A stretch of 64,000 nt of DNA from Planctomycetota bacterium (lineage in GTDB: Bacteria; Planctomycetota; UBA8108; UBA1146; JAJFFE01), in NCBI GenBank assembly GCA_021776775.1, contig JAJFFE010000303.1, forward strand, positions 10,342 through 74,341, given 5' to 3'. The stretch's first letter is position 1. Every line of letters begins with the position of its first letter. The position numbers and the translations under genes are program-made. Under the pieces are notes generated by a model. It did not search any database, was not told the DNA's origin, and worked only from the letters and a program-made list of their open reading frames with translations. Below are positions 1 to 64,000 of the stretch, in pieces.

Positions 1-1
1 C

Positions 2-142
2 GACATGTGCCGCACGATGACCAACATTTGGAGCGACTCCTGCGGAACGGCGATTGTCGCCAAGTCCGAGGGAGAGACGCTCTTCGGACCCGGGACTTCG
101 GACAGCGGCCCCAGCGTGCACGACGCCGTTGCCAGCACCTGA
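2..142 (+). CDS. 3' end of an unidentified CDS entering from upstream (partial)
   Basis: The frame is open from the window edge to TGA 140-142 with GC-rich third positions (..DMCRTMTNIWSDSCGTAIVAKSEGETLFGPGTSDSGPSVHDAVAST*). No family recognised. Confidence 0.3.
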   Translation, partial: DMCRTMTNIWSDSCGTAIVAKSEGETLFGPGTSDSGPSVHDAVAST

Positions 143-289
143 CCGCGTCGGTAGAATCCGCGCCCGCTCGCTGCACCGTTCAGCGTGCGGCGCGCGGCGT
201 GGGCACGAACTTGCGAAACACCGATCGTCACGCTGCAACAAGGTCACGCGGCAACAACGTCACTCCAGCAACCCAGAGGATTTCGAGAC

Positions 290-859
290 ATGTCTTCTCT
301 ACCCGCCAGTCAGATCAAGCGCGGCCAAGTGATCAACTACGAAAACGATCTCTGGATTGTGGTCAGCTTCACGCACGTCAAACTGTCGAAAGGCGGGGGC
401 GCGATGCAGATGAAGCTGAAGAACTTGAAGCGTGGCGATCACATCGAGAACCGTTTCCGATCGTCCGACAAACTCGAGACCGCGTATCTCGACAAGAAGA
501 ACGCCGAGTACCTGTATCCCGAGGGCGACGCCTTCGTGTTCATGGATGTCGACGACTACGAGCAGTTCAGCTTGCAGGGTGAGTTGGTCGGTGACCTCAT
601 GCCGTACGTGAAGCACAATAGTCGCGTGCAAGTGACCTTCCACGAAGGCAACCCGATCACCGTGGACTTGCCTTCCGCGGTCGAGATGACGGTCGTCGAG
701 ACCGAGCCTGGTTTCAAAGGTGACTCGGTCTCGAACGTGTTCAAGCCTGCGAAGCTCGAGACCGGCCTCGAGATCAAGGTCCCGAACCACATCTCGGAGA
801 ACGACGTCGTCAAGGTGTCGACCGAGACCGGTGAGTTCTTGGAGCGCGTCAACAAGTAA
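290..859 (+). CDS. efp: Elongation factor P
   Basis: ATG at 290 gives 189 aa. The track ORF 185..859 adds an implausible 35-aa leader. Full-length EF-P-like sequence (MSSLPASQIKRGQVINYENDLWIVVSF.., OB-fold C-terminal domains) of typical length. Confidence 0.9.
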   Translation: MSSLPASQIKRGQVINYENDLWIVVSFTHVKLSKGGGAMQMKLKNLKRGDHIENRFRSSDKLETAYLDKKNAEYLYPEGDAFVFMDVDDYEQFSLQGELVGDLMPYVKHNSRVQVTFHEGNPITVDLPSAVEMTVVETEPGFKGDSVSNVFKPAKLETGLEIKVPNHISENDVVKVSTETGEFLERVNK

Positions 860-876
860 GCGTGCGGATAGCCGAA

Positions 877-915
877 GCGCGGTCGTCCGGACCGCGCTGC
901 GCTCCAGCGCAGCGC
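877..915. terminator. GC-rich hairpins between convergent efp and the amidinotransferase-family gene
   Basis: Two hairpins: GCGCGGTC-gtccg-GACCGCGC at 877-897 and the overlapping GCGCTGCGCT-cc-AGCGCAGCGC at 894-915. No U-tract. Confidence 0.4.
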
Positions 916-951
916 GCTGCTCAAGATGCGGAGAACGCGCCGCCGCGACTG

Positions 952-1860
952 TTAGTCGGCGCCGTAAAGGTTCTGGCGCATGCAGTACACGCTGCCTCCG
1001 GACTTCAGGTATTCGTCCGTGGTCACTTCAACGACGTTGAGCCCCTTACCCTCTAGTCGAGAGCGCGTCACCGGAGATCCGGATGGCAGGAACACCGTCG
1101 AGCCGTTGGGGCAGAACAGGTTACCCGCCAATCGTTCGGCGGCTTCTCGGCTGTCGACTTCGATGAGTTCTGAGAACGCGCACTGCAAGAGCGCTCGGCT
1201 GGTGCTCGAAAACGCCGACGGAATCCACGCCGCGCACCCTTCACGAATCGCAGCGAGGCAGGTGTCGAGGTGGTAGAAGTTGGAATCGACTAACTCTAGC
1301 ACCGCGATCGGCACGCCGAGTTTCTCGGCAAGCGCGGGATAGACGGTTGCGTCACTGCGTTCTCCGTAGCCTCCCCACAAGATCGCGTGACCGGGATGCC
1401 AGACGGTGTCGCCGCCACCCTCCCAGGCGCCCGAGAACTCGTCGGGTAGTTCGATGATTTTCACGCCGCTTCGCGCGAACCACTTTCGGTGGTGATCGAC
1501 TTCGTCGGTTCGCTCACGGTGGCGCATGCGAGACATGACGACAAACGGTTCGCCGTGGACGTCTAGCCCCGTGAAGCACGGATTCGCGGTGAAAACCATA
1601 TCGACGAGTTTCGGATCGGAAGGGACGGTAGCCACCCGTAATCCCTCGCGTTCGAACGCGTCGACGAGCAGTTGCCATTCGCGGGCGGCCGCCGCTCGGT
1701 CGACCGAGCCGATGCTGTTGTTCATGTGGGCGTTGCGCACGTCGACGACATCGAACGCGGTCGGCTCGCACATCAGCACGCCGTGGACACGATCGGGACG
1801 TCGATAGCTGGCGACGTCGAGTGTGTTCCACTGAGCTGCGGTCGTGATGGTCGAATTCAT
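952..1860 (-). CDS. Amidinotransferase / dimethylarginine dimethylaminohydrolase-family (guanidino-group modifying) enzyme
   Basis: 302 aa with a GGAGGG Shine-Dalgarno (SD) before ATG 1860. C-terminal ..YLKSGGSVYCM.. is typical of the catalytic Cys region of this superfamily. The overall motif pattern (FTANP, HLDT) also fits. Confidence 0.6.
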   Translation of the reverse strand: MNSTITTAAQWNTLDVASYRRPDRVHGVLMCEPTAFDVVDVRNAHMNNSIGSVDRAAAAREWQLLVDAFEREGLRVATVPSDPKLVDMVFTANPCFTGLDVHGEPFVVMSRMRHRERTDEVDHHRKWFARSGVKIIELPDEFSGAWEGGGDTVWHPGHAILWGGYGERSDATVYPALAEKLGVPIAVLELVDSNFYHLDTCLAAIREGCAAWIPSAFSSTSRALLQCAFSELIEVDSREAAERLAGNLFCPNGSTVFLPSGSPVTRSRLEGKGLNVVEVTTDEYLKSGGSVYCMRQNLYGAD

Positions 1861-1917
1861 AGTTGCCCTCCGCCACTGCTGTATCCGACGGAGGGCTCCC
1901 AGGCAATGTCGCTGTGT

Positions 1918-3276
1918 TCACTGTTTGACGAGAGTCTTCGGCCGGACCACGCGCCGCCGGCCTTCGACGCGTTCGATCGCGTGTAGAATGCGACGCCCTA
2001 GCTGCTCGTCGAGGCCGGGGAGTGCTTGTTTGATCAGCGTCGCGATGGTTTCGTCCGCCGCATCGTGCAGCGTGCCCGAGCCCGCTTCGGTCAGCCGTCG
2101 CCAGAAGTCACCCGGCCCGAACCCCGGCAGCCGTGCAATAACGAGCGAGACAGCGTGGATTTTCATCGTCTTCCACTGGCGGACAGTGGCGGCGGCGCGT
2201 TGGAGAACACCGGCGATCCGCTTGCTCTCCGGCGCCGCGTCAGCCACGAAGATCGCGGCGCGCGTCGCCTTCCGACGCCATTTCATACGGCCGTGACACA
2301 CCGCGCGCAGCGCCAAGTCGACTCGTTCGTTCGGCCCTCCGCCTTTGTCCGCGGAGATGCGACGCAAGAACATCTCGATTCGTTCCGCGTTGTCCGTTAG
2401 CGGCAGCGTGCTCTGGATCGTGTCGCGGTAGGTCACGGCGCCGACGCGAACGTCGCCGAGCAGCTCACGCGTGATGCGCGTCGCGTAGCGAATGTCTTTG
2501 ACTGCTTTGCCCAGGTGACTCTGCATGCTGCCCGTGCAGTCGATCGCCCACACCAGGTCGAGCGAAAGGGAGCGGCCCTCCCCGCCGAGCAGTCGGCGTT
2601 CCAGCTCTGTCACGGCAGTTCGCTTCGTCTTTCCCACTCCCGTGGCGCCACGCTTGGGTTCGCCGGACGCGCCGGGTTCCGCGTTGCCGCCCACGTTCGA
2701 TTCCTCGGGGATCGACTTACCGATCGGAAACTTCTCACGAACGCGCCACGTATCGGGGGTCTTCTGGAGCCAGTGCGGCATGCGGCCGGCGATTCGATCG
2801 AGACAGGTGCGGGCAGTGATGGACACGGGCGTCTCGGGCCCGCGTGTCCACTCGATGAGAAGTGCGGCGAGTCCGCGTCCTCCGAACCGCGCGAGATCCG
2901 TCGACTCGTGATGAAGCAGCGCTTCGACGGCCAGGGTACGTTCCCAAGAATGGTCGAGCGAAGGCATGGAGTCGCGAACGACGACGATCGACCACGGGTT
3001 GAGCATCGTGCCGAGGTGGGCAAGCAATGCGAGCGTTTGAATCTTCGCGCTGGGGTCGAGAGGATCAACGATGGCACTTCGGAGGCCGCGAAGTTCGCGT
3101 CCGAATGTTGGATCCCAAGGTGGATCGTTCGAGTCATCGGTCGCGTAGAGCGCGGGCGACGAAGCGCAGGTCGCAAAGAGCAACGCGAAGAGTACGCGTC
3201 GTGTCCAGCGAGCAGGTGAGAATTGGGCGGGTGAAGAGTGAGGGGGCGAGGAAGTGGCGCAGCTCATGGAAAGCAT
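1918..3276 (-). CDS. Secreted von Willebrand factor A (VWA) domain protein
   Basis: 452 aa with a hydrophobic N-terminal signal-like segment. MIDAS-like motif ..LVWAIDCTGSM.. is followed by a VWA-like alternation. Confidence 0.6.
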   Translation of the reverse strand: MLSMSCATSSPPHSSPAQFSPARWTRRVLFALLFATCASSPALYATDDSNDPPWDPTFGRELRGLRSAIVDPLDPSAKIQTLALLAHLGTMLNPWSIVVVRDSMPSLDHSWERTLAVEALLHHESTDLARFGGRGLAALLIEWTRGPETPVSITARTCLDRIAGRMPHWLQKTPDTWRVREKFPIGKSIPEESNVGGNAEPGASGEPKRGATGVGKTKRTAVTELERRLLGGEGRSLSLDLVWAIDCTGSMQSHLGKAVKDIRYATRITRELLGDVRVGAVTYRDTIQSTLPLTDNAERIEMFLRRISADKGGGPNERVDLALRAVCHGRMKWRRKATRAAIFVADAAPESKRIAGVLQRAAATVRQWKTMKIHAVSLVIARLPGFGPGDFWRRLTEAGSGTLHDAADETIATLIKQALPGLDEQLGRRILHAIERVEGRRRVVRPKTLVKQ

Positions 3277-3424
3277 AGGCGCGACTTTCGGGTCCGAAGC
3301 GGCCCGCGAAGGGGGGAGGCCGCGATTTCGATCCCGAGCATACTGAGCCGCTCACGCGGACGCTAGCCCGAACAGCCCGACCTGGCCCGAGAGAAGGTGC
3401 GAGAGATAGCCAATGGACACGCTC

Positions 3425-3524
3425 GTCCTCAACGGAGCGAAGCTCTGTAGCAGTTGAGTGCGCTGATCGTTGCGCACTTGTTGCTTGGCCTTCTCTCGCA
3501 AAGCCGCCAAGAACCGCCAAGAAG
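3425..3524. repeat. Dispersed intergenic repeat, copy 1 (reverse orientation relative to 43331-43436)
   Basis: About 80% identical by eye over ~100 bp to the reverse complement of 43331-43436. Shared strings include ..GCGAAGC.C.GT.GCAGTTG.G.GCGCTG.. and ..GCTTGGCCTT.TCTCGCAAAGCCGC..GAACCGCCAAG.. Confidence 0.7.
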
Positions 3525-3551
3525 CTCTTGCCCCATTGCTGTTCAATGTTG

Positions 3552-4097
3552 CTAGCGGTTGCGATTCATCGAGACGTTGTCGGCAGGGACCCCCAGGTTT
3601 TCGGCGAACTCTACCTCGGCAGTGAAGATCAGGTCCTCGGGCGACGGGTTCGTTTCCACGACCCACTGCTTCACAAGGTGAATGTCTTCACTCGTCAAGT
3701 TCTCGCGGACGATCCGCCGGATCGAGAGCGGGATGTTCGTGTACTTGCTCTGCGAGATATCGTCCGCGTACCGGTTGAGGTCGCGACGAAGAATTGCCCC
3801 GCTACGGTTGCGCAGGTAGTCCGTCTTCATCGAATCGAGTTGATCGTCCCGGAGATGAGTCCGAAGGGTCGCCCGTAGTTGAGCGGCCTTTTCATCGCGA
3901 GACGTCGACGTCTTCACGTTGGCGTGCGCGACGTTGTCGTTCCACGAGTCGCTCATCGTGATACTGAGCGCAGGGATGGCGACCACTCCGGCGAGGATGA
4001 AAATCGGCATGGCGAAGTTCTTCCGCGACCGCGATCGTCGCTCACGACGGGCGCGGTTGGTCGGGACGTAATAGCCGTCCGGCTGGTTGCGAGACAT
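3552..4097 (-). CDS. Hypothetical single-pass membrane protein
   Basis: 181 aa. Arg-rich N-terminus followed by one TM helix (MPIFILAGVVAIPALSI). No family recognised. Confidence 0.45.
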   Translation of the reverse strand: MSRNQPDGYYVPTNRARRERRSRSRKNFAMPIFILAGVVAIPALSITMSDSWNDNVAHANVKTSTSRDEKAAQLRATLRTHLRDDQLDSMKTDYLRNRSGAILRRDLNRYADDISQSKYTNIPLSIRRIVRENLTSEDIHLVKQWVVETNPSPEDLIFTAEVEFAENLGVPADNVSMNRNR

Positions 4098-4244
4098 GGG
4101 AATCCCCTCTCAGTCTCACGCGATAGCGGCCTCGGTGCTCGCGATGGAGATCACGGAGGCATCGAACAATCGTACGATGCCGGGGCGGCTCCGCGCAAAA
4201 CCACGCAGTCCGTCGCGGCGCGTGGAGGCGTAAGCTGTTTTTAG

Positions 4245-5381
4245 TTAGTTGTTTGTGGATTGTCGAGCGGCGCACTCGACGATCTTGCGGTGCAAGCCGG
4301 GCAGCTTCCAGGCGTCGCCCACCTGAACGGTACGCGGGGCGGTTTGCTCGTTCGCCGTCGACGCCGGGATCGTGACGACGTGCACGCGCAGGCTGCGGTA
4401 GGTAATGCTGTGTTTGATCTCCGCTTGGTACGAGGCTCGGCCCAGTTCGAAGTCGAACTCCGATCGGACCAAGGCGCGTAGCTTCGTCGCGGCTTGGCGG
4501 GGATCGGGTGCGTCGTCCACGGGCCAGAGAGGCACACCCCACTGCGTCTTCAGGAATGGCGCGTCCTCCGCCGCGCGTCGAACCACGATTCCCGTCGGGG
4601 TCACGATCACGGCTGCCAGCCAGTGTTGGATCTCCGGCTTTCGTCGCTGACGAGGTGGTGGGAACGCCTCGGGTCGGCCGAGCTTGTTTGCGCGACAGCC
4701 AGACGCGATCGGGCAATCGCCGCAACCCGGTGCGCGCGGCGTGCACACCGTGGCGCCGAGTTCCATCATGGCTTGGTTGTGATCTCCTGGTTGCTCGTTG
4801 GGAAGTGCGATCCGAGCGGCCTCGCGCAGAAGTGTGTTCGAGTCGCCCTTCTTGGGGTCGCCTTCGAGTGTGAGATAGCGAGCGAGTACGCGCTCGACGT
4901 TGCCGTCGATCACGGGTACCGCGTGGTCGAACGCAATGCTGCCGATAGCTGCCGCCGTGTACTCGCCGATCCCCGGTAGCGATCGGAGCCCCGCCTCATC
5001 GTTGGGCAGTGCGCCGCCGTGATCTCTGACGACCTGTTGCGCCGCGACGCGAAGATTGCGTCCGCGGGAGTAGTAGCCCAGCCCAGCCCAGTACTCGAGC
5101 ACTTCGTCTTCGTCCGCTTCGGACAAACTGACGACGGTCGGGAACCGGCCCATGAACCGTTCGTAGTACGGAATCACGGTTTTGACCTGGGTTTGCTGTA
5201 GCATGATTTCCGAGATCCACACGCGATACGGATCTTGGTTTTCTCGCCAGGGAAGGTCACGATGCCGGACCGCGTACCACTCGTTCAGAGGGGTCGTGAT
5301 CGAACGAACGCGGTTGCGCTGCGATGGGGTGAGCTTACGATTCGAAGCGCGGCTGCTCATTGTCTTCAGATGACCCATCAC
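4245..5381 (-). CDS. mutY: A/G-specific adenine DNA glycosylase
   Basis: HhH-GPD core ..LPWRENQDPYRVWISEIMLQQTQVKTVIPYYERFMGRFPTV..GLGYYSRGRNL.., a 4Fe-4S Cys cluster (C..C..C..C) and a NUDIX-like C-terminal domain. The start may instead be ATG 5360. Confidence 0.9.
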   Translation of the reverse strand: MMGHLKTMSSRASNRKLTPSQRNRVRSITTPLNEWYAVRHRDLPWRENQDPYRVWISEIMLQQTQVKTVIPYYERFMGRFPTVVSLSEADEDEVLEYWAGLGYYSRGRNLRVAAQQVVRDHGGALPNDEAGLRSLPGIGEYTAAAIGSIAFDHAVPVIDGNVERVLARYLTLEGDPKKGDSNTLLREAARIALPNEQPGDHNQAMMELGATVCTPRAPGCGDCPIASGCRANKLGRPEAFPPPRQRRKPEIQHWLAAVIVTPTGIVVRRAAEDAPFLKTQWGVPLWPVDDAPDPRQAATKLRALVRSEFDFELGRASYQAEIKHSITYRSLRVHVVTIPASTANEQTAPRTVQVGDAWKLPGLHRKIVECAARQSTNN

Positions 5382-5398
5382 TCAACGACGGAGGTGCT

Positions 5399-5959
5399 AT
5401 GGCGTGGATCGAGCAGGTACCCGAAGACCGAGCCACTGGCAAGCTCGCGAAGATTTACGAAATGGCGAAAGGGCGTGCGGGTCGGGTCGCCAACATCCTC
5501 AAGATCATGTCGCTCCGGCCGGGCCCGCTGAGCACCTTCATGCGCTTGTACGTTCAGCTCATGAAGGAAGAGTCGACTATCAGTTTCGCCGACCGCGAGA
5601 TGGTGGCGGCAGTCACGTCCGAGGTAAACGGCTGTTTCTACTGAAAGCACTCGCACGGGGAGGATCTCCGTTCCGCGAGTGGCGACAATGAATTGGCCGA
5701 CGCCGTCATCCACGGCTGGCGCAGCCACGAGGCGTCCATGACGTCTCGACAGCGAGCACTCTGTGAGTACGCCGAGAAGCTGACTCGGAGCCCGTCGTCG
5801 ATGACGCCGGCCGATCTGGACGGTCTCCGTGCGGAGGGGCTCGATGACGGCGAGATTCTCGAGGTGGTGCACGTCATCGGGTACTTCAACCACATCAACC
5901 GGGTGGCCGACGCCTTGAGTGTCGATCCCGAGCCGTTCATGCCGACGACGTCCGACTGA
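5399..5959 (+). CDS. AhpD/carboxymuconolactone-decarboxylase-family peroxidase-related protein with in-frame TGA (candidate selenocysteine) at 5642-5644
   Basis: Track ORFs 5360..5644 and 5693..5959 are in the same frame, separated by a single TGA. ATG 5399 is preceded by GGAGG. The joined 186-aa product reads ..VTSEVNGCFY[TGA]KHSHGEDL.., and the family motif as I recall it is C-x-Y-C-x-x-H-H. Confidence 0.7.
5648..5681 (+). promoter_or_regulatory. SECIS-like stem-loop immediately downstream of the in-frame TGA
   Basis: Outer stem CACTCGC(5648-5654)/GCGAGTG(5675-5681). Inner stem ACGGGGA(5655-5661)/TCTCCGT(5665-5671) with one G-U pair, apical loop GGA and a 3-nt bulge. The loop lies about 18-20 nt 3' of the UGA. 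Confidence 0.55.
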
Positions 5960-6134
5960 GCGCTGTGCCCCAAGGGCTGTGCAGAACACGTCTTCCGGGG
6001 ATCGGCAGCGGTCCGACTCGGCCGGGGGCCCCGCAAATGGGTCGCGCGCCCCTACTTGTCCGTACCCGGACGGCCCGATAGACTTAGCGACGGTTGGAAC
6101 CCATCGTCCGAGCTCCCCGCCCTAAGGAGGGGCC

Positions 6135-7505
6135 TTGTCCCGTCCCAATAGCAGCAGCACGGATCGCAGTATCACGCACACTTCGAACACCGCTCACTCC
6201 AGTGTTGAGCCCATGACGTCGCGCGCGTTGGTCGATGAATTGTCGAGCGATGCTCCGCGCCTCGTCAGTCTCCTCAAGCGCGCCGTGCGTCGCCGCGGCG
6301 GTCTTGCGTTCGTCGAAGGTGCGACCTGGGGGTTACTCCTCGGGTTGACCGGTGCGCTTGTTCTCAAGGTGTACGAAAAATTGTTCTGGCCCGGCTGGGA
6401 TGCTACGACGTCATGGTCGTGGATCGGAGCCAGCGTCGGCGGTGCGGTACTGCTCGGCGCTATCGTCGCGTGGTTGTTCCGTCCGAAGGATCCGCTCCGC
6501 GCCGCGCTCGCCATCGAGGGTGAGTACGCTCTGAAAGAGCGCCTCTCGAGTATCGTCTTCCTCCGCAAATCTCGCGAGCACGTCGATCCCGATGCCGCCG
6601 CCGCCCTCGCTCGCGATGGTGACGAGTACGCCACTCGTGTCGATCTTCGACGAGCGCTTCCGTTTCGTCGGCCGCGTGCCGGGATCCCCGCCGCGTGCAT
6701 GGCGGTCGCCTTCGCGATCGCAGTGTTCCTTCCTCAATACGATGTCCTCGGTTCAGAAGAAGATCGCCAAGATATCGCCAAGGAAGAGAAGCGCGTCGAA
6801 GAAGCCCGCAAACGGCAAGACAAGCGCATCAAGAAGCTGCAAGAGAAAGCCAAGAAGGACAAGGTCAGCCCCAAGACCCAGAAGCTGCTCAACAAAATGA
6901 GCCACCGTCCTCCGGAGAGAAAGAACTCCGAGAAGCGACGGACGGCGAAGGGCGAAGTGAAGCGCCGCGAGCTGGCCGACATGGACAATCTCCGCAAGGA
7001 GGCGAAGGCGCTGCGCAACCGCGCCGAGATGAAGCAGCTCGACAAGTTTCTGAACAAGGTTCAAGCCGCCGGTCAGAAGATGCAGAGCCAAGAGGCGAAA
7101 CAGCTTGCCAAGGCGTTGCAGCAAGGTGATCTGTCGCAAGCGAGCGAGGCGCTGAAGAAGCTCGCCAAGAAGATCGCCGACGAGAAGAAGAAGGGCGGCC
7201 CGAAGAGCGAAGAGCTGAAGAAGCTCGAAGAAGATCTCGCGAAGCTCATGAAGAAGATGGACGGCGCGCCGAGCCTGGCGAAGCTCGCCGAATCCCTTGG
7301 CGACATGTCGAACATGAGCGGCACTGAGCTATCCGAAGCGCTGAGCCAAGCGGCGTCCGACATGAGTGAGCTCGAGCGCTTGATGCGCGAGCGCGACATT
7401 CTCGACAGCGCGCTTCAGGATATCGAAATGACCCAGGATGAACTCGCGCAGCTTCCCACCGAGTGGGAAGAACCGTGCGAACTCTGCCAGGCCGGCGGCA
7501 CCTGA
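6135..7505 (+). CDS. Membrane protein with long Lys/Glu-rich coiled-coil (conventional stop at TGA 7503-7505)
   Basis: TTG 6135 is preceded by AAGGAGG. Contains TM helices (ATWGLLLGLTGALVLKV, IGASVGGAVLLGAIVAWLF, ACMAVAFAIAVFL) and then ~230 aa of KE-rich heptad-like sequence. Ends ..EEPCELCQAGGT*. Confidence 0.65.
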   Translation: MSRPNSSSTDRSITHTSNTAHSSVEPMTSRALVDELSSDAPRLVSLLKRAVRRRGGLAFVEGATWGLLLGLTGALVLKVYEKLFWPGWDATTSWSWIGASVGGAVLLGAIVAWLFRPKDPLRAALAIEGEYALKERLSSIVFLRKSREHVDPDAAAALARDGDEYATRVDLRRALPFRRPRAGIPAACMAVAFAIAVFLPQYDVLGSEEDRQDIAKEEKRVEEARKRQDKRIKKLQEKAKKDKVSPKTQKLLNKMSHRPPERKNSEKRRTAKGEVKRRELADMDNLRKEAKALRNRAEMKQLDKFLNKVQAAGQKMQSQEAKQLAKALQQGDLSQASEALKKLAKKIADEKKKGGPKSEELKKLEEDLAKLMKKMDGAPSLAKLAESLGDMSNMSGTELSEALSQAASDMSELERLMRERDILDSALQDIEMTQDELAQLPTEWEEPCELCQAGGT

Positions 7506-7547
7506 AAGGGTGCGGGCAAAGGCGGCACCTGACAAGGTGGCGGCAGT
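7494..7547 (+). repeat. Tandem 27-bp duplication, each unit carrying GGCGGCACC-TGA
   Basis: Unit 1 is 7494-7520 (GGCGGCACCTGAAAGGGTGCGGGCAAA). Unit 2 is 7521-7547 (GGCGGCACCTGACAAGGTGGCGGCAGT). The period is 9 codons. Confidence 0.75.
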
Positions 7548-7892
7548 GGTCACGGTCGTGGCCAGAACGGACCCTGGAGTGCAGGCGATAGCGCGAACAA
7601 TCCCGGCAGCGGTAGTGGCGGTCCTGGGCAGGGCAACGGACGCCCCGGCGAAGCGCCGGAGGCGGACACGACCCACAAGAAGGAGCAACTGCGCGGCGCC
7701 CTTCACAAGGGCAAGCTCGTCGGTAGTTACCTCGAGAAGGGCAATTCCCCGCGGGGCGACACGAAGCTCGAGCTCGAGAAGCTCATCTTGTCCGGCAGTC
7801 GCTACGCGGAGGAATCCCTCGAGCGCGAGCGCTACCCGGCCGAGTATCGGGAGCTTCCGTTGAGGTACTTCGAGCGCATTCGGGATCAGTGA
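7506..7892 (+). other. In-frame, start-less, coding-like continuation of the 6135 gene past two TGAs (7503, 7530)
   Basis: Same frame as 6135. Reads KGAGKGGT*QGGGSGHGRGQNG...LHKGKLVGSYLEKGNSPRGDTKLELEKLILSGSRYAEESLERERYPAEYRELPLRYFERIRDQ*. Strong GC3 bias. The only in-frame start-type codon, TTG near 7788, lies about 35 codons before the stop at 7890-7892. Confidence 0.5.
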
Positions 7893-7893
7893 C

Positions 7894-8883
7894 GTGGGGC
7901 GACGCGACGTCGCCGCCTCTATCGCTCTGCGCGTTCTTCGGCTGTCCTGCAGCGTAGTTCTCGTGGCGTGTTCAGTGGCGTGCTCTTCCCGATCCAATGT
8001 CGAAGGTGTCGCTTCCGTGTCCGAGGTGGTCGCCTTCGGCGGCTCCGGTCGCGGCGAAGGCTACTTCCATCAACCGCGCGGCATCGAAGTCCTCTCCGAT
8101 GAATCGTGTGTCGTCATCGATCGCTCCGGCCGCGTGCAACGCTTCGGCCGCGACGGCAAAGTCATGACGTCGTGGATTCTGCCGCAGTGGCGAAACGGAC
8201 AACCGATCGATCTCTGCGTCACTCCTTGGGACACGCTGCTCGTCGCCGATACGCATTACTCGCGACTCCTCGAGTTCGATACGACCGGAGAGCTCGTTCA
8301 GATACTGCTCGAAGAGTGGGTCGTCCCCGGAGAGGACGCGGGGCTGAGCTTGGTGCGCGGCGTCTCGGTCGGCGCGGACAACGCCATCTACATCGCGGAC
8401 TACGGCACGGACGAGCGCGACCGCGTTCACCGATTCGAGCGTGATGGCACGTACAAGGGATCGTTTGGGCAGCGAGGGGACGGCGAGTTCGACCTAAACC
8501 GTCCGGAGGGGCTCGCCGTGGGGCGCGGCGGCGACGTCTACGTCGTCGATTGCGGCCATGACCGCGTCCTGCGATTTTCGGCGACCGGTGAACCGCTCGG
8601 ATCGTTCGGCGAGTCTGGCACCCGGCCCGGCCAGTTCTTGTTCCCGTTCGACATTGCCGTCGGCAGCGATGACTGCCTGTACGTGGTCGAGTATCGTGGC
8701 AACCGGGTTCAGCGATTCGATGCCGACGGCGAGTTCATCGACATGGTCGGCCACGCCGGACGTGAGTTGGTGGAGTTCGCGACTCCGCGTGGTATTGCTG
8801 TGCGACCTGACGCAGGGGGAGATCTCGTGTACGTGGCGGACACTAACAACCATCGTGTTCAACGCTTCCGGTGGGGGGGGTGA
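7894..8883 (+). CDS. NHL-repeat beta-propeller protein (secreted or lipoprotein-like)
   Basis: GTG 7894 lies 1 nt after the 7890-7892 stop. Contains repeated NHL-like units (..PRGIEVL.., ..VRGVSVGADNAIYIADYG..RVHRF.., ..PEGLAVGRGGDVYVVDCGHDRVLRF.., ..PFDIAVGSDDCLYVVEYRGNRVQRF.., ..PRGIAV..LVYVADTNNHRVQRF). Confidence 0.8.
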   Translation: MGRRDVAASIALRVLRLSCSVVLVACSVACSSRSNVEGVASVSEVVAFGGSGRGEGYFHQPRGIEVLSDESCVVIDRSGRVQRFGRDGKVMTSWILPQWRNGQPIDLCVTPWDTLLVADTHYSRLLEFDTTGELVQILLEEWVVPGEDAGLSLVRGVSVGADNAIYIADYGTDERDRVHRFERDGTYKGSFGQRGDGEFDLNRPEGLAVGRGGDVYVVDCGHDRVLRFSATGEPLGSFGESGTRPGQFLFPFDIAVGSDDCLYVVEYRGNRVQRFDADGEFIDMVGHAGRELVEFATPRGIAVRPDAGGDLVYVADTNNHRVQRFRWGG

Positions 8884-8885
8884 CC

Positions 8886-11777
8886 ATGGAGAACTTTCCG
8901 TTTGAGTTCGGTCGTCCGTGGTGGCTGCTCGCCGCGATCCCCGCTCTGTGGTGGACGTTCGCCATTGCCAAACGCAGCCTCGCCGGGCAGGCCCCGGGCT
9001 GGGCGCGGTTCGCGCTGATCCTCCGCGTGTTCCTGGTGATCTTGCTCGTCGCCGCGCTCGCCGACGTTCGTTCATCTCTCAAGGGTGAGGGGTTGACGGT
9101 CTTCTTCCTTCTGGATCGATCCGCTTCGATTCCCATGGAGTATTCCGACAACGCGTATCGCTGGATCGAAGAGCGTGCGAAGGACATCGACCCCGACGAT
9201 CGCGTCGGGTTGATCGTTTACGGCCGCGACGCCGGGATCGAGCGCGATGCGGCGCCGCGGTTGCGCATGACGCACATCGAAAGCGTCATCGATCGCGACG
9301 CTACCAATACCGAAGGCGCGCTCCTTCTTGCTCAGGCCGCGCTCAGCTCCTCGAACGCGACCGGCGGCAAGCGGGTCGTGGTGATTTCGGACGGGAACTC
9401 GAACGTCGGCGACGAAGTGCTCGCCGCGCGCAACTTGGCATTGTCAGGCGTCGTCGTCGACGTCCTGCCGATCGACTTTTCGTACCCGCAAGAGATCCTG
9501 ATCGACAGCTTGGGCATTCCGGCGGAAGTACACCCCGAAGAGCCCTACGTCGTCAGTGTTGTCGTCCATTCCGAGGTGGCAACGCGGGCCGAGGTGCACC
9601 TGTACGAGAACGACGAGAAGGTCGAGACCAAAGCTGTCGACTTGGTCAAGGGCAAGACCCGCGTCCAGTTCCCGCGTCAGCACACCGAAGCGGGCCGGTA
9701 TCGCTACGAGGCGCGTCTCTTCGAGCTGGGAGACTCGCCCGTCGATACGCTGGCGCGCAACAACGTCGCGTACGGGTTCACGGTCATTCGTGGCGAGTCT
9801 CGGGTCCTGTTCGTCGGGCACGAAGAAGAGCATCGACCGCTGCTCGACGCGTTGGCGTCATCGCGGATCGCTGTCGAAGTGGTCGCGCCCGACAACGTTC
9901 CACAAGACTCCGAGATGTATTTCTTCTACGACAGCATCATTCTTGCGAACGTCGCGGCGTACGAATTGGGCGTCGATACCCAACGGCTGCTGCACGGTGT
10001 GGTGAAGAATCTCGGCGTCGGGTTGATCATGGTCGGCGGTCCCGATTCGTTCGGCGCCGGGGGCTATCGCGGAACGCAAATCGAAAAGCTACTTCCGGTC
10101 GATATGGAAGTGAAGCAGCGCAAAACCATTCCCAACGGTGCGCTCGTCATGATCCTCCACACCTGTGAGTTCCAAAACGGAAACATGTGGGCGAAGCGCA
10201 TCGCGGTGCGCGCCGTCGAAACGTTGACGCGCGAAGACTACGTCGGCGTGTTGAGTTGGGGAGGCATGGGCGGGGACACTTGGGGCGTTCCGTTTCAGCA
10301 GGCGAAAGACAAGGCCGGAATCGCCAATCTGATTCGCAAGCTGCAACCCGCGGACATGCAATCCTTCGTGCCCACCATGAACCTTGGCTTCAAGGCGCTC
10401 AAGAACGCACCCGCGGTTCAGAAGCACATGATCATCATCTCGGATGGCGACCCTATCCCGCCGAACAAGGCCGCGATGCAACAGTTCGTAGACGAGAAGA
10501 TCTCGGTCACGACAATCTGCATCGGTCCACACGGCGCCGGCGATACCGGCAAGATGAAGAAGATCGCGCTCGATACCGGGGGGCGCTATTACTTCGTCGA
10601 AGACCCGGAAGAGTTGCCCGGCATCTTCATGCGCGAAGCGTTGCACGTCCGACGCAACTTGATCAACGAAGAAACGTTCACCCCGGCCATCGTGATCGAG
10701 ACGCCGCCGATTCGCGGAATCGCCGACATCGGCTTCCCGCTGCTGCACGGTTACGTGATCACGTCACCCAAGCCGACCGCCGAGATTGCTCTGGTGAGTC
10801 ATGAACCGCACCACGACCCGATCCTCGCCCACTGGCGGTACGGCCTCGCACGCACCGCCGCCGTGACGGCCGACAGCGGTGGACGCTGGTCCAGCGATTG
10901 GGTCGGGTGGGCTGGCTACGAACCGTTCTGGGCGCAACTCATCCGTTACGTCTCGAAGAAGGGGGGCGACGAACTCTTCCGAGTCGAACGAACCATCGAA
11001 GGCGATCGTGGCCGAATCATTGTCGATGCCATCGACGCCGAAGGGTCGTACCTCGACAACCTCGAGATCGGCGGACGCCTTCTCGACCCAAAGATGGGTG
11101 AGCAAGAGGTTTCGTTCCAGCAGATCGGACCGGGCCGTTACGAGACCCAGTTCGCCGCGCGCCGTTCTGGGTCGTACCTGTTGTCGCTCGAATACAAAGA
11201 CGAAACCGGCACCGAGGGCCACCACCAAACCGGCATCAACGTCTCGTACTCGCCAGAGTTTCGACACCTCAAGAGTGACCGCGACAAGTTGGAAGAGCTA
11301 GCGGCCGCCGCCCAAGGTCGAGTCCTCAGCTACCAAGACGACCCCTTCGACCCCAACGTGCCCTACCACTATCAGCGCACCCCATTGTGGGAGATGATCC
11401 TCAACCTGGTCGTCCTGCTCTTCTTCATCGACGTCTTCTGTCGCCGCGTCATGCTCTCGCTCGAGCCCGCCAAACGCGCCGTAGCGTGGCTGCGCCTGCG
11501 TCGACAACCGAAAGAGGCCGAGTCCACCGAAACCATGACCGCCCTCCTCCAGCGCCACCAAACAGTGCGAACCGAAACCACCAAACGCGAACGACCAAAA
11601 GAGATTCCAACCTTCGATCCCACCGAACACGCCGAGGGAACTCCGCAAGCAGGCCCCTCCGACGTGGCGAAGGCGCCGCCCAAGCCAACCCCCGACGCTG
11701 CGCCGAAACCAACGAGCTTTACGGATCGGCTGCTGCAGGCGAAGAAGAAAGCACGCGAAGATCTCGACGACGAGTGA
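8886..11777 (+). CDS. BatA-N-terminal (double-TM) / VWA / glutamine-amidotransferase-like / second VWA multidomain membrane protein
   Basis: ATG 8886 follows the NHL stop. MENFPFEFGRPWWLLAAIPALWW is an aerotolerance-regulator N-terminal motif. First VWA has FFLLDRSAS and the second has ..IIISDGDP... The central segment is class-I GATase-like (..LIMVGGPDSFGAGGY..). There is a C-terminal TM helix and a charged tail. Confidence 0.75.
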   Translation: MENFPFEFGRPWWLLAAIPALWWTFAIAKRSLAGQAPGWARFALILRVFLVILLVAALADVRSSLKGEGLTVFFLLDRSASIPMEYSDNAYRWIEERAKDIDPDDRVGLIVYGRDAGIERDAAPRLRMTHIESVIDRDATNTEGALLLAQAALSSSNATGGKRVVVISDGNSNVGDEVLAARNLALSGVVVDVLPIDFSYPQEILIDSLGIPAEVHPEEPYVVSVVVHSEVATRAEVHLYENDEKVETKAVDLVKGKTRVQFPRQHTEAGRYRYEARLFELGDSPVDTLARNNVAYGFTVIRGESRVLFVGHEEEHRPLLDALASSRIAVEVVAPDNVPQDSEMYFFYDSIILANVAAYELGVDTQRLLHGVVKNLGVGLIMVGGPDSFGAGGYRGTQIEKLLPVDMEVKQRKTIPNGALVMILHTCEFQNGNMWAKRIAVRAVETLTREDYVGVLSWGGMGGDTWGVPFQQAKDKAGIANLIRKLQPADMQSFVPTMNLGFKALKNAPAVQKHMIIISDGDPIPPNKAAMQQFVDEKISVTTICIGPHGAGDTGKMKKIALDTGGRYYFVEDPEELPGIFMREALHVRRNLINEETFTPAIVIETPPIRGIADIGFPLLHGYVITSPKPTAEIALVSHEPHHDPILAHWRYGLARTAAVTADSGGRWSSDWVGWAGYEPFWAQLIRYVSKKGGDELFRVERTIEGDRGRIIVDAIDAEGSYLDNLEIGGRLLDPKMGEQEVSFQQIGPGRYETQFAARRSGSYLLSLEYKDETGTEGHHQTGINVSYSPEFRHLKSDRDKLEELAAAAQGRVLSYQDDPFDPNVPYHYQRTPLWEMILNLVVLLFFIDVFCRRVMLSLEPAKRAVAWLRLRRQPKEAESTETMTALLQRHQTVRTETTKRERPKEIPTFDPTEHAEGTPQAGPSDVAKAPPKPTPDAAPKPTSFTDRLLQAKKKAREDLDDE

Positions 11778-12163
11778 TCTCGCCGGAGCCCTCCCTCCTG
11801 CCGACTAGGGCCCGCGCAGCGACAATGATTTCCACCGGTTGAGGTAGGCGCGTCGTCACTTCCACCTCACAGGTTGCGTTGCACCCCAGGGGCGCCGATC
11901 GGAGGCGCTACCTATGACAGTGGGATCAATGTTCGACGGATTCACAACTCAGGTGCTCCCATGTTGAACAGCCTTGTTGCGTACCTCGTCATCGGGTCTT
12001 AATCCTGGCGTTCGCCAGTCGGGGTTGGCGAGCGCGGCGGAGCCCTTCTTAGTTTTCACCGTAGGTGTCACCGTGCCGCGTCCTTTGGTAGCATCAGACG
12101 CAATCACCGGTGCTGCCTCCCGGCAACTGAGCCTCGATTTTGGACGGACAAACTTCAACGACC

Positions 12164-12751
12164 ATGAACAACGGTAGAGGACTTAACGCCTTCACTCTTG
12201 GATTGCTGATCTTCCTCGGCGCGGTCGGGATCTTCTGGTTTGCCTCGGCCGTTAGGACCGCTAGACGCAAATCGAACCGTGCCTTTTGCATCAGCCACCT
12301 CAAGCTGATCGGTGCGCTGTGCATCTCACGCGCCGACGATCAAGACGGTGTGTTCCCATACGATCCTTCGCCTACTCCCAGCGCCCTCAACGCTTTTCAG
12401 GTTCTGGTCGACGAAAGTGATGACTTCAATACGAGACTACTGTGCTCGCCAGCCCATTTCGATACGCCGGCAGTTCCGAGCTCGTCGGGATCTTATGTTC
12501 TCGGCGCTTCCAATGTGAGCTATGCCTATCGAGGAGCGGCCACGGCGGTCGACAGTCGGTCCAGCACGATCCTAGCTTCCAATGACACGTATCTCGGCGC
12601 TCCCAACGAGGGAGAGCAGCCCGAAGGCCACGAGGGCGGGGTCAACGTCTTGATGGTAACGGGGGAAGCGTACTTCCTTCCGCTCGATCAACTCGCTTCC
12701 GGTCGGAACTTCCCGGAGGGTCTCGTGGACAACTACGGCTCCACCAAGTGA
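12164..12751 (+). CDS. Prepilin-like N-terminus / DUF1559 (H-X9-DG-like) family protein, short form
   Basis: N-terminal ..GLNAFTLGLLIFLGAVGIFWF.. is a degenerate prepilin-type helix without the canonical Glu. C-terminal ..HEGGVNVLMVTGEAYFLP.. resembles the H-X9-DG motif of planctomycete DUF1559 proteins. Confidence 0.55.
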   Translation: MNNGRGLNAFTLGLLIFLGAVGIFWFASAVRTARRKSNRAFCISHLKLIGALCISRADDQDGVFPYDPSPTPSALNAFQVLVDESDDFNTRLLCSPAHFDTPAVPSSSGSYVLGASNVSYAYRGAATAVDSRSSTILASNDTYLGAPNEGEQPEGHEGGVNVLMVTGEAYFLPLDQLASGRNFPEGLVDNYGSTK

Positions 12752-12799
12752 AGCCTCGTGGTCCAACTCGGCGTTACCCGTAGGCACTGGTCGTCAGCA

Positions 12800-13750
12800 T
12801 CAAGGGCAGCCGACGAAGTCCTCGCACGCCAAAGCGGTCGGCGTCGGATCCGGTCCACAGATCACGAACGGATCTGGCGGCGGCGGACCTGACGTGAAGA
12901 GATGGGCGAGAGTGAAGACGGGGTCGGAGATGTCGAACGCGTCGTCGTCATTGGCGTCGCACGCGAGCGGGCAATCGATCGTCGTCGCGCCGATGAAGAG
13001 TTGGTCGAGAGCAGTGACGGCGTCCGCCACGTTCACCGATCCGTCGGCGTTGCAATCGGCGCGACGAAACGGCGGGACGTCGGTGAGCACACCGTCGATC
13101 GAGAAGCTCGCGGCGCCTTGCCAGGTCGTTTCGAACGCGAAGGGATCGTCGACCAAGAACGAGACTCGAGCCGTGATCTGAATGGAAATGAACTGCCCGA
13201 GCTCGATGGGGAGTTGAATGCCCACAGGTTGCGAACCTGACAGCGGTAGAGAGATCGTGCCATCGAAGGACTCGATCAGGATCGTGACACTCGCGTCCGT
13301 TCCGTCGAGATCGAGCGTGCCGTTCAACGTCAGTAACCCAGTCGCTTCGGGTTCGAAGTAGAGATAGAAGAAGCTTCGCGATTCGATATCGGCGTGCGCG
13401 CCTTGGGCGAACTCTCCCGCCTCGAACGTGAAGCTCGTCGATCCCATCGCGCTGAACGAAGACGATTCGATGATCGACGCCTGCTCGGCGACGACGCCAA
13501 CCGTGTAGTCGGGGTCCATCGCGCCGCCGACGAGCTGTTCGTCGAACACGGTGCCGGCAATGAGCAGCGCTTCTTCAGCAACTCCCAGCTGTTGCATCGA
13601 GTTCGAGATCCACTCGAACTCCACGCGTTGGTCGGAGTCGTCGATGATGAAGCTCTGGGACTGGGCGTTGACCATCGACGGCATTAAAGCAGCCGTAAGC
13701 AACGCCACGATGGTTGCGCCACGGATCGTGTTCGTCGGACGTTCGACCAT
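12800..13750 (-). CDS. Secreted protein with C-terminal dockerin-like (EF-hand-type) Cys-rich domain
   Basis: Signal peptide MVERPTNTIRGATIVALLTAALMPSMVNAQS. C-terminal ..CNADGSVNVADAVTALDQLF..CDANDDDAFDISDPVFTLAHLF..C..C..CP. Confidence 0.65.
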   Translation of the reverse strand: MVERPTNTIRGATIVALLTAALMPSMVNAQSQSFIIDDSDQRVEFEWISNSMQQLGVAEEALLIAGTVFDEQLVGGAMDPDYTVGVVAEQASIIESSSFSAMGSTSFTFEAGEFAQGAHADIESRSFFYLYFEPEATGLLTLNGTLDLDGTDASVTILIESFDGTISLPLSGSQPVGIQLPIELGQFISIQITARVSFLVDDPFAFETTWQGAASFSIDGVLTDVPPFRRADCNADGSVNVADAVTALDQLFIGATTIDCPLACDANDDDAFDISDPVFTLAHLFTSGPPPPDPFVICGPDPTPTALACEDFVGCP

Positions 13751-14198
13751 TGAGAGGCTCCCTTCGTCTGGAGGGGCGACATCGTGACACGTGGTGGGGG
13801 CCGGGGGAAGAAGAGTGCCGCACCGAGAGCGGGCGGCTGGCCCGTTGGTGCCGGGCTGGGTGTCACCGGGTCACATCCGCACTACAATCCACGCTTTCCC
13901 AGCCGTCGCTCGGCGGCTGAGCTTCAACGTCAGGCGGCTTGTCAGGTGTCAGCGACTATTGAAACGCTATCCACCATTGTTGTCGTCCTTACCGGCAGCT
14001 ACTTTCTAGCTCTCGCTGCCGTCGCGCTACTCGTTCGATCGGCCGCTCGCATGACCGGAAAGTCCGCGTTCTCGCACGCGAAAAAAACGGAGTAAGGTCG
14101 AGGCCGTCTCCGACTCCTTGGTGGGTCCGAGGCGACCCGATCGCCTCTCGAGTTCATACCGACGGAACCAAAGCCCGTTCAGACCCAGAGGATCGACC

Positions 14199-15044
14199 GT
14201 GTACACAACAGAACGCTTCTCCCGAGCCGCTCGGATTGCGCTCGGCCTTCTCGCTGTCGGGTTCTCGTCCTTAGCCACCGAATCGCGAGCACAGTCATCG
14301 TTCGAGTTCCAGGCTCCGAACGTTGCCTTCACTCTTCAGCCCGGCGTCTTCGACTTCTCGCTGGGTTTCTCGATCGAACAGGTGGCGGGCCCGTCCGCAG
14401 GAACCCTGGGGTTCGGAATGGGTGTCGCCCATGATCCGTCCTTGCTATCGATCCTGTCGGTCGACGAGGGTCCGGCGCTCGACGTGCTACCGTTTCCGAC
14501 TGCATTCTTCACTACCGTTATCGACGCCGACGGGTGGGCCGCCAGCGCTGTCTACACAGTCCTCGGCTCTGCTCTGATTTCGTTCCCCGTGCCGACCGAA
14601 GCCGTCACGGTCACATATCGAGCGGGCGAATCGGGCTCCGTCGACCCGACCGACTCCTCACCGCTCACCTGGACGAATGACATCGGATTACCACCCATCA
14701 TGAATCTCGTCGTCGTTGGCGGTTTCATGATCTTTCCGGACTTCGTCGACGGATTGGTGGCCTTTGCCGAGTTCACGTACGTTCGTGGCGACATGAACAA
14801 CGACGGCAACATCGACTTGTCCGACGTCTTCACTGCCGAAGACTATCTCTTCCTCGGCGGCCCGACCCCAGATTGCCTCGTGGCACTCGATGCCAACGCC
14901 GACACGTCGATCGACATCGCCGACCTGATCTACCTGCTCAGCTACATGTTCATCGGAGGCGATGACCCCCCGTCGCCGTTTCCCCGTTGCGGCGCGGCTT
15001 TGCCTTCGGACACTTTCGAGTGTGAAGAGCACCTGTGCCCATGA
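14199..15044 (+). CDS. Secreted cohesin-like plus dockerin-like domain protein (paralogous C-terminus to 12800..13750)
   Basis: GTG 14199 is preceded by GAGGA, followed by the signal peptide ..RIALGLLAVGFSSLATESRAQS. Contains a cohesin-like beta-sandwich pattern (..GFGMGVAHDPSLLSILSVDEGPAL..). C-terminal ..GDMNNDGNIDLSDVF..LDANADTSIDIADLIYLLSYMF..C..C..CP. Confidence 0.65.
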   Translation: MYTTERFSRAARIALGLLAVGFSSLATESRAQSSFEFQAPNVAFTLQPGVFDFSLGFSIEQVAGPSAGTLGFGMGVAHDPSLLSILSVDEGPALDVLPFPTAFFTTVIDADGWAASAVYTVLGSALISFPVPTEAVTVTYRAGESGSVDPTDSSPLTWTNDIGLPPIMNLVVVGGFMIFPDFVDGLVAFAEFTYVRGDMNNDGNIDLSDVFTAEDYLFLGGPTPDCLVALDANADTSIDIADLIYLLSYMFIGGDDPPSPFPRCGAALPSDTFECEEHLCP

Positions 15045-15266
15045 GCCGAAGCCGACTTTGGCCCGGACCGATCAATCTCTCTAAGAACCATCTGGAGAAC
15101 GACACCATCAAGGCGTATCCGATGGACGGGCTCGAGGAAGAGCAACCGCCGCACCGCTTCTTACCGCTGTCGAAGGTGAAGTAAGGGAGCCGGAACTCGA
15201 ACAACGGGATCAGCCTCGAGCTCCAGGGGACTCAGTCGAGTCGTTGCGCGATGGGTTCGCGACTGC

Positions 15267-17033
15267 CTAGCTCGCTAGGTCGAGCATGACTTGCAGCCGG
15301 ACGAAGTCGACGTCGGCGATGACGATGTTGATCGCGCCGCCTTCACTGAACGAGTAGCTGCGGCGCCGGGCGCTGATCACGACCGTGTCGCCATCGATCT
15401 GAGCGCGGCCGCCGATCTTTCGAAACGGCAAGAAACCGCTGACGTTGAACTCGTCGAACTCGATCTCCATTCCGCTGGGGTTGATCCGGACCACCTTGGC
15501 GGGATGGGTCTCTCCAATGTGGGGCTCGAGGTACTGACACACTTTGAGATCGAAGACCGCTCGCTCGACCATTTCGGCCAAGCTTGCCTGCATGGTGCTG
15601 TGGCTCGCCTTGATGTTGAGGTCGTCGACGAATGCGCCGGCGCGAAGTTCCTTCTCGGCCTCGTCGGGACGAGACTGGATCGCGTGCAACCACCGGTGCA
15701 CGATCAGATCGGGGTAGCGTCGGATCGGTGATGTGAAGTGAAGGTACGCTTCGCGCGCCAGGCCCCAGTGTTTGGCCACGTCCTCATGGTCCTTCACTTG
15801 GTAGTCCGCGCGTTCGACCAGTCCCATGATGCGGCCGATCATCGCCTCGGCGTTTTGGCGACTGCGTACCGCACGGACCAGGCTACCGATATCGCGACCG
15901 GTGAGGCGCTCCTTCCGCGGCACGCGCACGCGGAGCTTCTCGAGCATGGCCAGTACGCCTTCGATCTCTTCCGGATCTTTCTCGGGGTGCACTCGGTAGA
16001 TGGTCGGCAACCCGCGCTCGCGAAAGGTGTCGCCCACGGCTTGGTTGGCGGCGAGCGCCGTCTCTTCGATCAGCGTTTGTGAGAAGTAGTTGGTCGCGAT
16101 CTCGACTCCGACGACCTCGTGCTTTTCGTTGAACACGAACTTGCGCTCTCGAGACTGCATGCGCAGCGAGCCGGCCTGATCGCGAAGGAGCTGTTGAGTG
16201 CGCGTCCATCGTTGCAGCTCGCGGAGCGTCGATTCGAGATGCGCGATCTTTGCGGTCTCGGCGTTTTCGTTACCGTCGAGCAGCTCTTGGACCAGCCGGT
16301 AGGTACAGCGGTACTTGCTGCGGATGACGCTCTTGGCCATGTGCGAGTCGACGCGCTTGCCGTCCGGCGTGAATTCCATGAACACGGAGAAGGCCAGACG
16401 ATCGCGATCGGGCACCAGCGAGCAGAGGTTGTTCGAGAGTTTCTCGGGCAGCATCGGCACGACTTGGTCGGCGACGTAGATGCTCGTGCCCCGTTCCATC
16501 GCCTCATCGTCGAGCGGCGTCCCCGGCGTCACGTAGTGACCGACGTCCGCGATGTGCACGCCGAGCTCGACGTTGCCGCCGGGAAGTCGGTTCATAGAGA
16601 TCGCGTCGTCGTAGTCCTTGGCGTCTGCACCGTCGATCGTGAAGATCATCTGGTCGCGCAAGTCGAGCCGCTCGGCGAATTCGCTCGGGTCGGGATCATC
16701 GGGCAGCGCCGCCACCTGCTTGGCGACGTCCGCCGGAAACACCGTACGGACGCGAAACGACTTGAGGAGCTGCATCTCCTCGGAGTCGATGTTCCGGTAC
16801 GGCGGCGGGCCGTGCTCCATCGGGCCGAACGCCCGTGGTCGACGACGAAGACCGACATCGATCTGGGTCTCCAGCTCGAGATCGACCTCTTCCTCGCCGG
16901 CGCGCTTGAACGTCCAACCGGGCTCCGCCACGGGCTCGTCCGGGGTTTCGCCCTCGACGCCCATCGCCTTCGCGAGGTCGGCGAAGCTGCCAAAGCTCTT
17001 AGACTTCTTGGGTGACTTCTTCTTGTCGGCCAT
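15267..17033 (-). CDS. rnr: Ribonuclease R / RNase II-family 3'-5' exoribonuclease
   Basis: RNB catalytic motifs ..DAKDYDDAIS..LGVHIADVGHYV..ERGTSIYVADQVVPMLPEKLSNNLCSL.., plus a C-terminal S1-like domain. ATG 17033 (MADKKKSPKK..) is preferred over the 680-aa track ORF, whose first 92 aa are Arg/Pro-rich noise. Confidence 0.85.
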   Translation of the reverse strand: MADKKKSPKKSKSFGSFADLAKAMGVEGETPDEPVAEPGWTFKRAGEEEVDLELETQIDVGLRRRPRAFGPMEHGPPPYRNIDSEEMQLLKSFRVRTVFPADVAKQVAALPDDPDPSEFAERLDLRDQMIFTIDGADAKDYDDAISMNRLPGGNVELGVHIADVGHYVTPGTPLDDEAMERGTSIYVADQVVPMLPEKLSNNLCSLVPDRDRLAFSVFMEFTPDGKRVDSHMAKSVIRSKYRCTYRLVQELLDGNENAETAKIAHLESTLRELQRWTRTQQLLRDQAGSLRMQSRERKFVFNEKHEVVGVEIATNYFSQTLIEETALAANQAVGDTFRERGLPTIYRVHPEKDPEEIEGVLAMLEKLRVRVPRKERLTGRDIGSLVRAVRSRQNAEAMIGRIMGLVERADYQVKDHEDVAKHWGLAREAYLHFTSPIRRYPDLIVHRWLHAIQSRPDEAEKELRAGAFVDDLNIKASHSTMQASLAEMVERAVFDLKVCQYLEPHIGETHPAKVVRINPSGMEIEFDEFNVSGFLPFRKIGGRAQIDGDTVVISARRRSYSFSEGGAINIVIADVDFVRLQVMLDLAS

Positions 17034-17375
17034 GGCTCCTATTGTGCGCGGTCGACGCCTTGGGGGACACCGGAGTTTCTCCGGTCGGGCCGCGAATCCT
17101 GGTCCCGTGGGGCCGCTCGCCCACCGTCGGGAACACCGCTGGGCTTGCCGACCGGGTCCTACGAACCGGACCTTCGAACCCCGTGCCGTCCGTCGGACGT
17201 CACCGCCCCGATTCGGTACTCGTCGCCCACGTGGCGTGTCGCAAAGACCGTTCTGCTCCAGCGTCTCGTGTTTCGGGTGCTTCCCGATGGTGCCGCGTCG
17301 CTCGTGCAATTCGAGAACGATTCGGGAACCATCGCGAGTCTCCGGCGAGCAGTTATGCAGTCACGAAGAAACTCG

Positions 17376-17666
17376 ATGGAACGGCTTATGGTCGACTGCG
17401 GATACTGGGGGTGCTCGTCGGATGCTTCCTGGAAGGCGAAGCGGTGCTGGTGCTCGGCGATTTCGCGGCTCACCGCGGATATCTCGAACTCGGGGGGCGG
17501 TTGCGCGTTCGCCGGCTCTCTCATCGGGGATCAGCTCGCCTTCACCGAAGACAGTGCCCTGCGTAAGAATAGCTCGTCACGCTTGGTCTCCCTCAGATCC
17601 GGGGATATGCTGCAGCAGATATTGTTGCTTGGCAACTTGCAGACAACCAGAGGGGACTCTTCATGA
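17376..17666 (+). pseudogene. DedA-family membrane protein remnant with two frameshifts at G-runs and a truncated C-terminus
   Basis: DedA-like pieces lie in alternating frames: MERLMVDCGYWG (frame of 17145 ORF), VLVGCFLEGEAVLVLGDFAAHRGYLEL (frame of 17012 ORF), then ..FAGSLIGDQLAF.. (first frame again). Switch points are at G5 17407-17411 and G6 17492-17497. The ORF ends at 17666, about 100 aa short of a typical DedA. Confidence 0.5.
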
Positions 17667-17807
17667 AGCCAAGACGCTCGGTTTGTGGGGACGCGTGTTC
17701 CAACGTCGCGGCTAGCGGACCCGCAACCTCAGGTACGTGGGAGAGCAACCTCTGACAACAGCGCGTGCAATGATCCAAGCATCACTTCTTGTAGAAAGAG
17801 CAGGACA

Positions 17808-18710
17808 ATGTCACGACCGAACGCGAGCGACTTCCCTCAGGAAGCCTTAGATATCTACGACGACTACGCCCACGGACGAGTGAATCGTCGCCAATACCTC
17901 AAGCTGTTGGCTGGCTGCGCGGTCGGTGGGTTGACAGTCGAGACGCTCTTGCACGGGCTAAGTCCGAACTATGCGTTGGCGCAACAGGTGAAGCCCGATG
18001 ACAAGCGCATCAAAGCGGAAGTGATCACCTATGACTCGCCAAAGGGGGCCGGCACGATGAAGGGTCTTCTCGCCCGACCGAGCAAGGGCACCCAGTTCCC
18101 GGCTGTGCTCGTAATCCACGAGAATCGTGGGTTGAACCCCTACATCGAAGACGTCGCTCGCCGCCTTGCCGTGGAGGGCTTCCTGGCATTGGCGCCGGAC
18201 GCGCTAACACCACTCGGTGGCTACCCCGGTGACGATAGCAAGGGGCGTGCACTTCAACGCAAGAGGGACAAAGAGAAGATGATTCTCGACTTCGTTGCCG
18301 CGGCCGAGTTGCTGGACAAGCATCCTCAATCGACGGGTAAGGTCGGAGCCGTAGGTTTCTGCTTCGGGGGCAACGTCGTATACCACATAGCGATTCGAGC
18401 CCCCAAAGTACTCGACGCCGGAGTCCCCTACTACGGACGCCAGCCGGACCTCGAAGAAGTACCTAAAATTGGCGCACCACTTCTCATTCACAATGGCGAA
18501 CATGACAAGCGAGTGCTAGCCGGCGCGGCCGCTCTGGAAGCGGCTTTGAAGAAGCACAAGAAGGAATTCAAAGCGCACGTCTACAAAGACGCCAACCACG
18601 GCTTTCACAACGATACGACACCGAGGTACGACGAAGCCGCCGCCAAGCTTTCATGGAAGCGCACCGTCGACTTCTTCAAAGCGAAACTCGTGGACGCGAA
18701 GACCAAGTAG
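17808..18710 (+). CDS. Dienelactone hydrolase-family protein with Tat-like signal
   Basis: ATG 17808. ..[18 protein letters not shown].. is twin-Arg-like. DLH motifs are ..[25 protein letters not shown].., ..GAVGFCFGG.. and ..HGFHND... Confidence 0.8.
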
Positions 18711-18972
18711 CGGGATCGACGGGCCGACGGGCCGACCCGGCGCCAAGGCCCGATCACGTTCGACACCCGCGAGGACGGGAGCGTGGTCGGCCTCACGTAC
18801 GAGGACGGTATGACGTTCGAGTTCACGCGGAGCCCAGACGTTCGTTGAAGTTGGGAGTCGTGCCGAGCTGTGACAGTCGCGCACGAGCTCGACTGCGATC
18901 CAGAGACGCTCACATCCCTCTGAGAACGAATTGGTGAACTCGGAGGTGACGTCGGCAGTTTCGGCTGGTTCG

Positions 18973-21900
18973 TCACCCCGCGCCGGCCGTCGCGCACTTC
19001 TTCAGTAGCTTCTTGCCGCGCTTCTCGAGCTTCTTGCCGCCGAGTTCGAGCCCCTTGCCGTACTCGCGGATCGCGGCGGCGATGTCGCCGGAACCGATGG
19101 CGGCTTGGTCGGCGATGAACTCTCCGAACGCTTGCACGAGGACGCCGAGTCCGGTCAGGGTGCCGCCGGCGATGCAGGTGCTCACCAGGACATACTGTAT
19201 GGCGACGGTCTCGCCCGATGGGTCGCTGAATACCCCGGGGTTGTTGCGACCGAAGTCGTAGCCGAACGGGTTGCGGAGGTCTTCGGCGAGGAATCGGCCG
19301 AGTCCCGGTTCGTAGTAGCGGGCGCGGAAGTAGCCGAGACCGGTCAACGCGTCGAACTCGCGAGCGTTGAAACGAAGATCGTTGTCGAACCCAGGGTTCG
19401 ACTCTTCGAGCGTGGTGCCGAAGCTGTCGTACACGTAGTGGTTGAGCACTGCGCCGTCGTCACCCACCACGTCACGAACGGTGCCGACTGCGTCCAAGAG
19501 GAACCAACGCGTCGTGCCCGCGTTCTCACTGGCGAGGACGCCGTCCACCGAACGTGAGTACAGCCGGCGGTCGCGCACGGTTAGCGTCTCGTCGATGACG
19601 AGGATCGGGTTGCGATCGTCGTAGATGTAGTGGCGCTCTTCCGTACCCGTGACCTTGGCAATGCGATGATTCAGCGCGTCGTATACATAAGCCTCGGAGT
19701 CGAGCACGGTCTTGGCAGAGTCGCGGAGTTCGACGTGGATCATGCGCGAGCGGTGGTCGTACGTGAAGTAAAGGGAGTCACCGGTCGACTTCTCTTCGCG
19801 ACGAGAGACGTTGCCTTCGCCGTCGTACTCGTAGAGGTAGGTGTCGTCTTCGAGGAGACGGCTGCCGTCGTACGAGTACGAGCTGCTCAAGTGGCTGGCC
19901 AGCCGATTGCCGGCCGAGTCGTAGCTGTACCATTCGTCATCTTGAACACCGCCCGTCGGGTGAATGGCGCTCAGGAGGCGATTCAGTCCGTCGTACGCGT
20001 ACTCGTGCAGACCCTCGGCGTCGGCGAGAGTGAGGATGTTTCCGAGAGCGTCGCGCCCGTAGGCAAGTGTGCTCACGACGGTTCCGTCTGACACGCGACT
20101 GTTCACGATATCCGAGATGCTTTGCTGGCAGCTACCGCACTGGTAGTCGAAGGTCGAGTCGACCACTCCAAGCGTGCCGGCGAGGTCGCTCGAGCGCAGG
20201 ACGGTGCGCAGGAGATCCGCCGCGTCGTACTCGAAGTCGACGCGCTTTTCGTTGATCGTTCCGGCGACCGCCTTCGGCGACAGTTCTTGGGTGGCGGTCG
20301 CGAGCCGGTCGAGGGCGTCGTACTGGTAGGTGGTCAATCCGTCGAACGAGTCGAGGACGTGCGTCAAGTTGCCCGTTCCATCGTAACCGGGTTGCAGCGT
20401 GCCGAGGCCATCGGTGTAGCCGTAGGTCACCACCGACTTGGGTCCAGAGTTCGGGATGGTCGTGACGCTCCGAAGTCGACCTGTGTCCCAGAACTCGTAT
20501 TGAGTTTCCGCGTTCGGTCCTTCGGTCGAGAGCAACTGACCGGCGGCCGTGTACGCGAAGGTGATGACCGTCGGTGGCACTGTGTCCCACGTCTCGGTGA
20601 TCACCCGACCCAACTCGTCGTAGGTGAAGTCTGCCCGGTTGCCGTTGCGGTCGATCCGGAACAGCAAGCGCCCGGCGGTGTCGTACTCGACCACGTTGGC
20701 GAAACCGTACGGGTCGACGTAGCCGGTCAGGCTTCCCAGGGCGTCGTAGTTGAACAGCCAGTGTGCCGCGTCGGTGTCTCCGGGGAACAACACGTCGCTC
20801 AACTTGCCGAACTTGTTGTCGTAACGAAGCTCGGTGGTGCCGTTGAGAGAGTTGTGAATGAAGAGCAGCTGGCAGTCATCATTGTACTCGCGGGTTTCGA
20901 CGTTGCCCTGCGGATCGGTCGTCATCACCACCTCGTTACACTCGTTGTACGTGTAGTAGGTGGTTCCGATGTCATCGGTTCGCGCAAGCAGGTTCCCGCT
21001 CTCGTCGAACGCTCGCGTGACCAGCGAACCGTCCGCATAGAGGGTTTCGATCTCGTTTCCATCTTCGTCGTAGGTGAGTTCCGTATCGACGAAGTTGCCG
21101 AGGTCGGCGGGATTGTCGAGGTAGCGGCGTTCGCGCACCACATTGCCGAGCGGATCGATCCACAGATCGACGCGGTAGCCTCGACCATTGACGATGGTCT
21201 GGAACTCGAGCGTCGGGTCGAGCGCGAACTCCGTGCAGCCGGGACCGGCCGGCGTGTCGAGATCTCCGTCGATGGTGGCGGGATCTCCAGTAGCGTCGCA
21301 CTGACCGATCATTCGACCGTCGTCGTCGAACACCGTGCGGATGGTCGGCCGCCCCAGCGGGTCTTCGATGCGCGTCAGGTAGTGACCGAACAGTGGGTTC
21401 TCGTAGTAGAAGGTCGTGGTTTCATCCGCGGCGTTGTTAAACGCGGTCAAGTTGCCGGTGGCATCGTACTGGTAGGTGGCCTCGCGCGCCGGAACGCGGT
21501 CGAGCGGATCGGGGTCTGGTTCGCTGATCCGCGTGATGCGGCCGTCGGAGTCGCGATCGAACAAGAGCGCTACCCCGGTCGGTGCGCCGCCGGGAGCGAA
21601 CTGCGTGAGCCCCGAAGGGGAGACCTCGATGCGGTTGCCGACGGTGTCCTCGACTTCGATCAAACCGTCGAACTCGTCGATCACGTATTTCACGCCTTCT
21701 TTTGTCGTGAGTCGGAAGCGATCTGGGTTGAAGGGAACCAGGGGGAACGTTGGGTACACGAGCGTCGGCGGAATGATCGGCAAGAACGAGAGCGTGAAGA
21801 TCAGGTCATCGATCGCTTCGAGCGTATCGGTCACCCCCGGGTCGGGTTCGAAGTACGGGATACGGCCAAAGCCCATGGGTAGGCTGACCGGCAAGAAGGT

Positions 21901-24900
21901 GAAGCCGACGCGCTGGCCGTCGGGGCGGGTGACCGTGACCCTCGTCCCGGCGTTGTACGTTTCGGTATAGATCAGATCGATGAACGCCGATCCCGTCATG
22001 GACTCGAACGTCGAATCCGTGGCCGCGCCCGGAAGACCGAGTCGCCAGCCCGCGCCGAAGTCACCGGGGGTGGTGTCGAGCGAGTCGTACACGCGCTCGA
22101 CGATGAGCGACAGTCCCCCGACCGGCAACTCGTAGTCGGTAAACCCGACCCTGAAGTTGCCCAGCTTGTTGGGACTCGAGACGCCGAGTTGGAACTCAAT
22201 GCCGCCGCTGTTACCCGCGCCGATCGAGCCGCCGTCGAAGGCGAGGATCTGGATGACATACGTGTCGTTCGGCAGCAGGGTCGGGTCCAACGTGGCGACG
22301 ACGTCGTCACTCACGCCGCCCACGCCCGTTGCGAAAGGTACGTAGGTTTCGGTGTCGTACCGGCGATAGCTCACCTGCCACGCCAGGTTGTCAGGGTTGT
22401 CGTCCGAGATTGACGCGACGATGTCTGTCAGCGTCGACACCACGGTGAGCGGGGTGGGAGCCGCGAGTGTCACCAGCGGCAGCGTGTCGTCGAAGGTCAC
22501 CGTCAACGTGCTCGCGGCAACTCCGGTATTGCCGCTGGCATCCGTGGCGGTCGCTTCCACCGCAAACGTTCCATCGACGCCGGCCGTGAACGCGGTACGG
22601 AAGAACGAGTCGAGCGTCTGCTCGATACCGCCCACCGTCAGAGTGCGGGCCACAACAGTCGTTTCGTCGCTCGCCTGCACGGTGATCTGAACGGGCTGTC
22701 CAAGCGGGGCAACGTCTCCCGGATCGAAGCTGATGAACACTTCCGGTGGTGTTGTGTCCTCGCCGACGTCAACGGCGATATCCTGCGTGGTGACTCCGGT
22801 CCGCTGGTCGTCGACTCGGACTCGTGCGGTGAAGCTACCGATCTGGCTCGTGGTGGGCAGCCAGGTGATCAACCCGAACAACGGGTGGATCGACATGCCG
22901 GCCGGCGCTTCTTCGAGACTGTAGCTAAGCAGATCACCGTCGATGTCTTCCGCTTCGACCAGGTAGCTGTAGCTGTCACCGGCCAGGACTTCCGGATTCG
23001 GGTCGAGCGCGGGCGGCACTGATGTGATGACCGGCGGCGTGTTGCTCGCGAAGACGGTCACTTGGAAGACTTGGTTGCCGATTCCGCCCAGTCCGTCTAC
23101 GGCTCGCACGGCAAGCGTCGTAGAGCCTGCCGTCGTCGGCGTCCAGCTCAATACGCCACTCGCGGCGCCGACAGTGACGCCGACCGGGGTCGGCGGGGTC
23201 ACCAGTTCGTAGTTAACGACATCGCCATCGGGGTCGAGCGCTTGGACCGAGTAGTCGTAGGGGAGTCCGACCACCGCCACGAGGCTCGGTGTCGACGTGA
23301 TGATCGGCGGCAGATTGGCTGCCGTCGTGACCACTTCGATGGTCCAGCTCTGCGTGGTCGACGCGCCGGCACTATCGGAGATCACCATCTCGACGGCGTG
23401 GGGGCCGACCTGATCGATGGTCGGGATCCAACTGATGAGAGCGGTCTCTAAGTTGATGCTCATGCCCGCGGGGGCGATGCCGAGCGTTGCCGTCAGCGTC
23501 TCGCCGGGGTCGGGTTGCGATAGGATCGGTTGGTACGTGTACAGGTCGTTGACCACGGCCACGGTGGACGGAGAGCCGAACACCGCGGGTGCAGTCGGAT
23601 TCAACGACACGGCTCCGACCGAGAGCAACCAAGTCTGCGTGGAGGTCGCGCCGTCGGGATCACGAACCTCGAGAGTTACGAGCGGCGCCGGCGGGGCGGC
23701 GAACGGCCACTCGACCTGTCCGCTCACCGGGTTCACGGTCATCCCGGCCGGCCCTTGCAGCAGAGCGAACGTCAGCGGATCGCCGTCGGGGTCTATGGCA
23801 GCGGCGTCGTAGCTGTACGCCGCGCCGGTTGCGATCTGGGTGCTCGGCGCGGTCGTGAAGTACGGCGCCGAGTTCGAAGCCTCGGCGGCCACGGTCAACG
23901 CGAACGCTTGCACCGTGCTCGCCCCCGCCGTGTCGGAGGCGCGAAGACGCACCGAGTGCAGTCCGACGTCAGCCAACGTCGGGCTCCACGTCACTAGCCC
24001 ATCGGTAGCGACGGTCATGCCGACTGGACCTTCGTCGATGCCGTAGGTGACGAGCGTTCCCTCGGGATCGACCGCGCTGGCCGCGTACTGGTACGCGGTA
24101 TCGGCGACGGCCGTAGTTACGGGAACGCTGGCGAAGAGTGGCGCATCATTGTCCGGCACCATCCACCGCACCTGGTAGTTCACGGCGACTTGATCAGGGT
24201 TGTCGAACACCAAGACCTTCGGATCGGAGCAGTCGCCCGGCGCGAGAGGGCTGTCGCTCTCGAAGAAGTAGTACGGCTCTTCGGCCGGCGTGAAGCCGTC
24301 GGGCTGTGCCGGCGAAACGCTCGGATGGCTGAACGACTCGATGACCATTAGAACCGGCGTCGACAGCGTGAAACTCGGCGAAACGTTGCACGCGCGCGCC
24401 GTGACGAGGAGCTGCGACGTGATCGGGTTGAACGTGGTGTGCATGTAGGTCGCGTCCAACAGCGAGCCCGCTTCGACGAACTGCTCGTACACCAAGGCTT
24501 CGGCGGGAAGGCCTTCTATCTCGAAGATCGATTCCGCGCCGCATGCGGTGTCGTAGACGTCAACCCGGAACGAGTTGGGGCCGAGCTCGATGGGAACGGA
24601 CTTGAAGAAGCGACCGGTAGCGTCGATGGCGTCGACCGGCGCACCGTTGATCGAGACTGCCACGATCGGCCGATCGTCACTCACCGGTATCGCGCGGCCG
24701 GTCACCGTGACCGTGCTGCCCGCGGCGATCGCGCTCTCGGGCGCCACGTCGGCGATGGTCGGCGAAGCGCCGTCCGGGCACGGCGGCCCGAACACACTTC
24801 GGCTCAGGATCAAGAGCGCGAACGACGTCTCGAGAGTCGGCGAAACCCAGCCGCCCGTACCGCCGTCCCAGTAGCCGCGCGTCGAAGCGGTGCTGCCGGT

Positions 24901-26709
24901 GAGTATCTGGTTACGGAGGATGAACGGGATGTACCCTTCGCGGGGGTGATCTTCTCCGGCCAACTCGCCGGTCGTCGGATCAAGGATTTCACCGGTCTCC
25001 CAATCGAAGAGCACCGGGTCGGCGAGGCCGGCGGGGTCCGGGTACGGCGTGTCGTTGATGAGATCGACAGTCTCGTCGTCCGAGAGTCCAGCCGCGATCG
25101 CGGTGAGCCGCAGTGCACGGGCGACGGTCCACATGACGTAGTAGTTGCCGCGGTTTCCGCGACAGTAGCTACCGAGCGGCTGGGCATCCCACTGGTCGCC
25201 GATGTACCCGATGCACGTGGCGCGGCGCGTGTCGATGTCCTCGAGGCTACCCAGAGTGGTGAGAACGTCACCGGGTTGCACGAACGGGCCGGCCGTCTCG
25301 ACCAGAGCGAGCGCCGAAAGTCCACCGCCGGTGGTGGCCAGCGCGGCGGCGCCGGGAGCACAGGCGAAGGTCCCGGTGTAGCCGAACATGCCAGACGAGT
25401 AGTGATTGGCCAGCGTGTGCTCGATCTCTTGCTTCATCCAATCGGGGACCGTAACCCCGAAGTTGACTTGCGCGCCTTCAAGAGCAAGGTAAGCCCAGCT
25501 GTTGATCGACATGTCGCTCGAAGCATGGGTGTAGGCTGCTTGGTAGGCCCATCCGCCGCGGCCGCCCCAGCTGGTCGTGCCGCCTTGGCTCATCGTGTGA
25601 CCGAGATAGTCGATCGCGTCTTCGATGACTTCACGGTAGGTCATGCCGGCGGCGGCCCCGACCTGCACCACGCGGTTGGGAGCACCGCTGGCGAGCACTG
25701 CGGCCATGGCGATGGGGTGCACGTAGCCGCGTAGCGTGGACGTGGCGTCGAAGGCGATGACCTTACCGTTGTCGTTCATGTCGGCGACGTCGTCGGCAGT
25801 GGCGCCTCGAGCGATGTCGGCTCGCGGGGCTATGAGGTCGGCCGGGTCCTCCAGCACGGCCAGGTTTGCGAACAAGTAGTCGAGTCCGCGTTGCACCCGC
25901 GATGCATAGACGTCTAAAGCGGGATCGTTCGTGGGCAAGTGTCCTTGGTTCTGCATGGCCCACAGCGCGAAGGCGGTTGCCGCCGTGTCGCTGGCGGCAC
26001 TAGTCATGCCGGAGTCGAACACACCAGAGTCGGCGTCTTGCTTGGCGGCGAGGTAGAGCAACCCCTCGTCGGTGGCGATCTCTGAATCGACCTGCAAGTC
26101 GGCGATCGAAGGGAAACCGAGATTCTGTCGCGGAACGATCTCGATCTCGATCATCTTCGAATCGGACCCAAAGCCGGGCACATCGACCGACAGCGTTGCC
26201 TGGATGATCTGCGAGTCCACACCCGGTGTGAGGCTGAAGGAGACTTCTTCGGTGATCGACCGGTTGTCGACGATCGGACCGGCGAGCGCGCCGTCGCTGT
26301 TGACGGTGACTTCGGGGTTGGGACTGAAGCTCCACTCGTAGGTCGCGTCGGCGTTCGAGAACGCGGCGAGGCCGTCGTTGACCGATCCCCACACGAGGAG
26401 GGACTCATCGGGGCGGGCTTTGCGGCGCTGGTCCGGATTTACGCGCGGGGGGCTCGGGTAGCCCGGCATGATGGCCAAGCAAACGCCATCGCACTGTGTC
26501 GTGATGAAGCTGACCTCGCGTGACACTGCTTCGTTGCCCGGGGCGAGTTCAAGGTCCACGAAGAAGCTGATCTCGCGAGAGACCGCTTCGTTCACGCCGG
26601 TAGGTTGGAGGTCGTTGAAGAAGCTGACCTCGCGCGACACGGCGTCATCTTGGGCGTAAGCCCCGGCCAGAGGAAGGAGTGTCGCTAGCGCGCACGCGGC
26701 GAACAACAT
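18973..26709 (-). CDS. Sec-signal RHS/YD-repeat polymorphic toxin with prenyltransferase-like alpha/alpha-toroid, Ig/cadherin-like (He_PIG-like) repeats and a short hydrophobic C-terminal tip
   Basis: ATG 26709 (MLFAACALATLLPLAGAYAQDD) gives 2578 aa. Contains terpene-cyclase/prenyltransferase-like repeats (..GGWAYQAAY..SINSWAYLALEGA..) and 5-6 units of ..DPDGD.L.Y.L..GP.GM.. Many YD repeats follow (..YDALG.., ..YDELGR..). The RHS core end is ..YFRARYYEPGLGRFLAED..NNPGVFSDPSGE. Confidence 0.9.
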   Translation of the reverse strand: MLFAACALATLLPLAGAYAQDDAVSREVSFFNDLQPTGVNEAVSREISFFVDLELAPGNEAVSREVSFITTQCDGVCLAIMPGYPSPPRVNPDQRRKARPDESLLVWGSVNDGLAAFSNADATYEWSFSPNPEVTVNSDGALAGPIVDNRSITEEVSFSLTPGVDSQIIQATLSVDVPGFGSDSKMIEIEIVPRQNLGFPSIADLQVDSEIATDEGLLYLAAKQDADSGVFDSGMTSAASDTAATAFALWAMQNQGHLPTNDPALDVYASRVQRGLDYLFANLAVLEDPADLIAPRADIARGATADDVADMNDNGKVIAFDATSTLRGYVHPIAMAAVLASGAPNRVVQVGAAAGMTYREVIEDAIDYLGHTMSQGGTTSWGGRGGWAYQAAYTHASSDMSINSWAYLALEGAQVNFGVTVPDWMKQEIEHTLANHYSSGMFGYTGTFACAPGAAALATTGGGLSALALVETAGPFVQPGDVLTTLGSLEDIDTRRATCIGYIGDQWDAQPLGSYCRGNRGNYYVMWTVARALRLTAIAAGLSDDETVDLINDTPYPDPAGLADPVLFDWETGEILDPTTGELAGEDHPREGYIPFILRNQILTGSTASTRGYWDGGTGGWVSPTLETSFALLILSRSVFGPPCPDGASPTIADVAPESAIAAGSTVTVTGRAIPVSDDRPIVAVSINGAPVDAIDATGRFFKSVPIELGPNSFRVDVYDTACGAESIFEIEGLPAEALVYEQFVEAGSLLDATYMHTTFNPITSQLLVTARACNVSPSFTLSTPVLMVIESFSHPSVSPAQPDGFTPAEEPYYFFESDSPLAPGDCSDPKVLVFDNPDQVAVNYQVRWMVPDNDAPLFASVPVTTAVADTAYQYAASAVDPEGTLVTYGIDEGPVGMTVATDGLVTWSPTLADVGLHSVRLRASDTAGASTVQAFALTVAAEASNSAPYFTTAPSTQIATGAAYSYDAAAIDPDGDPLTFALLQGPAGMTVNPVSGQVEWPFAAPPAPLVTLEVRDPDGATSTQTWLLSVGAVSLNPTAPAVFGSPSTVAVVNDLYTYQPILSQPDPGETLTATLGIAPAGMSINLETALISWIPTIDQVGPHAVEMVISDSAGASTTQSWTIEVVTTAANLPPIITSTPSLVAVVGLPYDYSVQALDPDGDVVNYELVTPPTPVGVTVGAASGVLSWTPTTAGSTTLAVRAVDGLGGIGNQVFQVTVFASNTPPVITSVPPALDPNPEVLAGDSYSYLVEAEDIDGDLLSYSLEEAPAGMSIHPLFGLITWLPTTSQIGSFTARVRVDDQRTGVTTQDIAVDVGEDTTPPEVFISFDPGDVAPLGQPVQITVQASDETTVVARTLTVGGIEQTLDSFFRTAFTAGVDGTFAVEATATDASGNTGVAASTLTVTFDDTLPLVTLAAPTPLTVVSTLTDIVASISDDNPDNLAWQVSYRRYDTETYVPFATGVGGVSDDVVATLDPTLLPNDTYVIQILAFDGGSIGAGNSGGIEFQLGVSSPNKLGNFRVGFTDYELPVGGLSLIVERVYDSLDTTPGDFGAGWRLGLPGAATDSTFESMTGSAFIDLIYTETYNAGTRVTVTRPDGQRVGFTFLPVSLPMGFGRIPYFEPDPGVTDTLEAIDDLIFTLSFLPIIPPTLVYPTFPLVPFNPDRFRLTTKEGVKYVIDEFDGLIEVEDTVGNRIEVSPSGLTQFAPGGAPTGVALLFDRDSDGRITRISEPDPDPLDRVPAREATYQYDATGNLTAFNNAADETTTFYYENPLFGHYLTRIEDPLGRPTIRTVFDDDGRMIGQCDATGDPATIDGDLDTPAGPGCTEFALDPTLEFQTIVNGRGYRVDLWIDPLGNVVRERRYLDNPADLGNFVDTELTYDEDGNEIETLYADGSLVTRAFDESGNLLARTDDIGTTYYTYNECNEVVMTTDPQGNVETREYNDDCQLLFIHNSLNGTTELRYDNKFGKLSDVLFPGDTDAAHWLFNYDALGSLTGYVDPYGFANVVEYDTAGRLLFRIDRNGNRADFTYDELGRVITETWDTVPPTVITFAYTAAGQLLSTEGPNAETQYEFWDTGRLRSVTTIPNSGPKSVVTYGYTDGLGTLQPGYDGTGNLTHVLDSFDGLTTYQYDALDRLATATQELSPKAVAGTINEKRVDFEYDAADLLRTVLRSSDLAGTLGVVDSTFDYQCGSCQQSISDIVNSRVSDGTVVSTLAYGRDALGNILTLADAEGLHEYAYDGLNRLLSAIHPTGGVQDDEWYSYDSAGNRLASHLSSSYSYDGSRLLEDDTYLYEYDGEGNVSRREEKSTGDSLYFTYDHRSRMIHVELRDSAKTVLDSEAYVYDALNHRIAKVTGTEERHYIYDDRNPILVIDETLTVRDRRLYSRSVDGVLASENAGTTRWFLLDAVGTVRDVVGDDGAVLNHYVYDSFGTTLEESNPGFDNDLRFNAREFDALTGLGYFRARYYEPGLGRFLAEDLRNPFGYDFGRNNPGVFSDPSGETVAIQYVLVSTCIAGGTLTGLGVLVQAFGEFIADQAAIGSGDIAAAIREYGKGLELGGKKLEKRGKKLLKKCATAGAG
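26506..26646 (-). repeat. Three 57-bp-spaced repeats encoding (N)EAVSRE(V/I)SF at the mature N-terminus of the RHS protein
   Basis: Plus-strand units are GAAGCTGACCTCGCGTGACACTGCTTCGTT (26506), GAAGCTGATCTCGCGAGAGACCGCTTCGTT (26563) and GAAGCTGACCTCGCGCGACACGGCGTC (26620). Confidence 0.8.
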
Positions 26710-26902
26710 GCCCTTTCGGGCAAGACGCTGGCCCCTTCTTAGGCATAGGGCGAGTAACAGGGCCGGTCGACCATGGATTCCGGACAGCACGACAACCTCC
26801 GCGTACTTTCGAGCGTTGGGTTTCGAAGATCGGCCGAGAGACTCAGGCAGCGGCCCGGCCGATCGCGAGCGAGATCCGATCGCAAGTGCGATGAAGGCGC
26901 GG

Positions 26903-28171
26903 TTACGGTTGCACTATCTTGGCTTGGATCACGCCGATCACTTGACCGGGCGTGAACGACTCGGAGATCCAGTTGATGATCGGCCCGGTCTGGCCCGGCG
27001 GGTCCTGGGTCGCAGTGAGGATGAGATCACTCCCGATCCTCCGCGTGACGCGCACCGTGACCGTGGCGCCTGGATCGGCGTTGGTGGTCTGCACGGTGAT
27101 CTGTAGGTCGGTGAGCCCGACGACCGTGACGTCCGGTACTCCCGTGCCGGCCGACGGATCGAGCGGTGAGGGCAGGCCGTTGATCCCGGTGACCGTCACC
27201 TTAGGATCCGTACTCGCCGGGAAGACGAGGGCCGGGTTGTCCGGCGTCTGCGGACCGTTGGCCGGGAAGCTGCTCCACGTGTGGCTCGCTGTGTACGATT
27301 CGATTCGCACGCGACCCAAACCACCGACGGCGGTACCGAACAGATCGATGCCACCGGTGGTGTCGATGACGCCGTTGCCGGCGGTGGTGGTTGCGACGAG
27401 ACGGACTGCTCCGCCAGCTCCGCCACCTCCGCTCAGGCTGGTATCACCCCCGCGCGCTCGGATCGTCCCGTTCACCGTGATGGTGCCTTGCGCAATGATC
27501 AGAATCGCGCCGCCTCCGCCGCCGCCATTACTGCGCGAAGCGTTCGCAGAGCCAGCGCCGCCGGACCCCCCGATGAGCGGAACGATCTGCGCGTTCCCGT
27601 AAGTCGTCGGCGTGTACGAAACCGTGGTGGGCAAGGATCCAGACGTGCCGTAGCTGCCGCCCGCTCCGGTGGCGCTGCCGTCGGTGTTGGTCGGACCGCC
27701 GCCCGGTCCGTAACCGGCGCCCGGCGCGAGCGGGGGACCCACGTTTCGAATACCTCCGCGGAAGCCCCCTGGACCCGCCACGGTTGGCGCCATCATTCCA
27801 TTGCCGCCGAACTCACCGTCGACGTTAACAATGCCGTCGATGGCCACGTCACCATCGACCAGCCAGATGACGGGCGGGTTCTTCGGGTGGTTGACGAACG
27901 TCACTTCGGTTCCGGCCGGAACGTTGACGGAGCTGTACTTGAAGACTATCGCCCACTGTTCGGGATCGTAGACGCCGTTACCCGAGACCGAGACCGAGTC
28001 CCAGTCGCCCGTCGTGGCCAGCCCCAAGTCGACGACCGGGTTGGCGACGAAGTCGCGCACGCCGTCCGTGTAGCTCGGGCTACCGGGAATCACGACGGGC
28101 TGAGCCCAGGCGGACTCCGAAGTCCAAACGCAGGTCACGAGCAACGAACACATTAGGGTGCGCAACAACAT
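26903..28171 (-). CDS. Secreted glycine-rich beta-helix-like protein, immediately upstream of and co-oriented with the RHS gene
   Basis: ATG 28171 is preceded by GGAGAG. Signal peptide MLLRTLMCSLLVTCVWTSESAWAQP. The central part reads ..GGSGGAGSANASRSNGGGGGGAILIIAQGTITVNGTIRARGGDTSLSGGGGAGGAVRLVA.. The C-terminal segment is Ig-like. Confidence 0.7.
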   Translation of the reverse strand: MLLRTLMCSLLVTCVWTSESAWAQPVVIPGSPSYTDGVRDFVANPVVDLGLATTGDWDSVSVSGNGVYDPEQWAIVFKYSSVNVPAGTEVTFVNHPKNPPVIWLVDGDVAIDGIVNVDGEFGGNGMMAPTVAGPGGFRGGIRNVGPPLAPGAGYGPGGGPTNTDGSATGAGGSYGTSGSLPTTVSYTPTTYGNAQIVPLIGGSGGAGSANASRSNGGGGGGAILIIAQGTITVNGTIRARGGDTSLSGGGGAGGAVRLVATTTAGNGVIDTTGGIDLFGTAVGGLGRVRIESYTASHTWSSFPANGPQTPDNPALVFPASTDPKVTVTGINGLPSPLDPSAGTGVPDVTVVGLTDLQITVQTTNADPGATVTVRVTRRIGSDLILTATQDPPGQTGPIINWISESFTPGQVIGVIQAKIVQP

Positions 28172-28660
28172 CGAACTCTCCTCGATCGAGTGCTTGGGCG
28201 TCAAACTCAGGAGTGACCTAGGTTTGGCGCGAGCATTGAGTCGGGGTAGCGGACACGGTGCGGCCGACGCCCCCGGAACGTCACAAGGGCCGCGTACTCT
28301 CAAACCCGGCCTTTCGGCGAGCTGTGACACGCTTTCTCAGTTTTTGGGAATTCAGCCGATGTAGAGCTCAACGCGAGCCCTTGGCGGCAAGAGCCAAGCC
28401 GACAATGTTACCGGTTAGGTGAGATCTGTCGCTGTTTCGGTGGTCAGCGCCTGATGGGGACCGGTTCATCCCCAACCGACTGAAGTTCGATCCGCGCGAC
28501 GATCCGGGAGTCTTCATCCCCACTACCCGCTACTGTCCGGTGATCGAACGTCAAAGCCGCCGGCAGGCTGACGTGTTGATGGCCCTCGCACGCACTCCTT
28601 GTCTCCGGCGCAGCATCCACCGATACTCCCGTTTTCCGTTCGGTCTCCGGCCAGTCTCTC

Positions 28661-29197
28661 TTGCACCTCGAGTGCGTCTGTCCAGCAGGCCGAGGCAAGC
28701 CGAACAACACTACGTTCTCGGTATTGGCGAAGGGCATCGTCGTGGCAGTCGTGCTAGCCAACGTGAGTTTCGGTGCGCTCGTGTTTGGCCCGATCGGTTG
28801 GGGGTTGATGCTCTCGGTTTTCGTCGCGGAGTGGGTTCTTCTCACTTGGTTGACCACTCGCCGTCTCTTCAACCGCGACTCTCTCCGAGCCTCCATCGTG
28901 TCCAACTCTGTGAGTGGCATTATTGGCATTGCCTGGTCGACGCTCCACAACGGTGGCTGGTGGCTTGTTCTTTGGATTCCCTGGGTCAGCGGCAATGAGC
29001 TCGAGGGATCGGATCCATGGGGATTTTTCGCCTATTTCATTGTCGCTTGCTTTGTCAGCATTGGAGTCGAGTGCGTCGTCAACCTATGGATCCTCGGCAA
29101 GCACGGTCGAGAGTTGGTGATCTACGCGACGATCGTGGCCAATTTAGTGAGTTCGGTAGGGCTAGGCCTCTGCATCTTTCTGCTGGGGGCCAGCTGA
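28661..29197 (+). CDS. Hypothetical polytopic membrane protein (4-5 TM), low GC3
   Basis: Hydrophobic segments GIVVAVVLANVSFGALVFGPIGWGLMLSVFVAEWVLL, GIIGIAW, WWLVLWIPW, FFAYFIVACFVSIGVECVV and IVANLVSSVGLGLCIFLL. The start is uncertain (TTG 28661 or TTG 28724). Preferred over the overlapping minus ORF 28444..28995. Confidence 0.5.
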   Translation: MHLECVCPAGRGKPNNTTFSVLAKGIVVAVVLANVSFGALVFGPIGWGLMLSVFVAEWVLLTWLTTRRLFNRDSLRASIVSNSVSGIIGIAWSTLHNGGWWLVLWIPWVSGNELEGSDPWGFFAYFIVACFVSIGVECVVNLWILGKHGRELVIYATIVANLVSSVGLGLCIFLLGAS

Positions 29198-29555
29198 ATT
29201 CTCTTGGGCGGCTCGTCGCCCTCTGCTTCTGGAACGGTCACGTTGTCGGCGGAACCATCTCCGAAACACCCACTGTCGTCGTCCCGGGCAAACTCGAGCT
29301 CGTTAGGTAGCGCCCGTCTTCTTCGTCTTCATCCCACACTGCGCGAGCGACCGGACTCCGTCTGCGAAGGTGGGGTGGGTCGAGTGGTTACACCAATCGC
29401 CGTCGTCACGACGCACCGCGCGCTCTCCAGATGGCGCTGCGGTAGCCGAACTCCACCCAGGGCGTCCTCGCTTCGAATCCCTCCCATTGGTTGACCCCTC
29501 CGGCAGAGCTGCGGCATCATCTTCCAAACATCCACTGTCGTCAGCTGGAGGTCGC

Positions 29556-31421
29556 ATGTCGAAGTTCATGTTGGTTGCCCTGTTTTCGTTCGTCCTCGCT
29601 CCAGCCGTCGCGGCTCAATCGCTGCGTACCTCTCCGTTCGAGATGGTTCGCTTCAACGGTGAGTCGCCCGAGGTTCGCGTCGGCGGAGAGTGGTACGCGC
29701 CGCTGCGAATTGGCGACGTGGCGGTCGAGGAAGTGCTGCGTTTTCTCAAGAACGCCCACGGCTCTGCATGGGACAAACGGTTTTGCGAAGACCTTCCCGA
29801 GAACCTCGCCGCTATGGGCCACGCGCCGGGTGGAACCGTCGATCTGGTGCTTCGGAGTCTCGAATCGCAAAAGACGGTCACGAAGAAGGCCGTCGCACTC
29901 ACGGCGGAAAATCGCGCGAGGATTCTGCGCGCGCGTCCTCGGGTCGGCGGGGCGCGGCCCAGCGAGCCGCGTTCGTCATCGCCACGACGGGTCGACCGCA
30001 AGCATGGTCGCGGGGATCGCCGCTTCGACAATCTCACCTTGCGAGTGCACGACGAGACGTTCCTCGGCCCGCACATCTCTGCATTGGAGGCCGCGGAGGA
30101 TCTAGATGAACTCGAGTGGCATCTCGAAAACGAGTTCTCCTATCTGACGCGCACGAAGGTCCCGTATAGGAAGGCGCTCGACACTGTTCGTGCGAAGTTG
30201 GGCGATCGCATCGCGGTGACCGATTTCCACATTCAGCTGCGGAAGCTCGTGGCACTGTTCGGTGACGGCCACAGCCGCGTGGCGGGACTGATGCGCGCAT
30301 TGCCGGGTGAGAAGTTGCCGTGCCGACTCGCGGACGTCGGCGGAAGGTGGACCGTGCTGGACGCAGAGGGCCGCGGCTTGGTGGCCGACGGCTTCCCGTT
30401 CCTCGAGGCGATCGACGGCGTGCCCATGGAACGTTGGATCGAAGCGGCGACCCCGTTGGCACCGCGCGGTGCCCCGCAGTTGATCCGTTCGGATGTGACT
30501 CGCTGGCTGAGTTGGGTCGGCTACCTTCGCGGCCAGCTTGGGGTCGCGGTGTCCGACAATGTCACGTTGACGCTCGAGTCGCCGGGCGGCAAGTCGAAGA
30601 ACGTGGAACTGGAGCTCTCCAGTCGTCCCGCATTCTTCTCGATGCGCCTCGACCCGAAGCCGCGGGTGTTGGACGGCAACTTCGGGTACTTGCGGATTGC
30701 GGACATGGGTACGACGCCGGACGACTTGCGTCGCATGCACGACGCTATGGCGACGTTTCGAAACACGGCGGGACTCGTCATCGACGTGCGCGGGAACACC
30801 GGTGGCCGTCGCGACGCTCTGGTGCAGCTGTTCCCGTACTTCTTGGCGGAAGACGACCCTCCCTACATTGCCAACGTCGCTGCGTATCGTCTCCCTCCGG
30901 ACACGCGTGCCGATCCGGAGGGGTACTTAGGGAATCGATCGCTGTTTCCCGCGACCTCCACGCGTTGGACAGAGTCTGAGCGCAAGGCCATCGGCACGTT
31001 CGCCAAACGGTTCTCGCCAAAGTGGAAGCTCCCGAAGGGCAAGTTCAGCGACTGGCACTACATGATCTTGCGCCGCGAGGGGGCGCAGCTCTACCACTAC
31101 GATCGACCGGTTGTCGTTCTGCTGGATGAGGAGTGCTTCAGCGCGACGGACATCTTCCTGGGCGCGTTCTCTGGTCGCCGGAACGTGACACTCATGGGAG
31201 TGGCCAGTGGCGGCGGCAGTGGTCGCAGTCGAACCACGCGTCTGTCTCACAGCGACTTGATCGTGCGCCTGTCGAGCATGGCGTCATACCGGCCGAACGG
31301 TCGCCTGTACGAGGGCCGTGGAGTCGAGCCGGACGTGGTTGCGCGTCGCACGCTGAGCGATGCGCTAGGTAAGAGTGATTCGGTCTTGGAGAAGGCGATC
31401 AAACTTCTGCGGAAAAAGTGA
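29556..31421 (+). CDS. S41-family (tail-specific/C-terminal processing-like) peptidase, secreted
   Basis: ATG 29556 after GGAG. Signal peptide MSKFMLVALFSFVLAPAVAAQS. S41 motifs are ..LVIDVRGNTGGRRD.. and ..VVLLDEECFSATDIFLGAF... Confidence 0.75.
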   Translation: MSKFMLVALFSFVLAPAVAAQSLRTSPFEMVRFNGESPEVRVGGEWYAPLRIGDVAVEEVLRFLKNAHGSAWDKRFCEDLPENLAAMGHAPGGTVDLVLRSLESQKTVTKKAVALTAENRARILRARPRVGGARPSEPRSSSPRRVDRKHGRGDRRFDNLTLRVHDETFLGPHISALEAAEDLDELEWHLENEFSYLTRTKVPYRKALDTVRAKLGDRIAVTDFHIQLRKLVALFGDGHSRVAGLMRALPGEKLPCRLADVGGRWTVLDAEGRGLVADGFPFLEAIDGVPMERWIEAATPLAPRGAPQLIRSDVTRWLSWVGYLRGQLGVAVSDNVTLTLESPGGKSKNVELELSSRPAFFSMRLDPKPRVLDGNFGYLRIADMGTTPDDLRRMHDAMATFRNTAGLVIDVRGNTGGRRDALVQLFPYFLAEDDPPYIANVAAYRLPPDTRADPEGYLGNRSLFPATSTRWTESERKAIGTFAKRFSPKWKLPKGKFSDWHYMILRREGAQLYHYDRPVVVLLDEECFSATDIFLGAFSGRRNVTLMGVASGGGSGRSRTTRLSHSDLIVRLSSMASYRPNGRLYEGRGVEPDVVARRTLSDALGKSDSVLEKAIKLLRKK

Positions 31422-32226
31422 ACCGTTCATGGAGCCACGCTTGGAGTCGCGCGTAGAACTCTTCTTGCGCGTAGCGTTCGAGCCACGGGTAGTGGCCGCA
31501 CCGATCCCACTCGTGATATTCGAGTTCGGGAATGTACTGGAGCAGGCTGTCGCGGATAAGGCGCCCGGGGTGCGGATCGTCCTCGCCATGAAGCATGAGG
31601 ACCGGCGACTTGATTCGCTCGAACCGCTGCGGGTAAGTGCCATTTGCCTGCAGCCGGAGCATGTCGTTCCAGGTTTCTTGATGCCCGCGAGCGTCGCACC
31701 GTTCGAGTTCGATCTCGTCGGTGATCACTCGATGCGAGTACGCCTCCGTCAACGCGTGGCCGATGGCGCTCAATCGTTCGTCGGGATCGTCGAGTGCCTC
31801 GGCGAGTCCCCGCAACTTGTCTCCGAGTTGCTCGGTCAAACGAGCCTTGCGGCGTGCTTCGTACTCTTTGCGAGAGGGCGGGTCGAAGGTGCCGCACCCG
31901 ATCAGCGCGACGGGGCCGCACAGCGCAGGTTCTTCGGCCGCGAAGGCTAGCGCCAACATCGCACCCCACGAGGAGCCGAGGATTGCCGGCGGCCGACCGT
32001 CACCCTCAACGACGGTCTCGGCGATATCGCTCAGGTCTGCGATGTGACGGGCGACGGTGAGCGGTACCGCACCGGATCTGCGTTGAAATGGTTCAATCAC
32101 GCGGAAGTTCGCCGCGAGTTCGCGCGCGACCGGGGCCATAGTGCCGGGTGCGCCGGGGCCGCCGTGGAGCACGATGACGCGATGTCCGGATTCGCCATAG
32201 AGTCGAAGCGTCTCGGGGTAGTGCAC
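31399..32226 (-). CDS. Alpha/beta-fold hydrolase
   Basis: ..VIVLHGGPGAPG.. plus the nucleophile elbow GSSWG. 275 aa. The 3' end overlaps the S41 gene convergently by 23 nt. Confidence 0.75.
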   Translation of the reverse strand: MHYPETLRLYGESGHRVIVLHGGPGAPGTMAPVARELAANFRVIEPFQRRSGAVPLTVARHIADLSDIAETVVEGDGRPPAILGSSWGAMLALAFAAEEPALCGPVALIGCGTFDPPSRKEYEARRKARLTEQLGDKLRGLAEALDDPDERLSAIGHALTEAYSHRVITDEIELERCDARGHQETWNDMLRLQANGTYPQRFERIKSPVLMLHGEDDPHPGRLIRDSLLQYIPELEYHEWDRCGHYPWLERYAQEEFYARLQAWLHERFTFSAEV

Positions 32227-32407
32227 GGTGAGGCAACTCCTGGAACTTGGCCGCTTTGAATTCCGACTGCATCAATAGAAACGATGCCTGATCGAACAAC
32301 GAAAGGAAACCTTTTGATCGGTCTCGGCTCGACCGCGCTTTACCGGAATTTGGGCTCGGTCAGACCCTTTGACTATCTCGCGTATGGTGAACTGCCCAGT
32401 CGAAGGC

Positions 32408-32788
32408 TCACTCTGGAAACCGGACGTTCAGGTCGGGGAACTTCTCTTTCATGAACTGTAAGGCCAACACGGTGTGGCAGCGCTCGACGTCCGGTTGCTT
32501 CTTCGTCGGACAGTTGCAGCCGATGGAGACTCGCTCGGCTCTTGCGGCGTCGGCGAGGGCGTCGAACGGCGTGCGGTCCGACGTCCAACGCTGTTCGAGA
32601 AGTTGAAGGTACTCACCCTTGAACGCGGCCCAGCCGGCAGGGCTGTTGATCGACAACGCAACTTCGACGAGTTCGGACGTCGGGCGCAGGCAGTGCCGGG
32701 TGTGCTTGCGCGTGTCGACGCGTGTGCCGTCGGGAAGCGGGTCGTCAGCCTCCCGCTTGCCACGTACTATTCGGTACCGGCCGAGCAT
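32408..32788 (-). CDS. Small conserved protein, DUF488-like (tentative)
   Basis: 126 aa. ..RPTSELVE...GWAAFKGEYLQLLEQ.. and ..IGCNCP....CHTVLALQFMKEKF.. resemble the DUF488 pattern. Starts 3 nt after the stop of the dehydratase gene. Confidence 0.4.
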   Translation of the reverse strand: MLGRYRIVRGKREADDPLPDGTRVDTRKHTRHCLRPTSELVEVALSINSPAGWAAFKGEYLQLLEQRWTSDRTPFDALADAARAERVSIGCNCPTKKQPDVERCHTVLALQFMKEKFPDLNVRFPE

Positions 32789-32791
32789 GCG

Positions 32792-33745
32792 TCACTCCTC
32801 GAGCTGATGGCTCCAGTGGTCGATCAGGCCAGCGTTCACGCCAGCGCCTCCGCATACCATGACGAGTACGCGACCGCCCGCCGCAGCGATCGGCAGGCCT
32901 CCGTAGACTACGGAGAGGGCTGCGCCGCAGGCGGGCTCGACCCACTCGCCGTAGTCTTCATGGAACAGTCGGCACGCGCGCAGCGCCATGGTGTCCGTCA
33001 CGGTGACCGACTCTACCGGGTGCAGGCGCGACCAGTCGAGCGCTTTGGCAGCAACTGTACGGGCACCCAGCGAGCTGGCGATCGAGGTGATCGCGTCGAG
33101 CGTCTTTAGCTCATCGCTCGCCAGGGAGAGCGCGAAGGATGCGGCGCCTTCGGTTTCCACCGCGACGACCGGGACGTCCGTCCAACCGACACTTCGCATG
33201 CCTTCGACGACGCCACACAAGAGGCCTCCTCCTCCGACCGCGACGATCACGGCCGACGGCGGTGTGGTGCCGCGTGAAGTAGCAGAGTCGACATCTTCGG
33301 TGATGATCGAGGCGTGGCCGCGCCAGATTTCGGGATCGTCGAACGGGTGGACGTAGGCAGCGTTCTTTGACCTTCTTTGGACTTGCAGCGCGTGCTCATG
33401 AGCCTCGTCCCACGAGTCGCCGTGCTCGACAACTTCAGCCCGTTCGGCGCGCAGCTTGGCTCGCATGAACTCCGGCGTGGTCGAAGGCACGACGACCGTC
33501 ACGGCCAAGTCGAGTTGTTGCCCTGCGTAGGCGACGGCGAGCCCGGCGTTTCCTCCCGACGACGCAATCAGCGACGTTGCACCGTTCGCGGCCTGAGCTT
33601 GGGCGAGACGTCCAACGCCTCGGATCTTGAAGGAGCGAATCGGCTGTTCGAATTCCATCTTTAGCTCGACCGAGTTCCCGACGCGTTCGGAGAGCATCGC
33701 GGAGTGGACGAGCGACGTCTTGCGATGAAGCGGTCGCACCTTCAT
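32792..33745 (-). CDS. PLP-dependent serine/threonine dehydratase-family enzyme
   Basis: PLP-lysine motif ..IRSFKIRG.., ..SSGGNAGLAVAYAG.. and the Gly-rich loop ..AVGGGGLLCG... 317 aa. Confidence 0.8.
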   Translation of the reverse strand: MKVRPLHRKTSLVHSAMLSERVGNSVELKMEFEQPIRSFKIRGVGRLAQAQAANGATSLIASSGGNAGLAVAYAGQQLDLAVTVVVPSTTPEFMRAKLRAERAEVVEHGDSWDEAHEHALQVQRRSKNAAYVHPFDDPEIWRGHASIITEDVDSATSRGTTPPSAVIVAVGGGGLLCGVVEGMRSVGWTDVPVVAVETEGAASFALSLASDELKTLDAITSIASSLGARTVAAKALDWSRLHPVESVTVTDTMALRACRLFHEDYGEWVEPACGAALSVVYGGLPIAAAGGRVLVMVCGGAGVNAGLIDHWSHQLEE

Positions 33746-34317
33746 TGGGCTCCGGACATTTCACGTAGCAGCCACGCTTTCGCGAGATGCCAATCTTGTT
33801 TTACGGTCGATAGAGAGACAGAGAGCACTCGCGCTACTTCTTCGTGTTCTAGCCCGGCGAAGTAGCGAAGCTCGACGACTCTGGCGCGCCGCTCGCTAGT
33901 TTTCGCGAGTTTCGTCAACGCGTCGTCGAGTGCGACGATGTCACTCGGGTCCGCCGAGTCGCTCACCTTCGACTCTGCGTCGAGCGGGCGACGTCGCCAT
34001 CCGCCGCCTCGCTTCTGCCGTCCGTGAGACCTCCCGTGTTGAACGAGAATGCGGCGCATCGCCGTGGCGGCAACTACATAGAAGTGAGCACGGTCTTGCC
34101 ACTCGATGGAGTCGAGATCGACGATTTTTAGATAGGCCTCGTGCACGAGAGCCGTCGGGTCGAGAGTGTGGTCGCTTCGTTCGCCGGACATGAATCGACG
34201 TGCCAGCTGCTTCAACTCTTCGTAGACGTGAGACAAGAGTGGCGTCATGGCCTCTGCGTCGCCGGATCGAGCGCGTTGCAGGAGTTGTGTGATGTCCGAA
34301 CGGGGTTCGCCAGTCAT
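33742..34317 (-). CDS. ECF-type sigma-70 factor (ECF subfamily often found next to Ser/Thr kinases)
   Basis: ..DITQLLQRARSGDAEAMTPLLSHVYEELKQLARRFM..TLDPTALVHEAYLKI..W.DRAHFY.. plus a region-4 HTH ..FAGLEHEEVARVLSVSLSTVKQDW.. Its stop overlaps the dehydratase ATG (ATGA). Confidence 0.8.
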   Translation of the reverse strand: MTGEPRSDITQLLQRARSGDAEAMTPLLSHVYEELKQLARRFMSGERSDHTLDPTALVHEAYLKIVDLDSIEWQDRAHFYVVAATAMRRILVQHGRSHGRQKRGGGWRRRPLDAESKVSDSADPSDIVALDDALTKLAKTSERRARVVELRYFAGLEHEEVARVLSVSLSTVKQDWHLAKAWLLREMSGAQ

Positions 34318-34391
34318 GTCGCTTATGTTACCCCAGGGCTTGTCAACATCGTCTTGCTTACCACGAGCCGTAGCCAGCGTCGTTCGACGGC

Positions 34392-35105
34392 TCAGTCGTT
34401 CTTCAACATGTTTCGAAGGCGCTTGACCGCGCGCGAGTGTCGGGCCCGTGCCGCTTCCTCGGAGATCTCGAGGATGCGCGCGGCTTCGGGATATCCGCGA
34501 TCGTCGTAATCGATCAGCACGATGATCGTTCGGTCAGCTAGTGACAACTGCTCGAAGCACTCTCCAACGCGGTGCGACGTCTCCCGCTTCATGGCGTGAA
34601 GCGACGGGCTCGTGACATCCGCGGCGAGTCGGTCGAGCGGAGCAGCGCGACCCGCGATCTCCGAAGCCGGGCTCGGGTTGGGCGATTCGCGGTCGACATC
34701 GCGTTTCTTCGCCGACTCACGCTCGATCGCGCGGGCGAGGTTGAAATCTGCAAGTGTGTTCATGAACTTGCGAAAGGCCGGTAGCCCGCGGTTCTCGAAT
34801 CGCTCTCTCAGCGAGATGAACTCTACTGCGGTATGCTGGACAATGTCGCTCGCCCCGATTCTGGCCCGGAACTTGTCCGGAAGTCGTCCTTCGACTCGTC
34901 TGAGGAGGCGCGGAACTTCGACGTCGACGAGCCGGTGGAGCGCGCTCTGATCGCCGGCTTCGAATCGGTCGAGAAGCTGCTCGGCCGCTTCGTCTCGTTG
35001 TTCTCGCGGTGATTGACCCACGTTGTTGTTTCTCCTCGTGCGAGGACGTTCGACCGGGCAGTCGGTCGTGTCGCGCCCCCGGTGCGGCTCTCGCTGTGAC
35101 TGCAA
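34392..35105 (-). CDS. ECF sigma-70 family RNA polymerase sigma factor
   Basis: Region 2-like ..SDIVQHTAVEFI.. and region 4 ..LSLADRTIIVLIDYDDRGYPEAARILEISEEAARARHSRAVKRLR.. The N-terminal extent is uncertain. Confidence 0.7.
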   Translation of the reverse strand: MQSQREPHRGRDTTDCPVERPRTRRNNNVGQSPREQRDEAAEQLLDRFEAGDQSALHRLVDVEVPRLLRRVEGRLPDKFRARIGASDIVQHTAVEFISLRERFENRGLPAFRKFMNTLADFNLARAIERESAKKRDVDRESPNPSPASEIAGRAAPLDRLAADVTSPSLHAMKRETSHRVGECFEQLSLADRTIIVLIDYDDRGYPEAARILEISEEAARARHSRAVKRLRNMLKND

Positions 35106-35196
35106 TTCTAACAGTGACTCGAGATTTCGATGATTCCGTTCATCGCCGATTCAGACAACCCCCGGCTTTCGCGGTGGATTCGCGAGCGGCGGTGTC

Positions 35197-38052
35197 ATGT
35201 CTGATCGTGGTCTGACCCCGCAGCCCGACCGCCTCGAGAGCGTCTATCGAGAGCTGATGGACGGGCGGAGCCAGGGGTGGGAGGAATTTCGTCGAACGCG
35301 GCCGGAACTCGCGGCGGCTCTCGAGCGTGCCCAAGGTGTTGCGGCAGAAGCGACTGCCCCGGCGGTTTCGGACACCTTTTGCGATCGCCTGGCATCGCTT
35401 TACGGTGGCGAGACTGCGTGCGACTGGGCTCCGACCGCCGCGCGAGATGGATCCGCGACAGTCGCTGACGACGTCGGGGCTCCTCGCTACCGGATTCTCT
35501 CCGAAGTCGCACGTGGCGGAATGGGCATTGTGTTCGAGGTGCTGGACCTAGACCTGGACCGTGTCTTGGCCATGAAGGTCATCCAAGAGCAGTACGGGCA
35601 GCGCTCGGCAGGGTCGACCACGGCCACGTCAGCGTCGCTGGTTCGGCGCTTTCTCCGTGAAGCGAAGGTCACCGCTCAGCTCGATCATCCCGGTGTGGTA
35701 CCCGTCTACGACGTCGGCCTTCATCCGGATGGTTGCGTCTACTTCACCATGCGCCTGGTGCACGGAGACGACCTGCGAGACATCTTGGCGGCGGTGGCGG
35801 CCGGCGGTGACGGGTGGACGACCGGGCGGGTCGTCGACGTGTTGTTGAAAGTGTGCGATACCGTCGCGTTTTGCCATGATCGCGGCGTGATCCATCGCGA
35901 TCTGAAGCCGGCGAATATTCGCGTTGGCCGGTACGGCGAAGTGTATGTGATGGATTGGGGTTTGGCGCGCTTCCTGGATCGTGACGATGTCGAGGTCGAC
36001 GTTGCCGATCCCCCCGTCGGGGATAGCGACGCGTTGCAAACTCTCGAAGGACAGGTGCTCGGAACTCCGGCGTACATGTCTCCGGAGCAGGCGCAAGGCC
36101 TTCGCGATGCCATCGGCCCGACCACTGATGTCTACGCGATCGGGGCGATGCTCTACACCTTGCTCGCTGGGACCCCGCCGTACTTCGGAGGAACCGAGGC
36201 CCCGCGGTCGAGCGGTGTGCTCGAAGAGCTGTCGTCCGGTCCTCCGCGTTCGTTGCGTGAGATCGAAGTGCGAGAGTCGGAGCGTCTCATCGATATCTGC
36301 GAGCGGGCCATGGCGCGAGACTCGAGTGACCGGTACGCGTCGGTGCAAGAGTTGGCGGATGCACTGCGCGCCCATCGCGAACTCGAGCGAGAGGCTCTTC
36401 GTGACGCGGAGTTTGCCCGCGCCGACGCCGCCCGATCGCGCCGGGTTTCCGGATTCTTGGTCGGCCTGTTCGGCGCACTCGATCCGAACGAGCGACACGG
36501 AGGGACGGTCAACGTCGAATCCATGTTGGAGCGGGGAAGTCGCAATCTCGAGCGAGACTTCGCCGACGATCCTCTGGTGCGCGCGGCGATCGAACGAACG
36601 TTGGGAACGATACATCACCAGCTCGGGCGAATGGAAGACGCCGAGCGGCTCTTCGAGAGTGCGTTGCGGTTGCACGAGAGTTCGCCACTGAACGACGACC
36701 TCGATGAGGCAGAGACGCTTCACGAACTCGCCAATGTGTACGCGGATTCGAACCGTCTTTCCGAAGCCCGCAACGCGTACGAACGGGCGTTGGAGATTCG
36801 GCAGCGTCGACTCGGCGATCGCCATGAACTCGTCACCGAAACTCAGCTCGAGTTGTCCGTGGTCGTGATGCAACTCGGCGATCCGGTGGCCGCGGAGGCG
36901 TTGTGTCGCCAGGCGGTATCGGTCCTCGAGGGCTCGCTCGAGAGCGACAATCCCGACATGGGAAAGGCGTATCACAACTTGGGGTTCGTGCTCGCCGCGA
37001 ATGGTCGCCCCCGCGAGGGCATTCCGTACTTGAGCCAAGCGCTCGAGATCTGGGAGTCGGCGCTCGGCGACCACATGTCGACGGCGAGTTGCATGAATAC
37101 TCTGTCTCGCGCTCACTCCGACGTTGGCGATCACGTCGAATCACGAGCGTTGGCGCTTCGGGGGCTGGCCATGCGTAAGCGGCTGCTCGATGAAGATCAT
37201 CCGATGGTGGCGTCTTCCTTGCAGAACCTCGCCACTCAAGAGTACGAGCGCGGGCGCTATCGCGAAGCCGCCACGCGGTCGCAGGCGGCGTTGGAGATTC
37301 GTCGTCGTCGCTTCGCCGAAGACCACCCCGACGTTTCCGTTGCGAAGAGTATGCTCGCGAACGCTCTACGCGCTCTGGGGAAGTGGCAAGAAGCGATTGC
37401 GCTGCAGCGAGAAGTGGTCGAAGCGCGGGAGCGCGTGCTCGACCCGGGGCACCGTGGCTTGGCGGTCTCTTGGCACAACTTGGGTGTCTCACTCCAGTCT
37501 CTGGGAGAACTCGCCGAAGCAGAGGAGCTGCTTCGCAAGGCGCTCGCGCACCGGCGTCAGAACCTTGCCGTACGACACCCTGAGGTGGCCATCAACTTGA
37601 CGGCTCTCGCGCAGCTCTTGATCGAGCGGTATCGCGTCGAGGGCGCGGAGTCTGCTGACTCTGACCGCGATCTACTCGACGGGCCCTCTCGTGACGCACT
37701 CCTTGAGGAAGCGGCGCATTGTGTAGACGAGTCTTTCTCGATTCGACGAGAACTTCTCGATGGTCATCACCTGGTGCTCGCTTCTTCGTTTCACGCTCGA
37801 GGGCTTGTCGAAGCGGCGCGTGGTCGGCTGGGCGAGGCGCGCGATGCGTTTCGAGAGGCCGCTGAACGTCGCGAGCGCGAAGATCATCAACCGGCGTTGG
37901 GTGAGAGCCTTCTCTGCTGGGCGGAGCTCGAGCGAGACAGCGATCCTGCGGTGGCCGGGGATCTCGCCACTCGGGCCATCGACGCACTCACGCGGGAATT
38001 GTCCGATGACCATCCGTTCGTGTTGCGGGCGCGGCGTATCCTCGAGAAGTAG
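35197..38052 (+). CDS. Ser/Thr protein kinase with C-terminal TPR array
   Basis: Hanks kinase motifs (..GGMGIVFEV..AMKV.., HRDLKPANI, DWGLA, GTPAYMSPE) followed by ~10 TPR-like units (..LHELANVYADSNRLSEARNAYERALEI..). Confidence 0.9.
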   Translation: MSDRGLTPQPDRLESVYRELMDGRSQGWEEFRRTRPELAAALERAQGVAAEATAPAVSDTFCDRLASLYGGETACDWAPTAARDGSATVADDVGAPRYRILSEVARGGMGIVFEVLDLDLDRVLAMKVIQEQYGQRSAGSTTATSASLVRRFLREAKVTAQLDHPGVVPVYDVGLHPDGCVYFTMRLVHGDDLRDILAAVAAGGDGWTTGRVVDVLLKVCDTVAFCHDRGVIHRDLKPANIRVGRYGEVYVMDWGLARFLDRDDVEVDVADPPVGDSDALQTLEGQVLGTPAYMSPEQAQGLRDAIGPTTDVYAIGAMLYTLLAGTPPYFGGTEAPRSSGVLEELSSGPPRSLREIEVRESERLIDICERAMARDSSDRYASVQELADALRAHRELEREALRDAEFARADAARSRRVSGFLVGLFGALDPNERHGGTVNVESMLERGSRNLERDFADDPLVRAAIERTLGTIHHQLGRMEDAERLFESALRLHESSPLNDDLDEAETLHELANVYADSNRLSEARNAYERALEIRQRRLGDRHELVTETQLELSVVVMQLGDPVAAEALCRQAVSVLEGSLESDNPDMGKAYHNLGFVLAANGRPREGIPYLSQALEIWESALGDHMSTASCMNTLSRAHSDVGDHVESRALALRGLAMRKRLLDEDHPMVASSLQNLATQEYERGRYREAATRSQAALEIRRRRFAEDHPDVSVAKSMLANALRALGKWQEAIALQREVVEARERVLDPGHRGLAVSWHNLGVSLQSLGELAEAEELLRKALAHRRQNLAVRHPEVAINLTALAQLLIERYRVEGAESADSDRDLLDGPSRDALLEEAAHCVDESFSIRRELLDGHHLVLASSFHARGLVEAARGRLGEARDAFREAAERREREDHQPALGESLLCWAELERDSDPAVAGDLATRAIDALTRELSDDHPFVLRARRILEK

Positions 38053-38069
38053 GAGCGAACCGCCCGACG

Positions 38070-39395
38070 TCAATCGGTCAGAAGGCGATGGGTTTCCGCG
38101 ATTCGTGTCGCCCAATCGCCCGGCACTCCGGCCTTCTCCGCAAACGCCGGCCACTCACGCACCGCGTCCAGAGTGTCGTCGATGACCGCGTTCGCTTTTT
38201 GTGGGCGTAGATCGGCGGCGGCCGCCGCTTCCACCAGGTCATCGCGGGTGAAGTCGTCCCGTTTGTCGTTCACTCGCATCTGGTGATGCGACGTCCACTT
38301 TCCGTTGGGGTTGAACGAATAGGTGACGTCGAAGGCGGGGGCCAGCGACCATTCGCCGGTGCGGTCCATCATGAACGCAATGTTCTTCGTGTGGTCGTCT
38401 TGGTTGCGAGCGACGACGTTGAAGACCATGCGTCGGACTAGCTGTTCCAGTGCCAGGGCGGTGTCTTGAACGCCTATCTTTCGGGTCACCCCGAAGGACT
38501 GTTCGTACGAGTAGGCGCCGGCTCGGTTGAAGTCGTAGTGAGCGATGGCGCACAAGCTTTGCAGGTGGAGCTTGCCGCCGCTGTCCGAGTGATCGAAACG
38601 CCTGGTCATGAAGTGGGCGCGCTCGTTCTCTTCGAGCAGTCGGCACTGTGTCATGTCGATCCCCGCGGCCTTCGCCATTTCCGAGTAGGCGTATTCGATA
38701 CGGCCGAACCCGAGTGGGTCCGCGAGTTCCTTGTCTGCGTTGCTCGCCACGCCATCGAACTTGAGGATCCAATGTTCGAAACCAGCGGGCGCGTCGGTTT
38801 GTCCGGAGACGACCTCGTTTGTCTCTTCATTCCAGGCAACCACCGCTTTCGCTCGCGCTCCTCCGGCCGAGGTCCCGACCGAAATGATTTCGCTCAGGGT
38901 TTCTTGGTCGGACGTGTCGTCACTTCCGCTCAAGCGACCCACGAGTTCGCGTCGGCTCGATAGCGCGAGGTTGGCCAGCCGTACTAGTTCGCCGATGGCC
39001 AGCGGGGTCGCGGAATCGATTCGCTTCCGGAGGTTGGGTCGGTACTCGAGCGCACCCATTCCCCGAGAGCCCATATAGCAAAGTCGCTCGACCGGACTGA
39101 AGGAGTCGGCGGAGCGTCCTTGTTCTTCGAGCCAGCGATCGATGAGGATCGTGCCGAACTTGTCGGGCAACGAATCCGCGATGAGTCCGGGAAGGCCGTG
39201 GAACGATTGGCGTGACAGCTCGGGAAATGAGTAAATTTCGGAGCTGCGCGGCATGGTCAACGGTGCGATCTCGATCGGGGCGTCGAGAAACTCGGGGTCG
39301 TACTCGAAGAAGCCGAGCGCTCGGTCGACGTCCCACGCCACGGCTCCGATTCGAGTTCCCCACAAGACAACTTCGGCGGCGACGGGGTCTCTCAT
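38070..39395 (-). CDS. hipA: HipA-family type II toxin (Ser/Thr kinase)
   Basis: 441 aa. HipA N-terminal coupling domain (..VVLWGTRIGAVAWD..FEYDPEF..) and a HipA-like C-terminal kinase domain (..DDHTKNIAFMMD..W.LAPAFDV..). Confidence 0.85.
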   Translation of the reverse strand: MRDPVAAEVVLWGTRIGAVAWDVDRALGFFEYDPEFLDAPIEIAPLTMPRSSEIYSFPELSRQSFHGLPGLIADSLPDKFGTILIDRWLEEQGRSADSFSPVERLCYMGSRGMGALEYRPNLRKRIDSATPLAIGELVRLANLALSSRRELVGRLSGSDDTSDQETLSEIISVGTSAGGARAKAVVAWNEETNEVVSGQTDAPAGFEHWILKFDGVASNADKELADPLGFGRIEYAYSEMAKAAGIDMTQCRLLEENERAHFMTRRFDHSDSGGKLHLQSLCAIAHYDFNRAGAYSYEQSFGVTRKIGVQDTALALEQLVRRMVFNVVARNQDDHTKNIAFMMDRTGEWSLAPAFDVTYSFNPNGKWTSHHQMRVNDKRDDFTRDDLVEAAAAADLRPQKANAVIDDTLDAVREWPAFAEKAGVPGDWATRIAETHRLLTD

Positions 39396-39745
39396 TGTGG
39401 TTCATCTCCCCAGCGCCAATCGCCCGCTTCGCTCTCGTCCTCGCGCGGAGCGGACGCCCGTTGTCGTGACGGCTTTCTTGAACTAGCGAGGTCCATCGGG
39501 CGCACCTTGGGTTCGGGAAGGATGAGTCCGAGCTGTTCTATTTTGCCGAGGGCTCGAAGGAGGGCGATGAAGGTGAGGATCGTGGTGTTCCCGCGTCCCG
39601 ACTCCGCTCGCTTGACCGTGATCGCGCTCACGCCGGCCTTCTTGGCGAGGTCTTCCTGCGTGACGTTGGCTTGGAGGCGTGCGGCTCGAAGGCGCCCGGC
39701 CAAGAACACGAGCACGTCTTGGTTGCTGGCGCGGTTGAGGTCCAT
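39392..39745 (-). CDS. hipB: HipB-like XRE-family HTH antitoxin
   Basis: ATG 39745 after AGGGAG. HTH is ..LRAARLQANVTQEDLAKKAGVSAITVKRAESG.. The stop overlaps the hipA ATG (ATGA at 39392-39395). The track ORF start at 39829 would run into the operator region. Confidence 0.8.
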   Translation of the reverse strand: MDLNRASNQDVLVFLAGRLRAARLQANVTQEDLAKKAGVSAITVKRAESGRGNTTILTFIALLRALGKIEQLGLILPEPKVRPMDLASSRKPSRQRASAPREDESEAGDWRWGDEPQ

Positions 39746-39816
39746 GGGCGGGCTCCCTTTCTGTGGCGCGGCCGTTCGTGCGCGGTCTAACCGCCGGGCA
39801 GTGGTTCCCGAGCTGA

Positions 39817-39917
39817 AGATCGCTCTCAAGATACCTTATCGGTTTTTAGGCATATTTAAGTATCTCAGAAGATACCAAGTAGCTCTTTCCTGGCAAGGTA
39901 TCTTTTGAGATACCTTG
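39817..39917. promoter_or_regulatory. Three palindromic operator-like sites in an AT-rich stretch upstream of hipB
   Basis: AAGGTATCT-TTTG-AGATACCTT at 39896-39917 (9-4-9, perfect). GTATCT-CAGA-AGATAC at 39861-39876 (6-4-6, perfect). A degenerate aagatcgct-ctca-AGATACCTT at 39817-39838. Centres are 38-41 bp apart. Confidence 0.65.
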
Positions 39918-40002
39918 TTTGCTCTTGGAGCCATTTGGGGATCGTATGAGATCCTTTGTTCGCCAGGGCTGCGTTGCGTCGTTCTTGGCCCCCAGGAGCC
40001 GA

Positions 40003-40902
40003 TCAGCGCCGACCCCAGCATCGCCGACGGTAGTCGCGCACCGCGGCGGACATGGCGCGCGCGGCGCCCAGCCGACCGGTGAGAGCGTAGCGCAGCGCGC
40101 GAATACGAGTCCGTCGCAGCACCGCTCGACGGGCGCGAAGGGCTTCCGCCGTGTCCGGGGCGTGGAGTTCGTGGAACAGGACGCGATTGCGAATCTGGTA
40201 GTACCGCGCCAGCTCCGAACCGTCGCCAACCGCGCCGGACCCGATGTGCTCGACCCGCGCCACGGGATCGTGCAGCAAGCGCCAACCACGGTGAAGGAGT
40301 CGCAAGCTCAAGTCCGTGTCTTCGTAGTACAGGAAGAAGCGTTCGTCGAAACCACCCACGCTGTCGAAGGCAGATTGTCGAATGAGCGGTGCGCATCCGC
40401 AGATGAAGTCGGACTCGAACGGGGCGAGGACTTGATCGGGTTCCGCCTCGCCGTGTCGAAGCCCTTCGATCGAACCTTCCGGCCAGTGAATGCGCCCCCC
40501 GTCGTGCCAAATTTTCGCGTCGCTCTGGCGAAGAATGCGAGGCCCGACCATCGCGACCGACGGCTGGCTTCCGAGAGTTCGTAAGAGTCGAGCGACGGCT
40601 CCGGTGCAGAGTTGCGCGTCGTTGTTCAGGAGCAGAACCGCGTCGACGGGGTGCTCTCGTTGAATCACCTCGAAGCCGAGATTCGCCCCGCCTCCGAATC
40701 CGAGATTCTCGTTGGGAGCGATGATCGTAATCGAGGACCGAAGATCTTCGGATAGCTCGAGCGGGGGGGCGTCGCTGCCGTTGTTGTCGACGACAAAGCG
40801 ACCACGTGGTGCGGGTTCGATGTCGAAGGTCGACCGCAAGCACGCTTCGGTATGCGCCCGTGATCCGTAATGGATCACGCAGATCGCATAGTCACGAATC
40901 AC
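40003..40902 (-). CDS. Family 2 glycosyltransferase
   Basis: GTG 40902 overlaps the EamA stop (GTGA). GT2 pattern: ..ICVIHYGS.., ..VVDNNGSD.., ..NLGFGGGANLG.., ..LLLNNDA.., ..FFLYYEDTDLSLR.. The 544-aa track ORF 40003..41637 is an out-of-frame extension over the EamA gene. Confidence 0.8.
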   Translation of the reverse strand: MIRDYAICVIHYGSRAHTEACLRSTFDIEPAPRGRFVVDNNGSDAPPLELSEDLRSSITIIAPNENLGFGGGANLGFEVIQREHPVDAVLLLNNDAQLCTGAVARLLRTLGSQPSVAMVGPRILRQSDAKIWHDGGRIHWPEGSIEGLRHGEAEPDQVLAPFESDFICGCAPLIRQSAFDSVGGFDERFFLYYEDTDLSLRLLHRGWRLLHDPVARVEHIGSGAVGDGSELARYYQIRNRVLFHELHAPDTAEALRARRAVLRRTRIRALRYALTGRLGAARAMSAAVRDYRRRCWGRR

Positions 40903-41834
40903 GATGCGACTTCCACGGGGGTCGACGCCGAGCGGCCGGTGTAGGTGACAAGGATGACGGCCAGGCAAATCGCCACGCCTCCGTAGATTGCACCAGTCGT
41001 GAGCGGTTTGTCGCGAACGAATACGTCCATCACGCAGCCGACGAGCGGTTGCAAGAATACGAACGGAGCCATGGTCGACGCCCGGAGATGTTGCAACGAG
41101 AAATTCCAGAGTATCGTCGCAAATACGGAGACGAGAACGCCGAGAAGAACGGCGTACTTCACCGCCTGTGCGAAGTCGGGCCCGCGACTCCACGTTTTCA
41201 TTTCGTAGCCAGCGAGAGGAAGCATTGGAACCAAAGAGAACAACATGATGATGAAGGCGAGATCGATCGCTCGATGACGATTGGCGAGTGGCTTGATCAC
41301 CGGTGAGTAGATTCCCCACAGCACCGCGTGCACGATCAATATCATGTTTCCGCGGGCGTGCTGGCTTTCCATGAGATCTCGAGGAAGCAGCGAGTTCCAG
41401 CTTGTCACATTGCCGATGAGAACGAGGTAGGCGCCGGCGAGACCGATGAGTAGCCCGATGATCTGAGTTGGCCGAATGCGTTCTCTCAGGAGTAACCACG
41501 AGAATAGCAGGATCGATGCTGGCTCGAGCAGGGTCAAGATCGAGGCGTTGCTCGGCGTCGACATACGAACCCCGATGATGCCGAGCACGAGCGGGAACCC
41601 TGTGGCTACGATGCCGATGATCAGCAGCCGGACCCACTCAGCCCGCGTGTATCGCATTCGCCAGCCGGTCGTCATGGCGACCCACGGTCCCAAGACCAGG
41701 ACGGCACAGATCGAACGAATCGCTGAGACCATGCCCGGCTCGAGACCGCACTCCATCGCACGAATCGACCAGTGATACGAGAGGCCACCGAGCACGTTCG
41801 CAACGATGATGGCGAGGACGGCGGCGGCTCTCAC
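40899..41834 (-). CDS. EamA/DMT-superfamily transporter
   Basis: 311 aa with ~10 TM helices in two EamA-like halves. Confidence 0.75.
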   Translation of the reverse strand: MRAAAVLAIIVANVLGGLSYHWSIRAMECGLEPGMVSAIRSICAVLVLGPWVAMTTGWRMRYTRAEWVRLLIIGIVATGFPLVLGIIGVRMSTPSNASILTLLEPASILLFSWLLLRERIRPTQIIGLLIGLAGAYLVLIGNVTSWNSLLPRDLMESQHARGNMILIVHAVLWGIYSPVIKPLANRHRAIDLAFIIMLFSLVPMLPLAGYEMKTWSRGPDFAQAVKYAVLLGVLVSVFATILWNFSLQHLRASTMAPFVFLQPLVGCVMDVFVRDKPLTTGAIYGGVAICLAVILVTYTGRSASTPVEVAS

Positions 41835-41839
41835 AGTGG

Positions 41840-43069
41840 CTACGGTCTCTTCGGGAACAAGTAGTAGAGCTGTCCCTCACGATTGGTGTAGCCCGCAACT
41901 TGCTCCGCCGCCGGTCCGGTTCCGAGGTACAGGTCCGCCCGACCCGCGGATCGAATCGCTCCGCCCGTGTCTTGGTCGAGGTAGAGCCCGGTGTGTCGGA
42001 CCATTCGAATCTCGCCGTTGACGGGGTCGGTTTCCGGGAGGTGCGTCGAGGCGATCACCGGGCCGCCGCGGGGGAACACCGACTTGTCGGTGGCAACCGT
42101 GTGGTAAGGCGTGACCCTGGCACCGAGGCTACCAAATGGACCCGGCTCGGTGACGTGTTGGAAGAAGACGTAGCTCTCGTTCACATCGAGAATGCCGACG
42201 TCTTCGGGGTACGCGGCGAAGTAATCCTTCAACGTCTTCAGCGATACTTCGTCGGCTTCTAGCTTGCCGCGCCGAATCATCTCCGCGCCCAAGGAGCGGT
42301 ACGGGCGATCGGTCTTGCCCGCGTAACCGACATCGAGGTGTCGTCCGTCGGGCAACTCGATGCGCGCCGATCCTTGCACATGCACGATAAACGTCTCGAA
42401 CGGATCCGCGAGGTAGACCAACTCGCCGCCGCTGAGATAGCCGCTGTTCTCGATTTCGGCTCTCGAGTAATACGGCACGAGCGCACCGCTGCCGGTTCGT
42501 CGACCGCGCGGCGTCCCGTCGGTTTCGGTGACGAGGTCGTTCGGGCGACGGTAGAGCGGATACTTGAACGTCTCGTTCTTCGTCATGCTGCCCTTGAAGA
42601 TAGGCGTGTAGTACGCGGTGAACAGGACTTCGCCGCTCTGCGCGTCCCATCCAGCGGACTGATAGACGTCGAATGACTGGTAGACGAGGTGTTCGAACTC
42701 GTCGCCGGAGCGCGCCGTTTGCAGGATTGTCCGCAAGCGCTCGAGTCCGTTTTGTTGATCCGCGTGCGTGATGCTTCGATCTTCGGTCGAGTAGGGGAAG
42801 TGCTTCTTCGACGAAGGCTTGTCGAAGTACTCCAAGCTCTGTTCAACCGCCTCGAGAGCTTGATCGGCGTGTCGGTGCACGCTGCGAATGTCGGGATAGA
42901 GATCCGGAGACACCCGAACTAGAGCCGGCGCCCCCGGCGGAAGTGGTCGGGAGTAGTCCTTCTTGATCGGTGCTTGGCGACAGCCGACTACGAAGAAGCA
43001 CAGAACAAGCGTGACTATCGTCAAAGAAACTCGAAGCACCGTTCGCCTCCTCGTGGGGTTGTCGTTCAT
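41840..43069 (-). CDS. mltA: Membrane-bound lytic murein transglycosylase A-like lipoprotein
   Basis: Lipobox ..FFVVGC.. MltA-specific region and 3D domain (..TPYHTVATDKSVFPRGGPV....YLDQDTGGAIRSAGRADLYLGTG..). Confidence 0.8.
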   Translation of the reverse strand: MNDNPTRRRTVLRVSLTIVTLVLCFFVVGCRQAPIKKDYSRPLPPGAPALVRVSPDLYPDIRSVHRHADQALEAVEQSLEYFDKPSSKKHFPYSTEDRSITHADQQNGLERLRTILQTARSGDEFEHLVYQSFDVYQSAGWDAQSGEVLFTAYYTPIFKGSMTKNETFKYPLYRRPNDLVTETDGTPRGRRTGSGALVPYYSRAEIENSGYLSGGELVYLADPFETFIVHVQGSARIELPDGRHLDVGYAGKTDRPYRSLGAEMIRRGKLEADEVSLKTLKDYFAAYPEDVGILDVNESYVFFQHVTEPGPFGSLGARVTPYHTVATDKSVFPRGGPVIASTHLPETDPVNGEIRMVRHTGLYLDQDTGGAIRSAGRADLYLGTGPAAEQVAGYTNREGQLYYLFPKRP

Positions 43070-43139
43070 CGCTAATGGCGGGATGGCTCAAGCATGATGC
43101 CGGAATGTCGCCGGACGTGCCAGGCGAGAAGCTGCGGGC

Positions 43140-43244
43140 TTTTGCGGCAAAGGGCAACGCTCCCAACTGTCACAGCGCTTCGCCTGGCTGAAGACGAGCG
43201 TGTTCATCAGGCTATCTCTCGCCAAGCCGCCAAGATCCGCAAAG
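43140..43244. repeat. Dispersed intergenic repeat, copy 2 (modules A and B both forward)
   Basis: Module A is CAACGCTCCCAACTGTCACAGCGCTTCGCCTGGCTGAAGAC (43155-43195). Module B is CTCTCGCCAAGCCGCCAAGATCCGCAAAG (43216-43244). Confidence 0.65.
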
Positions 43245-43330
43245 TCCGCTAAGCTGATGATGGGCGCGTCGATACCGGTGGCGCGTCGCATCTAGACCCG
43301 TCGAACCACTGAGGGACGAGGATCAAGTTC

Positions 43331-43436
43331 CTTTGCGGCCTTGGCGGTTCTCTGCGGCTTTGCGAGAAAAGGCCAAGCGACGAAAGTACAACGACCAGCG
43401 CTCCCAACTGCCACGACGCTTCGCGCGGCTGAGGGC
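43331..43436. repeat. Dispersed intergenic repeat, copy 3 (module B inverted, module A forward)
   Basis: CTTTGCGGCCTTGGCGGTTCTCTGCGGCTTTGCGAGAAAAGGCCAAGC...CAGCGCTCCCAACTGCCACGACGCTTCGCGCGGCTGAGGGC. Abuts the stop codon of the 43436 gene. Confidence 0.7.
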
Positions 43437-44965
43437 TAGCGAAGGATGCTCTGCAGATTGAGCTTCAGCTTCTCGATGCCGACTCGGGGCGGATAGCCGA
43501 CGATCGAGGACTTGAGAATCCCTTGATCATCGACCAGCAAGACCGTGGGCGTGCACTCGAGGCCAAGTTCGTCGAAGAACGCTCTTTGTCCGGCCACCAG
43601 CGGAAGAGTGACGCCTTCGTCTTTCAGGAATTGGCCCAGCGTCGAAAGCGATTTGTCAGTCGAGCCGGGCTCGCGGGTCAGCACGATCACTCTGAGGCGA
43701 TCTCCGTACGTCCGGCGCAAGGGTTCCAGTTCGGACAAGAGACGTTCGTTGTCTTGCTGGTCGGGAGTTGCCATGGCGAGAATGACGGTCGGGGTTCCCG
43801 AGCATGCTGACAAATCCCACGATGTTCCGTCGCCGTCCGTGCCGAGGAAATCGGGAAGCAGGTCCTCGTACCGCGCCTCGAGTTTCGCGAGCTGTGCTTG
43901 GAACTTTGCCGCGAGCGGCCGCACGGATTCGATGTAGTCGTCGAACATGTCGAGGGTGACCGTTTGATACGGCGAGCCGATGAGCCGGTCGCGTAGCATC
44001 GATGCGAAGAGCTTTCGCTCATCGAGGTCTCCGCCGGGATGAACGAAGCGCATCTGTCCCTTGGTCGTCGCCAGCTCGGCCCGGCGTGGGAAGCGTTGCT
44101 CCTCGGGAAGGTTGCTATCGTTGAAGCGGTCGCTGCTGATTCGCACCGTGAGATGCGGCTTGCCTTCTTTCTCGAGACTCCAGTCCGAAGAGTACTTCAC
44201 TAGGACGCCGTCCGGCGCAACCTGGTACCACATGGTATACGCCGTGAGATGTGGTCCGACGCCAGTGACCGGCCGACAAGGACGTGTCAGTTTTCCTAGG
44301 ATCTGGAGGCCGTCGCTGTGCGGACTCACGGTCCACGCGAGATCAGCGACGTAAGTATCGTTGGAGAGGTGCAAACGCTCGGACGACTGCGTTGTGGTGA
44401 GCGGCGTGTCTATTCCCAACGGCGGCACCGGCGACAGCTGTAGGTGGCTGAACGGCTCGTAGTCCCAGTGGGCGAATACCGAGTCGACGCGGTTCAGTTC
44501 GTCGAGGCTCATGAACAAGATTCGATCCTTGCGGCCGAGCCGTTTCTTCTCCGGGCCCTCTTCGTAGATTTCTACGTGCGGCTTGTTGACGTGCACGAAC
44601 GGCTCGGCCCCGGGAGGGCGCAGCGTCGCGCGCAACGCAACCTCGAACGTTCCGCTGTTCGGCATTTGCCCGTAGGCCAGGTAGTGAACGTCGAAGGTCG
44701 AGGACCGAGACGGCTTGCCCCCTCGAGGCGCGTCGCCGAGCCACTCGTTCACCGTGACCGACGACTGGAGTTGGGTCGCGTCGTGAAACGCCGGTTTGGG
44801 AGCGGGAGTCTCTCCGGAAGGAGTCTGTACCGCCGGTTTCGTGGTGCTGCCCTCTTGCGCGCTCGCCGATAGAACCACGACGAAGAAACCGAGGGCGGTG
44901 ATGATTCGGAAGGGGAGGCCGGTACTGTGGAGGCTGGCACTGCGTTTCGCGAGCGGTGGGTGCAT
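43436..44965 (-). CDS. Secreted protein with C-terminal thioredoxin-fold (TlpA-like) domain lacking the CxxC cysteines
   Basis: ATG 44965 (MHPPLAKRS..ITALGFFVVVLSASAQE), with an alternative TTG at 44998. The C-terminus ..TPTVILAMATPDQQDNERLLSELEPL...PTVLLVDDQGILK.. lines up with the TlpA pattern ..VVLNFWATWCGPC.., but the redox Cys residues are replaced. Confidence 0.6.
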   Translation of the reverse strand: MHPPLAKRSASLHSTGLPFRIITALGFFVVVLSASAQEGSTTKPAVQTPSGETPAPKPAFHDATQLQSSVTVNEWLGDAPRGGKPSRSSTFDVHYLAYGQMPNSGTFEVALRATLRPPGAEPFVHVNKPHVEIYEEGPEKKRLGRKDRILFMSLDELNRVDSVFAHWDYEPFSHLQLSPVPPLGIDTPLTTTQSSERLHLSNDTYVADLAWTVSPHSDGLQILGKLTRPCRPVTGVGPHLTAYTMWYQVAPDGVLVKYSSDWSLEKEGKPHLTVRISSDRFNDSNLPEEQRFPRRAELATTKGQMRFVHPGGDLDERKLFASMLRDRLIGSPYQTVTLDMFDDYIESVRPLAAKFQAQLAKLEARYEDLLPDFLGTDGDGTSWDLSACSGTPTVILAMATPDQQDNERLLSELEPLRRTYGDRLRVIVLTREPGSTDKSLSTLGQFLKDEGVTLPLVAGQRAFFDELGLECTPTVLLVDDQGILKSSIVGYPPRVGIEKLKLNLQSILR

Positions 44966-45219
44966 GAGGTCTCTCGGTCTTGCGGGGGTGAGGGTCAATT
45001 GTCCGACCCAGGAAGTTCCTTTTCAACGGCGGGGTCGCGATTGAGGTCGTCTTTCTGCGCCTCGCCTGAATCGGGCCGCGTCAGGACGACGTAGGATCGT
45101 TCACAATACCGTCTTCCACCGCTCGCCACGGCCGAGTCCACGGGGTACCGTATGGCGCGATCTCGGCCAGAGCGGGTCGACCGGAGAGTCCTCTATCGTT
45201 GCACGGAAATCGGGGCGTA

Positions 45220-46887
45220 ATGCGATCGACGTTCACTTGTGGCTTGGTCCTGCTTTTCGTGTCTGGCTGTACCCACACCGAGAAGTTCGACGACGGCTCA
45301 CTGAAGGCGCACGGTCCGATTCACTGGGCGTCTGGGAAGCAGACCGGCGAGTGGAAGCATTATCACCAAGGCGGAGAGCTTCGCTCGGTCGGCTCGTTCA
45401 CGGAAGACCTGCAAGTCGGGGAGTGGACGTACTTCCACACCGACGGCAAGAAAGAGATGGAAGGCGACTACGCCGATCACCGCCGGGTGGGTCTCTGGCG
45501 CTACTTCCACCGCGGTAACGAAAAGCCGAGCGGCGAGGGCCGTTTTCACCGCGGCTATCAAGATGGCGTCTGGACCTTCTGGGATCGCACCGGCAACCCG
45601 ATTCAACGCGGCCCGTTCGATCGTGGCAAGCAGAGTTTGCGGTGGGAGTATTGGTACCCGGGCGGTGAGAAGAAGGCTGAGGGATACCACTTCGAGGGCG
45701 CCAAGGTCGGGGTGTGGAAGTTTTGGAGCCGCGACGGAAAGCTGGCCGAGAAAGACTACCGCATGCCCGCGGGAGTCGAGCTGATCGTCGAGCGCTCTCC
45801 CGTACCGGCCGGCGACGAGCCCGCTCCGGTGCGTCGGATCGGCTTTCAACGCGACGGCAAGAAGATGGGTCGCTGGGCCGCCTACCACCCGAACGGTGAG
45901 CTTCGCTTCGTCGGAAACTTCGATGCCGGTGTTCCCGAAGGAACGTGGGTCGTGTACTCCGAAAGCGGAGCCGAGCTCACCGCCGGCACCGTCACCGCGG
46001 GACGCCCGGCCGGCAAATGGGAAGCGTTCGGGGACTCGCCGTACACGTGGGAGCCGAGCGCTGACCGCCCGGGTGCGGCGCCGTTTACCGGTGAATGGTT
46101 GAGCGCTGAAGACGCCGAGGTGCTCGACATGCAGGGATTGGTCGAGACCTACCTCGCCGAAATGACGTCGAGCATCGGTTTCGACGACGTCGCCGATATT
46201 GCTCGCACCACGACCGAAGAAGCCGACGTCTCGGCGCTCGATTCCTCGACCGCCCCGCAATCGGTTCCGACCGCCGACGTCGACTGGACGGCGGACCAGA
46301 AGAGCAGCATCAAGGGCATGATCAAGACGTACGGTGACAACCCGCCGGAGGTCGACTCCAAGTACGGGCTGCCCGCGGTGCGTGACGGCGATCGTTCTCG
46401 GGCCAGCGCCATGGAAGGGAAGCCGCTTCCCGTCACGGTCTTCGAACGGGCCGAAGGCGGCGAACTCGACATCGCCAAGTTCCAAGGAACGAAGCCGGTG
46501 CTGCTCATCATCCTGCGAGGCTACGCAACACGTGTTTGCGTGTACTGCTTCGAGCAGATGATCGCGTACAAGCGAAGCCGGTTGCTCGACGAGTGGAGCG
46601 ACAAAGTCGAGATCTTGGTCGTCTATCCCGGACCGAGAGAGGGACTCGCCGCGTTCCGCCGTCAGTTCGAGAAGGAACCGGACTACGCGCTCCCCGATTT
46701 TCCGGTACTGTACGACCCGAGTCTGGCGCTGACGGCGGCGCTCGACATCGTCGGAGAACAGGCGATTCCCACCACCATGATTCTCGATTCGAGCGGGGTG
46801 GTTCGGTTCTCGTACGTCGGAGAGTCGATCGAGGATCGGCCGTCAGCCAAACTCATTGCGGACCAGCTGCGCAAGCATGCCAAGTGA
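45220..46887 (+). CDS. Lipoprotein with MORN-like repeats and a C-terminal redoxin/AhpC-TSA-like domain (CxxC present)
   Basis: Lipobox LLFVSGC. About 8 repeats of the G.W..Y..GG/NG....G.F..G...G.W..W type. C-terminal ..KPVLLIILRGYATRVCVYCFEQM..IPTTMILDSSGVVRF... Confidence 0.7.
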   Translation: MRSTFTCGLVLLFVSGCTHTEKFDDGSLKAHGPIHWASGKQTGEWKHYHQGGELRSVGSFTEDLQVGEWTYFHTDGKKEMEGDYADHRRVGLWRYFHRGNEKPSGEGRFHRGYQDGVWTFWDRTGNPIQRGPFDRGKQSLRWEYWYPGGEKKAEGYHFEGAKVGVWKFWSRDGKLAEKDYRMPAGVELIVERSPVPAGDEPAPVRRIGFQRDGKKMGRWAAYHPNGELRFVGNFDAGVPEGTWVVYSESGAELTAGTVTAGRPAGKWEAFGDSPYTWEPSADRPGAAPFTGEWLSAEDAEVLDMQGLVETYLAEMTSSIGFDDVADIARTTTEEADVSALDSSTAPQSVPTADVDWTADQKSSIKGMIKTYGDNPPEVDSKYGLPAVRDGDRSRASAMEGKPLPVTVFERAEGGELDIAKFQGTKPVLLIILRGYATRVCVYCFEQMIAYKRSRLLDEWSDKVEILVVYPGPREGLAAFRRQFEKEPDYALPDFPVLYDPSLALTAALDIVGEQAIPTTMILDSSGVVRFSYVGESIEDRPSAKLIADQLRKHAK

Positions 46888-46920
46888 ACGGCGAGCGAAT
46901 GCCGAGAGGGTATCCCTGAC

Positions 46921-49527
46921 ATGAGCGGCGACACTGTCGGGAGCGGTATGGGCGGGATGGATCCGACGCAACGCGACTCGCGAGGCGGAGGCAAGGGCGC
47001 AACCGGCCCCACTGATCTGCCCGACATTCCCGAAGTTACTCTGACCGATGAGATCGGTCGTGGCGGAATGGGCGTGGTCTATCGCGGCCGCCAAGAGTAC
47101 CTCGACCGCGACGTTGCCGTGAAGTTCTTGATCGTCGACGCCAACGATAGTGACTACGCCGCGCGCTTTCAGCGCGAAGCGAAGATCCTGGCTGGCTTGG
47201 CGCATCCGAACATCGTCACGTGTTACTCGGCCGGTATCACCGCCGATAACAAGCCGTATATCGTCATGGAGTTCATCGACGGACCGAACCTCGCGCAGTG
47301 GCTCAGCAAATTGGGGCCGGTCGTCCCCCGTCTGGCGCTCGAGATCGTTCGCGACATCGCCGAGGCGCTGCGGCACGGGTATCGGTCGAACATCATCCAT
47401 CGTGACGTCAAAGCCGAGAACGTGCTGCTCTCGCGCAAGGTCGCCGCGTCGGTGGGGGCTGCGTTCCCGTACGACGTGAAGCTGGCCGATCTCGGGCTGG
47501 CACGTCCGGTGACGCGCGAAGACACCATGATGAACCTTACGTCGAACCGCGAAGTCTTGGGCACGCCTCCGATGATGGCGCCCGAGCAGTTCGAAGACAC
47601 CTTCTCTATCGACCACCGCGCCGACATCTACGGACTAGCGTGCGTGCTCTTTCAGATGCTGACCGGTCAGTCCGCGTTCACCGGTCGATCGTACGCGGCG
47701 ATCATCGCCAAGAAGCAGTCTCCCCGCGGTCCCGATCCGCGATCGCTCAAGCCAGACGTCCCCGAGGCGGTTGCCGATCTCGTGACCGAGATGCTCGCCC
47801 GTGATCCGGACGATCGTCCACAGACGTACGAAGTGCTGATCCGTCGAATCGACGGCATGATCACCGCGCTCGATAGCGGTCTCGCCCTGCCGTCGTCGGT
47901 CGACGTGTTCCACGACGGCAAAACGCAGGTCATCGAGCGTCCCCCGACCACCGTCCTGGTGGAGCGCAAGCCTATCCCCAAGCCGTTGATCGCGGTTGCG
48001 GGTGTCGTGTTGCTTGCCATCTTGATCGCTGTCCTTTGGCCGCGCGGTGCGACGTTCACGGCGGTCGGACCGCAGAGTGTCGGCGAGGGCGATCCGATAT
48101 GGCTGCAGATCGAAGGGGATGACGTCGCCGCGGCCGAGGTTCGTTGGAGTCTTACGCGGTCGGGGAGCGAGCCGACCATCGAACTGCCGGCGGCGGGAGA
48201 TCGCTTGAACATCGTCGCGCCGAACTGGCACCAGGACTACGACCTCGAGTTCGTGTGGGTCGTGAAGCCGGCGGACGGTGGCGATCATCAGACCGGGTCG
48301 ATCGTAGTCAACGTCGCCGCGAAGAACGACCCGCCGACGGTGACCGTTCAGCAGAGTTACGCGGCTCGAGCCGGGACGACGCTCACTGTTCAGGCCACCG
48401 GCGACGACCCCGAGGGCGGGACTGTTCGCTTCGATTGGCAAGCCGTCGACGGCAAAACCGTGAACTGGGAAAAGCGTGAAGCGGGCGCGTCTCTCTCGCT
48501 CTCGCTTCCCGATAGCGAGACCGACTACACCGTGACACTCTCGGTCACGCCGGTCGATTCCGAGGGCGCCGCGGGCGGCGCGAAGACCGTTCGGATCGAC
48601 GTGGGCAAGGCGCTCGTTGCGCTCGAAGTTGCGATCGTTGATCTCGATCCGGTCGCGGAGGGGGAGCCGGTTCGGCTCGAGGCGTCGGTGACGGGCGGGA
48701 ATCCCGCCGGTCGTACCTTCCGCTGGCGACAGACTTCCGGCCCGGAGGTCCGTCTGCAAGGTCAGACCAAACCGCTTGCGACGTTCACCGCTTGTTCGCG
48801 GCTCACGGCGGCCGCGGACCTCGTGTTCCAACTCGAAGTGAGCGATTCCGATCCGTCCGCGTCGAGGAGCGACACGGTGACCGTGAAGGTGCGACCGGAC
48901 GATCGCTTCTTCCCCATGACCGCGGCCGGAAAGTCTCTGTTCGCGGGCAAGATGAACAAGATCTTGGAGATTTGGACCCAACGTGGTCAGCCGTTCGACA
49001 AGTCGGACCTCGTCGGGGACGGCGTTTGGGGGTCGGGCACGGCCGACTCCGAGTCTGTCTTGACGTATGACGGCATGCCTCGTGGTGACTGGAGGCTGAC
49101 CGGATTTCTAGACGACGTCACCGTTCCGCAGCCGGCGACGTCGCACGGGATCCGTTTGGAGTTGGTCGAGAGCCGGCACTTCATTCGTTTCGGGATTGAA
49201 CGCGCCGACGCCGAGAGTCCGCGCCACCTCCACATCTACGAAGAGGTGCGCAGCGGCGGCGATAAGCTAACGCGCGTTTCTCACCAGTCCGTGACCTTGT
49301 CTGCCAATGGCTATCTTCACTTTCGCCTGACGTACCGAGACGGCAACTTGCTCTTTCAGTATCACGACGCGCCGTCGCAGGTGTACAAGGGCAATGCCTG
49401 GGAAGACAACGAAGAGAGTCTCGATCGCAAGTCGCTGCCGGGACGGATGCGTCCTCGACTTTCCGTCTACGTCGGTGGGGCCGGCATCGCAAAGTTCCAC
49501 GAGTTCAGCTTGAGCGGCGTGAAGTAG
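46921..49527 (+). CDS. Transmembrane Ser/Thr protein kinase with extracytoplasmic Ig-like repeats and a concanavalin/LamG-like C-terminal domain
   Basis: Kinase motifs (GRGGMGVVYRG, VAVKF, HRDVKAENVLL, DLGLA, GTPPMMAPE), one TM helix (LIAVAGVVLLAILIAVLW), and then repeated ~95-aa Ig-like units. Confidence 0.85.
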   Translation: MSGDTVGSGMGGMDPTQRDSRGGGKGATGPTDLPDIPEVTLTDEIGRGGMGVVYRGRQEYLDRDVAVKFLIVDANDSDYAARFQREAKILAGLAHPNIVTCYSAGITADNKPYIVMEFIDGPNLAQWLSKLGPVVPRLALEIVRDIAEALRHGYRSNIIHRDVKAENVLLSRKVAASVGAAFPYDVKLADLGLARPVTREDTMMNLTSNREVLGTPPMMAPEQFEDTFSIDHRADIYGLACVLFQMLTGQSAFTGRSYAAIIAKKQSPRGPDPRSLKPDVPEAVADLVTEMLARDPDDRPQTYEVLIRRIDGMITALDSGLALPSSVDVFHDGKTQVIERPPTTVLVERKPIPKPLIAVAGVVLLAILIAVLWPRGATFTAVGPQSVGEGDPIWLQIEGDDVAAAEVRWSLTRSGSEPTIELPAAGDRLNIVAPNWHQDYDLEFVWVVKPADGGDHQTGSIVVNVAAKNDPPTVTVQQSYAARAGTTLTVQATGDDPEGGTVRFDWQAVDGKTVNWEKREAGASLSLSLPDSETDYTVTLSVTPVDSEGAAGGAKTVRIDVGKALVALEVAIVDLDPVAEGEPVRLEASVTGGNPAGRTFRWRQTSGPEVRLQGQTKPLATFTACSRLTAAADLVFQLEVSDSDPSASRSDTVTVKVRPDDRFFPMTAAGKSLFAGKMNKILEIWTQRGQPFDKSDLVGDGVWGSGTADSESVLTYDGMPRGDWRLTGFLDDVTVPQPATSHGIRLELVESRHFIRFGIERADAESPRHLHIYEEVRSGGDKLTRVSHQSVTLSANGYLHFRLTYRDGNLLFQYHDAPSQVYKGNAWEDNEESLDRKSLPGRMRPRLSVYVGGAGIAKFHEFSLSGVK

Positions 49528-49531
49528 TCTG

Positions 49532-50530
49532 ATGAACCGTCCGCTCTCTGTCTACTTCCCGAGCGCGACCGAAGAAATGGAACGCCTTCTCCAGTCCGAG
49601 CTGCAGTCGGGTAACGAAGAGCACCCGGTCGAGGTGATCTATGGCAAGGACGCTCCGGCTGCCCCGACGTACGAAGTATTGATCACCGGTCGGCCCAGCG
49701 AAGAGCAACTCCGCGCCTCGCCCGAGCTCCGCGTCTTGTTGATCCCGTTCGCCGGCCTGCCGAAGTCGACCGTCGAAGTCTTGGCCGACTTCCCGGATCT
49801 CGCCGTTCACAACCTTCACCACAACGCGGCCCCCACGTCAGAGATGGCGATGGCGCTCTTGCTCTCGGCTGCCAAGGAAGTCATCCCGCTCGACCGCAGC
49901 CTTCGCGCGGGTGACTGGAGCGCGCGTTACGATTCGAAGGCTGGGGTGCTGCTGGAAGGCAAGACGGCGTTGATCATCGGCTACGGCGCGATCGGTCGCC
50001 GGGTCGCGACCGTGTGTGCCGCGTTTGGTATGACTGTAGTTGCGGCGAGCCGTACCGGGGCGACCGCGTGCGACCCGAGCCCGGTAGAGTTGATCTCCAT
50101 CGCAGACGTCGCGCCGCGTTGGCCCCAGGCGGACTTCGTTATGGTTTGCGCGCCGATGACCCCGGCCACCGAAGGGCTCATCGGTGAAGAGCAATTGGCC
50201 GCGCTGCCCGATGACGCGGTTATCGTTAACATCGGCCGCGGCCCCATTATCGACGAGCGAGCGCTCTACGAATCTCTGCGTGATGGGACGATCGGGGCAG
50301 CGGGTCTCGACGTTTGGTATCAGTACCCCGAGGACAAAGAGTCGCGCACTAGTACGCAGCCGTCTGAGTATCCGTTTCACGAGTTGGACAACGTCGTGAT
50401 GAGTCCGCACCGCGGGGGGCACACTGAGGCGATGGAGCTGCTGCGTACTCGGTACCTGGCGGAGAGCCTTCGGCAGTATGCGGCGACTCGAACGATGCCG
50501 TGGCTGGTGGATGTAACGCGCGGGTATTGA
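49532..50530 (+). CDS. D-isomer-specific 2-hydroxyacid dehydrogenase family protein
   Basis: NAD-binding motif ..GKTALIIGYGAIGRRVA... The catalytic region ..VNIGRGPIIDE..AGLDVW...SPH.. is also present. Confidence 0.85.
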   Translation: MNRPLSVYFPSATEEMERLLQSELQSGNEEHPVEVIYGKDAPAAPTYEVLITGRPSEEQLRASPELRVLLIPFAGLPKSTVEVLADFPDLAVHNLHHNAAPTSEMAMALLLSAAKEVIPLDRSLRAGDWSARYDSKAGVLLEGKTALIIGYGAIGRRVATVCAAFGMTVVAASRTGATACDPSPVELISIADVAPRWPQADFVMVCAPMTPATEGLIGEEQLAALPDDAVIVNIGRGPIIDERALYESLRDGTIGAAGLDVWYQYPEDKESRTSTQPSEYPFHELDNVVMSPHRGGHTEAMELLRTRYLAESLRQYAATRTMPWLVDVTRGY

Positions 50531-50623
50531 GCCTGCGGGATAGCACTCTTGCTCGGCCGCCGGTATCCAGGTTTACGCAGGGGTGCTCTCTCGGCTGTGG
50601 GTCCAAACATGGATTTGGGGGCG

Positions 50624-50718
50624 CCTCACCCCATCCTGCCCGTCCCCGTCGCAACGATCCAAATCCGCTCCGCCAAGTGTGTGACCGACGCGACGGGGAC
50701 GGGCAGGATGGGGTGAGG
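50624..50718. terminator. Perfect 29-bp-stem hairpin (37-nt loop) between convergent 3' ends; possible bidirectional terminator or REP-like structure
   Basis: CCTCACCCCATCCTGCCCGTCCCCGTCGC (50624-50652) pairs perfectly with GCGACGGGGACGGGCAGGATGGGGTGAGG (50690-50718). Confidence 0.5.
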
Positions 50719-50821
50719 CTTCAGAGGTATGTGCACGCGTGCTGCGAGATGGGGTGGGCGCTGACTTGCGCGGTCGCATTTATCGATTGACGACGGGTTG
50801 GTCAGGTACGGGGCTGGAAGC

Positions 50822-50837
50822 GTCCACAGCTGTGGAC
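50822..50837. repeat. 16-bp palindrome GTCCACAGCTGTGGAC (copy 1)
   Basis: Perfect palindrome read directly from the sequence. Confidence 0.9.
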
Positions 50838-50947
50838 GCTGGTCGAGCGCCGAGGTGCCGACGGTGATGTTGTCCCACGTGTGTGTCGTTCATTCACGAC
50901 GACGCGGATCAACGGTTGATACCGGTGACGCGAAATCAGGCGACACT

Positions 50948-50963
50948 GTCCACAGCTGTCGAC
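50948..50963. repeat. 16-bp palindrome variant GTCCACAGCTGTCGAC (copy 2, 15/16)
   Basis: Read directly. Lies 31 bp 3' of the HNH stop. Confidence 0.85.
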
Positions 50964-50993
50964 ACGGACAACGGGTGAAGCGTCCACTTCGCG

Positions 50994-52058
50994 TTACGAG
51001 AACTCGAAGCCGGTTAGTCCGGTGCCGGTGACGACGAGGCGGTCTTGGTGGACGAGTCCGTGGCAGTACTTGCACGTCGTGACGAGGTTGTCGAGCTCGG
51101 TGCGGCCGCCGGTGCTTCGTGATTGCACGTGGTGTGCGTGAAGTTCGTGCCTACCTCGGCAGCTTTGGCACCGGTGTCCGTCTCGGGCGAGCACTCTGGC
51201 GCGCATTTCAGATGAAGTCTCGGCATCGGGTTCGGCGTCGTCGGTTAGTGGTGCGAGCGGTTGCTCTTCCTCGGGCGCGATGTGTATGACGGTCGCATTC
51301 TGGGTTGCGGCGTCCACAGCTGTGGATTCGATCTCTACCCGACCGGCCGCTGTTTCGACCGCAGACGCGCGACAGGTTGGGCACTGGTGGTAGACAACCG
51401 TCTTCGTCGGTTCCGTGCCGGGAGTCTTCTCAGTGTCCGACGCGGCGTTATCCGACGGCTCCTCGGCCAGGCTCTTGAGGTAACTGTCGATCAAGATCTC
51501 GAGGAACGGTCCGTCGTCGCCGGGTCCACCGTGCTTCAACTGCGCAATCTTGAGCTTCTCCATGATCGCTTCGTACTGATCAGCGGTCAGCGCAAACGTC
51601 AACTTCACCAGGTGGGCGGGCAACGAGTACTCGCCGTCACTAGGCGCGTCTCTTCCATCCCCCTTGGCCGCCTTGACCTCACGATCAACCGCGTCCGCCC
51701 CGTTCTTCTCCAAGCAATCGATCCAAAGTTGCTCGGTCCGACTCGACGCAACCGACGCCACTTCACGCAACGTGCTCCACGTCATCTTGGCATTCCCAAA
51801 AGCCTCCCGCAGTCGCGGCAACTCAGGCAATGCCCGCGCCACCGACTTGTGAGACCAACCGCTCGACTTCTTGAACCCAAGCTTCTTCTGCAAGTAGTGC
51901 TCAATAGAACTACAGCCCAATTCAACATACAGCCGCGATTCGTCCATCTGTCGAATGGAATCCAATAGCTCCAGACGACCGCGGTTGCAGTTCAAAACAC
52001 AAACAACAATCTGATCGTGCAGAGCATGGGCGTCGAGGGCACTCTTCGAAAGAGACAT
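50994..52058 (-). CDS. HNH endonuclease-domain protein with DUF222-like N-terminal region
   Basis: ATG 52058 with GGAG 11 nt upstream (the track start 52088 is TTG). C-terminal ..RDGHRCQSCRGRHELHAHHVQSRSTGGRTELDNLVTTCKYCHGLVH.. is an HNH motif with a Cys4 frame. The N-terminal region resembles DUF222 (..ARALPELPRLREAFGNAKMTWSTLREV..). Confidence 0.8.
   Translation of the reverse strand: MSLSKSALDAHALHDQIVVCVLNCNRGRLELLDSIRQMDESRLYVELGCSSIEHYLQKKLGFKKSSGWSHKSVARALPELPRLREAFGNAKMTWSTLREVASVASSRTEQLWIDCLEKNGADAVDREVKAAKGDGRDAPSDGEYSLPAHLVKLTFALTADQYEAIMEKLKIAQLKHGGPGDDGPFLEILIDSYLKSLAEEPSDNAASDTEKTPGTEPTKTVVYHQCPTCRASAVETAAGRVEIESTAVDAATQNATVIHIAPEEEQPLAPLTDDAEPDAETSSEMRARVLARDGHRCQSCRGRHELHAHHVQSRSTGGRTELDNLVTTCKYCHGLVHQDRLVVTGTGLTGFEFS
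51312..51327. repeat. 16-bp palindrome variant GTCCACAGCTGTGGAT (copy 3, 15/16) inside the HNH coding region
   Basis: Read directly from the sequence. Confidence 0.85.
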
Positions 52059-52226
52059 AAATCGAGCTCCAAATCGAAATGTGGGCAAGGCAATCGAAGG
52101 CTCAAAGGCAAGTGAAACAACGTCGTAGATCTACCGTTAGAGTATGACAAAACCCTAACATGCATGAAAGTCTAAAGTGCCGAATTCGTGTCTTAATTAA
52201 AGGTTTAGAGCGGTTTCGTGTGATTC

Positions 52227-52242
52227 GTCCACAGCTGTGGAC
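52227..52242. repeat. 16-bp palindrome GTCCACAGCTGTGGAC (copy 4), upstream of the HNH gene
   Basis: Perfect. Lies 169 bp upstream of ATG 52058, next to the AT-rich stretch 52089-52226. Confidence 0.9.
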
Positions 52243-52275
52243 ACTGTCAGCCATCTGCCGAACCACGGTCGCCGC

Positions 52276-52291
52276 GTCCACAGCTGTGGAC
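52276..52291. repeat. 16-bp palindrome GTCCACAGCTGTGGAC (copy 5)
   Basis: Perfect. 49 bp centre-to-centre from copy 4. Confidence 0.9.
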
Positions 52292-52396
52292 ACTTCCAGT
52301 CCCCGAACTCGACCAACCTCGTCGCCCATCGATGAATGCGCCGCTGCAAGTCAGAGCCCACCGCATCTCGCAGCACGCGTGCACATACCTCCGAAG

Positions 52397-52491
52397 CCTC
52401 GCCCCATCCTGCCCGTCCCCGTCGCGTCGGTCACACACTTGGCGAAGCGCATTTGGATCGATGCGAGGGGGACGGGCAGGATGGGGTGAGG
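52397..52491. terminator. Near-perfect 29-bp-stem hairpin downstream of the DUF1501 gene (counterpart of 50624-50718)
   Basis: CCTCGCCCCATCCTGCCCGTCCCCGTCGC (52397-52425) pairs with GCGAGGGGGACGGGCAGGATGGGGTGAGG (52463-52491) with 2 mismatches. The loop is the reverse complement of the left-arm loop. Confidence 0.45.
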
Positions 52492-52715
52492 CGCCCCCCA
52501 ATCCATGTTTGGACCCAGAGCAGAGCGAGCCCGCCGTGCAATCGCGGGAATCGTTTGCGGAGCCGCCGCTTGCGGGCAATGTCACCGGGGATCGATGCGA
52601 CGGGGACGGGCAGGATGGGTGAGGCGCCCCCAATCCATGTTTGGACCCAGAGGAGAGAGAGCACCCACTTGCGCCAATCCAGATACCTCTGCCCGAGCCA
52701 AGCAGCGCTCACCCG

Positions 52716-54224
52716 TTACGCCAACAAGTCCTCGATCACATGACCGTGCACGTCCGTCAATCGGAAGCGACGCCCCTGATACTTGTGCGTCAGCCGTTGG
52801 TGATCAACCCCGAGGATCCGCATGATCGTCGCCTGCAAGTCGTGCACGTGCACCGCGCCGGGCGTGAACGCGTGCTTGCTGGGCGATATCGGCTGCCCCG
52901 ACTCGTCGGCAATGTTGTACCCGTAGTCATCGGTGCGACCGTAACTGAAGCCGTGCTTCACTCCAGCACCGGCCATCCACAGCGTGAAACAGCGCGGGTG
53001 GTGGTCGCGTCCGTAGTTGCGGCTCGTCAGCCGACCTTGCGAGTACGCCGTGCGGCCAAACTCGCCTCCCCAGATGACCAACGTGTCGTCGAGCAAGCCG
53101 CGTCGCTCGAGGTCGAGGATGAACGCGGCGGATGGCTGGTCTGTCTCCTTGGCTTGCCCGCGGATTGCGCCCGGCAGATTGTCATGTTGATCCCACCCTT
53201 GGTGATAGAGCTGCACGAAACGCACATCGCGTTCGAGCAGTCGTCGGGCAAGCAAGCAGTTGGCGGCGTAGGTACCCGGCACCCGAGCGCTGTTGCCGTA
53301 GAGGTCGAAGGTTTCTTGCGGCTCGTCCGACAGATCCGTCACCTCGGGCACGCTGGTTTGCATGCGGTAGGCCAGCTCGTACTGCGCGACTCTCGATTCG
53401 ATCTCCGGATCGAGTTCCTGTGCGTACTGGTGCCGATTCAACTCGGCCAAGCGATCGAGCATGGCGCGCCGTCCCGACTGGCAGAGACCGTCCGGATTCG
53501 ACAGGAACAGCACCGGGTCCTTGCCGGCTCGGAAGCGCACCCCTTGGTGACGCGAATCGACAAAGCCCGAACCCCACAGCCGGCTGTAGAGCGGTTGGCC
53601 GCCCTGTCCCGCGCTGACCAAGACCACGAACGACGGCAAGTCCTCGTTCATCGAGCCCAAGCCATACGACAGCCACGCCCCGAGGGACGGGCGCCCGGCC
53701 TGTTGCGCACCGGTCTGGAAGAACGTGACGGCCGGGTCGTGGTTGATCGCTTCGGTGTACATCGATTTCACGAAGCAGAGTCGGTCTGCAATGCCGGCCG
53801 TGTGCGGCATGAGTTCGCTGATCCACGCGCCGCTCTTGCCGTGACGGGCGAACTTGAAGTGCGACCCGGCCAGCGGTATCGACGCTTGATTGGAAGACAT
53901 TCCGGTCAGCCGCTGTCCGCGACGAACGTGCGCCGGAAGTTGGCGACCGTTTTCCTCGATGAGCTTCGGCTTGTAATCGAAGAGATCGAGATGCGACGGA
54001 CCGCCCGACTGAAACAGATACACGACGCGACGCGCCTTGGGCGGGAAGTGCGGGGCGAGCGGGACCAGCCCTTGCGCCGATGGCGCACCGAACGCGTCAG
54101 CCCCGAGCAGCGAAGCGAGCGCCGCGCCGCCGAGGCCCGCCGCGCCCTTCGCGAAGAAGTGACGTCGCGTGATATTCAGCGGACCGAGACCGGGAATGGA
54201 ATGCGGGTCGTTCATCGTTTCCAC
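52716..54224 (-). CDS. DUF1501 (sulfatase-like) domain protein with Tat signal
   Basis: ..ITRRHFFAKGAAGLGGAALASL.. is twin-Arg-like. Typical DUF1501 core (..HDPAVTFFQTG.., ..WDQHDNL.., ..WGGEFGRT..GRDHHP..). Confidence 0.85.
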   Translation of the reverse strand: METMNDPHSIPGLGPLNITRRHFFAKGAAGLGGAALASLLGADAFGAPSAQGLVPLAPHFPPKARRVVYLFQSGGPSHLDLFDYKPKLIEENGRQLPAHVRRGQRLTGMSSNQASIPLAGSHFKFARHGKSGAWISELMPHTAGIADRLCFVKSMYTEAINHDPAVTFFQTGAQQAGRPSLGAWLSYGLGSMNEDLPSFVVLVSAGQGGQPLYSRLWGSGFVDSRHQGVRFRAGKDPVLFLSNPDGLCQSGRRAMLDRLAELNRHQYAQELDPEIESRVAQYELAYRMQTSVPEVTDLSDEPQETFDLYGNSARVPGTYAANCLLARRLLERDVRFVQLYHQGWDQHDNLPGAIRGQAKETDQPSAAFILDLERRGLLDDTLVIWGGEFGRTAYSQGRLTSRNYGRDHHPRCFTLWMAGAGVKHGFSYGRTDDYGYNIADESGQPISPSKHAFTPGAVHVHDLQATIMRILGVDHQRLTHKYQGRRFRLTDVHGHVIEDLLA

Positions 54225-57200
54225 ACTGTCGCGTCAAGGTTGAGAATGGTCTGAGCGATGACCGTGGCCGCGGCGACTGCCACCGGGTCGAGCCCTTCGC
54301 GCGGTTTGTGCTCTCCCGCGGTGGCTAGCTTCTTCGCTTCGTCTGGGGCGTCGCGGTAGCGCAACTCTTCCGCTCGGTACAGTTCGAGCAGTGTGCGCGC
54401 TTCAAACGCATCCGGTGCCCGCCCCGTCAACAGCCGGAAACCGAACGCAATTCGGGAGGCGTGTGTATCGCCACCTTCGACGAGCATGCGCTCTCCGAGG
54501 CAACGCGCCGCTTCCACGAATTGAACATCGTTGAGGAGCACCAAGGCTTGCAGCGGTGTATTGGTCCCGCGCCGTCTCGACACACAACTCTCTCGATGCG
54601 CGGCGTCGAGAATCACCATGTTTGGATTGGGCGCAGTCCGTTTCCAAACCGTGTAGAGCGAGCGACGGTAGAGCGATCGTCCGACACTCTGGCGATACGC
54701 CGGGCTCATGGTGTTCGCTTCACGCCACAGCCCTTTCGGCTGATACGGGCTCACCGGCGGTCCGCCGACTTGGCGTTCCATGATCCCCGCGGCGGCGAGG
54801 GCCGAGTCGCGAAGCATCTCGCCCGTCAGTCGTCCGGAAGGGCCGCGCCACAACAGTCGATTCTTCGGGTCCTCTTGCGCGTAGGCAGATTGCGTCGAGC
54901 GTTGACGGTAGGTGGCCGAGAGCACAATGCGTCGGCAGAGGTTCTTGTGGTTCCAGTCATCGAGAACGAACCGACGGGCTAAGAAGTCGAGCAGGCGCGG
55001 GTGCGACGGCGGCTCGCCCTGTAGTCCGAAGTCTTCGCTGGTCGAGACGATTCCGCCGCCGAAGAACGATTGCCAAACTCGGTTCACGGCGACACGCGCG
55101 GTCAGCGGATGCATGGGTTCGGTCAACCAGCGCGCCAACCCCAGGCGGTCGCTGCGCGCCATGGCGGGCATGGGGGGGAGCGAGTCGGGTGTCTTGCGAG
55201 CGACTCGCGCCGCTTCGGTGCGTGGCGCATCGTACGCACCGCGCGCCAAGAGATAGGTCGGGGTCGGTTCGGCGCGGTCCTCCATGACCGAGGTTTCGAC
55301 GACCGGGTTTCGCGCGTCGAGCCACCGCTTGAGCGCCGTCCGGCGTTCCTTGCGCAACGTTTGCAGTGGCTCGTCCAAAGTCGACAAGTAGTGATCGATC
55401 CGCAGCGGTTCCGGTGCGGCCGTCAGGGCTTCCGGCGTCACCAACGATTGCACCTCGAGGGCGGAGAGTGCGCGCGCGAACACGTTCAGTTCATCGAGGA
55501 TGGCTCCGGTCAATCCGGCGTCTCGGAAGCGCGCCCCGAAGGCGACGCCACTGCCGCCTGCCGACGGCGACTTGCTGAGCCGGTCGTGGAGAGTTTCACT
55601 CTTTGCCGCAGCGCCATCGACGAACAACGTCAATCCGCGCGCACGTCCTTCACCGGTCGAGCGCGCCGCGACGTGCACCCAGCGATCGCGCGGTAGGGGA
55701 GTCGTAGCGCGAATAGCGATGGCGTTCCCCGGCCAGAAGCGAATTGTCCCGAGTTGCAGCCGCCCGTCTCGGAGCACCAACTCGGTTCCGAACCGGCCGA
55801 CGTCGGTACCTCCGGTGCGGTGGAAAATGACGGCATCGCCGAGTTCCTTCGGAACGCGGATCCAGAATGCGATGGTAAACGGCTCCCACGGTCGCAGCGC
55901 CCCGGCAACCTTGGGGAAATTCGCCGCGTCGTCGCCGCCGAACTGAAGACCCTTCCCGACGCGCGCTTCGACAAAGGCGTCGGCCGCCGACGCCGAACCA
56001 GCCGCGCCTCCTTCGACTCGGTTCGCCACGCTGTTCTTCGGACCCAATGCGTCGAGCGCGTAAGAGCCCGCCGGCTGCGGGGCCTCGACGGGCTGGTTCT
56101 CTTTTGCCCAGCGCGTTGCCTCGGTTTGCGCGGCCGCGAGCCGAGCGGCGATTCGCGCATCGATGTCGCGCAGGCTCTTGTCGGACTCTTGCATCGCTCG
56201 CTCCTGTGCCGCGTTCGGAAGGAGCAGCGACGGCGTCGGGACTCGAGACGAGTCGTGGTACATGCCCCACTCGTCGATCGAGTTGAAGAACGCCATCAGT
56301 TGATAATACTCGGCCTGAGTGATGGGGTCGTACTTGTGGTCGTGGCAGCGCGCGCACTCGAGAGTCAGACCTAGCACCGCGGTTCCGAGAGTGTGCACGC
56401 GATCGGCGGCGTACTCTGTGCGGAACTCCAACTCGACGCTGCCGCCTTCGTTGGTCATGCGATGGATGCGGTTGAATGCGGTGGCGAGGCGCTGGTCACG
56501 CGTTGCCCCCGGCAAGAGATCACCCGCGAGTTGCCACGAGAGAAAGTCGTCGTACGGAAGGTTGTCGTTGAACGCACGGACAACCCAGTCGCGGTACGGC
56601 CACGCGGGCGTCAACTGGTCGGCCTGGTATCCGTAACTGTCCGCGTAACGTGCGACGTCGAGCCACGGCGTTGCCATGCGCTCACCGAACGCAGGCGAAG
56701 CGAGCAGCCGGTCGACCGCGGTTTCGTACGCTTGCTCGGACTTGTCGGCGAGGAACGCGTCGATCTCTGGCAGAGTCGGCGGCAACCCGGTGAGGTCGAG
56801 CGTCGCGCGGCGCAACCAGAGTTCACGTGACGTTTCCGGAGAGGGCGCCCAACCCTTCTGCTCCAACTTGGCGAGCACGAACCGATCGAGCGGGTCGCGC
56901 GGCCACGACTCCTGCTCGACGGTTGGGGTGGGAATGCCGGCGGGCAGCGCGATCAACGACCAATGGGTCGGATAGTCGGCGCCAGACTCGATCCAGAGTT
57001 TGAGCTTCGAAATTTCATCGGCCGAGAGCGACAGCTTCGACTCGGGCGGAGGCATGCGGTCTTCGGGGTCGTCACTGATCACCCGCTGGAACGCGACGCT
57101 GTCTTCGACGTCACCGGCCACGAAGGCGTGTTTGTCGCTGCGCTTGAGTGTTCCGAATGCTCCGGCTGGAGTGTCGAGCCGCAGCTTCGCCTTGTTGGCG

Positions 57201-57358
57201 GCTTGGTCCGGACCATGACACGGGAAGCAGCGGTCCGAGAGGATCGGTCGGATGTCTCGATCGAAATCGACGGGCTGGGCCGTCGCAACGGTGGCCGAGA
57301 GAACGACCGCTGAGCAAAGCGAGATCAACAGCAGGAGAGTGGTGACGGTGCGCGGCAT
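54212..57358 (-). CDS. PSD1-type protein: planctomycete cytochrome-c-like domain, DUF1549, LamG-like insert and DUF1553
   Basis: ATG 57358 with signal peptide. ..[16 protein letters not shown].. is a CxxCH motif. DUF1549 (..[13 protein letters not shown]..) and DUF1553 (..[27 protein letters not shown]..) are present. Overlaps the DUF1501 gene by 13 nt. Confidence 0.85.
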
Positions 57359-57452
57359 AGCCCGTATCTCTTCAACGCGAGGGGAGTCACTTGGCACTCG
57401 CATTGTAGCCGACGACGTCTCGCTTGGGTCAGCTCCTCAACCGCCCCGATCT

Positions 57453-58277
57453 TCAGAACTTCCAGTCGACCCCGAGCTCGAACCAGAGATTGTCGTCGTC
57501 GATACCGATCAAGTCGAACCAGTCGCGGAGGTCTCTGTCGAGGATCGTCGAGCCGTTGATGCTCGTGAAGATGGTCGTGCGGTCATCGAAGCGGTAGTTC
57601 ACTCGTGCTTTGCCGACGAGATCGGCCAAGCCGCTCTCGCTGAGCCCGTACGTCCACAGCGAGTGATCGCCGTCCGAATAACCGACGTGGGCCCCGAGAT
57701 CGACCGTGAACGCCCGAATCGGGATCACCTTTCGTGCGCCGATCTTGGCGTAGTACCCGTCGACCTCATCCCAGTCCAGGTGGAGCTCGGCCTCGGTGGT
57801 GATGCCTAAGACCTCGCCGGCGCCGCTGATGAAGAACTCGGTCGTCGTTCCTCGCTCACCGTTCGGGAAGATTCGGCCGTTGGGAAGAATGTAGCTCACT
57901 GCCCCGATCGTAGCGCTGAACGCGCCGATACGACGACCGTACGCCAACATGAAGTCGATTTCGCTGAATTTGCCGCCGAACCCGTTGGGGAACCAAGCGT
58001 CGCCGGTGGTGTTGCGAAGGTCCATGTTGCCGAAGCTACTAACACGCAGGTTGCCGCCGTCGATCGTCGGAGTATCGATCTTCAGTTCGCCCTGGAGGAC
58101 GTCGTTGTCGTTCTGCACCATGCCGCGGTGCATGTACTTCGTTGATCCGAGCAAGGTCGCGGTGACGCGCGGCGTCACCGGATCGGGAAGAATGCAGCCG
58201 GTCAGAAGGCAACTGACCAGGAAGACGGCACCATGCAATCGCGTCCGGCGCCCGACGTTCGTTCTCAAATAGCTCAT
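57453..58277 (-). CDS. Outer-membrane beta-barrel protein (porin-like)
   Basis: Signal/lipoprotein-like N-terminus (..AVFLVSCLLTGC..), alternating amphipathic strands and a terminal aromatic ..ELGVDWKF. Confidence 0.6.
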   Translation of the reverse strand: MSYLRTNVGRRTRLHGAVFLVSCLLTGCILPDPVTPRVTATLLGSTKYMHRGMVQNDNDVLQGELKIDTPTIDGGNLRVSSFGNMDLRNTTGDAWFPNGFGGKFSEIDFMLAYGRRIGAFSATIGAVSYILPNGRIFPNGERGTTTEFFISGAGEVLGITTEAELHLDWDEVDGYYAKIGARKVIPIRAFTVDLGAHVGYSDGDHSLWTYGLSESGLADLVGKARVNYRFDDRTTIFTSINGSTILDRDLRDWFDLIGIDDDNLWFELGVDWKF

Positions 58278-58415
58278 GAACCTTGCACCTCTGCGTATTG
58301 AGCCTCGGTGTACGGGGGCAGTCTTAACGAAAACCGATCGGTCACGCCCTGAAAAATGGTGAGTCTGCCGTGACTTGTGCCGAGTTACCCAGCCAACGCG
58401 TTGATCTAAAATGGC

Positions 58416-59618
58416 TTACCGCAGCAGGGCTTCCGTCCATCGTAACTCCCGCGTGATGCCGTTGACTAGTTCCGTTGCGTGTTTTGTCGCCGCGAGGAGC
58501 GGCCACGTGTACGTCTCAATGACGATGTGCGGCGGGTCGCTATGACGCCTTGCATGCGCTACCGCGTCCGCGGTCTCCTTGCGCGTCGTCGACAATCGAT
58601 CGAGTCGAGCCCGGGAGAGCGGTACGTGGTAGTGGACGCGGATCTCTTCGCACTCGCTCAGGTGCTGTGCATTGAGACGGTTCAGATCCGACCCGCGAAC
58701 GATAGTGCCGTCGCGGCGTCGCCCGGCAAACTGGTGGAGGTACTTTGGTTCACGGTACTGACGTAGTTCGCGAACCGCGGCCGGTGAACGCGCGGGGTTC
58801 TTGAGTGCGATGGCGTTGGTCACGTGGAGCTTCCCGACCCGAAGCCCCGCGGCCTCGAGCGTCTTCCACTCACGCACGGGGTCTCGGAAGAGGACTGACT
58901 GGTGACAGACGTCGAGGTTCACCTGAAAGAAGCGGTGCAGCGTTTCTTCGGCTTTACGCTTCGAAAGCCCGAGCGGCTTGCCGATCGTGCTGAGTGCATG
59001 CGGGGCGATGTTATCGCGAAACAGCGTCACGACATCGGATGCGACTTCGAAGGTCGTATCGGGTTCGGGCTCGGCGGTGAGCACGATGGTCGCCCCACGA
59101 TCGCGTTCGAGCTTTGCCAAGTGCGTGACGACGCGTGAGTAGTTGCGACCTATCGCGGCGTGATCTCGCGGCCCGTCTCCCCACGCTCGGTAGGTCCCGC
59201 CGAGCGTCGAGATCGTGCCGACCATACCTTGCGGCAGGAGGTCCGCCATGAGGTCGGCGATCGCACACGTCAGGGTCGCACGTTCGACCTTGGTCCAAGG
59301 CGGTGAGTAGACCTCTTCCTTGACCCGGCGCTTGTGAAAGTCTTCGAGCGGGAACGCGTTGATCGAGAAGACGAACAAGTCTCGCGCGTAGAGCGCCGCG
59401 CGTAGAGCGTCCCGTTGCTTTTTCGATCGCAGATCATCGATGAGCGCGCGCCCGACGTGCGGGACGATGCCAAACGGTTGGCCGGGCGCGACGCGGTCCC
59501 GGATGGGAACGACGAAACGATCGAGCACCCCGACGAACTCTTGCAAGCTTCGCGCGGGGTGAACGTTCATCTCGTAGGAGAAGAGGAGCGTCGGGCGACG
59601 CCGCGATTCGATGAGCAC
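58416..59618 (-). CDS. Xylose-isomerase-like TIM-barrel protein (EboE-like, tentative)
   Basis: 400 aa from GTG 59618. ..LLFSYEMNVHPARSLQEF.. resembles the EboE/AP-endonuclease-2 TIM-barrel N-terminal motif. Recognition only. Confidence 0.45.
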   Translation of the reverse strand: MLIESRRRPTLLFSYEMNVHPARSLQEFVGVLDRFVVPIRDRVAPGQPFGIVPHVGRALIDDLRSKKQRDALRAALYARDLFVFSINAFPLEDFHKRRVKEEVYSPPWTKVERATLTCAIADLMADLLPQGMVGTISTLGGTYRAWGDGPRDHAAIGRNYSRVVTHLAKLERDRGATIVLTAEPEPDTTFEVASDVVTLFRDNIAPHALSTIGKPLGLSKRKAEETLHRFFQVNLDVCHQSVLFRDPVREWKTLEAAGLRVGKLHVTNAIALKNPARSPAAVRELRQYREPKYLHQFAGRRRDGTIVRGSDLNRLNAQHLSECEEIRVHYHVPLSRARLDRLSTTRKETADAVAHARRHSDPPHIVIETYTWPLLAATKHATELVNGITRELRWTEALLR

Positions 59619-59627
59619 GAACCTGGC

Positions 59628-60536
59628 TCAGTCGCCCGAGGGGTACGACACCTTGCCGAGGACACCTTGGACCTTGGCGTTGTTGTGCACGATGTCTACG
59701 AGCGTCAGGTCGCCGTCGATGTTCTGGAACTCCGGCTTGCCGGTGTTGTTGCGCGCAGTGACGTTGCCGGTGATGAACCGAACCTGCAACACGCCCGACG
59801 CATCGTCGATTTGAACCTCACCCGTGACGAGCTGCACCATGAGGGAGCCGGCGCCGTCGTTGATCGATACCAGTCCCGACAGGTCCTGCAGTTCGGCGCC
59901 AGCTCCGGTGCTGGTCAGTTCGACTCCGCCGCGGACGTTGGTGATCTTGATGTGGCCGCCCGAGTGGTTCACGGCCAGCCCTGACTCGAGCGACGCAATG
60001 TTGACGTCGCCACCGGTGTTGTCGAGCGAGACTCGGATCGTGGGCGGTAGGGTTATGGTCACGTTGCAACTGTAGTCTTGGTGGTCCGACAGGTTCGGCT
60101 CGTTCAGAATCAGCGCTGGGTTCTCGGTGCCGCTCGAAACGAAGCGAACCGGAATTTCGCTCAAAATGCGCTTGGCCTCGCGGACGTTTTCCGCACGGCT
60201 CTCGAGGGTTGCTCGCGCCGTGATCGAACGCGCGGAGGCGTCGCCGATGATCGTGACCGTGCCGCGTCCGGTGCGCACCTTCAAGCTGGTGACCGAGTCC
60301 CCAGGGATTTCGTCGGAGTCCTCGGTCCCGTATCCGGACTCTGTCGTCTCGACGATCTTGGGGTGGTCGATTCCGCCGTTGTTCGACTCGCCGGTCGATC
60401 CACGGTTGCCGACGTTCGACCCTCCGTCGCGGGGGCCGCTGCCGTTGCCGGTGTTGCCGGAACGATTCGGGAGGTTGCAGCCAGAGATCGTGCAGAGGGC
60501 GACCAGGATCGCAAGGAAAGAGGCAGAGCTCCGCAT
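59628..60536 (-). CDS. Lipoprotein with DUF4097-like (putative adhesin) beta-helical repeats
   Basis: Lipobox ..ALCTISGC.. Repeated units ..GG(D/H)(V/I).I....G.. (GGDVNIASLESGLAVNHSGGHIKITNVRGGVELTSTGAGAELQDLSG..). Confidence 0.6.
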   Translation of the reverse strand: MRSSASFLAILVALCTISGCNLPNRSGNTGNGSGPRDGGSNVGNRGSTGESNNGGIDHPKIVETTESGYGTEDSDEIPGDSVTSLKVRTGRGTVTIIGDASARSITARATLESRAENVREAKRILSEIPVRFVSSGTENPALILNEPNLSDHQDYSCNVTITLPPTIRVSLDNTGGDVNIASLESGLAVNHSGGHIKITNVRGGVELTSTGAGAELQDLSGLVSINDGAGSLMVQLVTGEVQIDDASGVLQVRFITGNVTARNNTGKPEFQNIDGDLTLVDIVHNNAKVQGVLGKVSYPSGD

Positions 60537-60791
60537 GCGGAGGTCCTTTCGAGGGAAGTGTCCGATTCTGAAGGGCTTCGGGGCCGCGGGACCGGTGCAT
60601 TTTGCGGTGTCCGTGAGTCGGCGGAATCGAGCAGTATACGAATTCGGCCGGGCGATGGCAGAGGTTCTCGCCAGCTCTGTGACATCTCCGCGCGTAATTC
60701 TAGAACTCGTTTCCAGTCGGTGCTTTCCGGAATTGAACTGGCTAGAATCGACGGCGGTTGGAGCGGCGGAGGATCAGAAGGGGACTTCTTG

Positions 60792-61844
60792 ATGAGTTCG
60801 AGTGAAGGCAACGCACCGCTCCGAGATGAGAACGGGGGTTCTGGCTTGGAGGCGCGCCTCAGTGCTTTCCGCGAGGACTTCAGCCGGGTCCGCACGGAAG
60901 TCGCGAAGATCGTCGTCGGCCAAGACAACGTCGTCGAGAGTACGTTGATCGCATTGTTCGCGGGCGGGCACTGCTTGCTCGAAGGGGTGCCGGGTCTCGG
61001 GAAGACGCTTCTGGTCCGCACGCTCGGCGAAGTGCTCGACCTCAAGTACTCCCGCATTCAGTTCACGCCGGACTTGATGCCCGCGGACATCATCGGAACG
61101 CGCATCGTCATGGATCGTGACGATGGCAGTCGTCAGTTCGAGTTTCAGCGCGGACCGATCTTCGGACAGATCGTTCTCGCGGATGAGATCAACCGGGCCA
61201 CTCCCAAGACCCAGTCGGCGCTACTCGAAGCGATGCAAGAGCACACGGTTACGGTCGGTCGTGACCGTCACCAACTCGAAGAGCCGTTCCTGGTCATGGC
61301 GACGCAGAACCCGTTGGAGATGGACGGAACGTATCCGCTGCCGGAAGCGCAGCTCGACCGGTTCATGTTCAAGATCAACGTTCCGTTCCCCACGCGCGAA
61401 GAGCTGGGGGAAGTCATGAGCCGGACCACAGACGTATACGACGTCAAGCCGGAAGAAGTGATCGACGGTCCGACAATCATTGGCTACCAGGAACTCGTTC
61501 GCGAGTTGATCGTCGCGCCGCATGTTCGCGACTACGCCATTCGATTGATCCTCGCGACTCATCCCGACGACGTCACGTCGCCCGCAATCGTCAAGCGCTT
61601 CGTTCACTATGGAGCCAGTCCGCGTGGCGCGCAGGCGTTGATGCTCGGCGGTAAGGTTCGAGCGGCGCTCGATTCGCGCTATAACGTGAGCTTCGACGAT
61701 GTGCGCGCCACCGCGTACCCCGCGTTGCGGCACCGCATGATCCTCAACTTCGAAGGCGAAGCCGAAGGCAAGAGCGTCGACGAGATCCTCGATGAGATCA
61801 TTGAGTTGGTTCCTGAGGTTGCCCCTGATGCACTTGCATCCTGA
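60792..61844 (+). CDS. MoxR-family AAA+ ATPase
   Basis: ATG 60792. The upstream part of the 588-aa track ORF lies antisense to the DUF4097 gene. Walker A is ..[13 protein letters not shown].. and Walker B is ..[22 protein letters not shown].. ..[22 protein letters not shown].. is also present. Confidence 0.9.
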
Positions 61845-61858
61845 GGGGCAGTCCGATC

Positions 61859-62866
61859 ATGCCCGAAGACCCGTACGTGCCCGAAGACAAGGATCCCGAA
61901 GACAAGGGCTCCGAGGACTCCCCGGTTCCGGCTAGCGACGTCGCTAGTGCATACGTCGGCGGACCGGCGAAGAGTCCCACTAGTGATCGCCCCAAGCTGC
62001 TCGACGACGAGTTCCTGGCCAAGATCCAGAAGCTGTCGCTCGTCTCGCGCAAGACCATCACCGGGAGCATCAAAGGCGAACGTCGTTCGCGCAAGCGCGG
62101 CTTCTCCACCGAGTTCGCCGACTATCGAGACTACGTTCCCGGCGACGATCTGCGCTACCTAGACTGGAACATCTACGGCCGGCTCGATCGACTTTTCATC
62201 AAACTGTTTCACGAGGAAGAAGATCTGACCGTCAGTATTCTGGTCGACGTATCAAAGTCGATGGAGACCGGCGCGCCGGAGAAGCTGTTCTACTCACTGC
62301 AAGTGGCGGCGGCGCTAGCGTACGTCGGCTTGGTCGCCGAAGACCGCGTGGGGATCTACCCGTTTTCTGACGAACTGCACGCGCCGTTTCGTCCGGTGCG
62401 CGGAAAACGCAACGCTCCGCGTCTGTTCAATTATCTGCAAACACTGCGCGTGGGAGGCGAGACCAACCTCGAACGCTCGTTCCGCGCCTTCTCCCATGCG
62501 TTCTCGCGGCGCGGCATGGTCGTCGTCATCTCGGACTTGCTCGACCCGACCGGTTTTAGCGATGCGTTGCGTCACATCACGGCGCGCAATATCGAGACGT
62601 ATCTCATTCACGTGCTGTCTCCCGAAGAGGTGAACCCGGATCTCGTCGGTGATCTGCGATTGATCGATTGCGAGCAAGGCACGTCGATGGACGTCTCCAT
62701 GAACCAACGCATCCTCGCGGCGTACCGCAAGAGCATCGAAGACTTGCAGGCGTCCATTCGCCACAACGCTAGCTTACGCGGGATCTCCCCGCTGTTCGCC
62801 ACGACCGACGTGTCGTTCGATCACCTGATCCTGGGATACCTGCGAAAGCGAGGGATCCTCGGATGA
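61859..62866 (+). CDS. DUF58 (VWA-like) protein, MoxR partner
   Basis: ..GERRSRKRGFSTEFADYRDYVPGDDLRYLDWN.. is the hallmark DUF58 motif, followed by a VWA-like ..ILVDVSKSM... Confidence 0.85.
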   Translation: MPEDPYVPEDKDPEDKGSEDSPVPASDVASAYVGGPAKSPTSDRPKLLDDEFLAKIQKLSLVSRKTITGSIKGERRSRKRGFSTEFADYRDYVPGDDLRYLDWNIYGRLDRLFIKLFHEEEDLTVSILVDVSKSMETGAPEKLFYSLQVAAALAYVGLVAEDRVGIYPFSDELHAPFRPVRGKRNAPRLFNYLQTLRVGGETNLERSFRAFSHAFSRRGMVVVISDLLDPTGFSDALRHITARNIETYLIHVLSPEEVNPDLVGDLRLIDCEQGTSMDVSMNQRILAAYRKSIEDLQASIRHNASLRGISPLFATTDVSFDHLILGYLRKRGILG

Positions 62867-64000
62867 CATTCGCCAACCCCGCGGCGCTCTTGGGCCTGCT
62901 GTTCATCCCCGCCGTGATTTTGCTGTACTTCCTCAAGATCAAGCGTCGTCGAGTGGTGGTGTCGAGCACGCTCCTGTGGGCGCGAGTGCTCGAAGATCGC
63001 CGCGTCAACTCGCCGTTTCAGCGGTTCCGCAAGAGCCTCCTCTTGTTGCTACAGATCTTGGCGATCCTCTTCTTCGTCGGCGCGCTCGCTCGGCCGGAGA
63101 TGATCACCGAGAACGTGCCGGGTCGCGCCAACCTGCTCATGATCGACGTGTCGGCCAGCATGTCGGTGGACGAAGACGGTCGCACTCGACTCGAACTCGC
63201 GAAGCGACTCGCCAACGAGTACGTCGAGGCGATGGGCTCTGACGAGCGAGCGGTCATCATTCCGTTTTCGAACCGAGCCGAAGCGATCACGCCGACCACG
63301 TCGGATCGTGCGCTCCTGAAGAGGGCCATCGATTCGCTCGAAGTGGTCCCGTCGCCGACCGACCTCGACAGCGCCATGCAACTCGCCACGTCTATCGCCA
63401 AGAACTTGGGAGCGTCGCCGACTGATCAAGTCGAGAACATCACGGTCATCTTCTCCGATGGCGGCTTCCCGGTGTGGGAGTCCGAAGAAGTTCCGCTGCT
63501 CGTCGACTACGTGAAGATCGGCGCTCGCTCGGACAACTCCGGAATCGTCGCGCTCGCCTCGCGAGTGGACTTCGCCGAGTCGACGACGCTACAGGTGTAC
63601 GTCGAGGTCAAGAACTTCGGCCCCGACCCGGTGGACGGGTACATGTCGATCTTGCGCGACGGTGTCGAAGTTCGCGCGGCGGAAGCGAACCTTGCACCCG
63701 AAGAGAAGTGGTCGCGTTCGTTCGAGACCGAGTTCACGGGCGGTATCCTGACCGCCGTCTGGAAACCGTCGGGCGACGACGCGTTGGAACTCGACAACCG
63801 GGCGTGGTTGGAGATTGCACCGCGTCGTGAGTTGATGATCTGGCGCGTCGGTGACGACAACCTGTTCATCGACGAAGGAATCCGAGCCATCCCCAACGCG
63901 CAGAGCGAGTTCGTTTCTCCTAGCGAGGTCACGACGAAGCTTGAAGCGAGCGAACGACTGCCCGATCTTATTCTTTGGGATCGAGTCGCGCCCGACACGC
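62863..64000 (+). CDS. BatA-like protein: N-terminal double-TM aerotolerance domain plus VWA (partial, runs off the window; absent from the ORF track)
   Basis: ATG 62863 overlaps the DUF58 stop (ATGA). I translated the frame and it is open to position 64000: MTFANPAALLGLLFIPAVILLYFLKIKRRRVVVSSTLLW...LLMIDVSASMSVDEDGRTRLELAK... Confidence 0.8.
   Translation, partial: MTFANPAALLGLLFIPAVILLYFLKIKRRRVVVSSTLLWARVLEDRRVNSPFQRFRKSLLLLLQILAILFFVGALARPEMITENVPGRANLLMIDVSASMSVDEDGRTRLELAKRLANEYVEAMGSDERAVIIPFSNRAEAITPTTSDRALLKRAIDSLEVVPSPTDLDSAMQLATSIAKNLGASPTDQVENITVIFSDGGFPVWESEEVPLLVDYVKIGARSDNSGIVALASRVDFAESTTLQVYVEVKNFGPDPVDGYMSILRDGVEVRAAEANLAPEEKWSRSFETEFTGGILTAVWKPSGDDALELDNRAWLEIAPRRELMIWRVGDDNLFIDEGIRAIPNAQSEFVSPSEVTTKLEASERLPDLILWDRVAPDT

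Follow-up and report, generated by a model that had tools for sequence, protein, structure and literature searches.

A predicted selenocysteine-encoding AhpD-like gene in an uncultured Planctomycetota-like bacterium

AhpD-like proteins in which selenocysteine (Sec) takes the place of the second cysteine of a CxxC motif were reported from the Sargasso Sea in 2005 as a new selenoprotein family (CxxU, COG2128) of 27 sequences (PMC1088965). In the GOS survey, "AhpD-like 1" was among the most abundant families, with 299 sequences (PMC2398784), and a 2026 review of prokaryotic selenoproteins lists an "AhpD-like protein, TIGR01926, CxxU" (PMC13188914). These three sources bear out the statement of the first-pass annotation that such proteins are already in the literature. 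Among the cysteine-containing homologues, DR1765 of Deinococcus radiodurans provides a functional reference: its knock-out is sensitive to H2O2, and complementation requires the cysteines of the CxxC motif (PMC8945050).

Here we describe a gene of this type at positions 5399-5959 of a 64-kb stretch of DNA (below, the window). This is very probably a true AhpD-like selenoprotein gene, with Sec standing for the second cysteine of the CxxC motif (C79-F-Y-U82). The gene shares with the described AhpD-like CxxU family the same TIGR01926 assignment, the CxxU motif, Sec at the second cysteine position, and a hairpin with a G-containing loop after the UGA codon. Nothing essential differs; the window copy comes from an uncultured Planctomycetota-like organism and adjoins a divergent mutY-like gene. 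The biology is not new, as Sec-for-Cys in the AhpD-like redox center has been known since 2005 and the window gene fits the listed entry. The assignment corrects an annotation that would otherwise yield two fragments or a truncated protein, and it implies that the organism probably uses selenocysteine.

The gene and its product

On the forward strand, translation of 5399-5959 gives a single frame of 187 codons that is interrupted once, by the TGA at 5642-5644 (codon 82), and ends with a true stop, also TGA, at 5957-5959. The mechanical open reading frames 5360..5644 and 5693..5959, which had been proposed to form one 186-residue protein starting at ATG 5399, are indeed the two halves of this frame, and the joined product consists of 186 residues with the predicted Sec82 included (81 + U + 104). 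The start codon is preceded by a Shine-Dalgarno-like GGAGG, read from the sequence at 5390..5394 of the same strand; the element is present as described earlier, but its spacing from the ATG is 4 nt and not 6 nt. The N-terminus MAWIEQV is common to the gene and its homologues. GC3 equals 0.80 before the TGA and 0.83 after it, both halves having the coding G+C pattern of the long genes of the window. The delineation of the complete CDS thus draws on translation, matches to TIGR01926, the Pfam CMD domain and PDB entries, and GC3. An antisense open reading frame at 5378..5989 is probably a shadow ORF of this G+C-rich gene, both homology and the GC3 values favoring the plus-strand frame. Consensus scans of 5150-6300 for promoters and terminators gave no match.

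As stated in the first-pass annotation, TGA otherwise acts as a true stop in the window, where it terminates 26 of the 44 open frames of at least 300 codons, this gene counted in. Thus, the recoding would be local, and the genetic code is not reassigned. A screen of the window for further selenoproteins, based on TGA junctions with coding G+C on both sides, returned only this gene and same-frame neighboring genes.

For family scoring, cysteine was written at codon 82 of the joined protein. The match to NCBIfam TIGR01926 ("peroxidase-related enzyme") reaches 157.5 bits (cut-off 81.8) and is nearly complete, with residues 3-179 corresponding to profile positions 2-177 of 178. Residues 46-104 match Pfam CMD (PF02627) with 32.7 bits (gathering threshold 23), and nearly full-length matches are found in PDB to 2OYO (Deinococcus geothermalis; E = 4.7e-36) and 6K40 (Deinococcus radiodurans DR1765; E = 3.5e-35). 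These profile and structure matches clearly assign the predicted product to the AhpD-like "peroxidase-related enzyme" family (TIGR01926, COG2128, CMD/AhpD fold).

The sequence around the internal stop reads E-V-N-G-C79-F-Y-[TGA82]-K-H-S-H86-G-E-D-L-R, and the segment NRCLYCAVSHG of the solved structures aligns with NGCFY-U-KHSHG. The TGA column is occupied by cysteine in 2OYO, 6K40, and 2PFX. Full-length homologues have CRYC, CHYC, CYYC, or CDYC at the motif, and some distant ones have CxYS, with serine at the column. The alignments to homologues and structures therefore put the TGA at the second cysteine of the CxxC motif, as had been suspected. The motif given at that stage, N-x-C-x-Y-C-x-x-H-H, placed this cysteine properly but misplaced the histidine, as the homologues have N-x-C-x-Y-C-x-x-x-H. 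The motif N-x-C-x-Y-C-x-x-x-H-G of 2OYO and DR1765 is aligned with the window protein; unlike the window gene, both have cysteine at the TGA column, carry no SECIS, and need no Sec machinery.

Four active-site positions, E67, C79, U82, and H86, are invariant in the alignment of Sec forms and aligned in the PDB matches. Their codons on the plus strand are GAG at 5597..5599 for Glu67, TGT at 5633..5635 for Cys79, which is the first residue of the C-x-x-U motif and corresponds to the first cysteine of CxxC in 2OYO and 6K40, the TGA itself for the predicted Sec82, and CAC at 5654..5656 for His86, at position U+4, where amino acid identity is 100%.

Two neighboring families can be distinguished from that of the window protein. 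The canonical AhpD profile TIGR00777 gives 17.3 bits (cut-off 191.95) over the active-site stretch only, and NF041238 ("AhpD_rel_CFYUT") gives 73.9 bits (cut-off 175) over profile positions 151-339 of 357, that is, its C-terminal half. As both scores are below the cut-offs, the protein belongs to neither family. NF041238, the "hypothetical protein 1" of the Sargasso Sea, resembles it in the C-F-Y-U core and in a related C-terminal domain; it differs in having some 150 additional N-terminal residues, which the window protein lacks.

Conservation of the TGA codon and of gene order

At this exact column, some 100 homologous loci representing at least eight phyla have TGA, and none of them has TAA or TAG. 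A first genome scan yielded 27 loci. In 17 of these the column holds a stop codon, which is TGA in all 17; they come from metagenome-assembled genomes (MAGs) labelled Planctomycetota, Acidobacteriota, Gemmatimonadota, and "Proteobacteria". TGA was also confirmed at the column in three further loci (L030, L033, and L034). A second scan with a profile of Sec forms detected more than 569 relatives, and all of the best 80 loci examined have TGA at the column; this set adds Verrucomicrobiota, Chloroflexota, Myxococcota, Poribacteria, and Actinomycetota. One locus (L035) duplicates another (L004), leaving about 100 independent ones. Among the nearest relatives, no sense codon was observed at the column.

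Conservation extends beyond the TGA. Amino acid identity amounts to 0.48-0.72 after it (codons 121-180), compared with 0.44-0.59 before it, and the residues H86, D89, and R91 just downstream are invariant. The codon that immediately follows the TGA varies among AAG, ACG, ATC, GTG, CTT, CGG, and GAG; hence, no restart codon is conserved.

The closest loci are 59-67% identical and mostly come from MAGs labelled Planctomycetota. They share with the window the gene order of a divergent mutY-like gene, the gene in question, a coiled-coil protein gene, and an NHL-repeat protein gene. Thus, the orthologues are not two-piece pseudogenes, an outcome that would have spoken against the original proposal: about 100 loci have TGA at the same column, the in-frame sequence is conserved on either side of it, and the closest loci share synteny. 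Taken together, the conserved TGA, the conserved downstream frame, and the synteny are hard to reconcile with a pseudogene, a two-gene arrangement, or a sequencing error.

The divergent neighbor, an HhH-GPD glycosylase at 4245..5204 of the minus strand (Pfam HhH-GPD, 70 bits; start at 5204 according to the gene call in L032), is not part of the selenoprotein gene. It is also present in five related loci (L001 and L003-L006). This conserved pairing of the selenoprotein gene with mutY has no effect on the verdict about the former.

The hairpin downstream of the TGA codon

A minimum free energy fold pairs 5649-5661 with 5665-5680 in a predicted SECIS-like stem-loop at 5649..5680 of the plus strand. 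Its 13 bp enclose a GGA loop (5662-5664) and are interrupted by a bulge of 3 nt (5672-5674); the lower stem is formed by 5649-5654 and 5675-5680. The hairpin reported in the first-pass annotation, a 14-bp stem-loop at 5648-5681, is thus reproduced by the predicted fold, with slightly different limits. Taken alone, the hairpin is within chance for 62% G+C, as its z-score relative to dinucleotide shuffles is -1.33 and an equally good fold is reached by 18 of 200 shuffles. Against synonymous-codon shuffles that keep the protein and the codon usage of the gene, it has z = -2.5 (p ~0.02). As single-sequence folding is within chance, the weight of the hairpin comes from its conservation.

The conserved part is a 17-nt upper minihelix, ACGGGGA-GGA-UCUCCGU, at 5655..5671 of the plus strand. 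With its start 10 nt downstream of the UGA, it has the GGA apical loop (5662-5664) at positions +21 to +23. In 12 of the 19 sequences of this hairpin class (class A), which represent several phyla, the minihelix is letter-identical. Across the class, 97.7% of the cells are paired, compared with 29-62% when the partner columns are slid. The observed changes are one compensatory replacement of C-G by U-A (L050) and six of G-U by A-U; as little varies, the covariation support within class A is thin. Conservation here is forced in part by the conserved HGEDLR peptide. Three of the codons by which the minihelix encodes H-G-E-D-L-R are minor ones: Gly is specified by GGG (17% of its codons), Asp by GAT (31%), and Arg by CGT (16%). 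Under the codon usage of the window, the exact codon string has a joint probability of 0.0016.

A second, large class (class B) has the form GACCUC-N6-GAGGUC with the loop at +28, and 97% of its cells are paired. In this class three pairs have changed on both sides (GAU...AUC, CUG...CAG), and the covariation score was reached by none of 500 shuffles. A third class is represented by GACUUC-GGUCU-GGAGUC. A fixed-register lower stem was considered for the hairpin class of the window and ruled out, as the lower stems of the relatives differ in both sequence and pairing register.

Following the description of a stem-loop just past the UGA whose small apical loop contains G (PMC1088965), we called a structure SECIS-like if it had 6 bp or more and a loop of 3-8 nt that contains G and starts 14-40 nt from the U. 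Such structures follow the UGA in 75 of 95 sequences (79%), compared with 29-57% at six control sites in the same genes, and the loop starts cluster at +21 and +28. Across the family, folding energy is only modestly shifted downstream of the UGA (mean z of -0.65 vs. -0.03 to -0.33 at the controls); the hairpin criterion and the pair counts told more than this measure. Synonymous codon identity reaches its maximum, 0.62, immediately downstream of the UGA, as compared with 0.39-0.55 elsewhere. The conservation of a hairpin after the UGA among relatives agrees with the bacterial SECIS geometry that had been claimed for this site. A scan of the window against Rfam matched no family.

The minimal SECIS of E. 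coli fdhF is a 17-nt minihelix located 11 nt after the UGA, with G23 and U24 in the loop and a bulged U17. The candidate element of the window is similar in having a 17-nt minihelix 10 nt after the UGA and loop G residues at +21 and +22. It differs in lacking a bulged U in the upper stem, in having a GGA loop in place of GGUC, and in its unrelated sequence.

We also observed that the different SECIS registers are built from codons of the active-site helix: HGEDLR (loop at +21), DLRxEV (loop at +28), and DFGxES. Some amino acid replacements follow the RNA pairing, namely Val/Ile with GAC/GAU, Glu/Gln with CUC/CUG, and Arg/His with CAC/CAU.

Selenocysteine machinery, alternative readings, and predicted activity

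Searches of the 64-kb window by tblastn, with SelA, SelB, and SelD of E. coli as queries, detected no selA, selB, or selD. No tRNA-Sec was found in it either; ARAGORN predicted no tRNA gene at all, and there was no Rfam match. Examination of 10-kb flanks of the best 80 loci from the second scan revealed sel genes 1-9 kb from the TGA-form gene in three of them. The first comes from a Phycisphaerales MAG (L075), where selD (12191-13240), selB (TIGR00475, 361 bits), selA (TIGR00474, 506 bits), and tRNA-Sec (17430-17526) come in this order after the TGA-form gene (10001-10537). The part of this selD at 12278-13240 scores 334 bits against TIGR00476, and the gene itself contains an in-frame TGA (12242) in the context G-S-C-A-G-[TGA]-A-G-K. 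The other two loci, from Actinomycetes (L063) and Thermoleophilia (L112), have selA, selB, and tRNA-Sec within ~9 kb of the TGA-form gene. A genome scan with the SelA of the Phycisphaerales MAG yielded five loci, none of them from the MAGs closest to the window. As sel genes are seen only in relatives, it is from these relatives that we infer Sec decoding in this organism, and comparison of sequences suggests that Sec is probably inserted at codon 82. As a separate observation, the TGA-form gene adjoins a sel operon in MAGs of both Phycisphaerales and Actinomycetota, which does not affect the verdict on the window gene.

One alternative is that the gene is a relic. The Sec machinery could have been lost, or the TGA could be a recent nonsense mutation, leaving a fragment of 81 residues as the sole product while the remainder of the gene decays. 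The window without sel genes or tRNA-Sec would fit such a history, as would the patchy occurrence of the Sec trait in Planctomycetes, some cultured members of which have the full machinery (PMC4807772). However, the 104 codons downstream of the TGA are intact and retain the coding G+C signature together with every family-invariant residue. The 17-nt hairpin is letter-perfect in spite of its minor codons. The presence of the same TGA in all ~100 relatives means that it is ancestral and not a new mutation. We therefore regard decay of the gene as very improbable.

Another alternative concerns the fate of the codon in a gene that is still expressed. The TGA could be read through without selenium by a near-cognate Trp or Cys tRNA, or two polypeptides could be made, an N-terminal 81-mer and a re-initiated C-terminal piece. 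Both variants have an apparent basis in existing gene calls, some of which give a 103-residue C-terminal protein right after the TGA or tryptophan at the TGA itself. Splitting of the gene by automated annotation, which the first-pass annotation had predicted, is already seen in the Logan contig of the same sequence, with calls of 81 and 52 residues. Many homologue entries in the protein collection are 103-residue fragments that start one codon after the Sec column; in a circular 4.99-Mb contig (P0007), for instance, an 81-codon call is followed by TGA-GTG and then by a 103-codon call. Three homologue entries have "W" at the column, and both of the two that were checked proved to be TGA translated with a wrong genetic code. 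The C-terminal fragments and the false tryptophan entries indicate that the family is systematically mis-annotated in metagenome-derived data.

The "W" and "M" residues are artefacts of gene calling, the underlying codons being TGA followed by GTG, ACG, and others. No start codon is conserved after the TGA, and re-initiation at TTG 5693, the earliest in-frame start that the window offers there, would lose the invariant H86, D89, and R91. TGA is a common true stop in the window, and sel operons adjoin the gene in three relatives. In addition, the site is a redox cysteine column, a classic location of Sec. On these grounds, selenium-free decoding and a two-piece product can be given very little credence. 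A sequencing or assembly error that replaced a true TGC or TGT by TGA, for which a one-base difference would suffice, has a negligible probability, given that the same TGA is present in ~100 independent assemblies of relatives and that the Logan assembly of run SRR15505515, though it may rest on the same reads, is identical across 5381-5980.

If codon 82 is decoded as Sec, the UGA at 5642-5644 would be read by Sec-tRNA(Sec) delivered by SelB. The latter would be held on the mRNA by the hairpin 10 nt downstream, that is, by the minihelix 5655-5671 with its G-rich apical loop, and translation would go on to the stop at 5957-5959.

The hairpins and the machinery together raise a broader possibility. 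FdhA has been proposed as the anchor of the Sec trait in Proteobacteria. By analogy, the AhpD-like selenoprotein might be an "anchor" by which Planctomycetota, Acidobacteriota, and Chloroflexota retain the Sec trait. This reading draws on the rebuilding of the SECIS in at least three registers, the replacements that track RNA pairing over the needs of the protein, the adjacency of sel operons, and the Sec form of all of the best 80 matches, but at present we consider it doubtful.

As to the activity of the product, a comparison can be made with AhpD of M. tuberculosis. The window protein has the same spacing E-x11-C-x-x-[C/U]-x3-H, which by analogy makes a dithiol or thiol-selenol relay likely, although it scores under the TIGR00777 cut-off and belongs to a different subfamily. 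In the weak match to TIGR00777, residues 60-98 correspond to profile positions 111-149, an offset of 51. By this offset, E67, C79, U82, and H86 would be the counterparts of Glu118, Cys130, Cys133, and His137 of M. tuberculosis AhpD. Cys133 is the reactive residue of that enzyme, so that Sec82 would hold the nucleophilic position, as Sec commonly does in selenoenzymes.

On this basis, the product is predicted to be a thiol-selenol oxidoreductase in which Sec82, at the position of Cys133 and flanked by the invariant Glu67 and His86, would form a selenenylsulfide with Cys79, while electrons would pass to a peroxiredoxin-type partner or directly to peroxide. Near the selenoprotein gene, no gene for an AhpC, peroxiredoxin, or lipoamide partner is evident. 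The H2O2 sensitivity of the DR1765 knock-out and the need for the CxxC cysteines in its complementation make a role in peroxide defense plausible, by analogy, for the Sec form as well.

Selenocysteine machinery beside AhpD-like genes

The AhpD-like genes of some relatives are located close to the genes for selenocysteine (Sec) incorporation. In the Phycisphaerales MAG locus L075 (contig JABDLI010000238.1, region 10001-17526), a complete selD-selB-selA-tRNA-Sec cluster is found 1.7 kb downstream of an AhpD-like gene with TGA at the Sec column. In two Actinomycetota MAGs, L063 (6087-13482) and L112 (934-13999), selA, selB, and tRNA-Sec are situated within approximately 9 kb of the AhpD-like copy. 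The L075 selD gene (12191-13240) contains its own in-frame TGA at 12242-12244, within the motif G-S-C-A-G-[TGA]-A-G-K. Because this TGA occupies the active-site Cys/Sec position of selenophosphate synthetase, the L075 SelD is itself a predicted selenoprotein.

Hairpin pairing and protein sequence

In the two alignments of the post-UGA hairpin region (A4 and A5, which cover the 54 nt following the UGA in loci L011-L114), compensatory changes entail amino-acid replacements: (i) GAC/GUC to GAU/AUC, giving Val to Ile; (ii) CUC/GAG to CUG/CAG, giving Glu to Gln; and (iii) CAC/CGU to CAU/CAU, giving Arg to His. Judging from these aligned sequences, the protein sequence beside the active site appears to be shaped by RNA pairing of the hairpin.

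Irregular copies and misannotated entries

In the public protein collection, the AhpD-like family is represented mostly by 103-aa C-terminal fragments or by translations that erroneously place Trp at the Sec position (P0001-P0003 and P0007-P0046; loci L033, L034, and L030, checked at the DNA level). The false Trp results from reading TGA with code 4, and the P0001 translation also runs through its true TGA stop. Other irregularities are observed in the genomic copies. In two Marinacidobacterales MAGs (L017 and L025), the frame is lost soon after the Sec region; these losses look like frameshifts, possibly resulting from long-read assembly errors rather than marking real pseudogenes. In the MAG P01_B01_bin.70, one of two contigs (L002 and L027) stops just past the AhpD-like gene, and the other opens with the last 35 codons of the gene, at 86% identity to the window, which points to a break in the assembly at this locus or to a second gene copy there.

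Other genes in the window

The selenoprotein gene (5399-5959, plus strand) is divergent from a mutY-like HhH-GPD glycosylase gene (4245-5204, minus strand), with a gap of approximately 194 bp; the divergent pair is retained in five related MAGs (L001 and L003-L006). Oxidative damage is a theme common to both genes. The right end of the window (approximately 57400-64000, both strands; also L031) contains a Bat-like (aerotolerance-type) cluster encoding a MoxR-type AAA ATPase along with a DUF58 protein and BatA/VWA proteins. Further VWA proteins are encoded at 1918-3276 and 8871-11777, and a very large ORF of 2605 codons occupies 18973-26790 on the minus strand.
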